From positions 1,672,166-1,736,165 of the forward strand of contig NW_003314299.1 of the NCBI RefSeq assembly GCF_000143415.4: a stretch of 64,000 nt of DNA. Reading direction: 5' to 3'. This stretch comes from Selaginella moellendorffii (lineage: Eukaryota > Plantae > Lycopodiophyta). Position numbers and translations under genes: made by a program. Positions 1 to 64,000 of the stretch are shown here, piece after piece. Under the pieces are notes generated by a model. That model was not told the origin of the DNA. It was given only the letters and a program-made list of their open reading frames with translations, and did no database searches. Numbering within the stretch: the stretch's first letter is position 1; every line of letters begins with the position of its first letter.

Positions 1-3000
1 AAATCAAGTGTCGGAGTAACACTTGTGAAAATAGTCCTTTTGAGTAGGACAGGAATGCAAGAAGTGTATTCCAGTGAGCTAGTGCCTCACAAGTAGGACC
101 TTACGGGTCTGTGGATTAACTAAGTCCAAAACTGCTGGATGACTCAAGTAGAGTCAACGGATGGTCCTAAAAGGACTGATGGAAGCATTTGGACTGAGGT
201 GTGTTGTACCCCACAAAGGATGGGGGGGGATCATAGGATCCAAGGATGAGAACAGAGGGTATCTCATCGATGGCAAAATGTGCCATGCTAAAGTTATGGG
301 AAAGGTGTTCCCAGAAGAAAACAACTTTGACATAAAGTTGTGTGTGACCTCTATGGTGCAGTGCTAACGGATGGTTGGCATGAGATAGAGCGGTGTTGGT
401 CTTGGCAAAGACTTAGACACAAAAGGGAAATGTCATAGAGGTAGGCTCGTGGAGCTGATGGTGTGGAGACACCAAATGTGCCAAGGTGTGATACCTTGAG
501 GCTATGTTGGTGGGTTCATGAGAACCCCTTGCCAAAGGAATCCCAATGGAAATGGGAATAGCATAGCCTAAGCTGCAGAGCATGCAATTGGAGTGTGGTG
601 ACCCAGAGAATGATGGAGGTGTGGAAGCACCAACAATGAGTTGTAGGATTTGACAACTACAAGACAACTAAGCAAGAGGTGCAAAATAACTGGTTAAACG
701 GGTAGAAGGTAGCTACCCAAGACTTCTTAATAGCATAGGGATGTTGGATATACCCTTACAGGGGATAAGTTGCTTGTGTTGCGATATAGTAAGTCAATGT
801 CATAAAAGGAAATACTCATTGTCAAGAAAGCCATCATTGGGACACCTGAACACTCTAGAACACCAGAAGGTGGTGTTTGATGTCGCGAGGGCAATGGATA
901 AAGCCCAAGGGACTAAGTCCCTAGCGAATGATGGATAGAAGGTGCTATCCAAATATCCAAGGTTGCGGAGACAGGAGAGGACTGTCTACCCGAGTTGGAC
1001 AAAGCCAAAAATGGAATTTTGGCAAGGCTAGTGATGGGCATGTAAAGGCCCATAAGCAACAATGTAATCCCAGTGTGTGGGATTATAAGGTGAGCATACC
1101 CGGATTGAGGAACCACTCCCTGGGCTATTGGGTAGGTTCATCCCTAAGAATACTTGCTAAGGCATGATAGAAAGTGCAAAGCTATCCTCCTGGTCTGGAG
1201 GAGAATAACCAAAGGAAACATATGGGGCCAAAAGGCAAGTAGTATTAGGATGGAACTGAACCATAGAAATCGAAGGGCATAACCAAGGTTGGTTATGCCA
1301 GCTGGGAGTGGAGAATCAAGTGGGGGCTCGAGGGTGTTGCCGCTAGCAACCGTGATGCCATGGAGAGTCTAAAATATGGAATTGTCCATGTTAGACTATG
1401 TGGCATTTGGAAGGCTTGCAAAAAGGGAGACCTTAGCAAGCTGAGGGACGGAGTTCCTTCAAGGTTCCCAAAGACGATTCTAGGTAGCTTAGTACCTAGA
1501 AAGGCCAAGTGTAAATGGTTCATGGAACGCGCGAAATCAGAGTGGCGCAGCAGAAGCGTGGTCTTGAAGCTTGCCATGAGACAAGGCTATCAAGGTTAGG
1601 GAAGTAGTTCCCGAGTGTTCAAAGAGAGGGCTTTGAACGAAAGTCAATGGTCAAGGACTTTCACGCTTATGCAGGAACCATTTTACAGTGGTCGGAGGAC
1701 TTGCCAAGCGAGATTGGCACGTCGGGGGAACAAATACCCTAATTGAAGGTGATAACTTCAAAAAGGGTGGGCCATGGGGCCGAGCATGGAGGAGTCCATG
1801 CATGATCACAGACATGTCAAGTGAGAGGACTTGGCAGTGTGGAGGAACTAAGTTCCTAAGCTGTGATCTGTAGCGCGCTTTAAAAATAAGTTGGTGCACC
1901 GGCGTGGGGAGTCACGCCAGGCATCTTGTGTGATGCCGTCCGTAGATGCATATACGGAGGTTGGGTTCGAGTCCCGACCCTCTAGTGCTTGGGTTCGAGT
2001 CCCAAATCACTAGGGCGTGGTGATGGTTTGGAATATGAGGACACTCATATTTCGGTGGTCATGGACTCTCAGTGGGGAGACTGGTTTGGGCACACCGCCA
2101 AGCGAGGGATGCCTCGGAGTCGTGATGCACGGTTAGATTGCTTAGTGTGAAAGCTCAGCATATCTAACTTGAACACTTTGGTGCAAGTGGCACCAAGGTC
2201 GTGGTGAGTGAGATGGGGACACCTAATCTCAGTTGCTATGAACCCTTGGCCGTAAGGGCTAGCTTGGGTGCACCGCCAAGTGTGGGGGATGCCCCCGGGG
2301 TTATAGTCAACAACTTGGAGGTCTAGAAGACCAAGTACCTCTTGGCAACTCTGTTAAGGTGCCAAGGTGAGATCACTAGGTGATCTTATGGCCAGATAAG
2401 GACAAGGTCCTTGGTTGGCTAAGGAATGAAGTTCCTGGTTCAAAATGTTGAGATTGAACTGTTTAAGGTGATGTGGCTTGGTCGTGATGACCAAGTGGGA
2501 AGAGCACCTAAGGGAAATAAACTATATCCGTGCGATGGCATAGTGAGTCCGAGGAAAGTAGTCTCTATAAAAGACCCATGGGGGGGTCACGAAGTTGGGC
2601 CGTGGATAGAGCCCATAGCAGAAGATGCTAAAGAGACGTACTAGGGGTGAACATCCTCCGGACTTGGCAAAGAAGAGTCTTTGCTATGGAACCGAAACAA
2701 TACCTCAAGGAGGGAGGTAGAGATTCAATGTTGCTTGGTGCAACAATCAATGGATAGGAGCAAAAGATGAGTGGCCAAGATAGGGCCGTGGAATCCCTTA
2801 GAAGGAATCCAAGTGACAAAGTTAGGCGAGGAACACTAATGTGTTGGACGCTAACAAGTTGCGGGAAAGGAAGTGTGTTTCCAAGGAGGGATTCCGAAAT
2901 GCTCCGATTTGGCGAAAGTGGAAGCTCCAAGGGAGGGAGCGGTAAGGTAGCCAAATGATAGAGCCATGAACAGCCCTAGCACAAAGTATGATAACTGGAA

Positions 3001-3467
3001 CTTTGGCACGAACTAGAAGAGAGGATGATGGTGCCCTCGAGTAGAGAACTCCCTAGGATGGGAAGTGGAGTTGCACAAAAGGTGCAAGGTAAGGTGTCGG
3101 AGACACCTAGGAAATTGACTCCAAGAAGTCAAAATTCAAAGTTCCAAAGTGCAAAGGTTATATCAATGGAAATTGAGACTACTCGAGAAGGAGTAGTGGG
3201 ATTGACTTAGAGAAGGGTCTCTAAGAGGTTTAGCGAGAACTAAACCAATAAAAGGAGAGAACCATTACATGTGGTCCAATCAGTCTCTAAGTTGTAGAGA
3301 CTATGCTCCTTAAAGGATGGACAAGGCATGGTGAGCCTTTGGTGTCAAACCATAGACAAAGATTGGTTAGGTGCCAAGGATGGAAATGGTAACACGTGTG
3401 GGTGTTATTTTATGAAAGGGTTTACCGTTCGATGAGGACATCGAACTTCGTCTATGGGTGGTGGAGT

Positions 3468-3978
3468 TGTGAGACACAAAATCCCTAGGCCCCAAAGTGG
3501 AGCCAGAAGGGCGCCACATGGTAGTGGCCGAAGCGAGAGCCAAACGAGCGTAACACGTTTGGACCAAAAGCTTCGACTTGAAAAGTCAAGAGCGGGAGTG
3601 GAACTCCCAACGAAGTGCTCGAGGAACGAGCACGAAGCGAGCAAAAGGCGAGGCTCCAAAAAGGGACCCAAAAGGACCAACAAATGACACGTGGGAGTGT
3701 CCGAGATGGACTCGAGTTGGAGTCCGAAGTGGAGTCCGAGATGGACCCAAGTTGGAGTCCGAAGTGGAGTCCGAGATGGACCCGAGATGGAGTCCGAAGT
3801 GGAGTCCGAGGTGGACCCGAGATGGACCCGAGTTGGAGTCCGAAGTAGAGTCCGAGATGGACCCGAGATGGAGTCCGAGATGGAGTCCGAGATGGAGTCC
3901 GAGGTGGACCCGAGATGGACCCGAAATGGAGTCCGAGATGGAGTCCGAAGTCGAGACCGAGACCAGGACCGAGACCGG

Positions 3979-4010
<32 letters not shown>

Positions 4011-5118
4011 TCGGGACCGAGACCGAGACCGAGGCCAAGGCCGAGACCGAGCCCGAGACCGAGTCCGAGTCCGAATCTGAGTCCGAGTCCGAGTCCGAGT
4101 CCGAGTCCGAGTCCGGAGCCTAAGAGGGTGAAAGCCCAAAGCGTTCGTCTCCCAGACCCTGGGGGGTTTGGTGAGCTCCAAAAGTATAGTAGGGGGAGGA
4201 CTGCAGTGGAGCCAGTTTGGCCAGGAAAGGCCAGTTTGGCCCAGGAAGGCCGGACCCAGTGTTGGGTGATGAGCTGCCCACTGGGAAGTCCAAGACTAGA
4301 GTGAACACGGACCGACAAGCGGGGTAGCTTGGTGAAGTGTTCAAGAGCCGGCTCTAGTTCCCCCGGGAGATCGACTGGCCGATGCTCCCAGTCCAAGTGT
4401 GGGTGGCACTACCTACTTGGATACCTGGTGTGGCTCAACGGAACCCGCTCTAAGCCCATGGCTAGAGCACCCAAGGGCAGAAGGCGAGGAGAGTACCTAG
4501 GTGGCTCGCGTAAGGCCACGGTGTTCCGAAATGTTGTCCCAAAGGCCCAGACTGTGGAAAGGAAGAGGAGTAGTCCTCTGGGGTAGTGACCAAGGACACA
4601 GTCACACAGTGAGGAAGGCCTAGAGGATAGTGGGACTTAGTGGTCGGGCCGGTGGGCCTCGATCCAGTGGCAGTGTTGGCGAACACAGCCAAGGACAGAA
4701 AGGGACTTGGTGGGGACCGGAACAGAGATATTGGGGAAGGCTATTCCCCATGTCTGTAGGCATCCTAAGGATGTTAAGGAGTGGATCTGGGATGATCACT
4801 CATGGATGGATGACCCAGTCTTTGAGAGACGGGATTGGAATGTAGGTGGTGTTGGACCATCAGTGGGACCGAGGTAAATGGGCATGGCCTTAGCGTAACG
4901 GGCCAATATGTCGGTGGTACCTTGGGGTGTCGATCATGGGATCGGACACGTGGAGCACTTGGACCAAGTGCTAAGGTTGAGTGGCATGGATGCCATTCTC
5001 GGGGCTAGCAAGCCCCAAGTCCTGAGTTGGGCTTATGGAGGTTGTGAATGAGACTCCTCCAAGTGGTCGGAGGTGTGGTTAAGTGACTAAAGTAGAATGG
5101 AAAAATTAGTCGCTTACA
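3468..5118 (+). repeat. Family A 3' LTR (TGTGAGAC...GTCGCTTACA) with internal minisatellite
   Basis: TG...CA ends with short inverted termini. The same ends recur at 18765-20664 and 24709-26061. Confidence 0.9.
3695..4115. repeat. Tandem 12-mer (GAGATGGAGTCC/GAGATGGACCC) and 6-mer (GAGACC/GAGTCC) array inside the LTR
   Basis: Directly visible. It produces the low-complexity ORFs in all frames. Confidence 0.95.
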
Positions 5119-5349
5119 ATAGGCTAGCAGGGGCCAAAGATGGCATGAGGCCTCATGCCATCTTGATATATACACAGCTGTAGGCAAGTAAAAACATACA
5201 TGACAATACGCTAGCCATGAAATTGCAAGGGCCCAAGATGGCATGTGGCCTCATGCCATTTCTAAATGTGGTCCTAAGCCATTCCATGGTGAACATACCA
5301 GGAAGCACAAGTGCCGAATATCAAGAGGAAGCGGTAACCACACCAAAGA

Positions 5350-5485
5350 CAGTGCCGCTCGCAACACCGCAACTACTCGTAGTGCCGCTCGCAACACCGC
5401 AACTGCTTGTAGCGCCGCTCGCACAAACTGCCACTCGCATAAACTGCCGCTCGCAATGGCGCTCGCAATGCCGCAACCGCTCGTA
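5350..5485. repeat. Short tandem repeat (~30-bp unit containing GCCGCTCGCAACACCGCAACT)
   Basis: Directly visible repeated units. Confidence 0.8.
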
Positions 5486-6282
5486 GACGCATAAACCACA
5501 GCCCACAACGCCGCTTACACAAGCAGCGCTCACTGCGCTCAGCGGAACCAAGAACACGGCGCACAAAAATGATAGACCTAGGGATGAGTTCGAGAATTCA
5601 AAAATAACACACACTTGAACGTCACATCAAATCCTCTGACAAACCAGATCTTATGATTCCTCTGACAAATTTCAAACTGAGTAGCTTCTAGACTTTGCTG
5701 TCCGAGGTTGAACTTTGTCACATCATGTCCTTGCCTCGATCCAGCTGTGCCATGTCAGTGATTCGAACTTTGCCATGCCATGCCAGCGATCCGCGCCAAG
5801 ATTATTCGCCGTGTAAAGGAATAATTATGCTGTGTGTGTACGTCCATTTATGGCAATATAAGGCCACACGCCATTCAAAGAATAATGCTAGTCGAGCATT
5901 TTTTGGTGCATTTTTGGTTTCAAAATTGCATGAGCCCACACGCTATAAAGTTTACCTGTACCAAAAATAGAAACAGCTTTATTTACTTGGGAATTTAAGT
6001 GGTTGAGGCATTTTTAAACTTACAAACACATGCCCTACTTACATTCCTTTGGTTGCTTAAAATTCAAAAATATTATAAACCTTTCTTTTTGCATTTTCAA
6101 TGTTTTCAATTATGGTTTTTGATTTTCGCAGGACCAGCCTAGTAATCTATTTGCATCCCGTCATGTTTATAGCTAGCTTTCGTTTGTCCCCTTCGCTAGC
6201 CTGAGATACATCTGCTCGGCATCTGCCTCTTACAGCATTTGCCCAGAAAGGGCATCTTTCTTCACGCAGCATTTGCCACATG

Positions 6283-6315
6283 TTTAGGGTTTAGGGTTTA
6301 GGGTTTAGGGTTTAG
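6283..6315 (+). repeat. Interstitial plant telomeric repeat (TTTAGGG)x4 plus partial
   Basis: TTTAGGGTTTAGGGTTTAGGGTTTAGGGTTTAG. Confidence 0.95.
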
Positions 6316-7890
6316 CAATTCAGTAGCTTGATAAACATGCAAATACAGAACTTGATGCAAAATCCTTGGATATGTCACAATGCCCCTAGGACCATAAACA
6401 CATTTCAATAGAGAGGGTCCTTTCATTTCATAACTCCTTATGTAGATCTTGGTGAAACCAGAGTTAGTGAAGTTAGTTTCTTGTGATCCTGCATCTGATT
6501 GTGATGTCCCTGCAGTGTCGATGGAAAGGTCAATGCACACCAAACTGTAAAATCTTGGAGCAAAATAACGGTCGGATCTATGGCAAATGCCCCTGAAACA
6601 TTGTAAGGCTCGTGTGGTCTCATGTGGTGTCCGATCGAGATGCTTCTTTGCAGGGTCATCAAGAAAGACATTGTATACCATTCTGTAAAATCTAGTTGCA
6701 ATCTAACGGTTGGATCTCCAGAAAACTCAAAAAAATCTCGCGCATGTCAGAATATCCTAGGAATATACTCCTATGTGCCCCTGAAAATGGCATGCGGCCC
6801 CACGCCATTCAAGAGATAACGGCAGATGACGCTGAGAATTTTTTGGTGCATTTTTTGGGTTCAAAATTGCATGAGCCCACACGCTATAAAGTTTATCTTT
6901 GCCAAATAGAGAAAAGTTTATCTGTGTCATGTGAGGTAGTTACAGTCCTTTGTGCTCGGCATCTGCCTCTTGCAGCATTTGCACTGAAAAGGAATTTTTC
7001 TCCATTCAGCATTTGGCCCTAAAAATGGCATGTGCCCACACGCCATTCAAGGAATAACGCCACAGGACGCCTGGATTTTTGGGTTTAAAATGTTTAGGGT
7101 TTTTTGGGTTTTTTCAAAATATTTTGGGTCCAACGTTTTTTGGGTTTCTTTGGTTCAAAATTGCATGAGCCCACACGCTATAATATTGATTTGAGAGAAA
7201 AATAGAAACAGATAGAATTTCTTTATTTAGCTGAACATCTGCCATTTTTGGAAATACAAGATGCTTTGGAATATCCAATCATGCATGGTATAAATATAGC
7301 GAGGGTATTAAATGATATCCCAATCATGATCTTTCTTTTGGATTTCGCGTGCATGCAGTCCGAGGAATGATGACGTTGCGGATTTCTTTTGGATTTTGCG
7401 TGCTTGCATGCGCGCGGCAATCTAGAAATTAATGGTGGCGCCCAAGTCCGAGGAATGATGACGTGGCAGGATTACCAACCGTTGTGACATTTCGCGCGTG
7501 TGAGGTTAGGTTTTGCATTTTGCTTCATACTCGCGCTCACATCACACTCGCGCTCCCGCTCACATCGCGCTCCCACTCGCGATCATGCTCACTTCTTTAC
7601 AGGTTTCTCGTGTGCATCGGCATCCACTCGCGCTTGCATCACACTCGCGCTCGCATCGCGCTCGTGTGCATCGGCGTCCACTTCAAGACACACCCAGTTT
7701 GTAACTTCGCCGCCAACTCCGCCGCCCACTCCGCCACCCACACGCAGCCCACTTGGCGTCCCGGGAGATTTCAGCGCCACTCTCCAATTGTAAGTGGCAG
7801 AGTAGCCTTGCTGCTACGATCCGCTGCACACATAGTGCACATTCGCCAGCGAGTCCAGCCTCGATTGTCACGGCCTCCATTCGGCTTCAA

Positions 7891-10800
7891 ATGGTAAGTC
7901 TTTTAGGCCAAGTAGAAAATGGCATGAGGCCACATGCCATTCAGTAGCAACATTGGCATGCACCGATTGGGCTCTCGAGTGCAGTCTGGTTACAGATGGC
8001 GTGTAGCCTCACGCCATCTTAGGATGCAGCCTCAAGATATGTGATGCAGTGGTGAATGGCGTGTGGCCTCACGTTATTTCCAGCTGCTAGCTTTTCATCT
8101 GTCAGCTCTAATTGTTGTGCATTTCTGAACAGGCGAGGAATTGCGTTCTTCTTCCAGCCACTGTCAATGTGGATGCAGAGAAGGGGGAGGAGCTCACCAG
8201 TTGGACTTTCGGGATGGAAGGCGAGGATCTGAGGCTGTACAACACAGATGGTGGGAGAAAAGAATGCATGGGGATCCTCATCCAAGTGACAGACACTCCA
8301 TGCAGTTCCATGCAAGAATATGGACTGGCACTTGTGGTAGAGACAGCGTCCGCCTTCAAGATCCACCTTGCACATCCTAGCGGCTTCCTGGAGGGGGGCA
8401 GCGGCTATGAGGAATTCCTAGAGGGAGCTAGGGAGAGCTTGTCCAGGAGGCCCACAATTTCAAAGACGCTGCGGGTCTATGAAGATCACATGGAATCCAC
8501 GGACCTCACCTACGGCGATGTTCAAAAACTATATTCCAACATTGAGCCGTTGAGAGTGCCTCCAGTTCACGAAGCGAAGGGGAAGGGGGTCGATCTGGAA
8601 ACTACCCCGAAGCAGAAAAGGGTGGTCAAGCTCAAGCCGACGTCCGACTCTCTTGCTCCAAAAAAGAAGCTACTCGGTGATGCCATTGCCTCGGGTTCGA
8701 ACACTACACCCACCAAAAAGAAGAGCCGCAAAGAGCAGAAAGAGCAAGAAGAGGCAGCAAAAATCGTCGCAGATAATAGTACTTGTTACTATTCCAACAA
8801 AGTATATACAATCGACGTGAGCCGTATCGACATCCAAAGCAAATACAACCACAGGCTAGTATCTGATGAGTGGGTGGAGAAACTGAAGCAGAAGATGCTG
8901 GCAAGTCCAGTAACACCCGACATCGCAGACATGATCCCCTACTACCGAACAATGAAGGGCGAGACGAGGTTTCCAGACTTGATCAATAGGAAGGTGTTGG
9001 ACGATCAGAACATCCAGTTCTATGCCGTCTCCGGGCAGCATTCTAGCTTGGCGATGCAAGAGGTAGTTCTGGATATTATGGTGGGCGAGGAGGTGAAGAA
9101 AGTCTTCAAGACAAGAGTTGTCCGCCTGATAAAAGGCAACTCGCCCCTCCGATCTATCATATCCATCTCCCACGCGCAGAATGTCAAGCAAGAAACGTGC
9201 TACAAATTGGGTCTGCACGAGACATTGGCACGAACACAGAAGCTCTGGGTTCAACTGAAGAAGCCACAAAAACCAGGACAAGGACGTGCACTAGCAACTA
9301 GCGCCTGGCAGGTAAGCCTCGTTGCATGTGGCATAGCATGTGGCCTCACGCCATTTCCATTGCAGGAATTCTCGAGTCTTCTCTCGAAAACACTGGGGGT
9401 CAATGACACACTCAGCATCCATAACATTCTACTCGCGACAAAAGCTGTTTTTGACAAATGGGTAGATGTGCTGAGGAGGTACCATGACAGGGAGTTGCTA
9501 AACTCAATGGGTGTGGAGGACGGTCGGAAGCCCAATGATTTGAAGCTCAACGCCTTGCGTTTCTCGCGGTCTCTAGACGATGACGACCTTCTGACAGTGG
9601 CTAATGCTCTTCTACGTGGTGAGGTAGTCTTCAACAAGACCAAAATGACTCCCGGCCATATTGTGACATACGAGGACTTGTGCACGACTCTAAGAGCTCG
9701 TGCGCTATTGAAGGATTGGATCTTCGAGCAAGTGGCCGTGGAGAGGGTGAGCATCGATACCACGCAAGAGATGATGGAAGAGCTGGAGTTGTCAAATGAA
9801 GACATCGACGACTACGTGAAGGGGGCCCCCAAGTTCATCGATCTACTGCGGGATGCCACGAAAAGTAAAGCTGAGAAGTTGGATCAGTATCCAAATTTCA
9901 TTAAGAGGGATGTCGACCGCCGGCTTCAGAAACAGCTCGACCCCGCAGCAGAGGCCTATCGAGAACCTTACCGGGTATACGTGAATTTGGATGAGGATCA
10001 AAGGTGGAGGAGCATCGTTTCCCGCGGAGATGAGTAGGTCAAGAACATCTTTTGTGTGATGGACTTCACAAACGAGGAGATCACTCATGCAGACGAAGTC
10101 AGCTCCATCATTGACTTAATGGTGGGATTTGCGGAGGTGGAATCTTCAGCCCACTATATGATCTACGACTCCGAATCCTATCACAAGTTCTGGAAGGCCT
10201 TGAACAAGGTGAAGGCTCGGTTGAAAGGCAAGGAGATGCAGGAGATCCATGGGATAATGGCTAAGAAGAAGATACCGACGAATGTCCGCATCTTCACACT
10301 CGCCCTTGTTATTGGTCCTGCAGCAGAGTGGGACTGGAGTGACTTCCCAGCTTCGTTTGACAAGGCCGATCGAATTGATCTGAGGGAGGTCAATTTACCC
10401 GTGCCTGAGGAACTGAAGACGGCTATGGAGCTTTCAAATCCAGAGAAAGCTCCAGGTGCAGCATGGGAAATGCTCAGCTGGGTCTTCAACGCAATAGCAC
10501 CTGCTTCCGACTCCAAGGGCAAATGCGTTGTCGAGTACAACTGCGGCGGACTATTCTTTCGAGCCGCACTACTCAAGGGTGTCCCGTGTGTTGCGGTGAC
10601 AAACTCCATTGAAGAGGTGACTTTAATGAAGCATATAATTACAGTTGCCAAAGAAAAATAGTATCTTCTCTGCGAACCTGGTGAGTACGCACTTTAAGTT
10701 TAAATGTTATCTCACAAGCTCTGTATGCAGGAGCGTGGCCACCCCCAGATGCTGAAACGGCGTTAACAGCTACTGTTGAAGATACCCATGTTAGGCCGAG

Positions 10801-12574
10801 CTCACAACCTGCACAAGGTAAGGTCACGTGAGGCCTCACGCCATTTTGATTATAGATCGTTGTGAATATTCAGACACGAGGACTGAAAAGCGCACTGGTG
10901 GCGCGTCGAAGAAGGACAAACAGACAAGTAATAGGAAAAAAGGAGGTACAAATTATATTTGCAATGGCGTGTGGTCTCATGCCATTCCTTGCAGGAGACA
11001 CTTCTTCAAAGGCAAAACAGGCAAGCATCAGCCAAGCTCAAACTGACAGTGGTCATAAAAAACAAAAGCACGTTGGACAGTCGTCGGGATCAGAGGCGTT
11101 TGATTCGAAAAGGAAGAAGGGCAACGAAAAGATGATAGGTAATGCCTCGCAGTCACCACCTCCTGACTCAGATTCCTATGGTAGACTCCCCTTCCCCAAT
11201 CTCAATGGAGAGGTACAATGGATGAGGGATGCTTTTCAAGTCAGGGCCACGTTTTTCTCATCTCGTCGTGTTCGAAGGGTGCAAGAACATGCAGAAACCA
11301 TGTTAAGACAGTCGGGTGAGGATACGGTCCTAGGTCACGCACTAAAACAGGCTATGGATGTCTTGTATTTTGAGATGGAGACTCGGCCAGATGATTTTCC
11401 CAAGATGGTCTTGGAAGAACAAGCCATCCAGCCTGAGCAGCCTATGGAAGAAATGCAGGAGGGGGATGAGGAGCCAGAGAAAGATAATGAGTAGGAAGAG
11501 CAGAAGGACAAAGAGGAGGACAAAGAAGAGGAGGACGAAGAAGAGGAGGACGAAGAGGACTTGGATGGTCCTCACAATGGTGACGATCACAATAACGACG
11601 ATGACGATGATGACGACGATGGCCAGCCTGAGGTGGCCAAAGAGCAGCGGAGGAAGGTCATACAAGACAAACCATCAGGTAAATAATAGTACATCCATTC
11701 CTAACCTTTTACCATTTCTAACATTGTCCATGTAGGTTGCAAAGCAAATGGTAAGTAGAAATTATTCAGTTGAATTAAGATACAAACTCTAGCCTTTAGT
11801 GTCGAGGAAGGATAGTGCCAAGCAAGGGTCGAAATGTATGTCCAATCCTTCAGAATCAGCAGTGCGCCCAAGTGATATCGGTCCTAGTTCCTCAATAGCA
11901 GTTGATGGTAAATACAGTATAGTCGATTCAATGTGCTAATGAGTTTGTTTTTAGTAGCCAGTAGGGAGGATACCATCTCAATCGAAGGGAGATATTTGGA
12001 CATGCATATGGATCCGCCAATGGACTCTACTTGCCTGCAAGAGTCATCAGAGCTGGTGGAGGCTACTATCCATATCAACGCCAAGCAAGTTGACCACGCT
12101 CCACTTGATGCTGCCCATACCACTGAGTCAATCTTGTCCACGTATCCAACTGACGGTGACCAGGCGCCATTGGACCCGCATGAGGCTGCCCCAGCCGCCG
12201 AGCCGGTTGTATCCTCATTTCCAACGGACTCAACGTGTGCCCAATCGTCTGACTACGCGCCGTTGGAACCTCCCTACACCGCCTCTGCTGCCTGTTCGGT
12301 CATGTCCACTTTGCCAACGGAGGCACCAGCTGAAATGGCGTGTGATCACACGCCATCGGAACCACCCCATGCCACTGTTGAGCCAGTTGTACCAGCGTCT
12401 ACAACTGAAATGGCATGTGCCCACACGCCATCGGATGCGATTGACCCCACATTGCAGAGGAGAGTATTTCCACCCTTCACGTTTCCTCGACCAAAACCCT
12501 CTCAACGACCATCGGGAGCACCATTCGCTAATATTGTAGATGGTAAAATTGACTTGTACCATTTTTTATGCTGA
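7891..12574 (+). pseudogene. Spliced gene 1: ParB/Sulfiredoxin-like domain, degenerate beta-class DNA amino-methyltransferase-like fold, acidic tail
   Basis: ATG|GTAAGT at 7891; intron 7894-8132 splices in frame into the 641-aa ORF. In-frame 54-nt intron at 9312-9365. ParB-like motif FYAVSGQHSSLAM near 9018. In-frame TAG at 10035 reads through to IFCVMDF...MLSWVFNAIAP...CVVEYNCGGLFFRAALLKGVPCVAV. Further TAGs at 10659 and 11492. Short introns start at 10681, 10818 and 10946. Confidence 0.6.
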
Positions 12575-13270
12575 CGCATTTCATTTTAGAGTCACGGCGA
12601 AGGTACTGTATCGTTTTTGATCTGAACGATGTTCTTTTCTCCCATGAGCGTGGCTCGTCCTCGAATGTCACTGCACCCTCCAAAGCCTGCGGTCGCAAGT
12701 TGGTCAAAAGAGACAGATTCACATTAATCACACGGGAGAAACTGCGGGATCTAATAATGACCATGCGACACTTAAAACAGGGGGTCGGGTTCAATTTGCA
12801 ATTGGGAGTTTGGACATCCATGATGCGCCACAATGCATTAACGTTGCTACAGATGATGCACGATCAGACGCGAGTAATATTACCATTTGACTTTCTCCTA
12901 ACGCAGGAGGATTGCTTGACTATGGTCCATGTGAGGGGTAGCAAGCCCATCTTCGTCAAGCCAGAGGCTGTAGTGATGAACCGGACTGCTAGGTCAAGTG
13001 AAATCCTCATCATCGATGACTCGCCGATTAAAACTGCAGCGAACACGGAACGGTATATCAGAAGCCATTTGATTGGACAGACACCAGTCATCATTTATGG
13101 CATGTATATTGTCTAGCCAAGCACTATCCGCATCTCCATAATCTGCTCAACCGGATGGGTTCTTCGACCACTGAACATGAGCGTGGACATATTAGAGAAG
13201 AGATGGCATTACTATTGGGTTTAAATCCTGATAGTGTGGAGAGTGATGAAATTCCAAGATTATTGTAAAG
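12568..13270 (+). pseudogene. FCP1/NIF-type HAD phosphatase domain (possibly the last exon(s) of gene 1)
   Basis: Motifs CIVFDLNDVL, LGVWTSMMRHNA, LLTQEDC, IFVKP and ILIIDDSPIKTAAN match the NIF/FCP1 pattern. Candidate acceptor TTTTAG at ~12589. Confidence 0.7.
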
Positions 13271-13739
13271 GCGTTGGAGGCAAAAAATAACAGTCTGAGA
13301 TGGCATGTATTTATTTAAACATGTAACTTATTATGGCATGGGGTTCCATGCCATTGTATTAATATTAAAAGACAATTCTTTGAGAGGATTTGCATTATAC
13401 TAGAAGTGTTACAGCATGTTATTGGAAGTCTACGAAGTTGTTTTATTAATAAGGGGAAAGTAAAGATTGAATGGGGACTTGGGCTCCACCTAGACTCGGA
13501 GCAACTGAGCCAATATTAAAAGGATGGAAAGAAATTGGACGACGATGACAAGGAGAAGAGAGAGGTGAAGCAGTGGCAGAGGGAGGAGAAGTGATTGAGT
13601 AGACATTTCCTTATTTAAAATAAAATGGCATGTGCCTCAATGCAGTTGAATTTTGTTATATTTATATACTATATAAAGGTTTGGAAACCTTATTTTACAA
13701 GTGGGATAATGACAATTCCCACTTTAACGAAATAGAGCT

Positions 13740-15275
13740 TTTCTCTTCCTTTCTTTCACTTTACTTTCGTGGCTACTTCTCTTACTTTCAGAGGATGTTT
13801 CTCCATTGGACAATGGCCCATGCCTTGGATTTCGTGCTCAGGCTGCATTGCCGTTTGTATGGAGGTTCCTCGCTTGGCTCGGTCTATGTTCCAGGTTCTT
13901 TGGCCCTTCCTTTATCATTACTACACCCCGCACATTTCCCCTCACTCATTCCATATCATCTACACTCACAGTTCCATCACCACTCACTCCTAGCAGCGTT
14001 GCCAGCACTTATCTCTAGATGCCCGTCTTGCATCTTTCACTCTTTCACCATCATTCACATCTCCGTTTGAGGTCACATTTACACCATACCACGGACACAC
14101 ATACGCACATCAGCAGCAACAGACACCACCTCATTTGGACGTGCCATTTCCGGGATGTCCTTATGACCATTTGCCGACGATGCACTAGCTTTTCTGGAGC
14201 AACTTTTTTCCAACCAGGTGAACCTGTTCACTCAAGGCACCTAGGTGGATCTTTAGGCGAGGCCACAGAAGCCGAAGCCACTTTCTTCTACTCCAGCACT
14301 CAGTGGACACATGCCACCTCTCTTTACCGGCAACCCAGCGACTATGCCATCCATTTCAGCTGCTGACTTCTTCAGTCCGACAAATCAGCCTGGCCACCTT
14401 CTCAGAGAGCCACCACCATCTCAGCGCTCCACCATATCACTCCACCATATCGGTGCTGGAGCTGGCGTAGGAGTAGGAGCGAGAGTAGGTGGTTACCAGT
14501 TACAGGTTACAGGTACCCGGCTACCGGCTACCGGTTACCGGCTACTCCGAGTGGTCAGTGCTTACCCTACGGGCCAATGGTTATCAATGGCTACCACTTC
14601 AGAGTGCCACCACTATCTCGGTGCTCCACCATATCACTCCATCTTTCATCATTTCCACACTTACCACCTTTGGGCAACACATCCCCTCTTCTACCTCTCT
14701 TTCTTTCTTGATTTCAGCCAATCCTTGGAGCATACCGGAAGTCATCAAGAGGTTGCATTTGCATATTACACTTTCCTGAGCCGAAATCCAGGTACGGGTT
14801 AAGTTCTTTGGGTACTCACGTTCTTTTTCCTCTATTTTCCTCCTCTTTTCACACTTTTTCTACACTTTTCTTCAACTTCAGGGTCCAGTTTGACTACAGG
14901 GTTTCCCACCGGGTTTTCTCCCTGTCTCCAAACTTCTCATCTACCTTTTTTTTCTTTTCCACTTTGTTTTCTAGAGTTTCTACTATTTCACGCAGTTACC
15001 AGCACTTGGCATCAGTAGCAAACGTACACTCTACACTCTTCGGAGGGTTCTCGCGCGTCTGGAGCCAGTGCGATCCACCGTGGTCGCATGTTACGGCGTG
15101 GCCACCGAGAGAGTGAGAGAGAGAGAGGGAATATTCTGGTCCTCAGAATATTCCCCATCTTCCTTGTATAAAACCCTTGCCTCACAAGGGCGAGGGGGGG
15201 CATTTTGTGGAGAGCAGTGAAGCATTTCTCGTGTTTGAGCGAGCGTTGGGGGAAGCGCCCCTCCTTCCCCCAACA
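13740..15275 (+). repeat. LTR-like fragment ending CCCCCAACA, with two terminal hairpins
   Basis: TATA-like TTGTATAAAA at ~15164. Ends CCCCCAACA directly against family A internal sequence. Its 5' end was not identified. Confidence 0.4.
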
Positions 15276-18200
15276 ACACTTGTGAAAATAGTCCTTTTGA
15301 GTAGGATAGGAATGCAAGAAGTGTATTTCAGTGAGCTAGTGCCTCACAAGTAGGACTTTACAGGTCTGTGGATTAACCAAGTCCAAAACTGCTGGATGAC
15401 TCAAGTAGAGTCAAGGGATAGTCCTAAGAGGATTGATGGAAGCATTTGGACTGAGGTGTGTTGTACCCCACAAAGGATGGGGGGGATCATAGGATCCAAG
15501 GATGAGAACAGAGGGTATCTCATCGATGGCAAAATGTGCCATGCTAAAGTCGTAGGAAAGGTGTTCCCAAAAAGAAAACAACTTTGACACAAAGTTGTGT
15601 GTGACCTCTATGGTGCAGTGCTAACAGATGGTTGGCATGAGAAAGAGCGGTATTGGTCTTGGCAAAGACTTAGACACAAAGAAGAAGTATTATAGAGGTA
15701 GGCTCGTGAAGCCGATGGTGTGGAGACACCAAATGTGCCAAGGTGTGATACCTTGAGGCTATGTTGGTGGGTTCATGAGAACCCCTTGCCAAAGGAATCC
15801 CAATAGAAATGGGAATGGCATAACCTAAGCTGCAGAGCATGCAGTTGGAGTGTGGTGACCTAGATAATGATGGAGGTGTGGAAGCACCAGCAATGAGTTG
15901 TAGGACTTGACAACTACGAGGCAACTAAACAAGAGGTGCAAAATAATTGGTTAAACGGGTAGAAGGTAGCTACCCAAGCCTTCTTAATGGCATAGGGAAG
16001 TTGGATATACCCTTACAGGGGATAAATTGCTTATATTGCGATATAGTAAGTCAATGTCATAAAAGGAAATACTCATTGTCAAGAAAGCCGTCATTGGGAC
16101 ACCCGAACACTCTAGAACACCAGGAGGTGGTGTTTGATGTCGCGAGGGCAGTAGATAAGGCCCAAGGGACTAAGTCCCTAGCGAATGATGGATAGTAGGT
16201 GCTATCCAAATGTCCAAGGTGGCGGAGACAGGAGAAGACTGTCTACTCGAATTGGACAAAGCCAAAAATGGAATTTTGGCAAGGCTAGCAATGGGCATGC
16301 AAAGGCCCGTAAGCAACAACGTAATCCCGGTGTGTGGGATTATAGGGTGAGCATACCTGGATTGAGGAACCACTCCCTAAGCTATCGGGTAGGTTCATCC
16401 CTAAGAATACTTGCTAAGGCATGATAGAAAGTGCAAAGCTATCCTCCTAGTCTTGAGGAGAATGACCGAAGGAAAGGTGTGAAGCCAAAAGCAAGAAGGG
16501 GATAGAACCGAACCATAGGAATCGAAGGGCATAACCAAGGTTGGTTATGCCAGTTGGGAGTGGAGAATCAAGTGGGGGCTCGAGGGTGCTGCCGCTAGCA
16601 ACCGTGATGCCATGGAGAGTCTAAAATATGGAATTGTCCATATTAGATTATGTGGCAATTGGAAAGCTTGCAAAAAGGGAGGCCTTAGCAAGCTAAGGGA
16701 CAAAGTTCCTTCAAGGTTCCCAAAGACGATTTTAGGTAGCTTAGTACCTAGAAAGGCCAAGTGTAAATGGTTCATAGAACGCGTGAAATCAGAGTGGCAC
16801 AGCAGAAGCGTGGTCTTGAAGCTTGCCATGAGGCAAGGCTATCAAGGTTAGGGAAGTAGTTCCCGAATGTTCAAAGAGAAGGCTTTGAACGAAAGTCGAT
16901 GGTCAAGGACTTTCACGCTTGTGCAAGAACCATGTTACAGTGGTCGGAGGACTTGCCAAAGCGAGATTGGCAAGTCAGGGGAACAAATACCCTAGTTGAA
17001 GGTGATAACTTCAAAAACGGTGGGCCATGGGGCCAAGCATGGAGGAGTCCATGCATGATCACAGGCTTGTCAAGTGAGAGGACTTGGCAGTGGGGAGGAA
17101 CTAAGTTCCTAAGCTGTGATCTATAGTGCGCTTTGAGTATAAGTTGGTGCACCGGCGTGGGGAGTCACGCCAAGGTGATGCCATCCGTAGATGCATATAC
17201 GGAGGTTGGGTTCGAGTCCCGACCCTCTAGTGCTTGGGTTCGAGTCCTAACTCACTAGGGCGTGGTGATGGTTTGGAATATGAGGACACTCATTTTTCGG
17301 TGGTCATGGACTCTCAGTGTTGAGACTAGCTTGGGCACACTGCCAAGCGAGGGATGCCTCGGAGTCGTGATGCACAGTTAGATTGCTTAGTGTGGCTTAG
17401 CATATCTAACTTGAACACTTTAGTGCCAGTGGCACCAAGGACGTGGTGAATGAGATGGGGACACCCAGTCTCAGTTGCTATGGACCCTTGGCCAGAAGGG
17501 CTGGCTTGGGCGCACCGCCAAGTGTGGGGGATGCCCTCAGGGTTGTAGTTAACAAGTTAAAGGTCTGGAAGACCTAGTACCTATTGGCAAACCTGTTAAG
17601 GTGCCGAGGTAAGATCACTAGGTGATCTTGTGGCTAAATAAGGACAAGGTCCTTGTTTGGGCTAAGGAATAAGGTTCTTAGTTCAAAGTGTTGATTTGAA
17701 CTATTGATGATGGTGTGGCTTGGTCAAGGTGACCAAGTGGGAAAAGCACCTTAGGGAAATGAGCTATGTCATTGCGATGGCATAGTGTGTCCAAGAAAAA
17801 TACTCTCTAAAGAGACCCATGGGAGGGTCACAAAGTTGAGCCGTGGATAAAGCCCACAGCAAAAGATGCTAAAGAGACTTACTAGGGGTGAACACCCTAG
17901 TCTTGGCAAAGTAGAGCCTTTGCTATGGAATCAAAAGAATACCTCAAGGAGGGAAGTAGAGATTCGGTGTTGCTTGGTGCAACAATCAACGGATAGGAGC
18001 AAAAGATGAGTGGCTAAGGTAGGGCCATGGAATCCCTTGGAAGGAATCCAAGTGGCAAAGTTAGGCGAGGAACACTAATGTGTTGGATGCTAACAAATTG
18101 CGGGAAAGGAAGTGTTTTTCCAAGGATGGATTCCGAATTGCTTCAATTTGGCGAAAGGGGAAGCTCCAAGGGAGGGAGCGGTAAGGTAGCCAAATGATAG

Positions 18201-20664
18201 GGCCATGAACAGCCCTAGCACAAAGTATGATAACTGGAACTTAGTGCCCTAGAGTGGCACGAAATAGAAGAGAGGATGATGGTGCCCTCGAGTAGAGAAC
18301 TTCCTAGGATGGGAAGTGGAGTTGCACAAAAGGTGCAAGGCAAGGTGTCGAAGACACCTAGGAAATTGACTCCAAGAAGTCAAAATTCAAAGTTCCAAAG
18401 TGCAAAGGTTATATCGATGGGAAATTGAGACTACTCGAGAAGGAATAGTGGGATTGACTTAGAGAAGGGTCTCTAAGAGGTTTAGTGAGAACTAAACTAA
18501 CAAAAGGAGAGAACCACTACATGTGGTCTAATTAGTCTCTAAGTTGGAGAGACTACCCTCCTTAGAGGATGGGTGAGGCATAATGAGCCTTTGGTGTCAA
18601 ACCATTGACGAATATGGAGAAGGCATGGTGAGCCTTCAATGTCAAACTATTGACAAATATTGGCTAGGTGCCAAGGATGGAAATTGTAACACATGCGGGT
18701 GTTACTTTATAAAATAGTTTATCGTTCGATGAGGACATCGAACTTCATCTATGGGTGGTGGAGTTGTGAGACACAAAATCCCTAGGCCCCAAAGTGGAGC
18801 CGGAAAGGGTGCCACGTGGTAGTGGCCGAAGCGAAAGCCAAACGAGTATAACACATTTGGACTAAAAGCTCCGACTTGGAAGGTCGAGAGCGGGAGTGGA
18901 ACTCCCAACAAAGTGCTCGAGGAGCAAGCACGAGGCAACCAATAAGCAAGGCTCCAAAAAGGGACCCAAAAAGGACCAACACATGACACGTGGAAGTGTC
19001 CAAGATGGAGTTCGAGGCAGACCCGAGTTGGAGTTCGAGATGGACCTGAAGTGGAGTCCGAGATGGACCCGAAGTGGAGTCCGATATGGAGTCCGAGATG
19101 GAGTCCGAGATGGACCCGAAGTGGAGTCCGAAATGGACTCGAAGTGGAGTCTGATATGGAGTTTGAGATGGACCTGAAGTGGAGTCCGATATGGAGTCCG
19201 AGATGGAGTCCGAGATGGACCCGAAGTGGAGTCCGATATGGAGTTCGAGATGGAGTCCGAGATGGAGTCCGAGATGGAGTCCGAGATGGAGTCCGCTATG
19301 GAGTCCGATATGGAGTCCGAGATGGAGTCCGAGATGGACCTGAGATGGAGTCCGAGACGGATTCCGAGATGGACCCGAGATGGAGTCCGAGATGGACCCA
19401 AGATGGAGTCCGAGATGGACCCGAGATGGAGTCCGAGATGGACCTGAGATGGACCTGAGATGGAGTCCGAGATGGACCCGAGATGGAGTCCGAGATGGAG
19501 TCCGAGATGGAACCGAGACCGAGGCCGAGACCGAGGCCGAGACCGAGACCGAGACCGAGTCCGAGTCCAAAACCGGGACCGAGACCGAGTCCGAGTTCGA
19601 GCCCGAGTTCGAGCCCAAATCCGAGTCCGAATACTAATACAGGCAGTTGGGTGAAAGCCCAAAGCGATCGTCCCCTAGGGGGGGGGGGGGGGGGGAGGCT
19701 GCGGGGGGTCCCAAAAGTATAGTAGGGAGAGTGTGGGGGTTGGAGCCCCCAGGGAGCCAATTTGGCCAGGAAAGGCCAGTTTGGCCCAGGAAGGCCAGAC
19801 CCAGTGTTGGGTGATGAGCTGACCACTGGGAAGTCCAAGACTAGAGTGAACACAAACCGACAAGCGGGGTAGCTTGGTGAAGTGTTCAAGAGCCGGCTCT
19901 AGTTCCCCCGGGAGATCGACTGGCCGATGCTCCCAGTCCAAGTGTGGGTGGCACTACATACTTGGATACCAGGCGTGGCTCAACGGAACCTCGCTCTAAG
20001 CCCATGGCTAGAGCACCCAAGGGCGGAAGGCGGGGAGAGTACCTAGGTGGCTCGCGTAAGGCCACGGTGTTCCGAAATATTGTCCCAAAGGCCTAGACTG
20101 TGGAAAGGAAGAGGAGCAGCCCTCTGGGGTAGTAACCAAGGACACAGTCGTGCGGTGAGGAAGTCCCAGAGGACCGTGGGACTTAGTGGTCGGGCCTGTG
20201 AGCCTCGATCCTGTGGCAGTGTTGGCAAACACGGCCAAGGGTGGAAAGGGACTCAGTGGGGACTGACAGAGGGATATTGGGGAAGGCTATTCCCCTTGTC
20301 GGTGGGCATCCTAAGGATGCTAAGGAGTGGATTTGAGATGACCTCTCATGGATGGTTTGCCTAGTCTTGGAGAGCCAAGACTATGATACAAGTGGTATTG
20401 GACTACCAGTGTGGCAAAGGTGATTGGGCATGGCCTTAGCGTAACAGGCTGCCATGTTGGTGGTACTTTTGAGTGTCAGTCATGGGATCGGACACGTGGA
20501 GCAATTGTACCAAGTGCAAATGTTGAGTGGCATGGATGCCATTCTCGGGGCTAGCAAGTCCCAAGTCCTGAAATGGACTTATGGAGGTTGTGATTGAGAC
20601 TCCTCCAAGTGGTTGAAGGTGTGGTTAAGTGACTAAAGTAGAATGGAAAATTTAGTCGCTCACA
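15275..20664 (+). mobile_element. LTR retrotransposon family A, copy 2 (5'-truncated internal region plus 3' LTR 18765-20664)
   Basis: Colinear with copy 1 from AACACTTGTGAAAATAG onward. LTR runs TGTGAG...CTCACA. Confidence 0.88.
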
Positions 20665-23600
20665 TGAATCTAGACACTTTCCATAAATAGCATTTGGGAC
20701 CAAAATAAGACTAACACAAAGGGCATGATAGTGAGGGTGTTTGGCAGACATGGTAAACTATCATGTAGCTGTGAGACACAAAATCCCTAGGCCCTAAAGT
20801 GGAGCCAAAAGGATGCCACATGGTAGTGGCCAAAGCGGAAGCCAAACGAGCGTAATACGTTTGGACTAAAAGCTCTGATTTGAAAAGGTCGAGAGTGGGA
20901 GTGGAACTCCCAAAGAAGTGCTCGAGGAACAAGCATGAGGCGAGCCATGAGTGAGTCTCTAGAAAAGGGGACACAAGAGGACCAAAACATGACACATGGA
21001 AGTGTCCGAGAAGGAGTCCGAGATGGACCCAAGATAGAGTCCGAGATGGAGTCTGAGATGAAGTCCGAGATGGAGTCCAAGATGGACCCGAGATAGACCC
21101 GAGATTGAGTCCAAAACAGACCCAAGATAGAGTCCGAAATGGAGTCCGAGATGGAGTTCGAGATGGAGTCCGAGGTGGAGTCCAAAGTGGACCCGAGATT
21201 GAGTCCGAGACAGACCTGAGATGGACCTGAGATGGACCTGAGATGGGGATCTTGGGAACAGTATGAGGGTTTTTTCAAAGGGTTGAGGATGTGATCCAGA
21301 TGAGCATTTGATGCAGCAAACGGGCTAATGTAGTTGTGATAAACAACTATAGTTGGGATCACGGGAAAGATAAAGACTCCAAAACAATAAAGGAGTCATA
21401 CGATTACCCTCATATAGTTGAGGCTAGTGCTCATAAATTCGAGACCGAAATTGATGATCATGGGAGGTTAAATACGGAAGAGGACACAAGTCCTTGAAAT
21501 GGTAGCCGGGGCTACCTCTAATAAATGCTAGAACAACCCACGGGGTTGGGGGTGTACTTAGAGGATGAGTTGGTATTCTTATCACATAGACAAGTGGTCC
21601 TAAGGGGCAAAAGGTTGCCCCAAAATCAAGTGTCGAAGTAACACTTGCATAGATGATCCTTGTGAGTAGGACATGAATACAAGAAGTTGTATTCTAGTGA
21701 GCTGGCACCTCAAAAAGTAGGACCTCACAGGTCGTCGGATTAACAAAGTCCAAAAAGCTAGATGACTCAAATAGAGTCAAAGGAATAATCCTAAGGGATT
21801 GATGGAAGCATTTGGACTAAGGTGTGTTGTACCCCACGAAGGATGGGGGGATCATGGGATCTAAGTATGAGAATAGTGGGTATCTCATCGATGGCAGAAT
21901 ATGCCATACTAAAGTCATAGAAAAGATGTTCCCCAAAAGAAAACAACTTTGACACAAAGTTGTGCGTAAACTCTATGGTGCAGTGCTAATAGATAGTTGG
22001 CGTAAGAGACATCCATATTGGTCTTGGCAAAGATTTAGACATAAATAAGAAGTGTCATAAAGGTAGACTCATAGAGCCGATGGTGTGGAAACACCGAATG
22101 TGCCAAGGTGTGTTGCCTTGAAATCAAATTGGCGGGTTCATGAAAACCCCTTCCAAAGGAATCCCAATGGAAATAGAAGTGGCATAGCCTAAGCTGGAAG
22201 GCATGCGATTAAAGTGTGGTGACCCAAATAATGATGGAGGTGTGGAAGCACTAGCAATGAGTTATAGGACTTGACAACTATGAGGCAACTAAGCAAAAGG
22301 TGCAAATAATTGGTTAAACTGGTAAAAGGTAACTACCTAAGACTTTTATTGGGTTAAGAAAGTTAAATATATCCTTATGAGGGATAAATTGTTTATATTG
22401 TGATATAATAAGTCAATGTCGTAAAGGGAATGTTCATTGTTAAAGAGGCCATCATTGGGACACCCAAACACTCTAGAACACCAGGAGGTGGTGTTTGGTG
22501 TCATGAGGGCAAAAAATAAGGCCCAAGGGACAAAGTCCCTAGCGACTGATGGAAAGGAAGTGGTATCCAAACGTCCAAGGTTGCAGAGATGGGAAAAGAC
22601 TGTTTACCCGAATTGGACAAAGACAAAATAGAATTTTGGCAAGGCTAGTGATAGACATATAAAAGCCCATAAGTAGTAACATTAATCCTGGTGTGTGGGA
22701 TTATAAGTTGAGCATACTCGGATTGAGGAACCACTCCCTAAGCTATCGAGTAAGTTTATCCCTAAGAATACTTGCTATGGCATAGTAGAAAGTGCAAAGC
22801 TATCCTTCTAAGCTGAAGGAGAATAACTGAAGGAAAGGTGTGAGGCCAAAAACAAGTAATAAAGGGATAGAACTGAACCATAGGAATTTACAGGCATAAC
22901 CAAGGGTGGTTATGCAAGTTGGGAGTGGAGAATCAAATGGGTGCTCGAGCATGTTGTCACTAGCAACCGTGATGCGATGGAGGGTTTAAAGCATGGAATT
23001 GTCCATGTTAGACCATATGGCAATTAAAAAACTTGTGAAAAAAGAGGCATTAGCAAGCTAAGGAACAGAGTTTCTTGAAGGTTCCCAAAGATAATTCTAG
23101 ATAGATAAGTACCTAGAAAGCCAAATGTAAATAGTTCATAAAGTGTGCGAAATCAGAGTGGTGTAGCAGAAGCGTAGTCTTGAAGCTTACCATGAGGTGA
23201 GGCTATCAAAGTTAGGGAAGTAGTTCCCAAGTGATCAAAAAGAAGGCTTTGAACGAAAGTTAATGGTTGAAGACTTCACGCTTATGCATGAACTATGTTA
23301 CGGTGGCCAAATGACTTGCTAAGTGAGATTGGCAAGTTGGGGGAACAAATACCCTAGTTGAAAGTGTTAACTTAAAAAAGGGTGGCCCATAGGGCCAAGC
23401 ATGGACGAGTCCATGCATGTTCACAGACTTGTTAAGTGAGAGGACTTGGTAATGCAGAGGAACTAAGTTCTTAAGCTGTGATTTGTAGGGTGCTTTAAGT
23501 ATAAGTTGGTGCATTGCCAAGTGTGGGGGATGCCCCCGGGGTCATAGTGAACAACTTAAAGGTCTAGAAGAGCAAGTACATCTTGGCAACTCTATTAAAG

Positions 23601-26364
23601 TGCTAAGGTGAGGTCACTAGGTGATCTTATGGCTAAATAAGAATAAGGTCCTTGGTTGGCTAAGGAATGAAGTTCCTAATTCAAAGTGTTGATTTGAATT
23701 ATTTATGATGGTGTGGTTTGGTCAAAATGACCAAGTGGGAAGAGCATCTAAGGGAAATAAGCTATGTCCATACAATGGTCTAAGGAAAATAGTCTCTATA
23801 AAAGACCCATGGGAGGGTCACTAAATTAGGTTATGAATGAAGCCATAGCAGAAAATGATAAAGAGACATACTAGGGGTAAACACTTTTTGGACTTGGCAA
23901 GCAAAGTCTTTGCTATAAAAACGAAAGGATACCTCGAGAATGGAGGTAGCAATCCTAGGTTGTTGGGTGCAACTATCAAAGGATAGGAGCAAAAGACTAA
24001 TGGCTAAGAAAAGAGATATAGAAACCATGGGAAAGAATCCAAAAGGCAAGTTAGGCTAAGAACACTAATGTGTTGAGGGCTAACGAATTGTGGGAAGGGC
24101 AAGGTGTTTCCAAAGATGGATTCCCAATTGCTCCGATTGGCGAAAGCGGAAGCTCTAAGGGAGAGAGCGGTAAAGTAACCAAATGATAAGGCCATGGACA
24201 ACCCTAGTACAAATTATGATAACTGGAACTTAGTGCCCATTAAGGCATGAAATAGAAGAAAGGATGATGGTGCCCTCAAGTAGAGAACTTTCTAGGGTGG
24301 GGAAGTAGAGTTGCACAATATATGCAATGCAAGGTGTCAAAGACACCTAGGAAATTAACTTCAAGATGTCAAAAGTAAAAGTTCCAAAGTGTAAAGGTTA
24401 TATCAATGGAAACTAAGACTATTCGAAAAGGAGTAGTGAGATTGAGATAGAGATGGTGTTTCTAACAGGTTTAACGATAACTAAACCAATAAAAGGAGAG
24501 AACCACCACAAGTGGTCCAATCAGTCTCTAAGTTGGAGAGACTATCCTCCTTAGAGGATGGGCAAGGCATGGGGAGCCTTTGGTATCAAACCATTGACGA
24601 ATATTGGTAAAGTGCCAAGAATGGAAAGGGTAATACATGTTAGTATAACTTTATAAAATAGTTTATCGTTCGATGAGGACATCGAACTTCGTCTATAGGT
24701 GGTGAAGTTGTGAGACACAAAATCCCTAAGCCCCAAAGTGGAGCCGAAAGGGTGCCATATAGTAGTGGCTGAAGCGAAAGCCAAACAAGCATAACACGTT
24801 TGGACTAAAAACTCTGACTTGAAAAGGTCGAGAGTGGGAGTGGAACTCCTAAAGAAGTGCTCGAGGAACAAGCACGAGGCGAGCCATGAGTGAGTCTCTA
24901 GAAAAAGGGACACAAGAGGACCAAACCATGACATGTGGAAGTGTCCGAGAAAGAGTCCGAGATAGAGTCCGAGGTGGAGTCTGAGATGGAGTCCGAGATG
25001 GACCCGAGATGGACCCAAGATTGAGTCCGAGACGGACCCGAGATGGAGTCCAAAATGGAGTCCGAGATGGAGTCTGAGATGGAGTCTGAGGTGGACCCGA
25101 GATGGACCCAAGATGGACCTGAGATTGAGTCCGAGACGGACCCGAGATGGAGTCCGAGATGGACCCGAGATGGACCTGAGATGGAGTCCAAGATGGAGTC
25201 TGAGATGGACTTGAGATGGAGTCTGAGGTGGAGTCCGAGATGGACCCAAGATGGAGTCCAAAGTCGAGATTGAGACCGAGACCGAGACCGAGACTGAGAC
25301 CGGGACCGAGACCGGGACCGAGACCGGGACCGAGACCAGGACCGAGACCAAGACTAAGACTGAGACCAAGGCTGAGGCCGAGACCGAGCCCAAGCCCAAG
25401 TCCGAGTCTGAGTCCAAGTCTGAGTCTGAGTCCGAGTCCAAGTTTGAGTTCAAGTATGAGAGGGTGAAAGCCCAAAGCGTTCATCTCCCATACTCTGGGG
25501 GGTTTGGTGAGCTCCAAAAGTATAGTAAGGGAGGACTGTAGACAATCATAGTGAGGAAGTCCTAGAGGACAGCGGGACTTAGTGGTCGGGCCTATGGGCC
25601 TTGATCCAGTGGCAGTGTTGGCAAACACAGCCATGGACAAAAAGGGACTTGGTGGGGACTGGAAAAGGGGCATTGGGGAAGGTTAATCCTTATGTCTATG
25701 GGCATCCTAAGGATGCTAAGGAGTGGATCTAGGATGACCACTCATGGATGGATGGCTTGGTCCTTGAGAGACGGGACTGTGATGCAGGTGGTGTTAGACC
25801 ACTGGTGTGACCAAAGTGAAGGGGCATGGCCTTAGCGTAACAGGCTGATATATCTATGGTACCTTGGGGAGTCGGTCATGGGATCAGACACGTGGAGCAC
25901 TTGGACCAAGTGCAATGGTTGAGTGGCATAGATGCCATTCTTAAGGCTAGCAAGCCCCTAAGTCCAGAATAGGACTTATGGAGGTTGTGAGTGAGACTCC
26001 TCCAAGTGGTCGGAGGTGTAGTTAAGTGACTAAAGTAAAAAGGAAAATTTAATCGCTTACAGTAGCGATATTGAGGGACTAGTCTCAATACGTGAGGGTT
26101 CTTGTCACTAGCAAGTGCAAAACAAAACGAGACGGGAACTCCTTACTGGGCTAAATATGCTTAACTAATAGCATGTAAGAATTCTGTCCTTATGCTCGTT
26201 TGGTCTAAGTGCACTCGAAATGCCCAGTTAACTCCACTAGTGCAAGAGGGGCTACCAAAGGGATCCAACTGTACTAACCTCCTGCCGTTATGGCAGTAAG
26301 GAAAGAGTGTCTATCAGGACTAGCCGACAAATATCTTTCGATACCTGAAGTCACATTTGCAACA
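20665..26364 (-). repeat. Family B-related LTR remnant, split into 20665-20769 and 26062-26364 by family A copy 3
   Basis: Both pieces match contiguous parts of the family B LTR (~54375-54774). Confidence 0.85.
20770..26061 (+). mobile_element. LTR retrotransposon family A, copy 3 (5' LTR partly deleted, 3' LTR 24709-26061), TSD GTAGC
   Basis: GTAGC at 20765-20769 and 26062-26066 flanks the TG...CA ends. Confidence 0.92.
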
Positions 26365-26745
26365 TTATATCTCAAGCTAATTACATATATCTAGCCTATA
26401 AATACCAAATAGACTTCTTCTCTATGCAATGCAACTTTACAAGTATGGTTTTAGAGGGGCTGCTTCTAAGTATATATGGTAGTATAGTATTGCTCTCCCA
26501 ATCTAATAATTTTTTAAAAATAGAAATAATTTATTATAATTTATTTTAAATTCTTTATAATTGTAAGAATCTAAGCTATAACAACTATAAATAAGATTAT
26601 GGCTAATCCATTAGGAGTTTATAGTTGGCTGATTTTTATGCCATGTATTTAGGTTCTATGCCTATCATGGTTGTGAAGAACTATATTATATAAATTGGTG
26701 GTATTTTTATTATCTTCTTAAGAGGTGGATGGTATAAATCTATAA

Positions 26746-26754
<9 letters not shown>

Positions 26755-26778
<24 letters not shown>
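26755..26778. repeat. (CA)n microsatellite
   Basis: Directly visible. Confidence 0.9.
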
Positions 26779-29700
26779 GAGTGTATATATGTGTGTATAG
26801 TAAATAAACAGTTTTATTGAGATTAAATCTAGTCCATCTGTTCTTGATACCATAATTAATATACCTATTCCCATGTCCCACACACTCAGATATTAATGTT
26901 ATTGTTACTATTGTTGCTATTACTTCTACACTTGCTCAATCATTGATGTATGAAAGATTCATAAATGAAGAAATGGGTGAAATCTCAACTCATTAAAAGA
27001 GCCTCCTTTGAGCTAAGTCTAATGGATTACTATTAATTAACTGCTGTAAGCTAGAGGCCAAATTATATATATCTAGGGTATGCATGCCAAGTAGTCTTCT
27101 TCCCTATGCAATGCAACTTTATATGTATGGGTTTTAGAGAGGCAGCTTCTAAGTATATATGGTAGGATAGTGTTGTTCTTCCAAAATATTATTATAAATC
27201 ATTTTATATAATTTAAATAGTAAAAATATTATAATAAAAATAGATATACCACTAAAAATATTTAGCCCTTTTACACTTCACATAATAATTTACACCTTTT
27301 ATATTTTATTCTGACTTTATTTCTTTTGGGATTATCTTATATACTTTTTGTGTTGCTTTATAGAGCATAGTCTAGCTCCCACTTGCATGCCTATCTTTAT
27401 TTTGTATTTGGCTTAGTTCTAAGCCTAAATTCCATACCATGTTAGCTAGTGGAATACCCATATCCTCGCATTAAGCCATTAGTATATTGAAATAGTGCCA
27501 GACTTCATTTAGCTCTGTTTTACGTGTTAATTAATAAATAAACTGAAGTAAATACTAATTAACTACTAAAAATAACATATAGGCTCACATTATATTGTGT
27601 CCTATTTTACTGAATAGGTACTTTAATGAAATAAAGCATGATTTATCTTTTGCAATGATTTTCTTTCATCCATAATTAATTCATGAGAGTTTTGGGGCAG
27701 TGGAGTTGTTAGGTTTGTAGATGTAAATAAGAACTATCATCTAAGATAAAAACTTTTCTTAATTTTTCTCACTAGACACCATGCAAGTAAATTTACCCTC
27801 ACAATACAGTAACAATAACTTTTGGTATTTGTTACACATTAACTACTCTATCATTTTGATTTTTCTTACACTCTATTCATAAGCTTCCTTTTTATTCCTT
27901 ACATGTATGATTCAGTTAGGGATTGAGCAATTTTCAACAATTTTCTTCTTGTGCTTATTTTGAGAGAAATTTATGAGTGTTCTTACACATATTTGGTTAT
28001 AAGAAGTAAGAATGAATCTTTAGAATGGAGAAATTATTAAAATCTTTCTAATGCATCATGTCTATTCATAGTCACTCCATACTCCATAGTCTCACTCCAT
28101 ACATATTGTTGTCACACTTTGTGAACTATGAGTGACTTTCTTTGAGTTTTTCTTGAAATTTCTTTTGATAAAAGTGTTGTAGAGCTATTCAAGTTTCTTT
28201 TACATTTTATTTCATTCAATTCTATATTATTTATTAAGAGATTTGGTGATATTTTTTGAGAGGTGTTTTACATTTCTCTCTTGTGATAATATTTCTATTA
28301 ATTAGGCTAGAAGTTCTTTATTTTTTTTTATAATCACAACTTCCACACATGTTTCCATGAACAAGTAGTGGCTGCTAAACTTGTCAAAAGAATTTATAAA
28401 GATCTAACTATGGCCACCAAACATTCCTCTTTAATTTTGAGCACTATCACCAACTTATTAGAGTCATCAGTTTATCATTATATTGTGATTTCTAGTGGCT
28501 GCAGCAAAGTTACTTCACTCAACTACCAAATCCTTATAAATATATTTTTCATTATTATCATTACATATGGTTAAAAAATTTCTCTTTTCACTTTCTTTAT
28601 GTGTAAGCTTTGATTTTCATTTTGATGGTGTTAACTCCTCTCTTTTAAAACCTCATGCATTTCCTAGTTCTAATCCTTGTTTCTATGATTTCTTTACATC
28701 ACATCACTCCATCTATTATTATAATTAGTCTGAGTCATTTTAAATAACATTTTAGCCACCCATGCCCTCACTATACCATTATTTAGCACTCACTATAGTC
28801 GCTAATTCATATTTAATTATGTTTCTCATTATATATATTTTTTTGGGGATATATTTTTATCATATGAATGGTCTTGATAAATACTAGAGCTTATATTAGA
28901 AACCCTAGAATTTAGGCCTCCCTAAACCCTTGGGTGACCCTAAACCCTAGAGTTTAGATAAATTATTCCTGCAAGATTGTAGCAAATTAAGGTTATGAGA
29001 TAATTAGTTTCCCCAATAAAATAAAAGTTTAGAATTTACTCGGGGTGGTCACTCTTTACAAGCATTATATATCATCTGCGTTTTAGAATAAAGAGCCTAG
29101 GATACTTTTTTTGTTGTTTATAATTTGCCCCATAACCTTACATATACGCATTTTTTCAAATCTTAAATAAACCCCCAATTCTTATATATATGTGGAATAT
29201 TTTGTTATTTTTGCATAAAGCATATATATATATATTTCCTCTGAACCCTGATGAAATCCACAGGCTTCTTTTGATCCCCATTCTCTACATACACAATAAC
29301 ATCATGCTCCATACCTACTATGCTTGAGATCTATTACCCTCTACAGCCTACTACTATAGAGAGCCCTAGAGGAGCTCCACCTCCTCCCCTACCTGTACGT
29401 ATGAAATTTTTTAAATTAAACTCAACTTTGAGGCCTGTATGTATATATATAGTTTGCACCCAAAATAACCCCAATCCGTACATGTAGATGAGCGTGGACC
29501 ATACTTGAGCTCACGAGTTGAGCTCAATTTTCAATTGTAATTTAGTACAAACATTATAAACTTTAAAATTTTAAAGTTATGGTGAACTTAATAATTTCAT
29601 AACTCTCTATATATAATATAGATAAAAATGTTCTAAAGGACACTTCTTGTTCTAATAATTTAAATATTTACTACATGCAATAATAGAGACGTTTGTTAGA

Positions 29701-30112
29701 ATATAAAATAAAATGTTTGCAAAAAGAGTATTCTTCTCACTTCTTTAAATTTGTACTCAGTGCTTTCAAGCTAGTAAATGTCAAGTTCGTCAGAATTTTA
29801 AAATTATTAAATTTGAATTAAGATTCTATATAAGGCCATATAACTATTTGAAAGGAAAAAAAAACAACTGTGATGGTACATATGCTCTCACAATACATTG
29901 TAACATCATACACCCGAAAGACTATCACGAAATATTTTTTGAGAAGGTAAAGACAAAAATGGAGACTCATAAATACTATGGGCAGTATTGCAAAAAGAAC
30001 CTCACAAGTATATGAAATGAAAAGTGAAATAATAAAATATTTTTATTAATTATATAAGGTATAATTAGTTTATATTATTGATAGAGAATAAACATCGATA
30101 GTGCTGGAAAAT

Positions 30113-33040
30113 CTAATTAGCTCCAAAAGTTTTCTGCAACTCGGCAATAGTAAAGTTTGCTTGGTATATATGAATATCCACTTTAGGATCCTGGTGAAAG
30201 ATGTTGATGAAGATGTAGTATATATGCTTGCAAGGAGCATATGCCTTCCCATGTTCCTTGCACTTCATAAAGTCTGGACATGTGCAAAAAGGAAAGTCTT
30301 GAATGGCAATTGTGTACTCTCTACCTTCTGTTTTGACTGTGTACTCCTTTGCGAGCGCAGTTATGTACTTCGTGGAGAGAATCTCAAACTCAAGTGTTTG
30401 AGCCAAGTTTATTTTACCTTGCTTCTCCTTGGAGACGGTACCAATAAATTTAACTACGTTACCTTTTCGTGCTGGCCTCCTGTGCATCTCTGTAGGAATA
30501 GTCCTGGTTCTGTCACTCATATCTCCAACTCTCCTCTCAAGATTGAAACCAGATTTCTCAAGGTTTTTAATCTCATCTGAGGTGAGCGCAACCCCATTAG
30601 CAACCGGCCATTCTTTAGGTACTGCATCAGGTTTAGTCACTATAGTGTCTTCAAGCCGCTTTGTATGGTTGACATCAGAGTTGCAGCAATATAACCAACA
30701 CCATCTTGAAAATCCTGTTTGCTTTCGTTCCCCATGGAAACATGGGCTTGGAACAGAAGCAGACTTATCACCACGGATCCAAGCCTAACACTTGCCCCTT
30801 GGAAGCATCCCCACACACCTTACATTTGATTTCGCTGGCACTTGACGGATTGCCCATTGCTTCGGCTCCACACTACGATAAGCAATTTCAACCTGCTGTG
30901 ATGCACTTTCTTCATCAGCCACTTGAGGTGGTTTGGCTCTGGGGCGATGTCTTGGAGAAGAATGATACTCAACATCAGGCTTGTGAGAGCTTTTTGCTCC
31001 AAGATCCGTGCCACCATCTTCACCAGCAAAGGAAAATCGACACTTTGAGCGGACGGTCTTCATATCACCAATAGAAGCCCGAGGAGTGTACTCCATAGAT
31101 GTGCCGCAGACCACTTCCTCCACTATAGTTGCCATTGTTCGTGCTGGTGGAGTCACTTTCTTCTTCATCAGATCGTATAACATCTCAACCGAAGGTCCTG
31201 TTCCCATGTATCTTCTTTCCTCAAATGCCAAGGCTTTTGAAGACTGCTCTACAGCGCATATCAAATCTAATAGACATGCTTCATATAGACTCATCTTCCC
31301 TTTCCCTGCCTCAGAGGAACGCCAACTCCAATGTTTACTCTCTGAGAGATTCACAATTGGGGTGTATGCAAGATCCTCAAGTGGTTGATCCTTATAAAAA
31401 GATGATATTAAAAAGCAATAAAAAGAGAGGAAAACAAGAAAAACCAACCTGAAAAGAGTGATGTCCCCATTGGAACATTCTAACTTCCCACCACCCCAAC
31501 CACGACTCAAGTTGTGGTAGACAACTTACGTCAGTATGGCAATCTTCACGCCACCACATTCGGATCTTGTTTGCTTTTGCCTCATGCTCTTCTTCAGACG
31601 GTGCAGCCTGCCATTGTTTGCACAACTCCTTAAATGCAAATTGGAAATCTGGCTTGATAAGGTGGCAGTGTTGGTTTAGGCTCTGAGCCCAATGGAACTC
31701 ACAAGTCCTCTCACGACCTTCTAGGGGTAGACCATTCCCAAAGACTGCCCAGACACCATTCCAATTAGCCCCAGCCCCATCTGCCATGAAACTGTGAAAG
31801 TTGGCAGGCTTACCAGTCCGCTTCAATACAATGTCAGAGAGGGACTTCCAAAATATTTCTTGAGCCATCTGGTCGTGTAAAACTCTGCCTTTGCAATTGT
31901 CAAGTTACAACGTAGCCTGTGAAAAGTGCAATGTTTAAAACCATTTTAAGATAATGAGAAAAAAAACTACCTCGGATCATACACATGAGCTCCCATGGTT
32001 GTCCAACCCGCCACCTGCTCCATATGGTCAAAATGTACCCATGAATTAGCAAGGTCACTCAACCCAGACATATCCATTCGGGAAACAAGATCCACACCAG
32101 AGGCAGGGCCCATGGTAGACATTTTGAAAACGAAGGGGCGCTCTTACTCATTAACGACTTGATCTGGAAATAAACTCCCATAGATAAATTCATAGGGACA
32201 AGTCCATTTTAGTTCAAGGATTGAGTCGATTTTTTATTGGAGTTTCCCCTCTCGAGATTCACACATCCAAGACTTTATCCTAAATAAAACAAAATGTAAG
32301 AGAGATATTATTGAAAAGTATGTAATAATATTTTCATACCTCTTGAGGCTAGTTGTAAGTTGCACATGTCGTAATAACTCCCGCAAGTTAGCCTCATCCA
32401 GTTGAGTATTCTTGTAGTCCGGATCAAATAAAGTATTTAAGATAAAATCCTTGAGCACTGTCTTTTGAACATGCTTCGGAGTTGCAGATGAGTTTCTTAG
32501 TCTCTATCTACACTGCATCTTTGAAATAGTTGACTGAACTCCCTTGTATCCCTTCCTGCATTGGATGTGTGTGTGTGCCAATAAGTACTGCAGCTCTACC
32601 AACCTCTCCATCCCGTGGAAGAAAATAGTACATCTTGGCCCCGCAGATGGCACAACACAATGGAGCATTCTTGCAAAACCGACACTTGAATCCAACACCA
32701 ATAGTGTCATAGAGGGGAGGATTGGTTGCAGATCCTTCAAAAAATATGGAGTTTTTACCGTGCTCTTGATTGCATGCTTTATTCACACAATCCAAATACC
32801 CACCACAATGAACTATGGACACTATGTTTTCGAAATGCTGGAAATGTGTGGTCTTGATCTTGCACCAGTTGTGGGCATCTTGCTTTGTCTCCATCCCCTT
32901 TTGTTTTGAGCTGACAAGAGGTGGTAGTTCAAAGAAGATATTGCCATTGTATATAGATGGGAGCTCGCTAACAGGCCTATGCAGAAAGGAACGAACATTG
33001 ATAGAGAGGCGGGAAAACTGGAAAGGACGTACACAAAACT
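30113..33040 (-). pseudogene. MULE/Mutator-type DDE transposase with N-terminal GCM-like Cys/His domain and C-terminal SWIM finger (spliced, disrupted)
   Basis: HCGGYLDCVNKAC...KCRFC...CGAKMYY...GTHTHP (GCM-like); HFDHM; FMADGAGAN; ERTCEFHWAQSL (CxxH); NLSESKH (catalytic E); FCTCPDF...PCKHIYYI (SWIM). Confidence 0.85.
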
Positions 33041-33461
33041 GCCCAATACATACGATTTCAAATTTAGGGGTAGGAATAGGTATATTATACTTTTAAGTAG
33101 CCACTAATTAATGGGAATCAAACCCGTGCCATTTGCTCCGATACCAACTGTAGCGCACCTTATCTCTCTCCCCTTAAGCCAACTGGAAAAGGGGCAATTG
33201 CTTGATGAGAGAGCCCTTAGTGGCTATTTTATCCCCATTTATCCCCCAAGGTTCCAAGGATCCACGGTGACAGTATATCCAAATCTCATCCCATGATCAC
33301 ATGTGCTACATTATCTCTCTCCCCTTAAGCCAACTGGAAAAGGGGCAATTGCTTGATGAGAGAGCCCTTAGTGGCTATTTTATCCCCATTTATCCCCCAA
33401 GGTTTCAAGGATCCACGGTGACAGTATATTCAAATCTCATCCCATGATCACATGCGCTACA
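33041..33461 (-). mobile_element. TRIM fragment with tandem LTRs (33149-33310, 33311-33461) and PBS, inserted at the 5' end of the transposase
   Basis: GCTCCGATACCA is the reverse complement of an iMet PBS and adjoins TGTAGCGCAC. Matches the TRIM at 50125-50783. Confidence 0.88.
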
Positions 33462-33875
33462 CTTCTGAACTCATTTAAATATTCCATCTGTGTACTACCA
33501 TCTATCACCTATAGTAAATTATCTATATACATTGCTTTGGAAATAACACCTTATGATTTAATAATCTTATATTTTCTAACAATTTCGTACTGTGATCAAT
33601 TCAACATATGTGTCTGTGACATTATTTCACATTATGACATAGTCATATTAGAGCACACCTCCTAAATTACAATTCAAAAGGACTTTGTCACGTGATCAAA
33701 TCTAGGGCAGAATAGAAATTGTACAATGCTAGATTTATTATTTATTTTACAGTGAAGATTTACTGCATCCATGATGAACGGCTGTGATGAAAGTTAGGTT
33801 AGGGTTAGGGCAGCTGCCGGCGTTAGGGTTTTATAGAAAGTAGAGTGGGAGATTGGGAGTGACTGCAGGAACAGA

Positions 33876-36800
33876 ATGCCGCCAAGAGTAAGTTTTTTCT
33901 CCTCCTCCACTCCCTTTCCTCCACTCCCTCTCCTCCCCGCACAGCGCCACCACGCCCAGCGCCCCCGCGCCCACGCCATGCCCAGCGCCGCCACACCCAG
34001 CACTACCGCGCCCACACCACGCCACTCTCAGCACCGCCACTGCCCAGGGCTGCCAAGCGCCGCCCACTGCCATGCCACGCCCAGCGCAGCGCTGCCTAGG
34101 TCCGCCGCTGCCCAGCACCACCGCTGCCATGCCGCTGCTGCCGTTCCGCTGCTGCCCAGCATCGCCCACGCCACGCCACGCCACGCCACGCCATGCCAGC
34201 ACCGCGCTGCCTAGGGCCACCGCTGCCCAGCACCGCTGCTGAGGCCGGGCATTTGGTTGGGCACTCCGCCTGGGCCGGCCATGGCAGGCCGGTATGCCGG
34301 CAAACCAGTGCCAGAGCAAACTGCCCGTGCCAAGTCTGCGCAGGCCGGCCAAGGCGCTTGGCTGGCAAAAGCGCCAAGTGCTTGTGCCAAATGCCCACGC
34401 TGGGCATTTGGTGCAAGCCAGCCAAGTCCAAGCGCCAAGGCCAACTGCCCGCGAGTGCCAAGGCCGGTGCGTGGGTGGTTGGCCTTGGCGTGGGCCGGCC
34501 AAGGTGCTTGGGGGTGTCCCGGTTCGCCGGCGAACCGGCGCTTGCACTGAGCCCACGCCCTGTTCCCCTCTTCTTATGCATTTATAATTTATAATGAGTT
34601 TTTTTTTTTTTTCAGAAACGAAAGCAACTACAAAAGGAAAGGGATGTTGGATCAAAGAGAAGACATGAGGAAGATGAGATCCAGGACGACAATCAAGTTG
34701 ACCTTCAGATAGAGATTTCCACAGTGACAACTCTACCATCTTCCCAACCAGATAGCTCCAGTCCACATGCACCCCCACCATCGCCATCAATGCCACCACC
34801 ACCATTACCACCGCCACCACCTTCACCACCATTACCACCACCGCCACCTTTACCTTCATCACCACCATTACCACCACCGTCATCACCACCATTACCACCA
34901 CCACCGTCATCACCACCATTACCACCACCACCACCACCATCATCACCACCACCAGCGCAACCATTGTCATCACTACCATTGCTGCCACAACCACAAATGC
35001 CACTACTCTTAACATATTCACAAAATATGGCAGAAACGGAGCAGTGCCCAAGTGCGCTTGATGCCGGTGTTGGGCCAGAGTCAGGGGCTAGATCTGATAA
35101 TGGTGCTACTAGAGGTGTAGCTGAAGCTGAAAGAGAAGTGGAGCTACCTGAACACATTGTCGACAAGCGCTTCCAAGAGACAGTTTTGAGAACTAAAGAG
35201 AAGGCCATTCACACGACTCTGGAGTCTCTTAAGTGGGAAGGCCCGGGGCATATGATCCGAGAAATCCCACTATGTCGATTCACTCAGACAAGCATCGTTC
35301 GGTCTGCTTCACCGCACTTCGTCAACATGGACATCTATAGTCTGTACAAACAGAATGGCCTTGGGACAAACATAAGTATGTTCCTTGTTTCGGTCTTCAA
35401 GCCAGGAACGACAAATACCCTCTCGGTGTCACTGGAAATCGAGAGGGATTGGGATGACATTTGGAAAATGAAGTCCCGCGAATTTGACATCAAGCTTATG
35501 AGCCATCCTGAGACTCAACAATTTGTGGGGAAAATGTTCTACATTATCGACAGGAATCATCGCTGGTGCGCGTGGATGAAGTGCATCCGAGAATGCTTCC
35601 GAGACGATCCTGTCTATCACATCAATGTTCCGGTTGGACATGTACACGCGAGAGGATCTCTAGATGTGGCAAGGCTTGTGATAGCTTGCCACAAAATTAA
35701 TGCGTAAGTACCTCTCCCTCTTCAATCACTTTTAACAATTTGTGTTTTGCAGGCTGGGACAGTTTGCAGTGCAGAAACAAAGCCTAGTACATGATATCGA
35801 GTAGATCCGGTTTCTTGCCAATCTCGACGAGGATGTAGTCCGCAGCCACTATGGTGATGATTTAACATCACTTATTCAGCATCAACGAGGTCGTCAGGAT
35901 GCCAATAGATGGTACAAGAATCCAATGGCTTTTATGACAGCTGTGTGGAGTAAGGTATGTTCTTTCAAGTATACTTCTTATCATAGAATGTTTGTGTTGT
36001 CTTCAGCCATTGGTGAAGGTTAAGCAAGATGCATATGCACAGTCGCATCGAGCTGAAAATGATTAAGAACTCTCAGAGCATTTAGCTGCAATTGACAAGA
36101 AAATCAACAACACAAAGAAGACAAAGGTAAAAACATTATTTAGTGTGGCTGACCCTCGACGCCCAAAGGAGTGGTTCGATATTATAACAGAGATTGCTTG
36201 TCATGAAAGTAAGTATTGCTTGTGTTTACATGAAGGTTTTCACAAAAGTTATTTTTTAGTGGGCAAGACTCCAGATGAGATTATTTACAACATCTCAAAG
36301 TCAAAGCTTACATATGAGGAATAGATACACATTCTGAACGACCTCAATAGCAGACTTAGGGAAGGAGAAAAAGGTTTGGACAGTATGATGGAGACTGTGA
36401 TGAGGAGGACCGTCTACATTTCAGAAACTATATATGAAGGGGAGATGTTTCTAGCACCTTTCATAGGGGATGATCTTGAGCAACTTCCATTTAAGGACTT
36501 TGTCACCATTGAGCTTACAAAACTTGGAGAGGACTGGCTGCCAAAGAAGGCCACAAGCACGACTCCATTTGATAAACAACTTGGCCAACCTTACTTCATG
36601 CGTCGAGCGGCTTTCAGGTAATATACAATTTCTCAACTATACTCAATTGTTTATATTCTATTATAGGTATCTCCAATATAGAGGCATTCCTCTTGAAACA
36701 CCGGTATGCACACACCTCCTGAGGCATGGTGTGAAAGATGGAGGCATGTACCCGACAACAATGAAGTTTCCAGCAGCAATAAAGCGCACTTGTCCTTGGG

Positions 36801-38235
36801 AATTGGAGATGCCAGATTATGAACCAACCCACTATGAGGCTGCAAGAGGCAACAATGATGACGAAGATGATGGCCATGAGAATGTCAACCCTGTTGGTGC
36901 CAATGGCGAGCAGAGTGAAGATGGCGGTGAGAACAAGATTCTTCGAGACGAAGTCGAGCAAGAGAACCAAAACGTCCAAGAAGTTCTACCTCGACAAAAG
37001 CGTGCAAATCCACATTTGGAGGAATTAGTCAACAGTGATGATGATCGTCCAAGACGTCCCCGTAACCGAGGAACTTCTCGAGGTATATTTCTTTTAATTC
37101 TCTCCTTTTCTTAATTCCTCAAAATGGTTGCAACAAAAACTGTCGGGAGTAACTTCATTCCAGCTCATCTTGATGCTCGAGAAGAGGACTTGGAGGAACT
37201 TACATCTACCACACGCCACATGACGGTATGTAAATTTTTCTTAAGTTCACATCTTATCTTTGTCTTCTCCCCCTAGATTCGCCCTATATCTCCAGTGGCA
37301 TTCCGTGGTGAAGTTGGGATTTTTATTGGCTCTTATAGTTCATTGATGGCATCTTTTGAGGAGGATGCTGAGAATATGGCTATCCGGCAAAAGTGGGAGC
37401 GCTTTTGTCAGAAGATCCATAGGCGACCGCTCAAGAGCACAAACTTCATGCTCTTTGATATGCCAGATGGTCTTCCAGACACTAATGGTGATGTCCCAAG
37501 CTGGAACAACCTGACTAAAGACCACTTGAAAGATGCATTCCTTTTGGCAGCAATTCTCCTTCACACAACCGGTCAAGTTGCCTTCGTTCTCCCGAATGAC
37601 CCCCATTGGATGTCCTGCCTTATGAGGTATGCAACTCTAGTCAACTTCAAGAGGTTCTCTTCCGGATGCATCATGGATAGAGTTGGGGTCGAGACCAAAG
37701 GTGTCCTAGGCATGCCAGAGAAGGTAAGAAATCATTTTCTGTTTTGGTTGTCTCTAAAGTTTTATTATTCAGGTTATGATGTGGACCTACCATGTGTTCT
37801 GTAGAAAAGAAAATGACAGTTTTTGTGATAGCGAGCGTGCTGCAAGGGTTTTGCCAGGGTATGATAGCTTTACTGACATCATACCAAATCTCATAGACGA
37901 CGACATCCGCAACACATTGTCTGGGTATCGGTTCCGATCTCCATTGGCGATGCATGTCCTACTTGAGCTTTATTGCCCAACTAGGGGTGTTGTCATCGAT
38001 TGCACAGCAGGTAGTGGTTTGATGGTCGAAGCAGCACGTGACTCTGGTAGATCGGTGTTTGCGATTGAAGAATATAAGTTCTTCAAACGCCGTCTTTGAG
38101 GTTTTCGTCCTTCTCTATCAGTTGCTTCTAGAAGGTAATTTATGATGTTTTAAAAACTTATAAATAATATATATTTAGTTTTCTAGAAGTCTTCCTAGGT
38201 ATGCATGGCACATCATATGCAATATGTAAATTGAG
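33876..38235 (+). pseudogene. Spliced cargo gene 2: Pro-rich N-terminus, ParB/Srx-like domain, beta-class N6-adenine/N4-cytosine DNA methyltransferase domain
   Basis: ATG CCG CCA AGA|GTAAGT; intron 33888-34615 gives MPPRKRKQ in frame with the 34724 ORF. ParB-like MFYIIDRNHRWCAW at ~35535. MTase motif IV-like FMLFDMPDG at ~37445. Intron 37724-37772 is in frame. Motif X/I RSPLAMHVLLELYCPTRGVVIDCTAGSGLMVEAARDSGRSVFAIE. Several premature stops. Confidence 0.8.
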
Positions 38236-38567
38236 GAGTGGTATGCAAAATCTATTTATTAATGATACATTAAAAGACAACTGAATGCATCCACTTGCAA
38301 TGAGAAAGATGTGTCACATGTCAATGTGATAATGATTGTGACACTGACAGTGTCAGTGCAGTAGATAGCGACAGTGATAGTGTCAATGACAGAGACAGTG
38401 TCAGTGTCAGAGATGACAAAGTTACAGTGTCAGTCTGTCAAATTTCATAATTACTAGTATTATCAGTTTATTATCTATAGGTAATACAATTTTGTTAATA
38501 AAAAAAAGGCGAGAGGGGGGGGGGATGAATAATATCATAGTGTAAGAATTATTAGTGGCTGGAATTT

Positions 38568-39116
38568 TTAGTAAGATGGCCTAAAAATACCATATTCAGC
38601 ACTTGTGGATGTAGGATTTACTAACGGAATATTATTCCTCACCATGAAATGATAATGATTGTGTGTTCTTAACTCTTTCTTGATTTTCTTATACATCCAT
38701 TTATGCACACCTTCCACACCAGTTCTTGGGCAATTGTGACAGTGTTCTAGAAAAGTTTCTAGACCCATATAGCCTTCCGTTTTATCTAAATAAAAGTACC
38801 AGATGGAACACTAGAGATAATATGTGTTCATTCTTTCAAAAGTTTCAACCATATCGGGAGCAAGATCTTGAAGAAACATCTGGCATCGCTCTTGAAGCAC
38901 ATGAGGCAATCCATCTTTAGTAGCAACATCTAGAACATTATCTGGAAGAGGGATCTCTTGTTCAGTCACACTTGGGGCTACAAAAAAAAAAGCCTCACAA
39001 CGATTGATGTATGGAGGGAAGGGTGGAATGTTAGTAGAAGTTGGAGATGGAGGTGGAGACTCATATGAAATGCATGGGGGCCAAGTGCGAGTAGCAATAG
39101 CATTTTCCTTAGCCAT
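38568..39116 (-). pseudogene. Small Cys/His-rich unknown protein, copy a (frameshifted)
   Basis: Two ORF pieces (LQERCQMFLQDLAPDM; FLEHCHNCPRTGVEGVHKWMYKKIKKEL) are paralogous to 39419-39715. Confidence 0.55.
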
Positions 39117-39379
39117 TCCTACACTCTAAACAAATTGAAATTTCAATGTTGAAAGCATCCCTTGTTGGTACATATACTAAGAAAAGATCTAGGGGTTTTT
39201 GAAAGTTTAAATTGTCAGTCTCAAAAATGGGACTTCAGAATTATAACAGTGTCAGAACCACTTGTATATATAATAATATCTTTATACATGCTAGAATAAT
39301 ATCATTCTCGAAAATATAAGATTCTCCACTTTACTCATAAAGAATTAATGTTTTGAAACAACTATGCATGACTTTCACA

Positions 39380-39715
39380 TTACATTAAAGGGTGGCCTAA
39401 ATATCCCATATTTAGCATTTACTGATGCACCAATGGAATATTGTTCTCCACCATGAAATCATAATAGCTGTGTGTCTTTAATTCTTTCTTGATTTTCTTA
39501 TACATCCATGCGTGCACACCTTCCAAACCCACTCTTGGGCATTTGCGACAATGCTCAATAAAATTTACCAAACCCATGCAACCATCTGTCTTGTTTAAAT
39601 AAAAGTTGCATATAGGACACTGAAGATAATATGTATCTACATTAAGCTCCCCTGCCATATCTGGAGCAAGATCTTGAAGAAAATATTGACATCGCTCTTG
39701 AAGCATTGGAGGCAA
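39380..39715 (-). CDS. Small Cys/His-rich unknown protein, copy b (CxxC...HCxxC...H)
   Basis: LQERCQYFLQDLAPDM...QCPICNFY...EHCRKCPRVGLEGVHAWMYKKIKKEL. Amino-acid conservation between the two paralogues supports coding status. Confidence 0.55.
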
Positions 39716-40329
39716 TCTCCTTATGCTTGTCCTTGTTCTTCATGGATGTGAGGCATAGACAAGTAATTTGGGAGGACTGTCTGCCATGGCCAAATCCTCA
39801 ACAAAATGGCTGCCCAAGCACTACCAGCTCTAGGCTGCTTTAGATACTCTGGAAAAAAAACCAAGCAAGAAACTCCCTCACACCAGAAAGCCACATATAC
39901 ACATACATACCCCAGTGAACCTTGCATCCATAGCTGCGCAATCTATGCCCAAGCAATACCACCATGGCCACCCCAAACAAAGTTTGGCCAAGTAGCACTA
40001 TCATAGCCACCCTAAGTAGTGTTTGAGTGCCATGGTTGTGAGCAATGTGGCCAACCAATGCCATATTCATATCCTTTATTTTAGGACTTGATGATGGTAA
40101 GAATTGATTCTTCCATCATTACAACTAAGTGGCTCATGGTAGCAATGATTCAGAAGCCTTGGATCCTAAAAAGAACTATCTTCAAGAACTTCATATATGA
40201 CTTGCTCTTCTTTTTCCCTTTAACTCCCAAAATCTTAATAAAGTTCCTCAGTCTCAAATTTGACCTTAGACTCAGCTTTGGACTCCTCAATGCAATAACT
40301 CATGTGCTACCCCAATTGACATCTGTGAC

Positions 40330-40601
40330 AAACGAAAGTATCCATCATGGGATTGCAGTACAGGTGAATGACTAGTTGCCTCACGTGTGATAATTGATCT
40401 ATATAATGAAGGATTGGTAGATTCAGTGTGGAAATAAAAGTGTTAATTCCCTTTAGCTCAATAAAGGTTTTTAGTCAATAGTCAATAAAGACATTAACAT
40501 CTCTCAAACATGTCTTTAATGGTTATTTTATCTCTATCTCCCAAAATTCCAAGGATCCATAGTGATAGTATATCCAAATCTCATATTCACATACATTACA
40601 T
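40330..40601. mobile_element. Rearranged TRIM fragment
   Basis: 40330-40505 matches TRIM internal 50450-50610 in forward orientation. 40520-40601 matches the TRIM LTR in reverse. Confidence 0.7.
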
Positions 40602-43600
40602 TAAACATTGTGAGTCTTAGTAATTACAACCTACTATGAGAGACAAGTGGCTATAGGGTTTCAGAAGCTAAAAACTAGCATATAATTAATATGTAGCCTT
40701 ATTTTATATAGTTGGCCTGCCATATATAATAATAGCAAATATACACAGGCACGCAAGTATGCCTTTTTGCAAGATTACCTTTCAATCCCAAAATCATATA
40801 TAGATTTAATTCTTTGATTTGTCCACATCATATATCTTTGCAAAGACAAAACATATCAAAAGGAATAAGATATATATTAAAAATTTATATTTTTTTATAA
40901 TATTTTAGTGGATTACAAAAGCCATTAAAAGGTTTATAGAGTGGATTTATTAGTGCTTTCCGCTGTGTTATCCATTTCTTCTTTTCTTTTGCTCTGGATT
41001 GTTGTTTCGGAAGTAACAGGAGCATTTTTATCAATAGTGACAGTGGTCTCCACATTCCCGGATAGGTAATAAAGACCAGGCGTGTAATATAGAGATTGTG
41101 GTAGTGAAACAAAATTAACATTCTCACATTTCTGTATGCTAGAACTACTTACAGATTTTTTGTCTTCCTTGCTTCCCATCTCTGTAAACCCTAAAGAATG
41201 AACGAGTGAATCAGTGTTTCGAATTATTTATATATTTCTGGTCAATTGTTGAAATGTTAAAATGTTGAAATGTACAATAGAAATTTTAGGTTCATTCGAA
41301 CTTCAATATTCCCATTTTATTTGGGACCAATAAAGCCCAAAAATTTCTATGGGTTCAGACGAACTTCTAATTCTAGAAATTGTATAAACTGCATTAGAAA
41401 GATTCAAAAAATAGAAATCTCTCTAAACCATTGATACTTAAATTCATAAATTTCAAGTTCACCAAAGAATAACATTTTTCTGACTTAATATTTCCTTATA
41501 AGACTTATGGTTGACTATGTTGACTAGCATTGACTTGAGCTGAATTGAGCTCAACTCGTGAGCTCAACTCAACTTTGGACCATCCCCATGCAGATGATAT
41601 ATACGGTTATATAAGAGTGACCACCCCGAGAGAATTTAGGATTTAGAAATAGCTTGTAGAAAATATAAAGCAGATGTAGTAAGATTAAGTTTTTTATTGA
41701 TTTTAGTGATATACTTATAAATTGTTTAAAGATGGTTTAGGGTTTTAGATTTAGGATTTAGGGTTGTAACCTTAAAATTTCTTTTTGTGCTATAGTTCTT
41801 TGTTTTTCTAGAACATTAAATGGATGGCTTTGTACATCTAATACATCCCATTTTACTAGATAGATATTTTATTAAAATAAAATATTATTTATCTTTTGTT
41901 ACAGTATTTGCAATAATTTTCTTTCATCTATAGTTGATTCGTGAGAGTTTTGGGGTAGTAGAGTAGTTAGGTTTGTAGATCTAAATCAAAATTATCATTT
42001 AGAATAAAATATTTTTTAATTTATCTCTCTAGACACCATATGTCAGTAATTTTACCCCCATAACATACTAGCAATAACTTTGGGTATTTATCACATATTA
42101 AATTTTCATCTTAAGGTGCCTACTCCTAAGAGCTCATGCATTTTTAGTTTTAATCCCATGGTTTTTAAATTTTCTCTATATCATATCACTCCATTCATTA
42201 TCATAATCAATCTAAGTAGTTTAAATTAATTTTTTTCCCATCAATCCACTCACTACATGACATTTAATACTCACTATTCCTAGTTTACATTTCATTATGT
42301 TTCTAAATATACATTTATTTATTTAGGGATAAATAATTATTATATATTTGTAAGGGTAAGGTTTTTCACTCATTTGTTTCTGCATTATTTTACTTGACAT
42401 GTTTTTTGCAAAAATAACTAAGCTTGTTGTGCTTATTGTTAATGTTGAATCAATCAAGAATCAAAAGAAATTCAACTTTCTATAGTACTTTTTTCTTATA
42501 TCTTTCAAGGATGGCAAACACACTATTGAGGTTAACTATTACATTCACCATTATCCATCATTTTTGGATCTTACTTTTGTGATCCCAGATTACAAGTTTT
42601 CCTTGGCATTCACTTCAAGCAACTTTTGGGTTTGTTATTACTATTTTTGCTATTTCTTCTATTCTTAAATTCCTTTTATCAATATGGACAAAAATACTGC
42701 TTGACAATAGTAAAAGAAAGGATCAATATGCTATATGATGTAACCACAAAGTGTTAGAAAGCAAAGGTCAAAGAACTTATTTCTAGAGTATCAAATATTA
42801 ACAACATAGGTAACATTGGTTGAGTACCCTTGGTCATGGCTTGTGCAATAGGTGGTCAAGCTATTATTGAACTGTTACTATGAAAAGGGGCAAACAAAAA
42901 CTTTATAGGTATTCAGAATGGCTTTGTTTTACATATGTTGATGCTTTTGGCTTTACAGATGCTTTTGAAATGTTCCCATACCTTGAGGCAGTTAAGCATT
43001 GCTTGCCATTCAGTCTTATTGAAGACTTCTCATCAACACCAGCACTACTTGGTATAACTAACACTACAAATAACGTGTTGCATGCCATGGGTTTCATAGA
43101 TGAAAACAAGAAGTATATGCGAGAGTTGAAACGAGTTTTTGAATAGATTCTAAGTTATTCTAACGATGACAAGAATAACCATCTACAACAGTCAGCAACT
43201 ACACAAGGAAGTTCGGGAGATGGTGAGTTTCTTGCTAGCACTAGGAGGTTTGCAAGACTGGGAAAACTTCAAAAACTTAAAAATCTATTGAAGTAGCAAG
43301 ATATTTTAGTTGTTGATATAACTAAAGACCACGTACTACTTTAGATATCTGAAGCCAAGTTTGCTATATTTAAAAAGTAGTCTGTGAGGCTCATCCATTA
43401 TAAAAGGATAACCTTCAGAAACTTGAAAATTTTTGATAGCCAAAAATCATAACAAATACCATTAATTATTGCCTTATTCTAGTCATCTAGTAGCAAGAGA
43501 TAAGTCTGGTTTAGGGTGAGGGCATTTTGTAGAGCTTGTTGAAAGGCAAGGGCAACAGCATTGGAAAGGAGCTAGAGATTGGCTACTTGCAAGATCTAAC

Positions 43601-43633
43601 ATGCATTTTAGGAGTCTAGATGGGTAAAATCTT

Positions 43634-45531
43634 TGTAAGCAACTAAAGAGAATGACTTAAGAGAAGATTTATAGAGGTTCAAATATAAAGGAAAAGGGCC
43701 TATGAACAAAAATGCACCCCTTTTTCCAATTGGTTAAACTAAATTTTTAAGGACTAAATTTTTCCATTTTACTTTAGTCACTTAACCATACCTCTGACCA
43801 CTTGGAGGAGTCTCACTCACAACCTCCATAAGTCCTATTTTGGATGCCACTCAACCTTTGCACTTGGTCCAAGTGCTCCACATGTCCGATCCCATGACCG
43901 ACACCCCAAGGTACCATCGACATATCAACCCGTTACGCTAAGGCCATGCCCATTCACCTTGGTTACATCGGTGGTCTGACCCCACCTACATTGCAGTCCC
44001 ATCTCTCAAAGACTGAGTCATTTGTCCATGAGTGATCATCTCAGATCCACTCCTTAGCATCCTTAGGATGCCCACAGATATGGGGAATAGCCTTCCCCAA
44101 TATCTCCATTCCGGTCCCCACCAAGTCCCTTTCTGCCCCTAGCCGTGTTCGCCAACACTACCACTGGATCAAGGCCTACGAGCCCGACCACTAAGTCTCA
44201 CTATCCTCTAGGACTTCCTCACTGTGTGACTATGTCCTTGGTCACCACACCAGAGGGCTACTCCTCTTCCTTTCCACAGTCTGGGATTTTGGGACAACAT
44301 TTCGGAATACCGTGGCCCTACGCGGCCCTCATGGGTACTCTCCCTGCCTTCCGCCTTTAGGTGCTCTAGCCATGGGTTTAGAGCGAGGTTCCGTTGAGCC
44401 ACACTAGGTATCCAAGTAGGTAGTGCCACCCACACTTGGACTGGGTGCATCGGCTAGTCGATCTCATGGGGGAACTAGAGTCGGCTCTTGAACACTTCAC
44501 CAAGACCCCGCTTATCGGTCCGTATTCACTCTAGTCTTGGACTTCCCAGTGGTCAGTTCATCACCCAACACTGGGTCTGGCCTTTTTGGGCCAAACTAGC
44601 CTTTCTTGGCTAAATTGGCTCCACTGTAGTCCTCCCCCTTACTATACTTTTGGAGCTCACCAAACCCCCCAGGGTCTGGGTGACGAATGCTTTGGGCTTT
44701 CACCCTCTCAGACTCGAACTCAGACTCGGACTCAGACTCGGACTTGGACTCGGACTTGGACTTGGACTCGAACTTGGACTTGGACTCGGACTCGGACTCG
44801 AGCTCGGGCTCGGTCTCGGCCTCGGCCTCGGTCTCGGTCTTGGTCATGGTCTCGGTCTCGATCTCGGTCTCAATCTCGGTCTCGTTCCCGGTCTCAGTCT
44901 TGGTCTCGGTCTTGGTCTCGGTCCCGGTCTCAGTCCCGGTCTCAGTCTCGACCTCGGACTCCATCTCGGGTCCAGCTCGAACTCCATCTCGGGTCCATCT
45001 CGGACTCCATCTCGGACTCCATTTTGGACTCCATCTCGGACTCCACCTCGGACTCCATCTCGGACTCCATCTTGGACTCCATCTCAGACTCCACCTCGGA
45101 CTCCATCTCAGACTCCATCTCAGGTCCATCTCAGACTCCACCTCGGACTCCAACTCAGGTCCATCTCGAACTCCATCTCGGACTCCACCTCGGACTCTAA
45201 CTCGGGTCCATCTCGGACTCCACCTCGGACACTTCCATGTGTCATGTGTTGATCCTTTTGGGTCCCTTTTTGGAGCCTCGCTTATTGCTCGCTTCATGCT
45301 CGTTCCTTGAGCACTCCGTTGGGAGTTTCACTCCCGCTCTCAACCTTTCAAGTTGGAGCCTTTTAGTCCAAACGTGTTATGCTTGTTTGGCTTTTGCTTC
45401 GGCCACTACCACGTGGCACCCTTTCGGCTCCACTTTGGGGCTTAGGGATTTGTGTCTCACATAAACGTTCTTGGGTTTGAATAGTACTGAGTTGGGTGAC
45501 TTCCCAGGAAGTTTAAATTCAGAAGCTTACA
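43634..45531 (+). mobile_element. Cassandra solo LTR (5S-derived), interrupted by a family A solo LTR
   Basis: TGTAAGC...GCTTACA ends. 5S-like TAGTACTGAGTTGGGTGACTTCCCAGGAAGT at ~45482. Near-TSD ATCTT/ATCCT. Confidence 0.8.
43746..45461 (-). repeat. Family A solo LTR, reverse orientation
   Basis: Reverse complement of 3468-5118, including the minisatellite. Ends GTGTCTCACA at 45461. Confidence 0.9.
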
Positions 45532-47049
45532 ATCCTTAGTTGTATAGATAAGTATGCTACTTTTTTTTTAAGACACAATGGTGAAAAGGGATGGTTTTTG
45601 GTCTTTAGTCTTTTTCTTAGTTTTTGTTGATTATTGAGCTACTTATCTGTGGCATCTACTTAAAGATGCATAAAGCCACCGATCAAGATTCTCAGTAGGA
45701 AGCTTAGTCACCCCCATCGCTGCTCTTTTCAAAGATGCATAGTAATGAAAGGGTCTTTGGTTTAAGACCTAGTTGCTTATTTTGGCAACTTTTTAATGAT
45801 ATATACGGCTAAGGAAGACATCGATGCATTTAGCGATGCAGACGAGTGGCAAGATCTCAAGGATGGAGATGATAAGCCATATGTCTACAAACTTGAGAAT
45901 GTCCTTGCATACCCCTTAGAGAGATTTTGTGACAAGTAATTTTTTGATAAGGCAACTTTAAATTAGCATAGAATCAAAGTTCATAACTGTGAAATCATAA
46001 GTTTTTGGTATATTTTTTTTCTTTCTAATATTGTTTTTTTCAGTTGACAATGCTAAAATCTAAAAATGGACATAGAAAGAAGAGGAAGTAGGGGCCGTTT
46101 TCCAAGAAATACTAGGTAAAGAATTTTTGTTCCTCAAGACTCACATTTAAATTTTTATGTAAATTTTTGTTATGTATACTTTAGAAGACCAGATGCAACT
46201 TCATAATGAAATGCTACCGTGTAGATTGAAGAACTAGAAGTTGAAACTTTTGAACATAAAGTATAGCCACATCAAGGATAAAAACATCTGGAATATTAAA
46301 ATCCTACAAGATCTAAAAACATGGAAGAAACACTATACTAATTTGATGTTGGAGAACAATAGAAAAAAGCAAGATAGGTGACTACATACTACTCAATGTG
46401 AGTAGGAACTAATAATTGTTTTTGTTGTCTGAAACTTTTTTACATTGTTGTTTCTGCAAAGAAAAAGGAAATAGGGAGTAAATAAGGAGTGAGAAGAACA
46501 AAAGAGAAAAAGGACAGAGGACAAAGAAAAGGTATAATATAATTTCATGTTTATTTAGTTACTTGTCTTTGGACAAACTAAATACTAACTACCATTTGTA
46601 GAGAGAGGAGCAAGAAGATGGCAGAATAAAAAAGGATGAGGAAGATGAATAAAATAATGAAGAAGATAAGGATAATAAACAAGATGATGAATATGATGAT
46701 AAAGAGGATGACAATGTGCAAGACATTCTTGAAACAAAACAGGAAGACAAACAAAATGAACAAGACAGCCTGTTAAATGTATTTAGTTAACATTTTGATA
46801 AGAGTTCCAGAATGTGAAGAACCTAACAAATAATACATGAGAAAAGGTGGAAATATTAGACTTTATTTTTTCAGTTGGTGATACTCTCTTCATTTCCAAA
46901 TATTCTAAATCGACTCTTCTATGTGATAGACGACACTTAGTCCTCTTATGTTTCTAAAATAAAAATAAAAATATAGCTATAGAAGATTGGATCTTCCAGA
47001 TTACAGTGTCAAAATGATCAAATAGATAATCTCAACCTTGAGATAATTT

Positions 47050-47900
47050 GCCAAGTTTATCTTATATATGAGATTTTTTTGTGGTGATGAAGAGTTGCTC
47101 ATCATGAATATTGATCTGTAGTGCCTGATAAAGTGAATGATAAATGATATGGTTATGAACTTTTTTATCATATAAAATATTTAATTATTATTATTTAACA
47201 AATTTTTTAGGAACTTGAAGCTATAACATGATCAACATATCTTCAATAGCTTCTTCTATTCGTATTTGTGTCAAAAGATAAGAGTTTAAAATATAAATTT
47301 TTTAAATTTTATGTATTTTTTTCTTATTGGTTAGAAGTATAAAAAAAAAGGAAATGGAAGAATCAGTCGAATATTTTTGAGAAAAAGTATTTATTATTGC
47401 TCATTTTTAAAGTGTAAGTTTCTTTGTTTTATTATTAGTATTTGGTCTTTAAAGTTAATATACACCATTTTTTAGATCCTATTGGATTTTGGTTGTCATT
47501 TCTCTCATATTAGACTAAACTTCAATTTTTCACCTAGATTCTATACATCACATTAGACATAACAGTAGTGAAACCTTCAAGATTGTCAAGGAGTACCTAG
47601 AGAATAAATGAAAATATTACAATAGTGAAAATCCCATAATCAAAATCAATGTAAAGAAATTAAAGATATATTTTATATTGGTCTTTATTTTATCAATTGA
47701 TTTGTATAATTTTCTAAGTTCTGTAGTAGAGCAATGTTGTGGATTGTAGAGTTTACATGATACACTTTATAGAGACATTCATAATGAAATCTCTTGATAA
47801 TCTTATGATGGAGTTTGTAGAGAAAATGGTACATTGATAATTTTTTAATTATTAGTCTCTGAATTTGGGTTTTTTATGGCTTTTCTCCAAGAAAATCATG
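47050..47900 (+). pseudogene. Ulp1/SENP (peptidase C48) remnant
   Basis: Degraded exons read IDL*CL...MINDMVMNFF, HIFNSFFYSYL, KWKNQSNIFEKKYLL, SYWILVVI, FHLDS and SNVVDC.VYMIHFIE, which is the Ulp1 motif order. Confidence 0.7.
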
Positions 47901-48214
47901 CTTAGACACCGGATATGATATAAAATTCTAAAAGCCGCTACAATTTCTATTAATAAGCCAAAGAAGGTGGTTAAAGTGTATAGTAGATACAAACACTAAT
48001 TCTTAGTATCTATGATGCTAACAAAAACTTGGTGTAGTATAAAAAAACTAAGTTGACAAATGTATTGTGCAACATGAGCATGAAGAAAAAGAAAGAAAAA
48101 CTTTTCTGGAGGGAGAAAACCAGAGAACGCACCAAGAAAGAGTTCGCATGTAGTAAAATGAAAATGCAAAGGACAAAGAAAAGTATAGTTTTATATGAAA
48201 TTAGTTACTTGTCT

Positions 48215-48767
48215 TTAGATGTCATATAGGTTTAAATATAAAGGAAAAAGGTACACCCATGAACAAAAGTACACCCCTTTTTTCAATCAGTTAAGGATCT
48301 TAAGATATTTAGAGTTAAGTGTCCTTAGGTTTGAATAGTACTAGACTGGGTGACCTCTTGAAAAGTCTAAATTTAAGGAGTTTATATTTGGTATTGGAGT
48401 GGTCTCATGTCCGACTCTATTGGTTAGCTTAAGGAGACATTTGGCAGATTCAATTTACCTCTGGCTGAGCTCGACCCGAGGGGTAGGGTGTTAAAAGAGC
48501 AAAGCTCTTGGGAGAGTTGTGGCTTTCAGCGTCTATTCACGAAAGTGTGAATTTATATAAAAACGTGGTGGATTGTAAGCAACCAAAAGGAATAACTCGA
48601 GAGATGATCCATGGAGTTCAAACATAAAAGGAAAAAGCTTATGAACAAGAGTGCACCCCTTTTTCCAATAGGTTAAATGTCTTGGGATATTTGGGTTAAG
48701 CGTCCTTGGGTTTGAATAATATTGGGCTAAGTAGCCTCCTGGGAAGTTCAAATTCAAGAGCTTACCA
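48215..48767 (+). mobile_element. Cassandra TRIM (partial 5' LTR, PBS at 48389, 3' LTR 48574-48767)
   Basis: Both LTRs carry 5S rRNA-like GTTAAGYGTCCTT.GG...TAGTACTAGACTGGGTGACCTC. PBS TGGTATTGGAG. Confidence 0.82.
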
Positions 48768-49011
48768 TTTAGTTGTAGGAGATAAGTTCAATTTAGGGTG
48801 AAGGCATAGAGCTTGTTGGAAGCATACTTGCATTCGAACGGGTACGATTAATAAAAAATGTTGTTTAAAATGCACATAGGCATTTAAACCGGTGTTTAAA
48901 CACCAAGAATATTTTTAAAAAACCCTAAAGAATATGCTTTCTTTTACTTAGGATCAGGGTTCATGTAAAATCAGGGTTCGCAGGATCCGGAAGCGCTGAG
49001 GTAAGTCTGGG

Positions 49012-51891
49012 ATGGGGGGAGGAAGGCAACCATGCTGGAGCTGGGCTCATGTTCCAAAACTGAGGCCAACATCCAAGACAAGCCACGGCATGAGTCCATG
49101 GAAGTGTAAGTATTGCTCAAATACTTACACCGGTGCGGTTGAACGAGTTCACGGTCACCTTGGGAGTGTGAAAGGAAGGAATGTAGAGATTTGTACAGGA
49201 CAGGTGCCACTAGAGGTGGTGAACAAGGCTTGGGCATCTTTTAATCGTGTGGAAGCTCACGAAGAGCTCCATGATTGCAGCAAGTCCCCTAGAGAGACTT
49301 GCCTTAGCTCACGAGACTGAGGTCGGTGAGGTGAGCGGCAGTGCCAGCTGCGGGGCAAGTGGTGGGGCTACTGGAGGGCTGGGCGAGGCAAGCAGCGGCA
49401 GCGTTCCACTTTCCGGGAGCAGCAGTCTTAAACAAAGTGCTGCACCGGCGCTGGATGGTGACATTCGAAAGATGATGAAGTCTACAAAGGTTCAATGTCT
49501 GGATGATGCCATGGCCAAGTTCTTCTATGTTGAAAATATCCCTTTCAACACCATTCGGAGGCCAAATCTAAGGAAGTTGCTTCAAGCTGCTATCGATTTC
49601 GGCCCTGGAGCTCTTGCACAGATGATGGGATATGAGAAGCTGCGAAATACACAATTGAAGAAGCTTTATAATAGTGTCAATGCTCGACTTGATTCAATCC
49701 GTGACGGATGGAGAAGATATGGAGTTAGCATCGTCACCGATGGCTGGTCTGACAACCGTAGCCGATCCTTGATCAACTTCATGGCCTCCAACGTCCAGGG
49801 TTTGGTTTTCTTGAAGTTTGTAGATTCTGAGGGCAGGACAAAGACAGGAGAGTGGATTTGGGTCGAGCTGAAGAAAGTGATTCAAGAAGTTGGCGAAGAA
49901 AACGTTGTTTAGGTGATCACTGACAATGCATCAAACTGTGTGCAGATGGGAGAACTCATGACAGCTGAGTATCCTCACATTCTCTACAGCCAGTGTGTGT
50001 GCCATGTCTTGGACTTTCTCTTCGAAGACATCAGGAGCTTGTCGTGGGTAAAACCATTGGTGAAAGGCTGCAATGAAGTAGTAACTTTTATCACCAAAAA
50101 ACCTCGTGTTCTGGCTTTGTTTCGTGTAGTGTATGTGATCATGGGATGAGATTTGGATATACTATCACTGTGGATCCTTAGAACCTTGGGGGATAAATGA
50201 GGATAAAATAGCCACTAAGGGCTCTCTCATCAAGCAATTGCCCCTTTTCCAATTCGCTTAAGGGAAGAGAGATAAGGTGCACTACAATTGGTATCAAAGA
50301 AAATGGCATGGGTTCGATTCTTATTGATTAGTAGCTACTTAAAAATATAATATACCCTTGAGTAAAGTATATTCCTACCCCTAAAATTTGAAATTGTACG
50401 TATTGGGCATCCATGCATATATCCTTCCTCTTATGTGGAGTATCCACGGACGAAGGTATCCACCGTGGGACTGCGGTACGGGTGGATGACTAGTTGCCTT
50501 ACATGGAATAGCTGGTCTACACAATGGAAGGATTGGTAGATTCAGTGCGGAAATGGAGGATAAGTAGGGGTTGTTAGTCAGTAGTCAATGAGGACATTAA
50601 CATCTCTGAAGGGGGGGTGAGTATAACACATGTGATCATGGGATGAGATTTGGATATACTATCACCGTGGATCCTTGGAACCTTGGGGGATAAATGGGGA
50701 TAAAATAGCCACTAAGGGCTCTCTCATCAAGCAATTGCCCCTTTTTCAAGTGGCTTAAGGGAAGAGAGATAAAGTGCACTACATTTCGGAAGCTAAGCAA
50801 TCGGGATCTCATCAAGCCGGTGAGCACAAGGTTCACTTATATGTTTCTAGTGATGTCTCAACTCCTGAATCTGACGACCTTGGAGGCATTGAAGGAGATG
50901 GTTGTGAGCTCCGAGTGGCGGCGATTGGACATCACGAAGACCGCCAAAGCCCAGTGCATTCAAACTTGGATCTTAGAAGAGAATTTGAACCCTTTCTGGA
51001 CTAGGTGCCAGCACTTGTTGGTGCTGCTTGGACCGCTCCTCAAGGTCTTGAAGCTTGTGGACCGGGAGGGGGCAACTTCCAGTCTCATTTTTGAGGCTAT
51101 GGACTAGATGAATGAGAAGCTTTCAGAGGCTGCTGAGACTGGGATTTTAGCCGAGGAAGAGGTCAAGGTGATCAACAAGTTCATGATGGAGGATCATGGC
51201 AAAGGAGGTTGGAAAGCAGCTCATTGGTTCCAGATGCATTCGATCTTGCATGGAGCTGCTTTTGTTCTGAACCCAGCTTTTCTTCATCTCCCTCTTGACT
51301 AGGAGGCTCAGAAAGATTTTGTGGAGTACCTAGAGTTGTATTGCAAAGGAGATCGAGGACTTCAACACAAGTTGCTACACGAGTTTCAGAGTTTCCATCA
51401 ACAACTTGGCTGTTTGTTCTCTTTGGAGGTAGCAAAGCAGGTGCATATAAACTGTTTGTTTGTCAACTTTTTAGACTGATTCTCTTGTATAGATGGAGAA
51501 CCGGAAACACCCGGTGAGTTGGTGGAGCAACTTTGGTGCAAGCACACTAGAACTTCAAAGGCTTGCTTTACGGATCTTGAGTCAGCCAGTTTGTGCTTCA
51601 CCATGCGAGTGAAACTAGAGCTCATGGAGCATGATCCAGACGAAGAGGAGGTCTCGAATGCTCTCCAAAAACTCGGAGAAGCTGGTTTTTGTGCACACAA
51701 ATATGCGTGTCATACAAAAGATTGAGTCCGGGAGTTTGAGGCTTATCGAGCATGATCTTGATAACCTTGAGCTTGAGCCTCAATGGCAAAAGATTCTTGC
51801 ACTTCAGGAGGTTGTTGAAGAACCTCTTCAACAACCTGATGACGATGGCACTAGTGGTGATGATGTTCTAGATTCGGAGGATGAAGATTAG
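49012..51891 (+). pseudogene. hAT transposase (BED finger, DUF659, dimerization domain), disrupted by stops and a TRIM
   Basis: WKCKYCSNTY...HGHL; SIVTDGWSD...SLINF; ITDNASNC; CVCHVLD; STRF; SMIQTKRRSRM...EKLVFVHTN. Confidence 0.9.
50125..50783 (+). mobile_element. Complete TRIM (LTRs 50125-50286 and 50622-50783), TSD TTTCG
   Basis: PBS TGGTATCA follows the 5' LTR. PPT GAAGGGGGGGTGAG precedes the 3' LTR. TTTCG on both sides. Confidence 0.95.
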
Positions 51892-53629
51892 ATTAAACCT
51901 ATATTATATTATGTTAAACTTTGTTTAGTAACAGTTAATTATTTTTTAATTATATTAAAACTGAAAACCACTATACCCGTTCGAAAAAAAGCTAAACAGG
52001 TATTAAACGTTTGATACCCATTTGAATCCGGTTGCATTCAAATGTTCGGATGCAAGTATGGTTGGAAGGTGAGGGTAGTAGCACTAGAAGTTAATTAGAG
52101 ATTGGCCACTTGCCGAAGCAACAAAATGTGATTCAATTTGTGAAAATCTCTCCTCTTCTCTCCCAGATTTTAGGTCCATTTTGTTGATGGCCACTTGAAA
52201 TATGATTTGATTCATGTGTATGCTAGATGCTGTGCCATTGGAGGAGCAACTCACTTACATTCTTTCCCAGTTAGCAGCGACTATTAGCAATGGTAGCAGC
52301 AATCAGCCACACCTCACCACTGACAACTTTCTTTGCATCATGGAAGCATTGAAGTAGCAAATATCCACTCTCAATCAAGGTGACCATTAGATTCTTTTTT
52401 CTTTAGTTTTTTTTATAGTTGCAAAGCTTCTTTACAACTAAACTTGACATCTATAGTGCCACTTCTTTTCTCCCATTTTTCTTTTTTTCTCCTGCTTCTA
52501 TCTTCTCTCTACTTCTTCTTCCTCTTTTGTTTGTGTCTTGGCACTAGAATTATTCTTTCTCTTGAATGATATTGCTATTCTAATCAATTCTTGCATGGAT
52601 CAATCACCGGCAAGAAAATTAGGGGAAACATTCCAGTTTTGTGAAATTTCATCACCCATCCTTGACTTTGGGAAGGATGCAAGGCAAAAACTAAAGAATG
52701 TAAATGATGAATACCTCCAATGGATAGCACAAAGGTTTGGTAGTGAGAAAAGAGTGAAATGAAAGGAAGGTTGGTTTTGAAGTGGTTATTGTGGTTAGAG
52801 CACAAGAGCAATGATTGCATGTAATTTACTATCCTTAGTCTTTGGCTTAACCAAAGAACAAGGACAATTGAAAGAACCAATAATGTGGGTTTATGGACTC
52901 ACAATTAGAAATTTCATTCTTCTTTAGTTCCTTATTTAGTTAAAAGATGGAGAGAGATTAAATGTACAACCCTAAACCCTAAACTACCATAGAGTGGCAT
53001 TTTCCTTTATTTCTTCTTCTCTTTAAGGCTTGATGGTTCTTTCAGTTATGTTGCAAGCTAGATTTCTAGAAGTGCATCTCAAATAACAAGTCTTCTTCAT
53101 TGGTTGGAGATTTTAGTTTTGGCATTTGGAGCTTGACATCTTAGAGTCTTTGGACTTACAACAAGAAAATCATTCACTCTAGTTCTCTAACACTAAACCC
53201 TAAACTAGATACAATCTTGTGAGCAGCTGGGGGAGGGGATGTGCTTCATTGGCAATGCCTAGCTCCCCTCCTATTGAGAGCAACTAATCAGCTTGCCTAA
53301 GTTTTTTGTAATTGGTCCCTAAAGGACATGAGGAATGTATATACATGTTTGTTTTTTTGGTAAATTGAGTGGATAGGCTTGTACGTCTAACCCTCTCTAT
53401 CTTCTAACCTCAAAAATCTAACTTACACAACATATAAAGCTAAAAAAGGACCAACTTTAGCAATATTTTATAAGCCACCATTTCCTACTAGGGTTTGTAA
53501 TATTATAGGGTTTCAACCCTAGGGCTTAAGTCTCTATGGCTTCAGCAATATCACTTTAATCTTTTTTTCTCTTTTCTCCTCCCTTTCTTCCATTCTTTGC
53601 TTGTTTTCCAATCTCTCGGGGCTCATAAC

Positions 53630-56600
53630 TGTAGCGCACGTGGTTTTGACCCTTTATCCTATGGTCATTTACCATAGGATAACACCACGAAGCGGAACCT
53701 AACCCTCTTTGTGCCACGTGACAGATGCCACGTGTCACATGCCACGTGTCCATGCCACGTGTCCACAGGAACCCGAGGTTCAGGGCCTTGGGCCACTGAA
53801 CGAAGGAACGGTGCCAAACTCCCAAGCATGGAGCCGAGGAGCGACGGAACCGAACCACGGAGCAACTCCCGAGCATAAAGCCCAAGGAGCGAAGGGACAG
53901 GAGCCCGGAGCGACTTGGAACAGTCCTAGAGTAACCAGCATTCCAATGCCAGGACCAGCACGCAAAACGGAGCCAAACGGAGTCTGGCGCTATTTCGGCA
54001 TACCGGTGGCCTAACATGAGGATATGGGTACTCCACCAACTAGCATGGAATGGAACTTGGGCTTAGACCCAAGCCGGACGCAGAACAAGGACAGGCACAC
54101 AAGCGGGAGCTAGACTATGCCTCAGGTTGGTCGGCCATGCCCGACCTACCCACTATCCCTACTATACATTTGGAACCCCCCATAGCCCCCCCCCCTTGAG
54201 GAACACACGCTTTGGGCTTTCACCCCAAGCCTCCCTTAGTATCAGGAGTTAGTCTCTGGGACAAGCTCGAAACTTACTAAATATGGAATGGCGCTAGAAT
54301 GCGAATTTGGACATGGGACGAACACCATTGTGTTCAAGTCGATTTCTACATTCCGTAGATATGCCAAATGAGCAGATCTGGACACTTTCCATAAATAGCA
54401 TTTGGGACCGAAATGAGACTAACACAAAGGGCATGATAGCAAGGGTGTTTGGCAGACACGGTAAGCTATCATGGAGCGATATTGAGGGACCAATCTCAAT
54501 ACGCGAGGGTTCTTGTCAAGCTAGTGCAAGACAGAGCAAAAGAGAACTAACAAGCCGGGCCAAGTATGCTCAGCTAAATAGACACTTAGAAATTCCTTCC
54601 TTATGCTCATTCGGCCAAGTACAGATGCAAAGTCCAGTTTACTAACACTTGAACAAGAGGGACTAATAAAGGGTCCAGCAATACCGACCTCCTGCCATCG
54701 TGGCAGTAAGGTAAGAGTGTCCGTAAGGACTAGTCGACAGGTAACTTTCGATACCCGAAGTCACATGTGCGACACTCTCCCCCCCTTGGGAAGATCGACG
54801 TCCTCGTCGATGCACACTCGAGTCTAGAATACTGCCAAGGAAACAACTCCAGAAAAAGTTCACGGTACTCACACTATGTGAGAAATGCACCAACTTAAAT
54901 GAGTTAGGGGTAACCTCTTTGTCTAACGCGGATGCGCTACCAGCTCAGACACCTTCCGGCCGTCGCCGACAAGGAAATGACCAATGGAGTCAGCCACCCT
55001 TGCTGCTCTGGGTGTCACCCAGCTACAAAAGTGTGATATGCCCTTGCCCGCAGAGACCTAGAGAGAGAAGCCAGAGGCCCCAACCCTCCTGAGCAAAGAA
55101 ACCAAACCCATCGGTAAGGTTTAGATAGACTACTGTAAACAGGCAGTTAGAGTTGTTTACACGGTCACGCCCTTTCAACGGAACAAGGAACATCGACAAA
55201 GAGGCGGGTTATGTGACCAGTCAACAGTATCTACCCCATGACTAGAGATTTCACCATGCACACGAAGTGCCGAAGCCAGTCTGCTCATTACTGGCCCAAA
55301 CTCAAAGATCAATAGATGGACAATATCAAAGTCAAAAACAATGATATCTTAGAGTCTTAAGTATCAGTGATTATATCTTAGATTAGAACACAAAAGTTTT
55401 CCAAGTATGTTATCATCTGATAAACTAGTAGGATAGTAGAGGAACCACCAAGATCATCATGTTTGGAAAACAAAGGATTTACCATCCAACAAAATTCAAT
55501 AGCTAGGATATCATCAAGGAAACTCAATGATGAAACTTAACTACGGAAGATAGCAGACAGTAAGCCAACAACTTACTCAAGAACACAAAATATCATTGAC
55601 TGACAAGCATAATGCTCGCGAATGTATCACCCGAAGGAAATAACATCCCAATCTATCAGAACTAACTCGAGCAACAATCAACAGAACAGAATGAATGCGG
55701 TAAGACCAACAAACCCTCAGTCATGCCAACTATCACATGAGTCAATCCGAATAGATCCCAGCCAACAACACTCAGGAACTCAATTTGCCTAAGCAAGTGT
55801 CAGCAACATCCTATCAACGTTTCAAACCCAAAAGACCAATCCAGAGCAAACCACAAGGAACATGTGGTATTGCGAAAAGCCATAAGCCATCAAAGAGAAC
55901 AACTAACCATCATGAAAGATCATGAATTATCCCATCAAAAAGATATACCAAATCATCGTCAAAGAAACAATCTACCATCCCGAAGAACGGCAAATCATTC
56001 TTCATCAACAATAATCAAGCAAAACTTTTTGACAAGGATAATTAACTATCTTAGATGATAGTCAATTAGCACCAATGATTGCCAGATGCAAAAGCCAACT
56101 TCAACATCGAAGCTAATGAGCCAAAATGCCTTCCCCAACAACTTCTAACAAATGGAACAACGAGCATAAAACTCAAAGAACCAAAAGCTCGAAGAAGTCT
56201 ATAGCCAAGTCTTGCCTAACATGATCTCAAGTTTCGCATGAACTAACTTCAATGCTAAAGAAGAAATCATGGTGTAACCCACGACATCTGCTTCAACACA
56301 TCCATAAGCTAAACTGCATAATGCCAAAGCTAATGAAGAGCATGTCTGCATCAATCCAAAAGCTAAGCATAACGAAGCTATGCTCGACAAGTGATCACCA
56401 AACGATCCTCCATGAATCCATCTATAGCAAAACGTAACTCACTTCATAACAAACACAAGAAGAATCATTAATGATCGATATATTCCAACTCAAATCCAAT
56501 AAGGATTCAAACATTCCAATATCAATCACTAACTCTCCCGCTTGTAGAGTTAGCATAGTCCATGACTAAATCACTTTTCAAGGAAAAGCCAAAGCTTAAC

Positions 56601-59600
56601 CCCTACTAAATAATCTTGTCTAGAACACAACTAACTCAAACTTGCCACTCAGTTCATTTGAACGTCAACATAGTTGCGAATAAGCAAATGTACGAATGCC
56701 AATAACACAAAGCCATAGCCAAATCATCAACACTATTTTCATCGAGACTAATGAAACGCAATATCAATCATAAGGATAGACATCTCATTTCACTTGAATC
56801 TCAACGTCAATAATATCAATGACAAGGCATCACTTCAATGCTATCAACACTAGAACAAAGCTAGAAGAAAGCATGAGTGTATCACCACTCAAAGCTCTCT
56901 AGCAACCAAGCTAACCAAGGTTGAAGATACTTTACTCAGTATTCGAGACCAATCCTTCAACATTACTCAGGTACAGATAACACTTCCTCAAGGAGTGAAT
57001 CACCACGTCCAAGACTCAATGAAATCCAACACTATGAACTAAACGCAACCAAATGATATCAACAGAGGTAGAGTCGACATGCCAACATGGAAAAGAAACC
57101 ATGTAAGTCTAACAACACGATCCTCCGCAACATCATTAGGTAAAGCAAACCCATCACTGATAAATCTTCATCAAGTGAAGCAAGTGTCAACAGTCCTTGA
57201 CAAAGTCTACAAGCAATTACTAGTTGCCAAGCAACTAACCATCACTTTTTCAACTTGCCTTCACAAGATCTAAACACTAAACTTGTGCCATTGAGTTATA
57301 TACTTGGCCAACATGAACGTAATATCCCAGGCACGAGATAAAGGTTCGTGGACAAGCACAAACTAAATGACCACTCGAATTCAACTCAACTGTAATAAGC
57401 TCACCAACATGTCTAGTCAATAGCTTTGAGTATGCCTTGAAGAGGCTAGCTATGCACGATCAACACTCAGCTGAAACTAAAGTGAAGACCATGAGATGGA
57501 TCCATATCGGTACACAACCTCCTCATAGACAAAGCTATAGTATGGGTACCAACATTTTAACCTTAAACAACTAAGTTGGACATCACCATCCTCAGCCAAG
57601 GCACAAGGCTATCAAGACTAAGTCAAGATCAGTGAGAGCTCACTACTCTCATAGAGTCTAATGAAATGCAGGGTGCAACCTGCCACCAAGCATAACGCTA
57701 CAGAAGAAAGGCACAAGGGTCACCCTTCTTAGAAAAGTGCAATAGCCACTTTTCTACACCAACTCCAGACTCTATCCAACTCAATTGCTTTAGCTTCAAA
57801 AGTCAGCATCCCTTTCGAGTCGCATCATACAACTACCTACTAAGGTTTAAGCTAACTGAAGTCAACTCCAACCCCTTCACTAGTTTGTACTGGCTTTACA
57901 AAAACGGAATGATTTTTGGACAAAGTGATCAACAAATCAGCCACTGGAAAAGTCTAAGAAAACTTGTGGAGAATTTTCCAATCCTAGAGAAAGAATGACT
58001 CTCGGTCTAGGAATACAAACTTCCAAGACTCAACCAACTTCCTCCTACTAACAACTTCACATAAGTTCACCTTAACATAAATTCTCAAGACCCATAGTAT
58101 GCTTAAGCATTGAACATCTTTTTGCCCATTCTTCCGACATCCAACTCCGATATCCGCAAAAATGCAAAATGAACATCTAAAGCTTGATCACGAAGACCAT
58201 ATCTTCGGACATCCATATTGCACTAACACTCTTCTTTAATCATTCTCAAGATTCAATATGAAGCCCAAACACTAACAAGAAAAATGACATAGAAAATCAA
58301 GCTCTAAGGAAAATTCCTCATCACTTGAAGAACAATGCCACTTCCACTAACACAAGTGCTAGCAATGTCAATGCCTCAACTACACATCGTCTCCATCCAA
58401 CAATCTACTCCAAGTATTAACGGATAAACCAACAAGCCATAGCAAATGAATGCTACAACCCTTTTCCAACACCTCAATGGGCAAACTCAAGGAACTAAGG
58501 AACCAACTTAAGCTTAGCATAATGGACCATTATCGAGAACTTAGTCAAAGCTACTACAATGCTACTTCGTATAAGTAGACTAGCTTCTCCATCAACCACT
58601 TTGGGGTTGATCATCGTTTAACCAAGCAACTTCGTAAACACATTACTCATTATCACATGGATATGATATAGAAATCACAATCATTTGATCATCAATTGAG
58701 CAACACCACGAGCAACACCCATGTCATTACTTCAAAGGTTTATGTGAGCATCAAGTGCCAACTCAATTCGACAAAATGCAACATAAATGCCACACTCCAC
58801 CAATAGAGATTTACAACACTGAACACCACCAACTTTTGTTCACAACACGGACAAGCTCATGCCACTCGCTTTTCGACCAAACTCAAAACTTAACCCAACA
58901 CCAAGTTACTCAAGGAGCAATAGCAAGGTTCCCCGGAAAAGAATTAAGCATTGTAACCCAAGTCTTCCAATAGCGAGTTTTAGACAAAATGGTTTAACGC
59001 TTCACCGCTATCCATCCCACAACTCACCATTTTTAAGACCATCATCTCCAAGATGCATCAAGGTAGGGACTCTTGATTGCACGATGTGAACACGAGCAAT
59101 GAATTAACATTTTGTTGCAAATCATCTCTCCAAGAAGAAAAAATGATTTACGTGTTTGATCCTTCGTCCCCGACGACTCTCTTTTCGGTCTTATCTTTTG
59201 ACTACACCTCAAGCTTGCTTTCGCACTGCCTTCAGTCCAATCCAAGAAAAGTTTATGAGAGAGTACGGCAATGATTACTTGAACCAATAGACTAATCCCT
59301 ACAGTCTTGACTGATCCACTTGTAACCATGCCTAGGAAGGATCCACTAGTGCCATGCTAAACAGCTACGGACCAGCCTATTTGCCACTCATAGCAAACTC
59401 AGGGAAGTTTTACTTTCACCCACGGTACATGGAACAACTTATGGAACCACCGATATGCTAACATTAATCCTGCCAACTCAAAGTGTAACCTCGAGTTGCT
59501 AATGTGCCTCACACACGAGCCCAAACGTAAACTCATGCGAACGGAACAACTCAATCCCTCTTGTGAGCCCCAAGGAACGAATGTGAACCCTTTGCACCAA

Positions 59601-60851
59601 AACGTGTACCCACTCGGATCATCGTTTTCATCTCTACGTATGCAACGAGACTAGTTGCCCAATCTCATTGAATAGTACTCGCTGAGACTCGTGCTCTGAT
59701 ACCAAATGTAGCGCACGTGGTTTTGACCCTTTATCCTATGGTCATTTACCATAGGATAACACCACAAAGCGGAACCTAACCCTCTTTGTGCCATGTGACA
59801 GATGCCACGTGTCACATGCCACGTGTCCATGCCACGTGTCCACAGGAACCCGAGGTTCAGGGCCTTGGGCCACTGAACGAAGGAACGGTGCCAAACTCCC
59901 AAGCATGGAGCTGAGGAGCGACGGAACCGAACCATGGAGCAACTCCCGAGCATAAAGCCCAAGAAGCGAAGGGACAGGAGCCCGGAGCGACTTGGAACAG
60001 TCCTAGAGTAACCAGCATTCCAATGCCAGGACCAGCACGCAAAACGGAGCCAAACGGAGTCTGGCGCTATTTCGGCATACCGGTGGCCTAACGTGAGGAT
60101 ATGGGTACTCCACCAACTAGCATGGAATGGAACTTGGGCTTAGACCCAAGCCGGACGCAGAACAAGGATAGGCACGCAAGCGGGAGCTAGACTATGCCTC
60201 AGGTTGGTCGGCCATGCCCGACCTACCCACTATCCCTACTATACATTTGGAACCCCCCATAGCCCCCCCCCCTTGAGGAACACACGCTTTGGGCTTTCAC
60301 CCCAAGCCTCCCTTAGTATCAGGAGTTAGTTTCTGGGACAAGCTCGAAACTTACTAAATATGGAATGGCGCTAGAATGCGAATTTGGACATGGGACGAAC
60401 ACCATTGTGTTCAAGTCGATTTCTACATTCCGTAGATATGCCAAATGAGCAGATCTGGACACTTTCCATAAATAGCATTTGGGACCGAAATGAGACTAAC
60501 ACAAAGGGCATGATAGCAAGGGTGTTTGGCAGACACGGTAAGCTATCATGGAGCGATATTGAGGGACCAATCTCAATACGCGAGGGTTTTTGTCAAGCCA
60601 GTGCAAGACAGAGCAAAAGAGAACTAACAAACCGGGCCAAGTATGCTCAGCTAAATAGACACTTAGGAATTCCTTCCTTATGCTCATCCGGCCAAGTACA
60701 GATGCAAAGTCCAGTTTACTAACACTTGAACAAGAGGGACTAATAAAGGGTCCAGCAATACCGACCTCCTGCCATCGTGGCAGTAAGGTAAGAGTGTCCG
60801 TAAGGACTAGTCGACAGGTAACTTTCGATACCCGAAGTCACATGCACGACA
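53630..60851 (-). mobile_element. Full-length LTR retrotransposon family B (LTRs 53630-54774 and 59707-60851), non-coding internal region, TSD ATAAC
   Basis: Near-identical 1145-bp LTRs. Reverse-complement PBS GCTCTGATACCA at ~59693. PPT CTCTCCCCCCC at 54775. ATAAC at 53625-53629 and 60852-60856. Confidence 0.95.
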
Positions 60852-62145
60852 ATAACTCTGGATTGGCTGGGAATTTGGGCATGATATTTCACAAGAGGAT
60901 AGCTGGGGGGATTTTTTACATCCCCTCAGAATCTCAAAAGTATAGTTTTATATTAAAGTAGTTACTCATCTTTGGACAAGCTAAAAACTAACCACTATTT
61001 GCAAAGAAATGTCCAAGAAGACAATGGAATAAGGAAGGATGAGGACACTGAGATTGGAAATCGGATATCACAAGCACTACTTGAGTAGAGTCTGTGAAAG
61101 CCCCTTGTGTCACCAAGTTAAGTTCTGGCATTCTAGTTGTAAAGAGGTCCTACAAGCCGGGGGTGAGGAGAAACGCAGAAACCAAATCATTTATACCCAT
61201 TTTTATATGGTCAGGAAAGTGGTAGTGAGATTCCTCATGACCTTAGTAGTGGGTGTGTGCTCGTTTTGAGCTATACCCAAGCAAACACTTTGTTGGCACT
61301 ACTCATTCTTGTGATGTGCAACGAAACAGCTATTGATCTTGGTGTGGGTGAAGAATGTGTGTGGTTGTGCTAGCACACAGCCCTACAGCTGCCCAACCTT
61401 GCTCTACTTGTGGATGCGCTCCTAGAGAATGCAGCTACAAGCTAATGTTAGAATTTTTTCTGTCACTTCATACCTTTCGATGTGAGAAAATCTAGCACCT
61501 GTGGCTATGAAGTTGAATAGCTATGCTTGTAATTAGGTTTGTCTAGCTGTATAGCATGTCTTTTAGCGCAAGATTTTGTGAGGAATCCAAAGTTTTATTT
61601 TTACCATACCATGTCTACTTATATGTCCTGTTATCTTGTTGACGGGATAACAAAGTTTTCTATAAACAAGACTTTTTAAAAAAAAAACCTTTCTTATCAA
61701 ACCATAGGGTCTGTCCCATTATGGGAAAACAGAGTTTGTGTATTTTCAAATTATCAAACAAAACACAAATCTAATTGATGGTTCATTTGTGCTTTTTGTA
61801 CTAAGTGCAACAAAGGAATTCATAGTAGGTTTAAGGAACTTGTTCTTTTATTGTTCTCTATCCAAAACGCATAGAAATTGAATCCATTATATTTCAATAC
61901 AATGCCCAAGGAGTGGATTGTGTTAAGTAGAGGAAAGAATCTCTTGCTCTCAACTTGAGTTTGTTGAGTTATCAAGCTGTGGTGGGCAGTTGGCTGGCAC
62001 TTTCCAAATGTCAAAGAGAATGTCGAGCGCTGCTTGTACTAGTGTCAATGGGCCAGTTAAAATAATCTAGTCTAGACCACAAAGGATAAGCCATCTTAGT
62101 GCAAAACGATGGAATCCATTTGCTACGAAGCACTCAACAAGATTA

Positions 62146-64000
62146 TGTGAAACACAAAATCCCTAAGTCCCAAAGTGGAGTCAAAAAGGTGTTATGTGGC
62201 AGAAGCTAAATAAGTGTAACACATTTGGACTAAAACCTCCAACTTGAAAAGTCGAAAGTGGGAGTGGAACTCCTAACGAAAGGCTTGAGGAACAAGCATG
62301 AAGTGGGCAATGAGTGAGTCTCTAGAAAAGGGAGTCTAAGATGGACCCAAGATGGACCCGAGATGGAGTTCGAGATAGAGTCGAGATGGAGTCCAAGATG
62401 GACCTGAGATGGAGTCCGAGATGGACCTGAGATGGAGTCCAAGATGGACCTGAGATGGAGTTTGAGATGGACTTGAGATGGAATTGAGATGGAGTCTGAG
62501 ACTAAGACTGTGACCAAGTCCAAGTCTAAGTCTAAGTCCGAGTTTGAGACCAAGTCCTAGTCTGAGTTCGAGCCCAAGTCCAACTAATATAGGCTATTAG
62601 GTGAAAGCCCAAAGCCATCGTCCCCTAAGGGGGGCTGCAGGGGGTTCCAAAAGTACAGTAGGGAGAGTGTGAGGGTTGGACCCCAATGGAGCAAGTTTGG
62701 CTAGGAAAGGCCAGTGTGACTCAGGAAGGTTATGCCTACGTGTTAGGTAATGATATATCCATTAAGGAGTCCAAAGCTAGAGTGAATACGGATTGACAAA
62801 CAAGGTAGTTTGGTGAAATGTTCAAGAGCCAAATCTAACTCCTCCGGAAGATCGAATAGTCGATGCTCCCAGTCCAAGTATGGGTGGGACTACCTACTTG
62901 GATACCTGGCGTAGCTCAATGGAACTTCACTCTAGCCCCATGGCTAGAGCACCCAAAGGCAAAAGGTGGGGAGAGTACCTATGATGCTCGCGTAGGGCCA
63001 TGGTGTTCCAAAATGTTGTCCCAAAGTCTCAGATTGTGGAAAAGAAGAGGAGTAGTCCTCCAGTGTAGTGACCAAAGATACGATCACATGGTGAGGAAGT
63101 CCTAGAGAAACATGTGACTTAGTGGGTGGGCCCATGGGCCTTGATCTAGTAGTAATGTCGGCAAATACGGCCATGGACAAAAAGGGATTTAATGGGGACT
63201 GAAAAAGAGATATTAAAGAATGTTGTTCCCATGTCTGTAGGCATTCTAAGATGCTAAGGAGTGGATCTAGGATGATCACTCATGCATGGATGGCCCAGTC
63301 TTTGAGAGACGGGACTGTGATGTAAGTGGTGTTGGATCACCGTATGACAAAGGTGAATGGGCATGGCCTTAGCGTAACGGGTTGTTATGTTGGTGGTACC
63401 TTTAGTTGTCAATCATAGGATTGGACATATAAAACACTTGGACCAAATGCAAAGGTTAAGTGGTATAGATGCCATTTTTATGGCTAGCAAGTGAAAGGGC
63501 ATGACTCTCCACCTTAGTTTATAAATGAACATATTCGTAATACAATGGATAGAAAGGGGTCAATTTAGGAATGACTTTGGGATCTTGAGAATAGTATAAG
63601 GTTTTCCTCAGAGAGTCAAGAATATGATCTAGATGAGTATTTGACTTAGCAAACTAGCTAATGTAGTTGTGGTAAACAACTATAATTGGGATCATGGGAA
63701 AGATAAAGACTCTAAAATAATAAAGAAGTCACAAAATTATCCTTATACAGTTGAGGATGGTGCTCATGAATTTGAGACCATAATTAATGACTGGGGGAGG
63801 TCAAATATAGATGAGGATATGAGTCCTTGAAATGGTAGTCAGAGCTACTTTTTATAAATGCTGGAATAAACCTAAGGAGTTGGGGGTGTACTTAAAGGAG
63901 TGAATCGGATATTCTCATTATATGGATGGATAGTCTTAAAGGGCAAAGGTAGCCCATAGGGAGCAAAGCGTCTGTACAGGTGAATGGGAAACGCAGGCGT
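62146..64000 (+). mobile_element. LTR retrotransposon family A, copy 4 (5' LTR to ~63490 with deleted 3' end, then internal region)
   Basis: Starts TGTGAAACACAAAATCCC and contains the minisatellite. From ~63580 it matches internal sequence at ~21250. Confidence 0.85.

Follow-up and report, generated by a model that had tools for sequence, protein, structure and literature searches.

What are the palindromes that recur over ~8.5 kb of a Selaginella repeat, and what reads them? The stretch analyzed here (the window) is 64 kb long and carries 18 such palindromes near a gene with ParB-type motifs. Judged from sequence, we hold it somewhat more probable than an even chance that they are self-recognition sites, with which an abundant and probably transposable element labels its own DNA for a dimer encoded by that same element. 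The most likely reader of these candidate sites is the predicted spliced ParB-like product.

A preliminary description of the locus had listed about 18 copies of the palindrome, the first of them a perfect 28-bp one at 5137, and had seen the full motif nowhere else in the window. All three observations were confirmed. Each of the 18 listed positions carries a copy, offset by no more than 3 bp. With up to 2 mismatches allowed, 15 matches were found in the window (10 exact, 1 with one mismatch, and 4 with two), compared to a mean of 0.02 and a maximum of 1 in 100 dinucleotide shuffles; a looser search recovered further copies at sites 3, 13, and 18. No copy with ≤2 mismatches was found beyond 5140 to 13354 in the 64-kb window, and all 27 window matches to the half-site AT[GTA]GCRTG[AT]G fall within 5140 to 13625.

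The six central bases had been described as a spacer of mostly constant length and free sequence. The length is mostly constant, but the sequence is not free: in the 16 sites with a 6-bp center, its positions are near-fixed (W in 14, G in 15, G/C in 15, C in 13, C in 15, and W in 14), and the center is therefore part of the dyad. The motif is a 22-bp dyad of two abutting halves, ATgGCRTGWGS and SCWCAYGCcAT, searched for as ATNGCRTGWGSSCWCAYGCNAT. Both halves vary at the same position (position 3), and position 6 is limited to A or G. At the CpG of the half-sites, CA was present in 16 of 32 and TG in 0 of 32, whereas neutral CpG decay would be expected to yield both, the copies not being independent of one another. 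The symmetric tolerance of the two halves and the fixed geometry support the earlier proposal that the palindrome bears the signature of a putative dimer-binding site.

A spliced gene was predicted within the array from GT-AG signals and frame continuity only (Table 1). The model comprises 10 exons up to 13052 (1,504 codons), with a putative last exon at 13117 to 13268 beyond this count, and contains in-frame TAG stops at 10035, 10659, and 11492. Of the 18 palindromes, 8 precede the gene, predicted introns account for 6, a coding repeat for 2, and the downstream sequence for the remaining 2, so that 16 are noncoding under the model; their specificity for the element applies within the window. 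Predicted introns make up 13% of the gene yet hold 6 of the 8 in-gene sites (binomial P of 1.3e-4), and collapsing clusters left 4 of 5 (P of 1.5e-3). Six of the 10 complete predicted introns lack a palindrome, and two palindromes are exonic; the short introns of the model measure 47 to 64 nt. Where the window copy keeps only the stump of one more predicted intron, other family copies have ~59 extra bases that include an additional palindrome and an AG acceptor. With those bases the intron is of the GT-AG type and restores the frame, and the extra site lies within it, an observation independent of model building; on this comparison the further-intron site is deleted from the window copy. No splice joint was found in run X20, whose RNA nature is guessed, and two of its contigs extend into introns 1 and 2 without splicing. 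A GT donor-like signal near 5299 on the minus strand makes it possible that site 2 is intronic in a leftward transcript. The gene model ends in a domain matched by Pfam PF03031 (E value of 9.2e-7; 29.1 bits against a cutoff of 21.8), with motif I reading DLNDVL. The possible amino-methyltransferase-like region has a motif-I-like VVEYNCGG near 10527 and no DPPY-type motif, and profile searches gave the methyltransferase reading no support.

Table 1. Coordinates of the palindromic sites and of observed and predicted features in the window
Feature	Position	Strand	Remarks
LTR-like end (TG...CA, preceding purine tract) of retroelement-like repeat	3462..5119	+	outside array
Site 1, perfect 28-bp dyad	5137..5164 (core 5140-5161)	.	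20 bp from end of flanking LTR-like repeat
Site 2	5238..5259	.	exact
Two-site block, copy A	5850..5946	.	sites 3 and 4
Site 3 (block A)	5850-5874		9-bp gap, 2 mismatches, left half degenerate
Site 4 (block A)	5925-5946		2 mismatches
Two-site block, copy B	6787..6887	.	site 5 (6787-6808), exact; site 6 (6866-6887), 2 mismatches
Two-site block, copy C	7025..7181	.	site 7 (7025-7046), exact; site 8 (7160-7181), 2 mismatches
Predicted spliced gene	7891..13268	+	GT-AG signals and frame continuity only
Predicted intron 1, 239 nt	7894..8132	+	sites 9 to 11: 7919 and 7996, exact; 8056, 2 mismatches
ParB-like region, five ordered motif blocks	8808..9191	+	shuffle test
Predicted intron 2, 54 nt, in frame	9312..9365	+	site 12 (9333-9354)
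Possible degenerate amino-methyltransferase-like region	10038..10658	+	by eye only
Predicted intron 4, 56 nt	10818..10873	+	site 13 (10823-10844), 3 mismatches
Predicted intron 5, 49 nt	10946..10994	+	site 14 (10964-10985), exact
Stump of further predicted intron	11139..11150	+	loose ends at 11150-11153 in runs X1 and X4
Degenerate coding repeat, five units	12092..12436	+	last two units contain site 15 (12335-12356) and site 16 (12410-12431)
NIF/FCP1-like HAD phosphatase domain	12604..13059	+	end of gene model; Pfam PF03031
Site 17	13333..13354	.	exact; 3′ of gene model
Site 18	13625..13646	.	3 mismatches, right half degenerate; final site, then unrelated sequence

The element that carries the array is cut on the left at 5119 by the LTR-like repeat. 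Its family is very abundant: 16,404 of 2,800,581 contigs of run X1 align to 3.7 kb of it, 15,190 of them (93%) at least 95% alike, and the family overall is 95 to 99% alike (the comparison with other copies covered 7780 to 11480). The window copy is a decayed, dead member of this repeat, which is likely a plant transposon. Since its decay falls at CG and CHG (25 of 29 transitions), the window copy was methylated despite intact sites. The CpG observed/expected ratio is 0.72 to 0.87 in the element versus 0.42 to 0.64 in five other stretches, a weak proxy for methylation that is confounded by age and coding. A plant-telomere-type array lies near palindrome copies that contain GCCCAC/TGGGCY-like words.

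No transposase gene for the array element was recognized in the window, neither a terminal inverted repeat between the element's visible ends nor a target duplication was found, and Pfam searches of ORF pieces returned no plant transposon family. For this reason, its transposase is an equally hypothetical binder of the sites. The reader of the palindromes might be that transposase or a TnpA-like regulator derived from one, encoded on an arm cut off left of 5120, with the ParB-like gene as a passenger; we judge this alternative unlikely, though more probable than the others considered below. Transposases are described as regulating their own copies in a sequence-specific manner (10.64898/2026.08.24.746577), and the neighboring element in the window has a ParB-like/methyltransferase gene yet no dispersed palindrome. 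In addition, two X4 contigs leave the window's stretch at a palindrome end and enter sequence absent from the window, so further sites exist elsewhere. However, the sites run through 8.5 kb and into introns of another gene instead of lying just near the ends, and no transposase is in view.

Some sites arose together. A single two-site block occurs three times, as the pairs 5850/5925, 6787/6866, and 7025/7160, and sites 12335 and 12410 sit within a degenerate coding repeat; flank similarity exceeded the 99th percentile of random in 7 of 153 site pairs, 5 of the 7 inside the triplicated block. The earlier view that the flanks are largely unrelated thus stands for the intronic and downstream sites but not for the block or the coding-repeat pair. 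This history invites a neutral reading, which we doubt: the palindrome would be a by-product that multiplied through local duplication, or as the footprint of a tiny mobile unit, and survives in noncoding DNA only because coding sequence rejects it. Six upstream sites do come from the block and two from the coding repeat, and coding constraint alone would give the intron enrichment. Nevertheless, the intronic and downstream sites keep the 22 bp in register amid unrelated flanks, the variation is position specific and symmetric, and no shared termini or target duplications flank individual palindromes. None of the 40 listed copy differences falls inside six palindromes, where only about one would be expected.

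A host transcription factor could instead read the sites, which would then be enhancer or promoter motifs captured by the element. The upstream region holds eight sites and the first intron three, and the GCCCAC/TGGGCY-like words of the variant copies are of the plant site II/TCP type. This explanation is improbable: the remaining 55 kb, which include four other element types, lack the motif, and a 22-bp dyad far exceeds the typical length of a plant factor site. Still less probable are RNA hairpins that guide or block splicing or feed small RNAs; 3 of 8 short single-site folds gave z scores of −2.5 to −3.1 and an Rfam miRNA-type match covers the two left sites below threshold (35.7 versus 80.7 bits), but the arms show an A-C mismatch with each other on the plus strand in 7 of 16 sites, the folds of introns 2 and 4 do not surpass those of shuffled sequences (z of 0.45 and −0.22), and 8 sites lie upstream of the gene. 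The Rfam search gave 2 matches, both under the gathering score.

The self-encoded dimer that we favor would be the ParB-like product. The proposal that the palindromes form a site array for a ParB-like protein fared unevenly: the sites do surround a gene with ParB-like motifs, but the assignment to ParB drew blanks in library, homologue, and fold tests. The ParB blocks occur in order with the best score of 257 and of 133 window segments, and 9 to 13 of 1,000 shuffles reach that score (a post hoc test, p about 0.01). The five-block alignment places the candidate Box II at GQHS (9033 to 9044), which is unchanged in other copies among the 40 of 50 differences listed. An alternative Box II, GETR (8958 to 8969), has canonical spacing, keeps the arginine, and is favored by a MAFFT alignment with bacterial ParB; the arginine of GxxR is needed for nucleotide binding (PMC12704722). 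The ParB-like ORF matched nothing in Pfam, NCBIfam, PHROGs, or PDB sequences, homologue searches with it at near, longer, and shorter lengths found nothing, and an exact lookup of 4 ORFs found 0. HMMs and hhalign comparisons built from bacterial ParB and DGQHR proteins were not significant, and two single-sequence AlphaFold models had pLDDT values of 32 to 33 and no usable fold. No HTH was identified after the CTPase-like part (9366 to 10034 has no family match), and no ParA-like gene was recognized among the element's scanned ORFs, the left arm lying beyond the window. Several hits were rejected: tblastn matches in plasmids and phages (E values of 0.9 to 8) were to primase and DnaE only; of 2 hits among 301 bacterial genomes (E values of 0.004 to 0.008), one had internal stops and the other was by sequence an unrelated flavoprotein; and the PADLOC model PDLC03334 (E value of 0.018) is not a ParB model, as 0 of 28 bacterial ParB domains matched it, and was found in no genome. 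The resemblance of the product to bacterial ParB is no more than suggestive, at the level of sequence motifs.

A true parS-type centromere, where a CTP-driven sliding clamp acts on the element in extrachromosomal form to partition or tether it, would account for repeated dyads beside a ParB-like gene and for the arginine of GETR, but it is very improbable given that no ParA-like gene was recognized, no HTH was found, the five-block alignment prefers GQHS, and the element is embedded among chromosomal repeats. Self-marking or regulation fits better, because the host is eukaryotic and the in-gene sites lie mostly in predicted introns. The 22-bp motif is presumably also unlike the parS, NBS, and OB site sequences. 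Like bacterial ParB/parS, Noc/NBS, and KorB/OB as described, the locus has repeated palindromes near a gene with ParB-type motifs (PMC12704722); unlike bacterial ParB, the Selaginella gene is eukaryotic, spliced by prediction, without ParA, without a detected HTH, and without the Box II arginine in the preferred alignment. No array of the motif formed in the prokaryotic or viral collections scanned, and related-locus scans of viral contigs were blank. Sixty-two viral loci had one site each and no second copy at ≤2 mismatches, and one metagenome match and one bacterial-genome match to a stricter pattern were taken as chance.

Eukaryotic elements offer closer parallels, and our literature search found no paper on such a layout in land plants. 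PAG3 of a red-algal Plavaka (EnSpm/CACTA) element has an N-terminal ParB-like domain (HHpred E value of 0.29) and adjoining inverted repeats, and self-binding was proposed (10.1101/2025.02.11.637652). Compared by description only, the two share an element-borne gene, a weak ParB-like domain, and inverted repeats; however, the PAG3 repeats are described as tandem arrays adjoining the gene, while the Selaginella sites are dispersed over 8.5 kb and occur within predicted introns, and PAG3 has a 2OG oxygenase as partner domain where the gene here has an FCP1-like domain at its end. The Ectocarpus element Sola1-1_Ec32 carries an accessory gene with ParB-like and N4C/N6A methyltransferase parts, proposed to bind and modify its own element (PMC12477816). 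Both are large ParB-like genes of giant DNA elements, spliced in Sola1-1_Ec32 and by prediction here, and the window's second element has the same head-to-head design. The parts of that account drawn on here name no cognate DNA motif, whereas the Selaginella element has a 22-bp dyad array; in turn, its methyltransferase-like part is degenerate and putative, and its transposase arm is missing.

By analogy, the best functional model for the array is VANC21/VANDAL21 of Arabidopsis, in which an element-specific motif occupies introns, intergenic DNA, and terminal noncoding DNA and is locally duplicated (PMC5735166). VANC binds a 9-bp nonpalindromic motif arrayed one way, and both binding and anti-silencing were shown (PMC5735166). 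In both cases the motif is dense in introns and noncoding DNA and is read by an accessory protein that the element encodes, here a candidate; they differ in that the Selaginella array pairs a 22-bp dyad with a ParB-like candidate instead of a 9-bp motif with a VANC protein. On this model, one dimer would read two abutting 11-bp half-sites, and many sites across noncoding DNA would be locally dense enough to distinguish the element from the remaining genome. Once bound, the protein might preserve transcription of the element or reduce its methylation, or it might act on its own promoter, in the manner of VANC21 in Arabidopsis. Introns and upstream DNA would accumulate sites, partly via local duplication, and we propose that this is because coding sequence tolerates the palindromes poorly.

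A bolder version, that a transposon family in a land plant employs a ParB of bacterial type and its own parS-like 22-bp operator, set in introns and spacers along the element, to mark every copy and resist silencing, is tentative, and we lean against it. The young, very abundant family, with its sharp 22-bp candidate site and natural variants, makes direct testing possible. If true, the array would offer sequence-specific anti-silencing of the VANC style by a second route, unrelated to the first, and place ParB function inside a plant nucleus.

The palindrome array is real. A pattern scan of the window for ATGGCRTG-N6-CAYGCCAT returned 15 matches with two or fewer mismatches (10 exact), all within 5140-13354, against a mean of 0.02 in shuffled sequence. 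A wider scan added the sites at 5850 (9-bp gap), 10823, and 13625, in agreement with the roughly 18 copies of the preliminary description. As it also stated, the full motif lies nowhere else: within the window, the array is element specific, and only at three mismatches did stray matches appear outside it (1899, 17152, and 34173), in a retroelement-like repeat and a microsatellite. All 27 window matches to the half-site fell in 5140-13625, and a de novo search of 5120-13720 for repeated gapped palindromes returned the motif as its top result. The flanks, described as largely unrelated, are so for most sites but not for the six upstream sites of a triplicated two-site block or for two sites in a five-unit coding repeat. 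Viral contigs held 62 single sites and no cluster, and a stricter pattern matched once in the metagenomes and once in the bacterial genomes scanned. The array is probably functional.

The window DNA is eukaryotic and plant-like, given its GT-AG introns, TTTAGGG array, LTR-like repeats, hAT-type DUF659 ORF, and CG/CHG-biased decay; introns near 50 nt are reminiscent of Selaginella. An LTR-like repeat ends at 5119, the array begins 20 bp later, and unrelated sequence follows its end near 13650. Because of this repeat, and since no terminal repeat joining the visible ends of the first element was found, the element is cut and any transposase of its own is out of view. That the palindromes are sites for this transposase is a less likely alternative; transposases are reported to regulate their own copies in a sequence-specific manner (10.64898/2026.08.24.746577). 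CpG observed/expected ratios were 0.72 and 0.87 in the first element versus 0.42 to 0.64 in five other stretches, a weak and confounded hint of anti-silencing. A possible leftward gene start (5120-5560, minus strand) combines a low-complexity leader rich in G and C with a donor-like signal near 5299. Sites 5238 and 5140 come after both, an arrangement that mirrors rightward intron 1; this putative gene is cut by the LTR-like repeat.

The rightward gene model, including intron placement, was predicted from splice signals and reading frame. From the ATG at 7891 to 13052, 10 exons join in frame (1,504 codons; three stops, all TAG), with an ambiguous last-exon frame; predicted introns are 47 to 64 nt long, except the first (239 nt). 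Eight sites lie upstream of the predicted gene, six in introns (three in intron 1 and one each in introns 2, 4, and 5), two in exons, and two downstream. Although predicted introns make up only 13% of the gene, they carry 6 of the 8 in-gene sites (P = 1.3e-4), or 4 of 5 with clusters collapsed (P = 1.5e-3); 6 of the 10 complete introns have no site. Neutral spread of the palindrome is an improbable account of the array. Of the five units of a degenerate protein repeat at 12092-12436 (DHAPLD, DQAPLD, DYAPLE, DHTPSE, and AHTPSD), the final two contain the complete palindrome in their coding DNA; the motif may thus be on its way into, or out of, the coding region there.

The 6-bp spacer, previously taken to be free in sequence, has the consensus W-G-S-C-C-W in the 16 sites whose center is 6 bp long; the unit is therefore a 22-bp dyad of two abutting half-sites, ATgGCRTGWGS. 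Both halves tolerate variation at position 3. At the half-site CpG (positions 5-6), CA occurred in 16 of 32 half-sites and TG in none, in a scan permitting up to four mismatches, so that TG-bearing half-sites were detectable, and with duplicated copies not independent. Methyl-C decay at CpG yields both CA and TG. The arms contain an A-C mismatch in 7 of 16 sites, and of the three short introns that carry a site, two showed no better folding than shuffled sequence. From the symmetric looseness, the CA bias, the mismatches, and the poor folding, we infer that the pattern is more in keeping with protein binding than with a stem in RNA. A host factor is quite unlikely as its reader; given the mismatches and folding, an RNA hairpin role is more unlikely still.

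The preliminary description had tentatively read the locus as a ParB-like gene with parS-like sites. In a post hoc test for three, then five, ordered ParB blocks with free inserts, the ParB-like ORF ranked first of 257 and first of 133 window segments; 8 of 300 and 9 to 13 of 1,000 shuffles reached its score (27.6; held-out DGQHR proteins, 9 to 29). The region had no match in domain or protein libraries and no homologue in homologue searches, and its predicted structures were too poor to use. HMMs and hhalign from 28 to 31 bacterial ParB-type domains and five DGQHR proteins were not significant, and an HMM from seven ParB-methyltransferase fusions supported neither domain. The ordered blocks favor a ParB likeness and these searches do not, leaving it suggestive. 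Box II is GQHS in the five-block path, while MAFFT picks GETR, upstream. Since nucleotide binding requires the Box II arginine, according to the accessible part of PMC12704722, a CTP clamp is doubtful; a true parS centromere is very improbable. The sole library match of the predicted protein was a C-terminal NIF/FCP1-like domain (E = 9.2e-7). This HAD domain (12604-13059), with DLNDVL at motif I, lies in frame at the gene-model end; such a phosphatase-fold partner is absent from the ParB-like fusions in the accessible parts of the cited literature.

Other features of the window
Feature	Position	Strand	Details
LTR-retroelement-like repeat family	1-5119, 15275-20664, 21623-26065, 43745-45461, 62146-63955		77-89% alike
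Second element	29041-41628		12.6 kb; 16-bp terminal inverted repeats
Transposase-like remnant of second element	~30700-33100	minus	Identified by eye
Spliced ParB-like + N6_N4_Mtase-like gene of second element	~34600-38100		Head to head with remnant
hAT-type element	48830-52060		DUF659, E = 8.3e-25
LTR element	53627-60851	minus	1,148-bp LTRs, 98.5% alike

The second element, an internal control, contained no copy of the 22-bp motif and no dispersed palindrome array of its own (top repeated-palindrome count, 3, versus 2 to 3 in eight shuffles). Its gene, labeled ParB-like by eye (ordered-block score, 5.5), carries a DRNHR motif, matches N6_N4_Mtase weakly (E = 0.0014, below the cutoff), and shows no similarity to the first-element ORF; the transposase-like remnant had no Pfam match. 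Subterminal TTGAGCTCA-N5-TGAGCTCAA occurs at each end (29505 and 41545). The design is that of the Ectocarpus element Sola1-1_Ec32, whose ParB + methyltransferase gene lies opposite its transposase (PMC12477816, in part).

Members of the LTR-retroelement-like family have a purine-rich internal part that lacks a long ORF and contains dozens of short perfect hairpins (7- to 11-bp arms) kept between copies; their LTR includes a 12-bp tandem array. A repeat that recurs at 33040-33463 breaks up the hAT-type element near 50125-50786, and the LTR element shows a word resembling a primer-binding site near 59700 but lacks internal ORFs of >153 codons. Pyrimidine-rich 13700-15274, ending in two strong hairpins (15127-15155 and 15245-15274) and CCCCAACA, probably represents an LTR, with its leader, from a further minus-strand retroelement.

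The stretch was present whole or partly in 20 of 24 listed sequencing runs, all from one organism, and four were compared with 7780-11480. In run X1, 16,404 of 2,800,581 contigs aligned (9,574 at ≥99% and 5,616 at 95 to 99%); contig depth is distinct from copy number, but such figures clearly mark a young, abundant family. Among the 40 differences listed (50 in all), the window had T or A where other copies had C or G in 30. Without polymorphic row 10240, 29 of these comprised 18 CG, 7 CHG, and 4 CHH contexts, the compared stretch offering 320, 319, and 1,202 such cytosines, respectively. The TAG stop at 10035 is one of these differences; that at 10659 is not among the 40 listed, and that at 11492 lies beyond the compared stretch. 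None of those listed fell within the six sites covered, where only ~1 was expected. Loose contig ends at 11150-11153 in X1 and X4 revealed that other copies are longer here by ~59 bases, which include a further palindrome within a predicted 47-nt GT-AG intron whose removal keeps the frame; the window copy has lost these bases. Two single X4 contigs diverged exactly where sites 7919 and 10823 end and continued into sequence that the window lacks; the motif therefore has further contexts in the same organism. X20 contigs read unspliced into predicted introns 1 and 2. A 47-bp piece (7780-7826) common to X20, X3, and X4 contigs, after which the sequences diverge, may reflect a related family or else a leader module common to several elements.

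No land-plant publication describing palindromes carried in introns together with a ParB-like gene came to light, subscription literature aside; ParB-type methyltransferase fusions occur in chlorophytes and chytrids (PMC4738411, in part). The array resembles the motif bound by the Arabidopsis VANDAL21 protein VANC21, which is dense in introns and intergenic DNA and multiplied via tandem duplication (PMC5735166, in part). It also resembles PAG3, the ParB-like accessory gene of red-algal Plavaka transposons, with adjoining inverted-repeat arrays and proposed self-binding (10.1101/2025.02.11.637652, in part); PAG3 is compared by description, and the repeat sequences in its supplement could bear on novelty. 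Our best reading is that the candidate sites would work like those of VANC or as proposed for PAG3. We lean toward self-recognition, in which a protein that the element encodes, most likely the ParB-like product, would read the dyad as a dimer. Against anti-silencing, the window copy was itself methylated, as its CG/CHG-biased decay indicates. The density of sites along noncoding DNA would mark the element out, and binding would likely result in anti-silencing or autoregulation.
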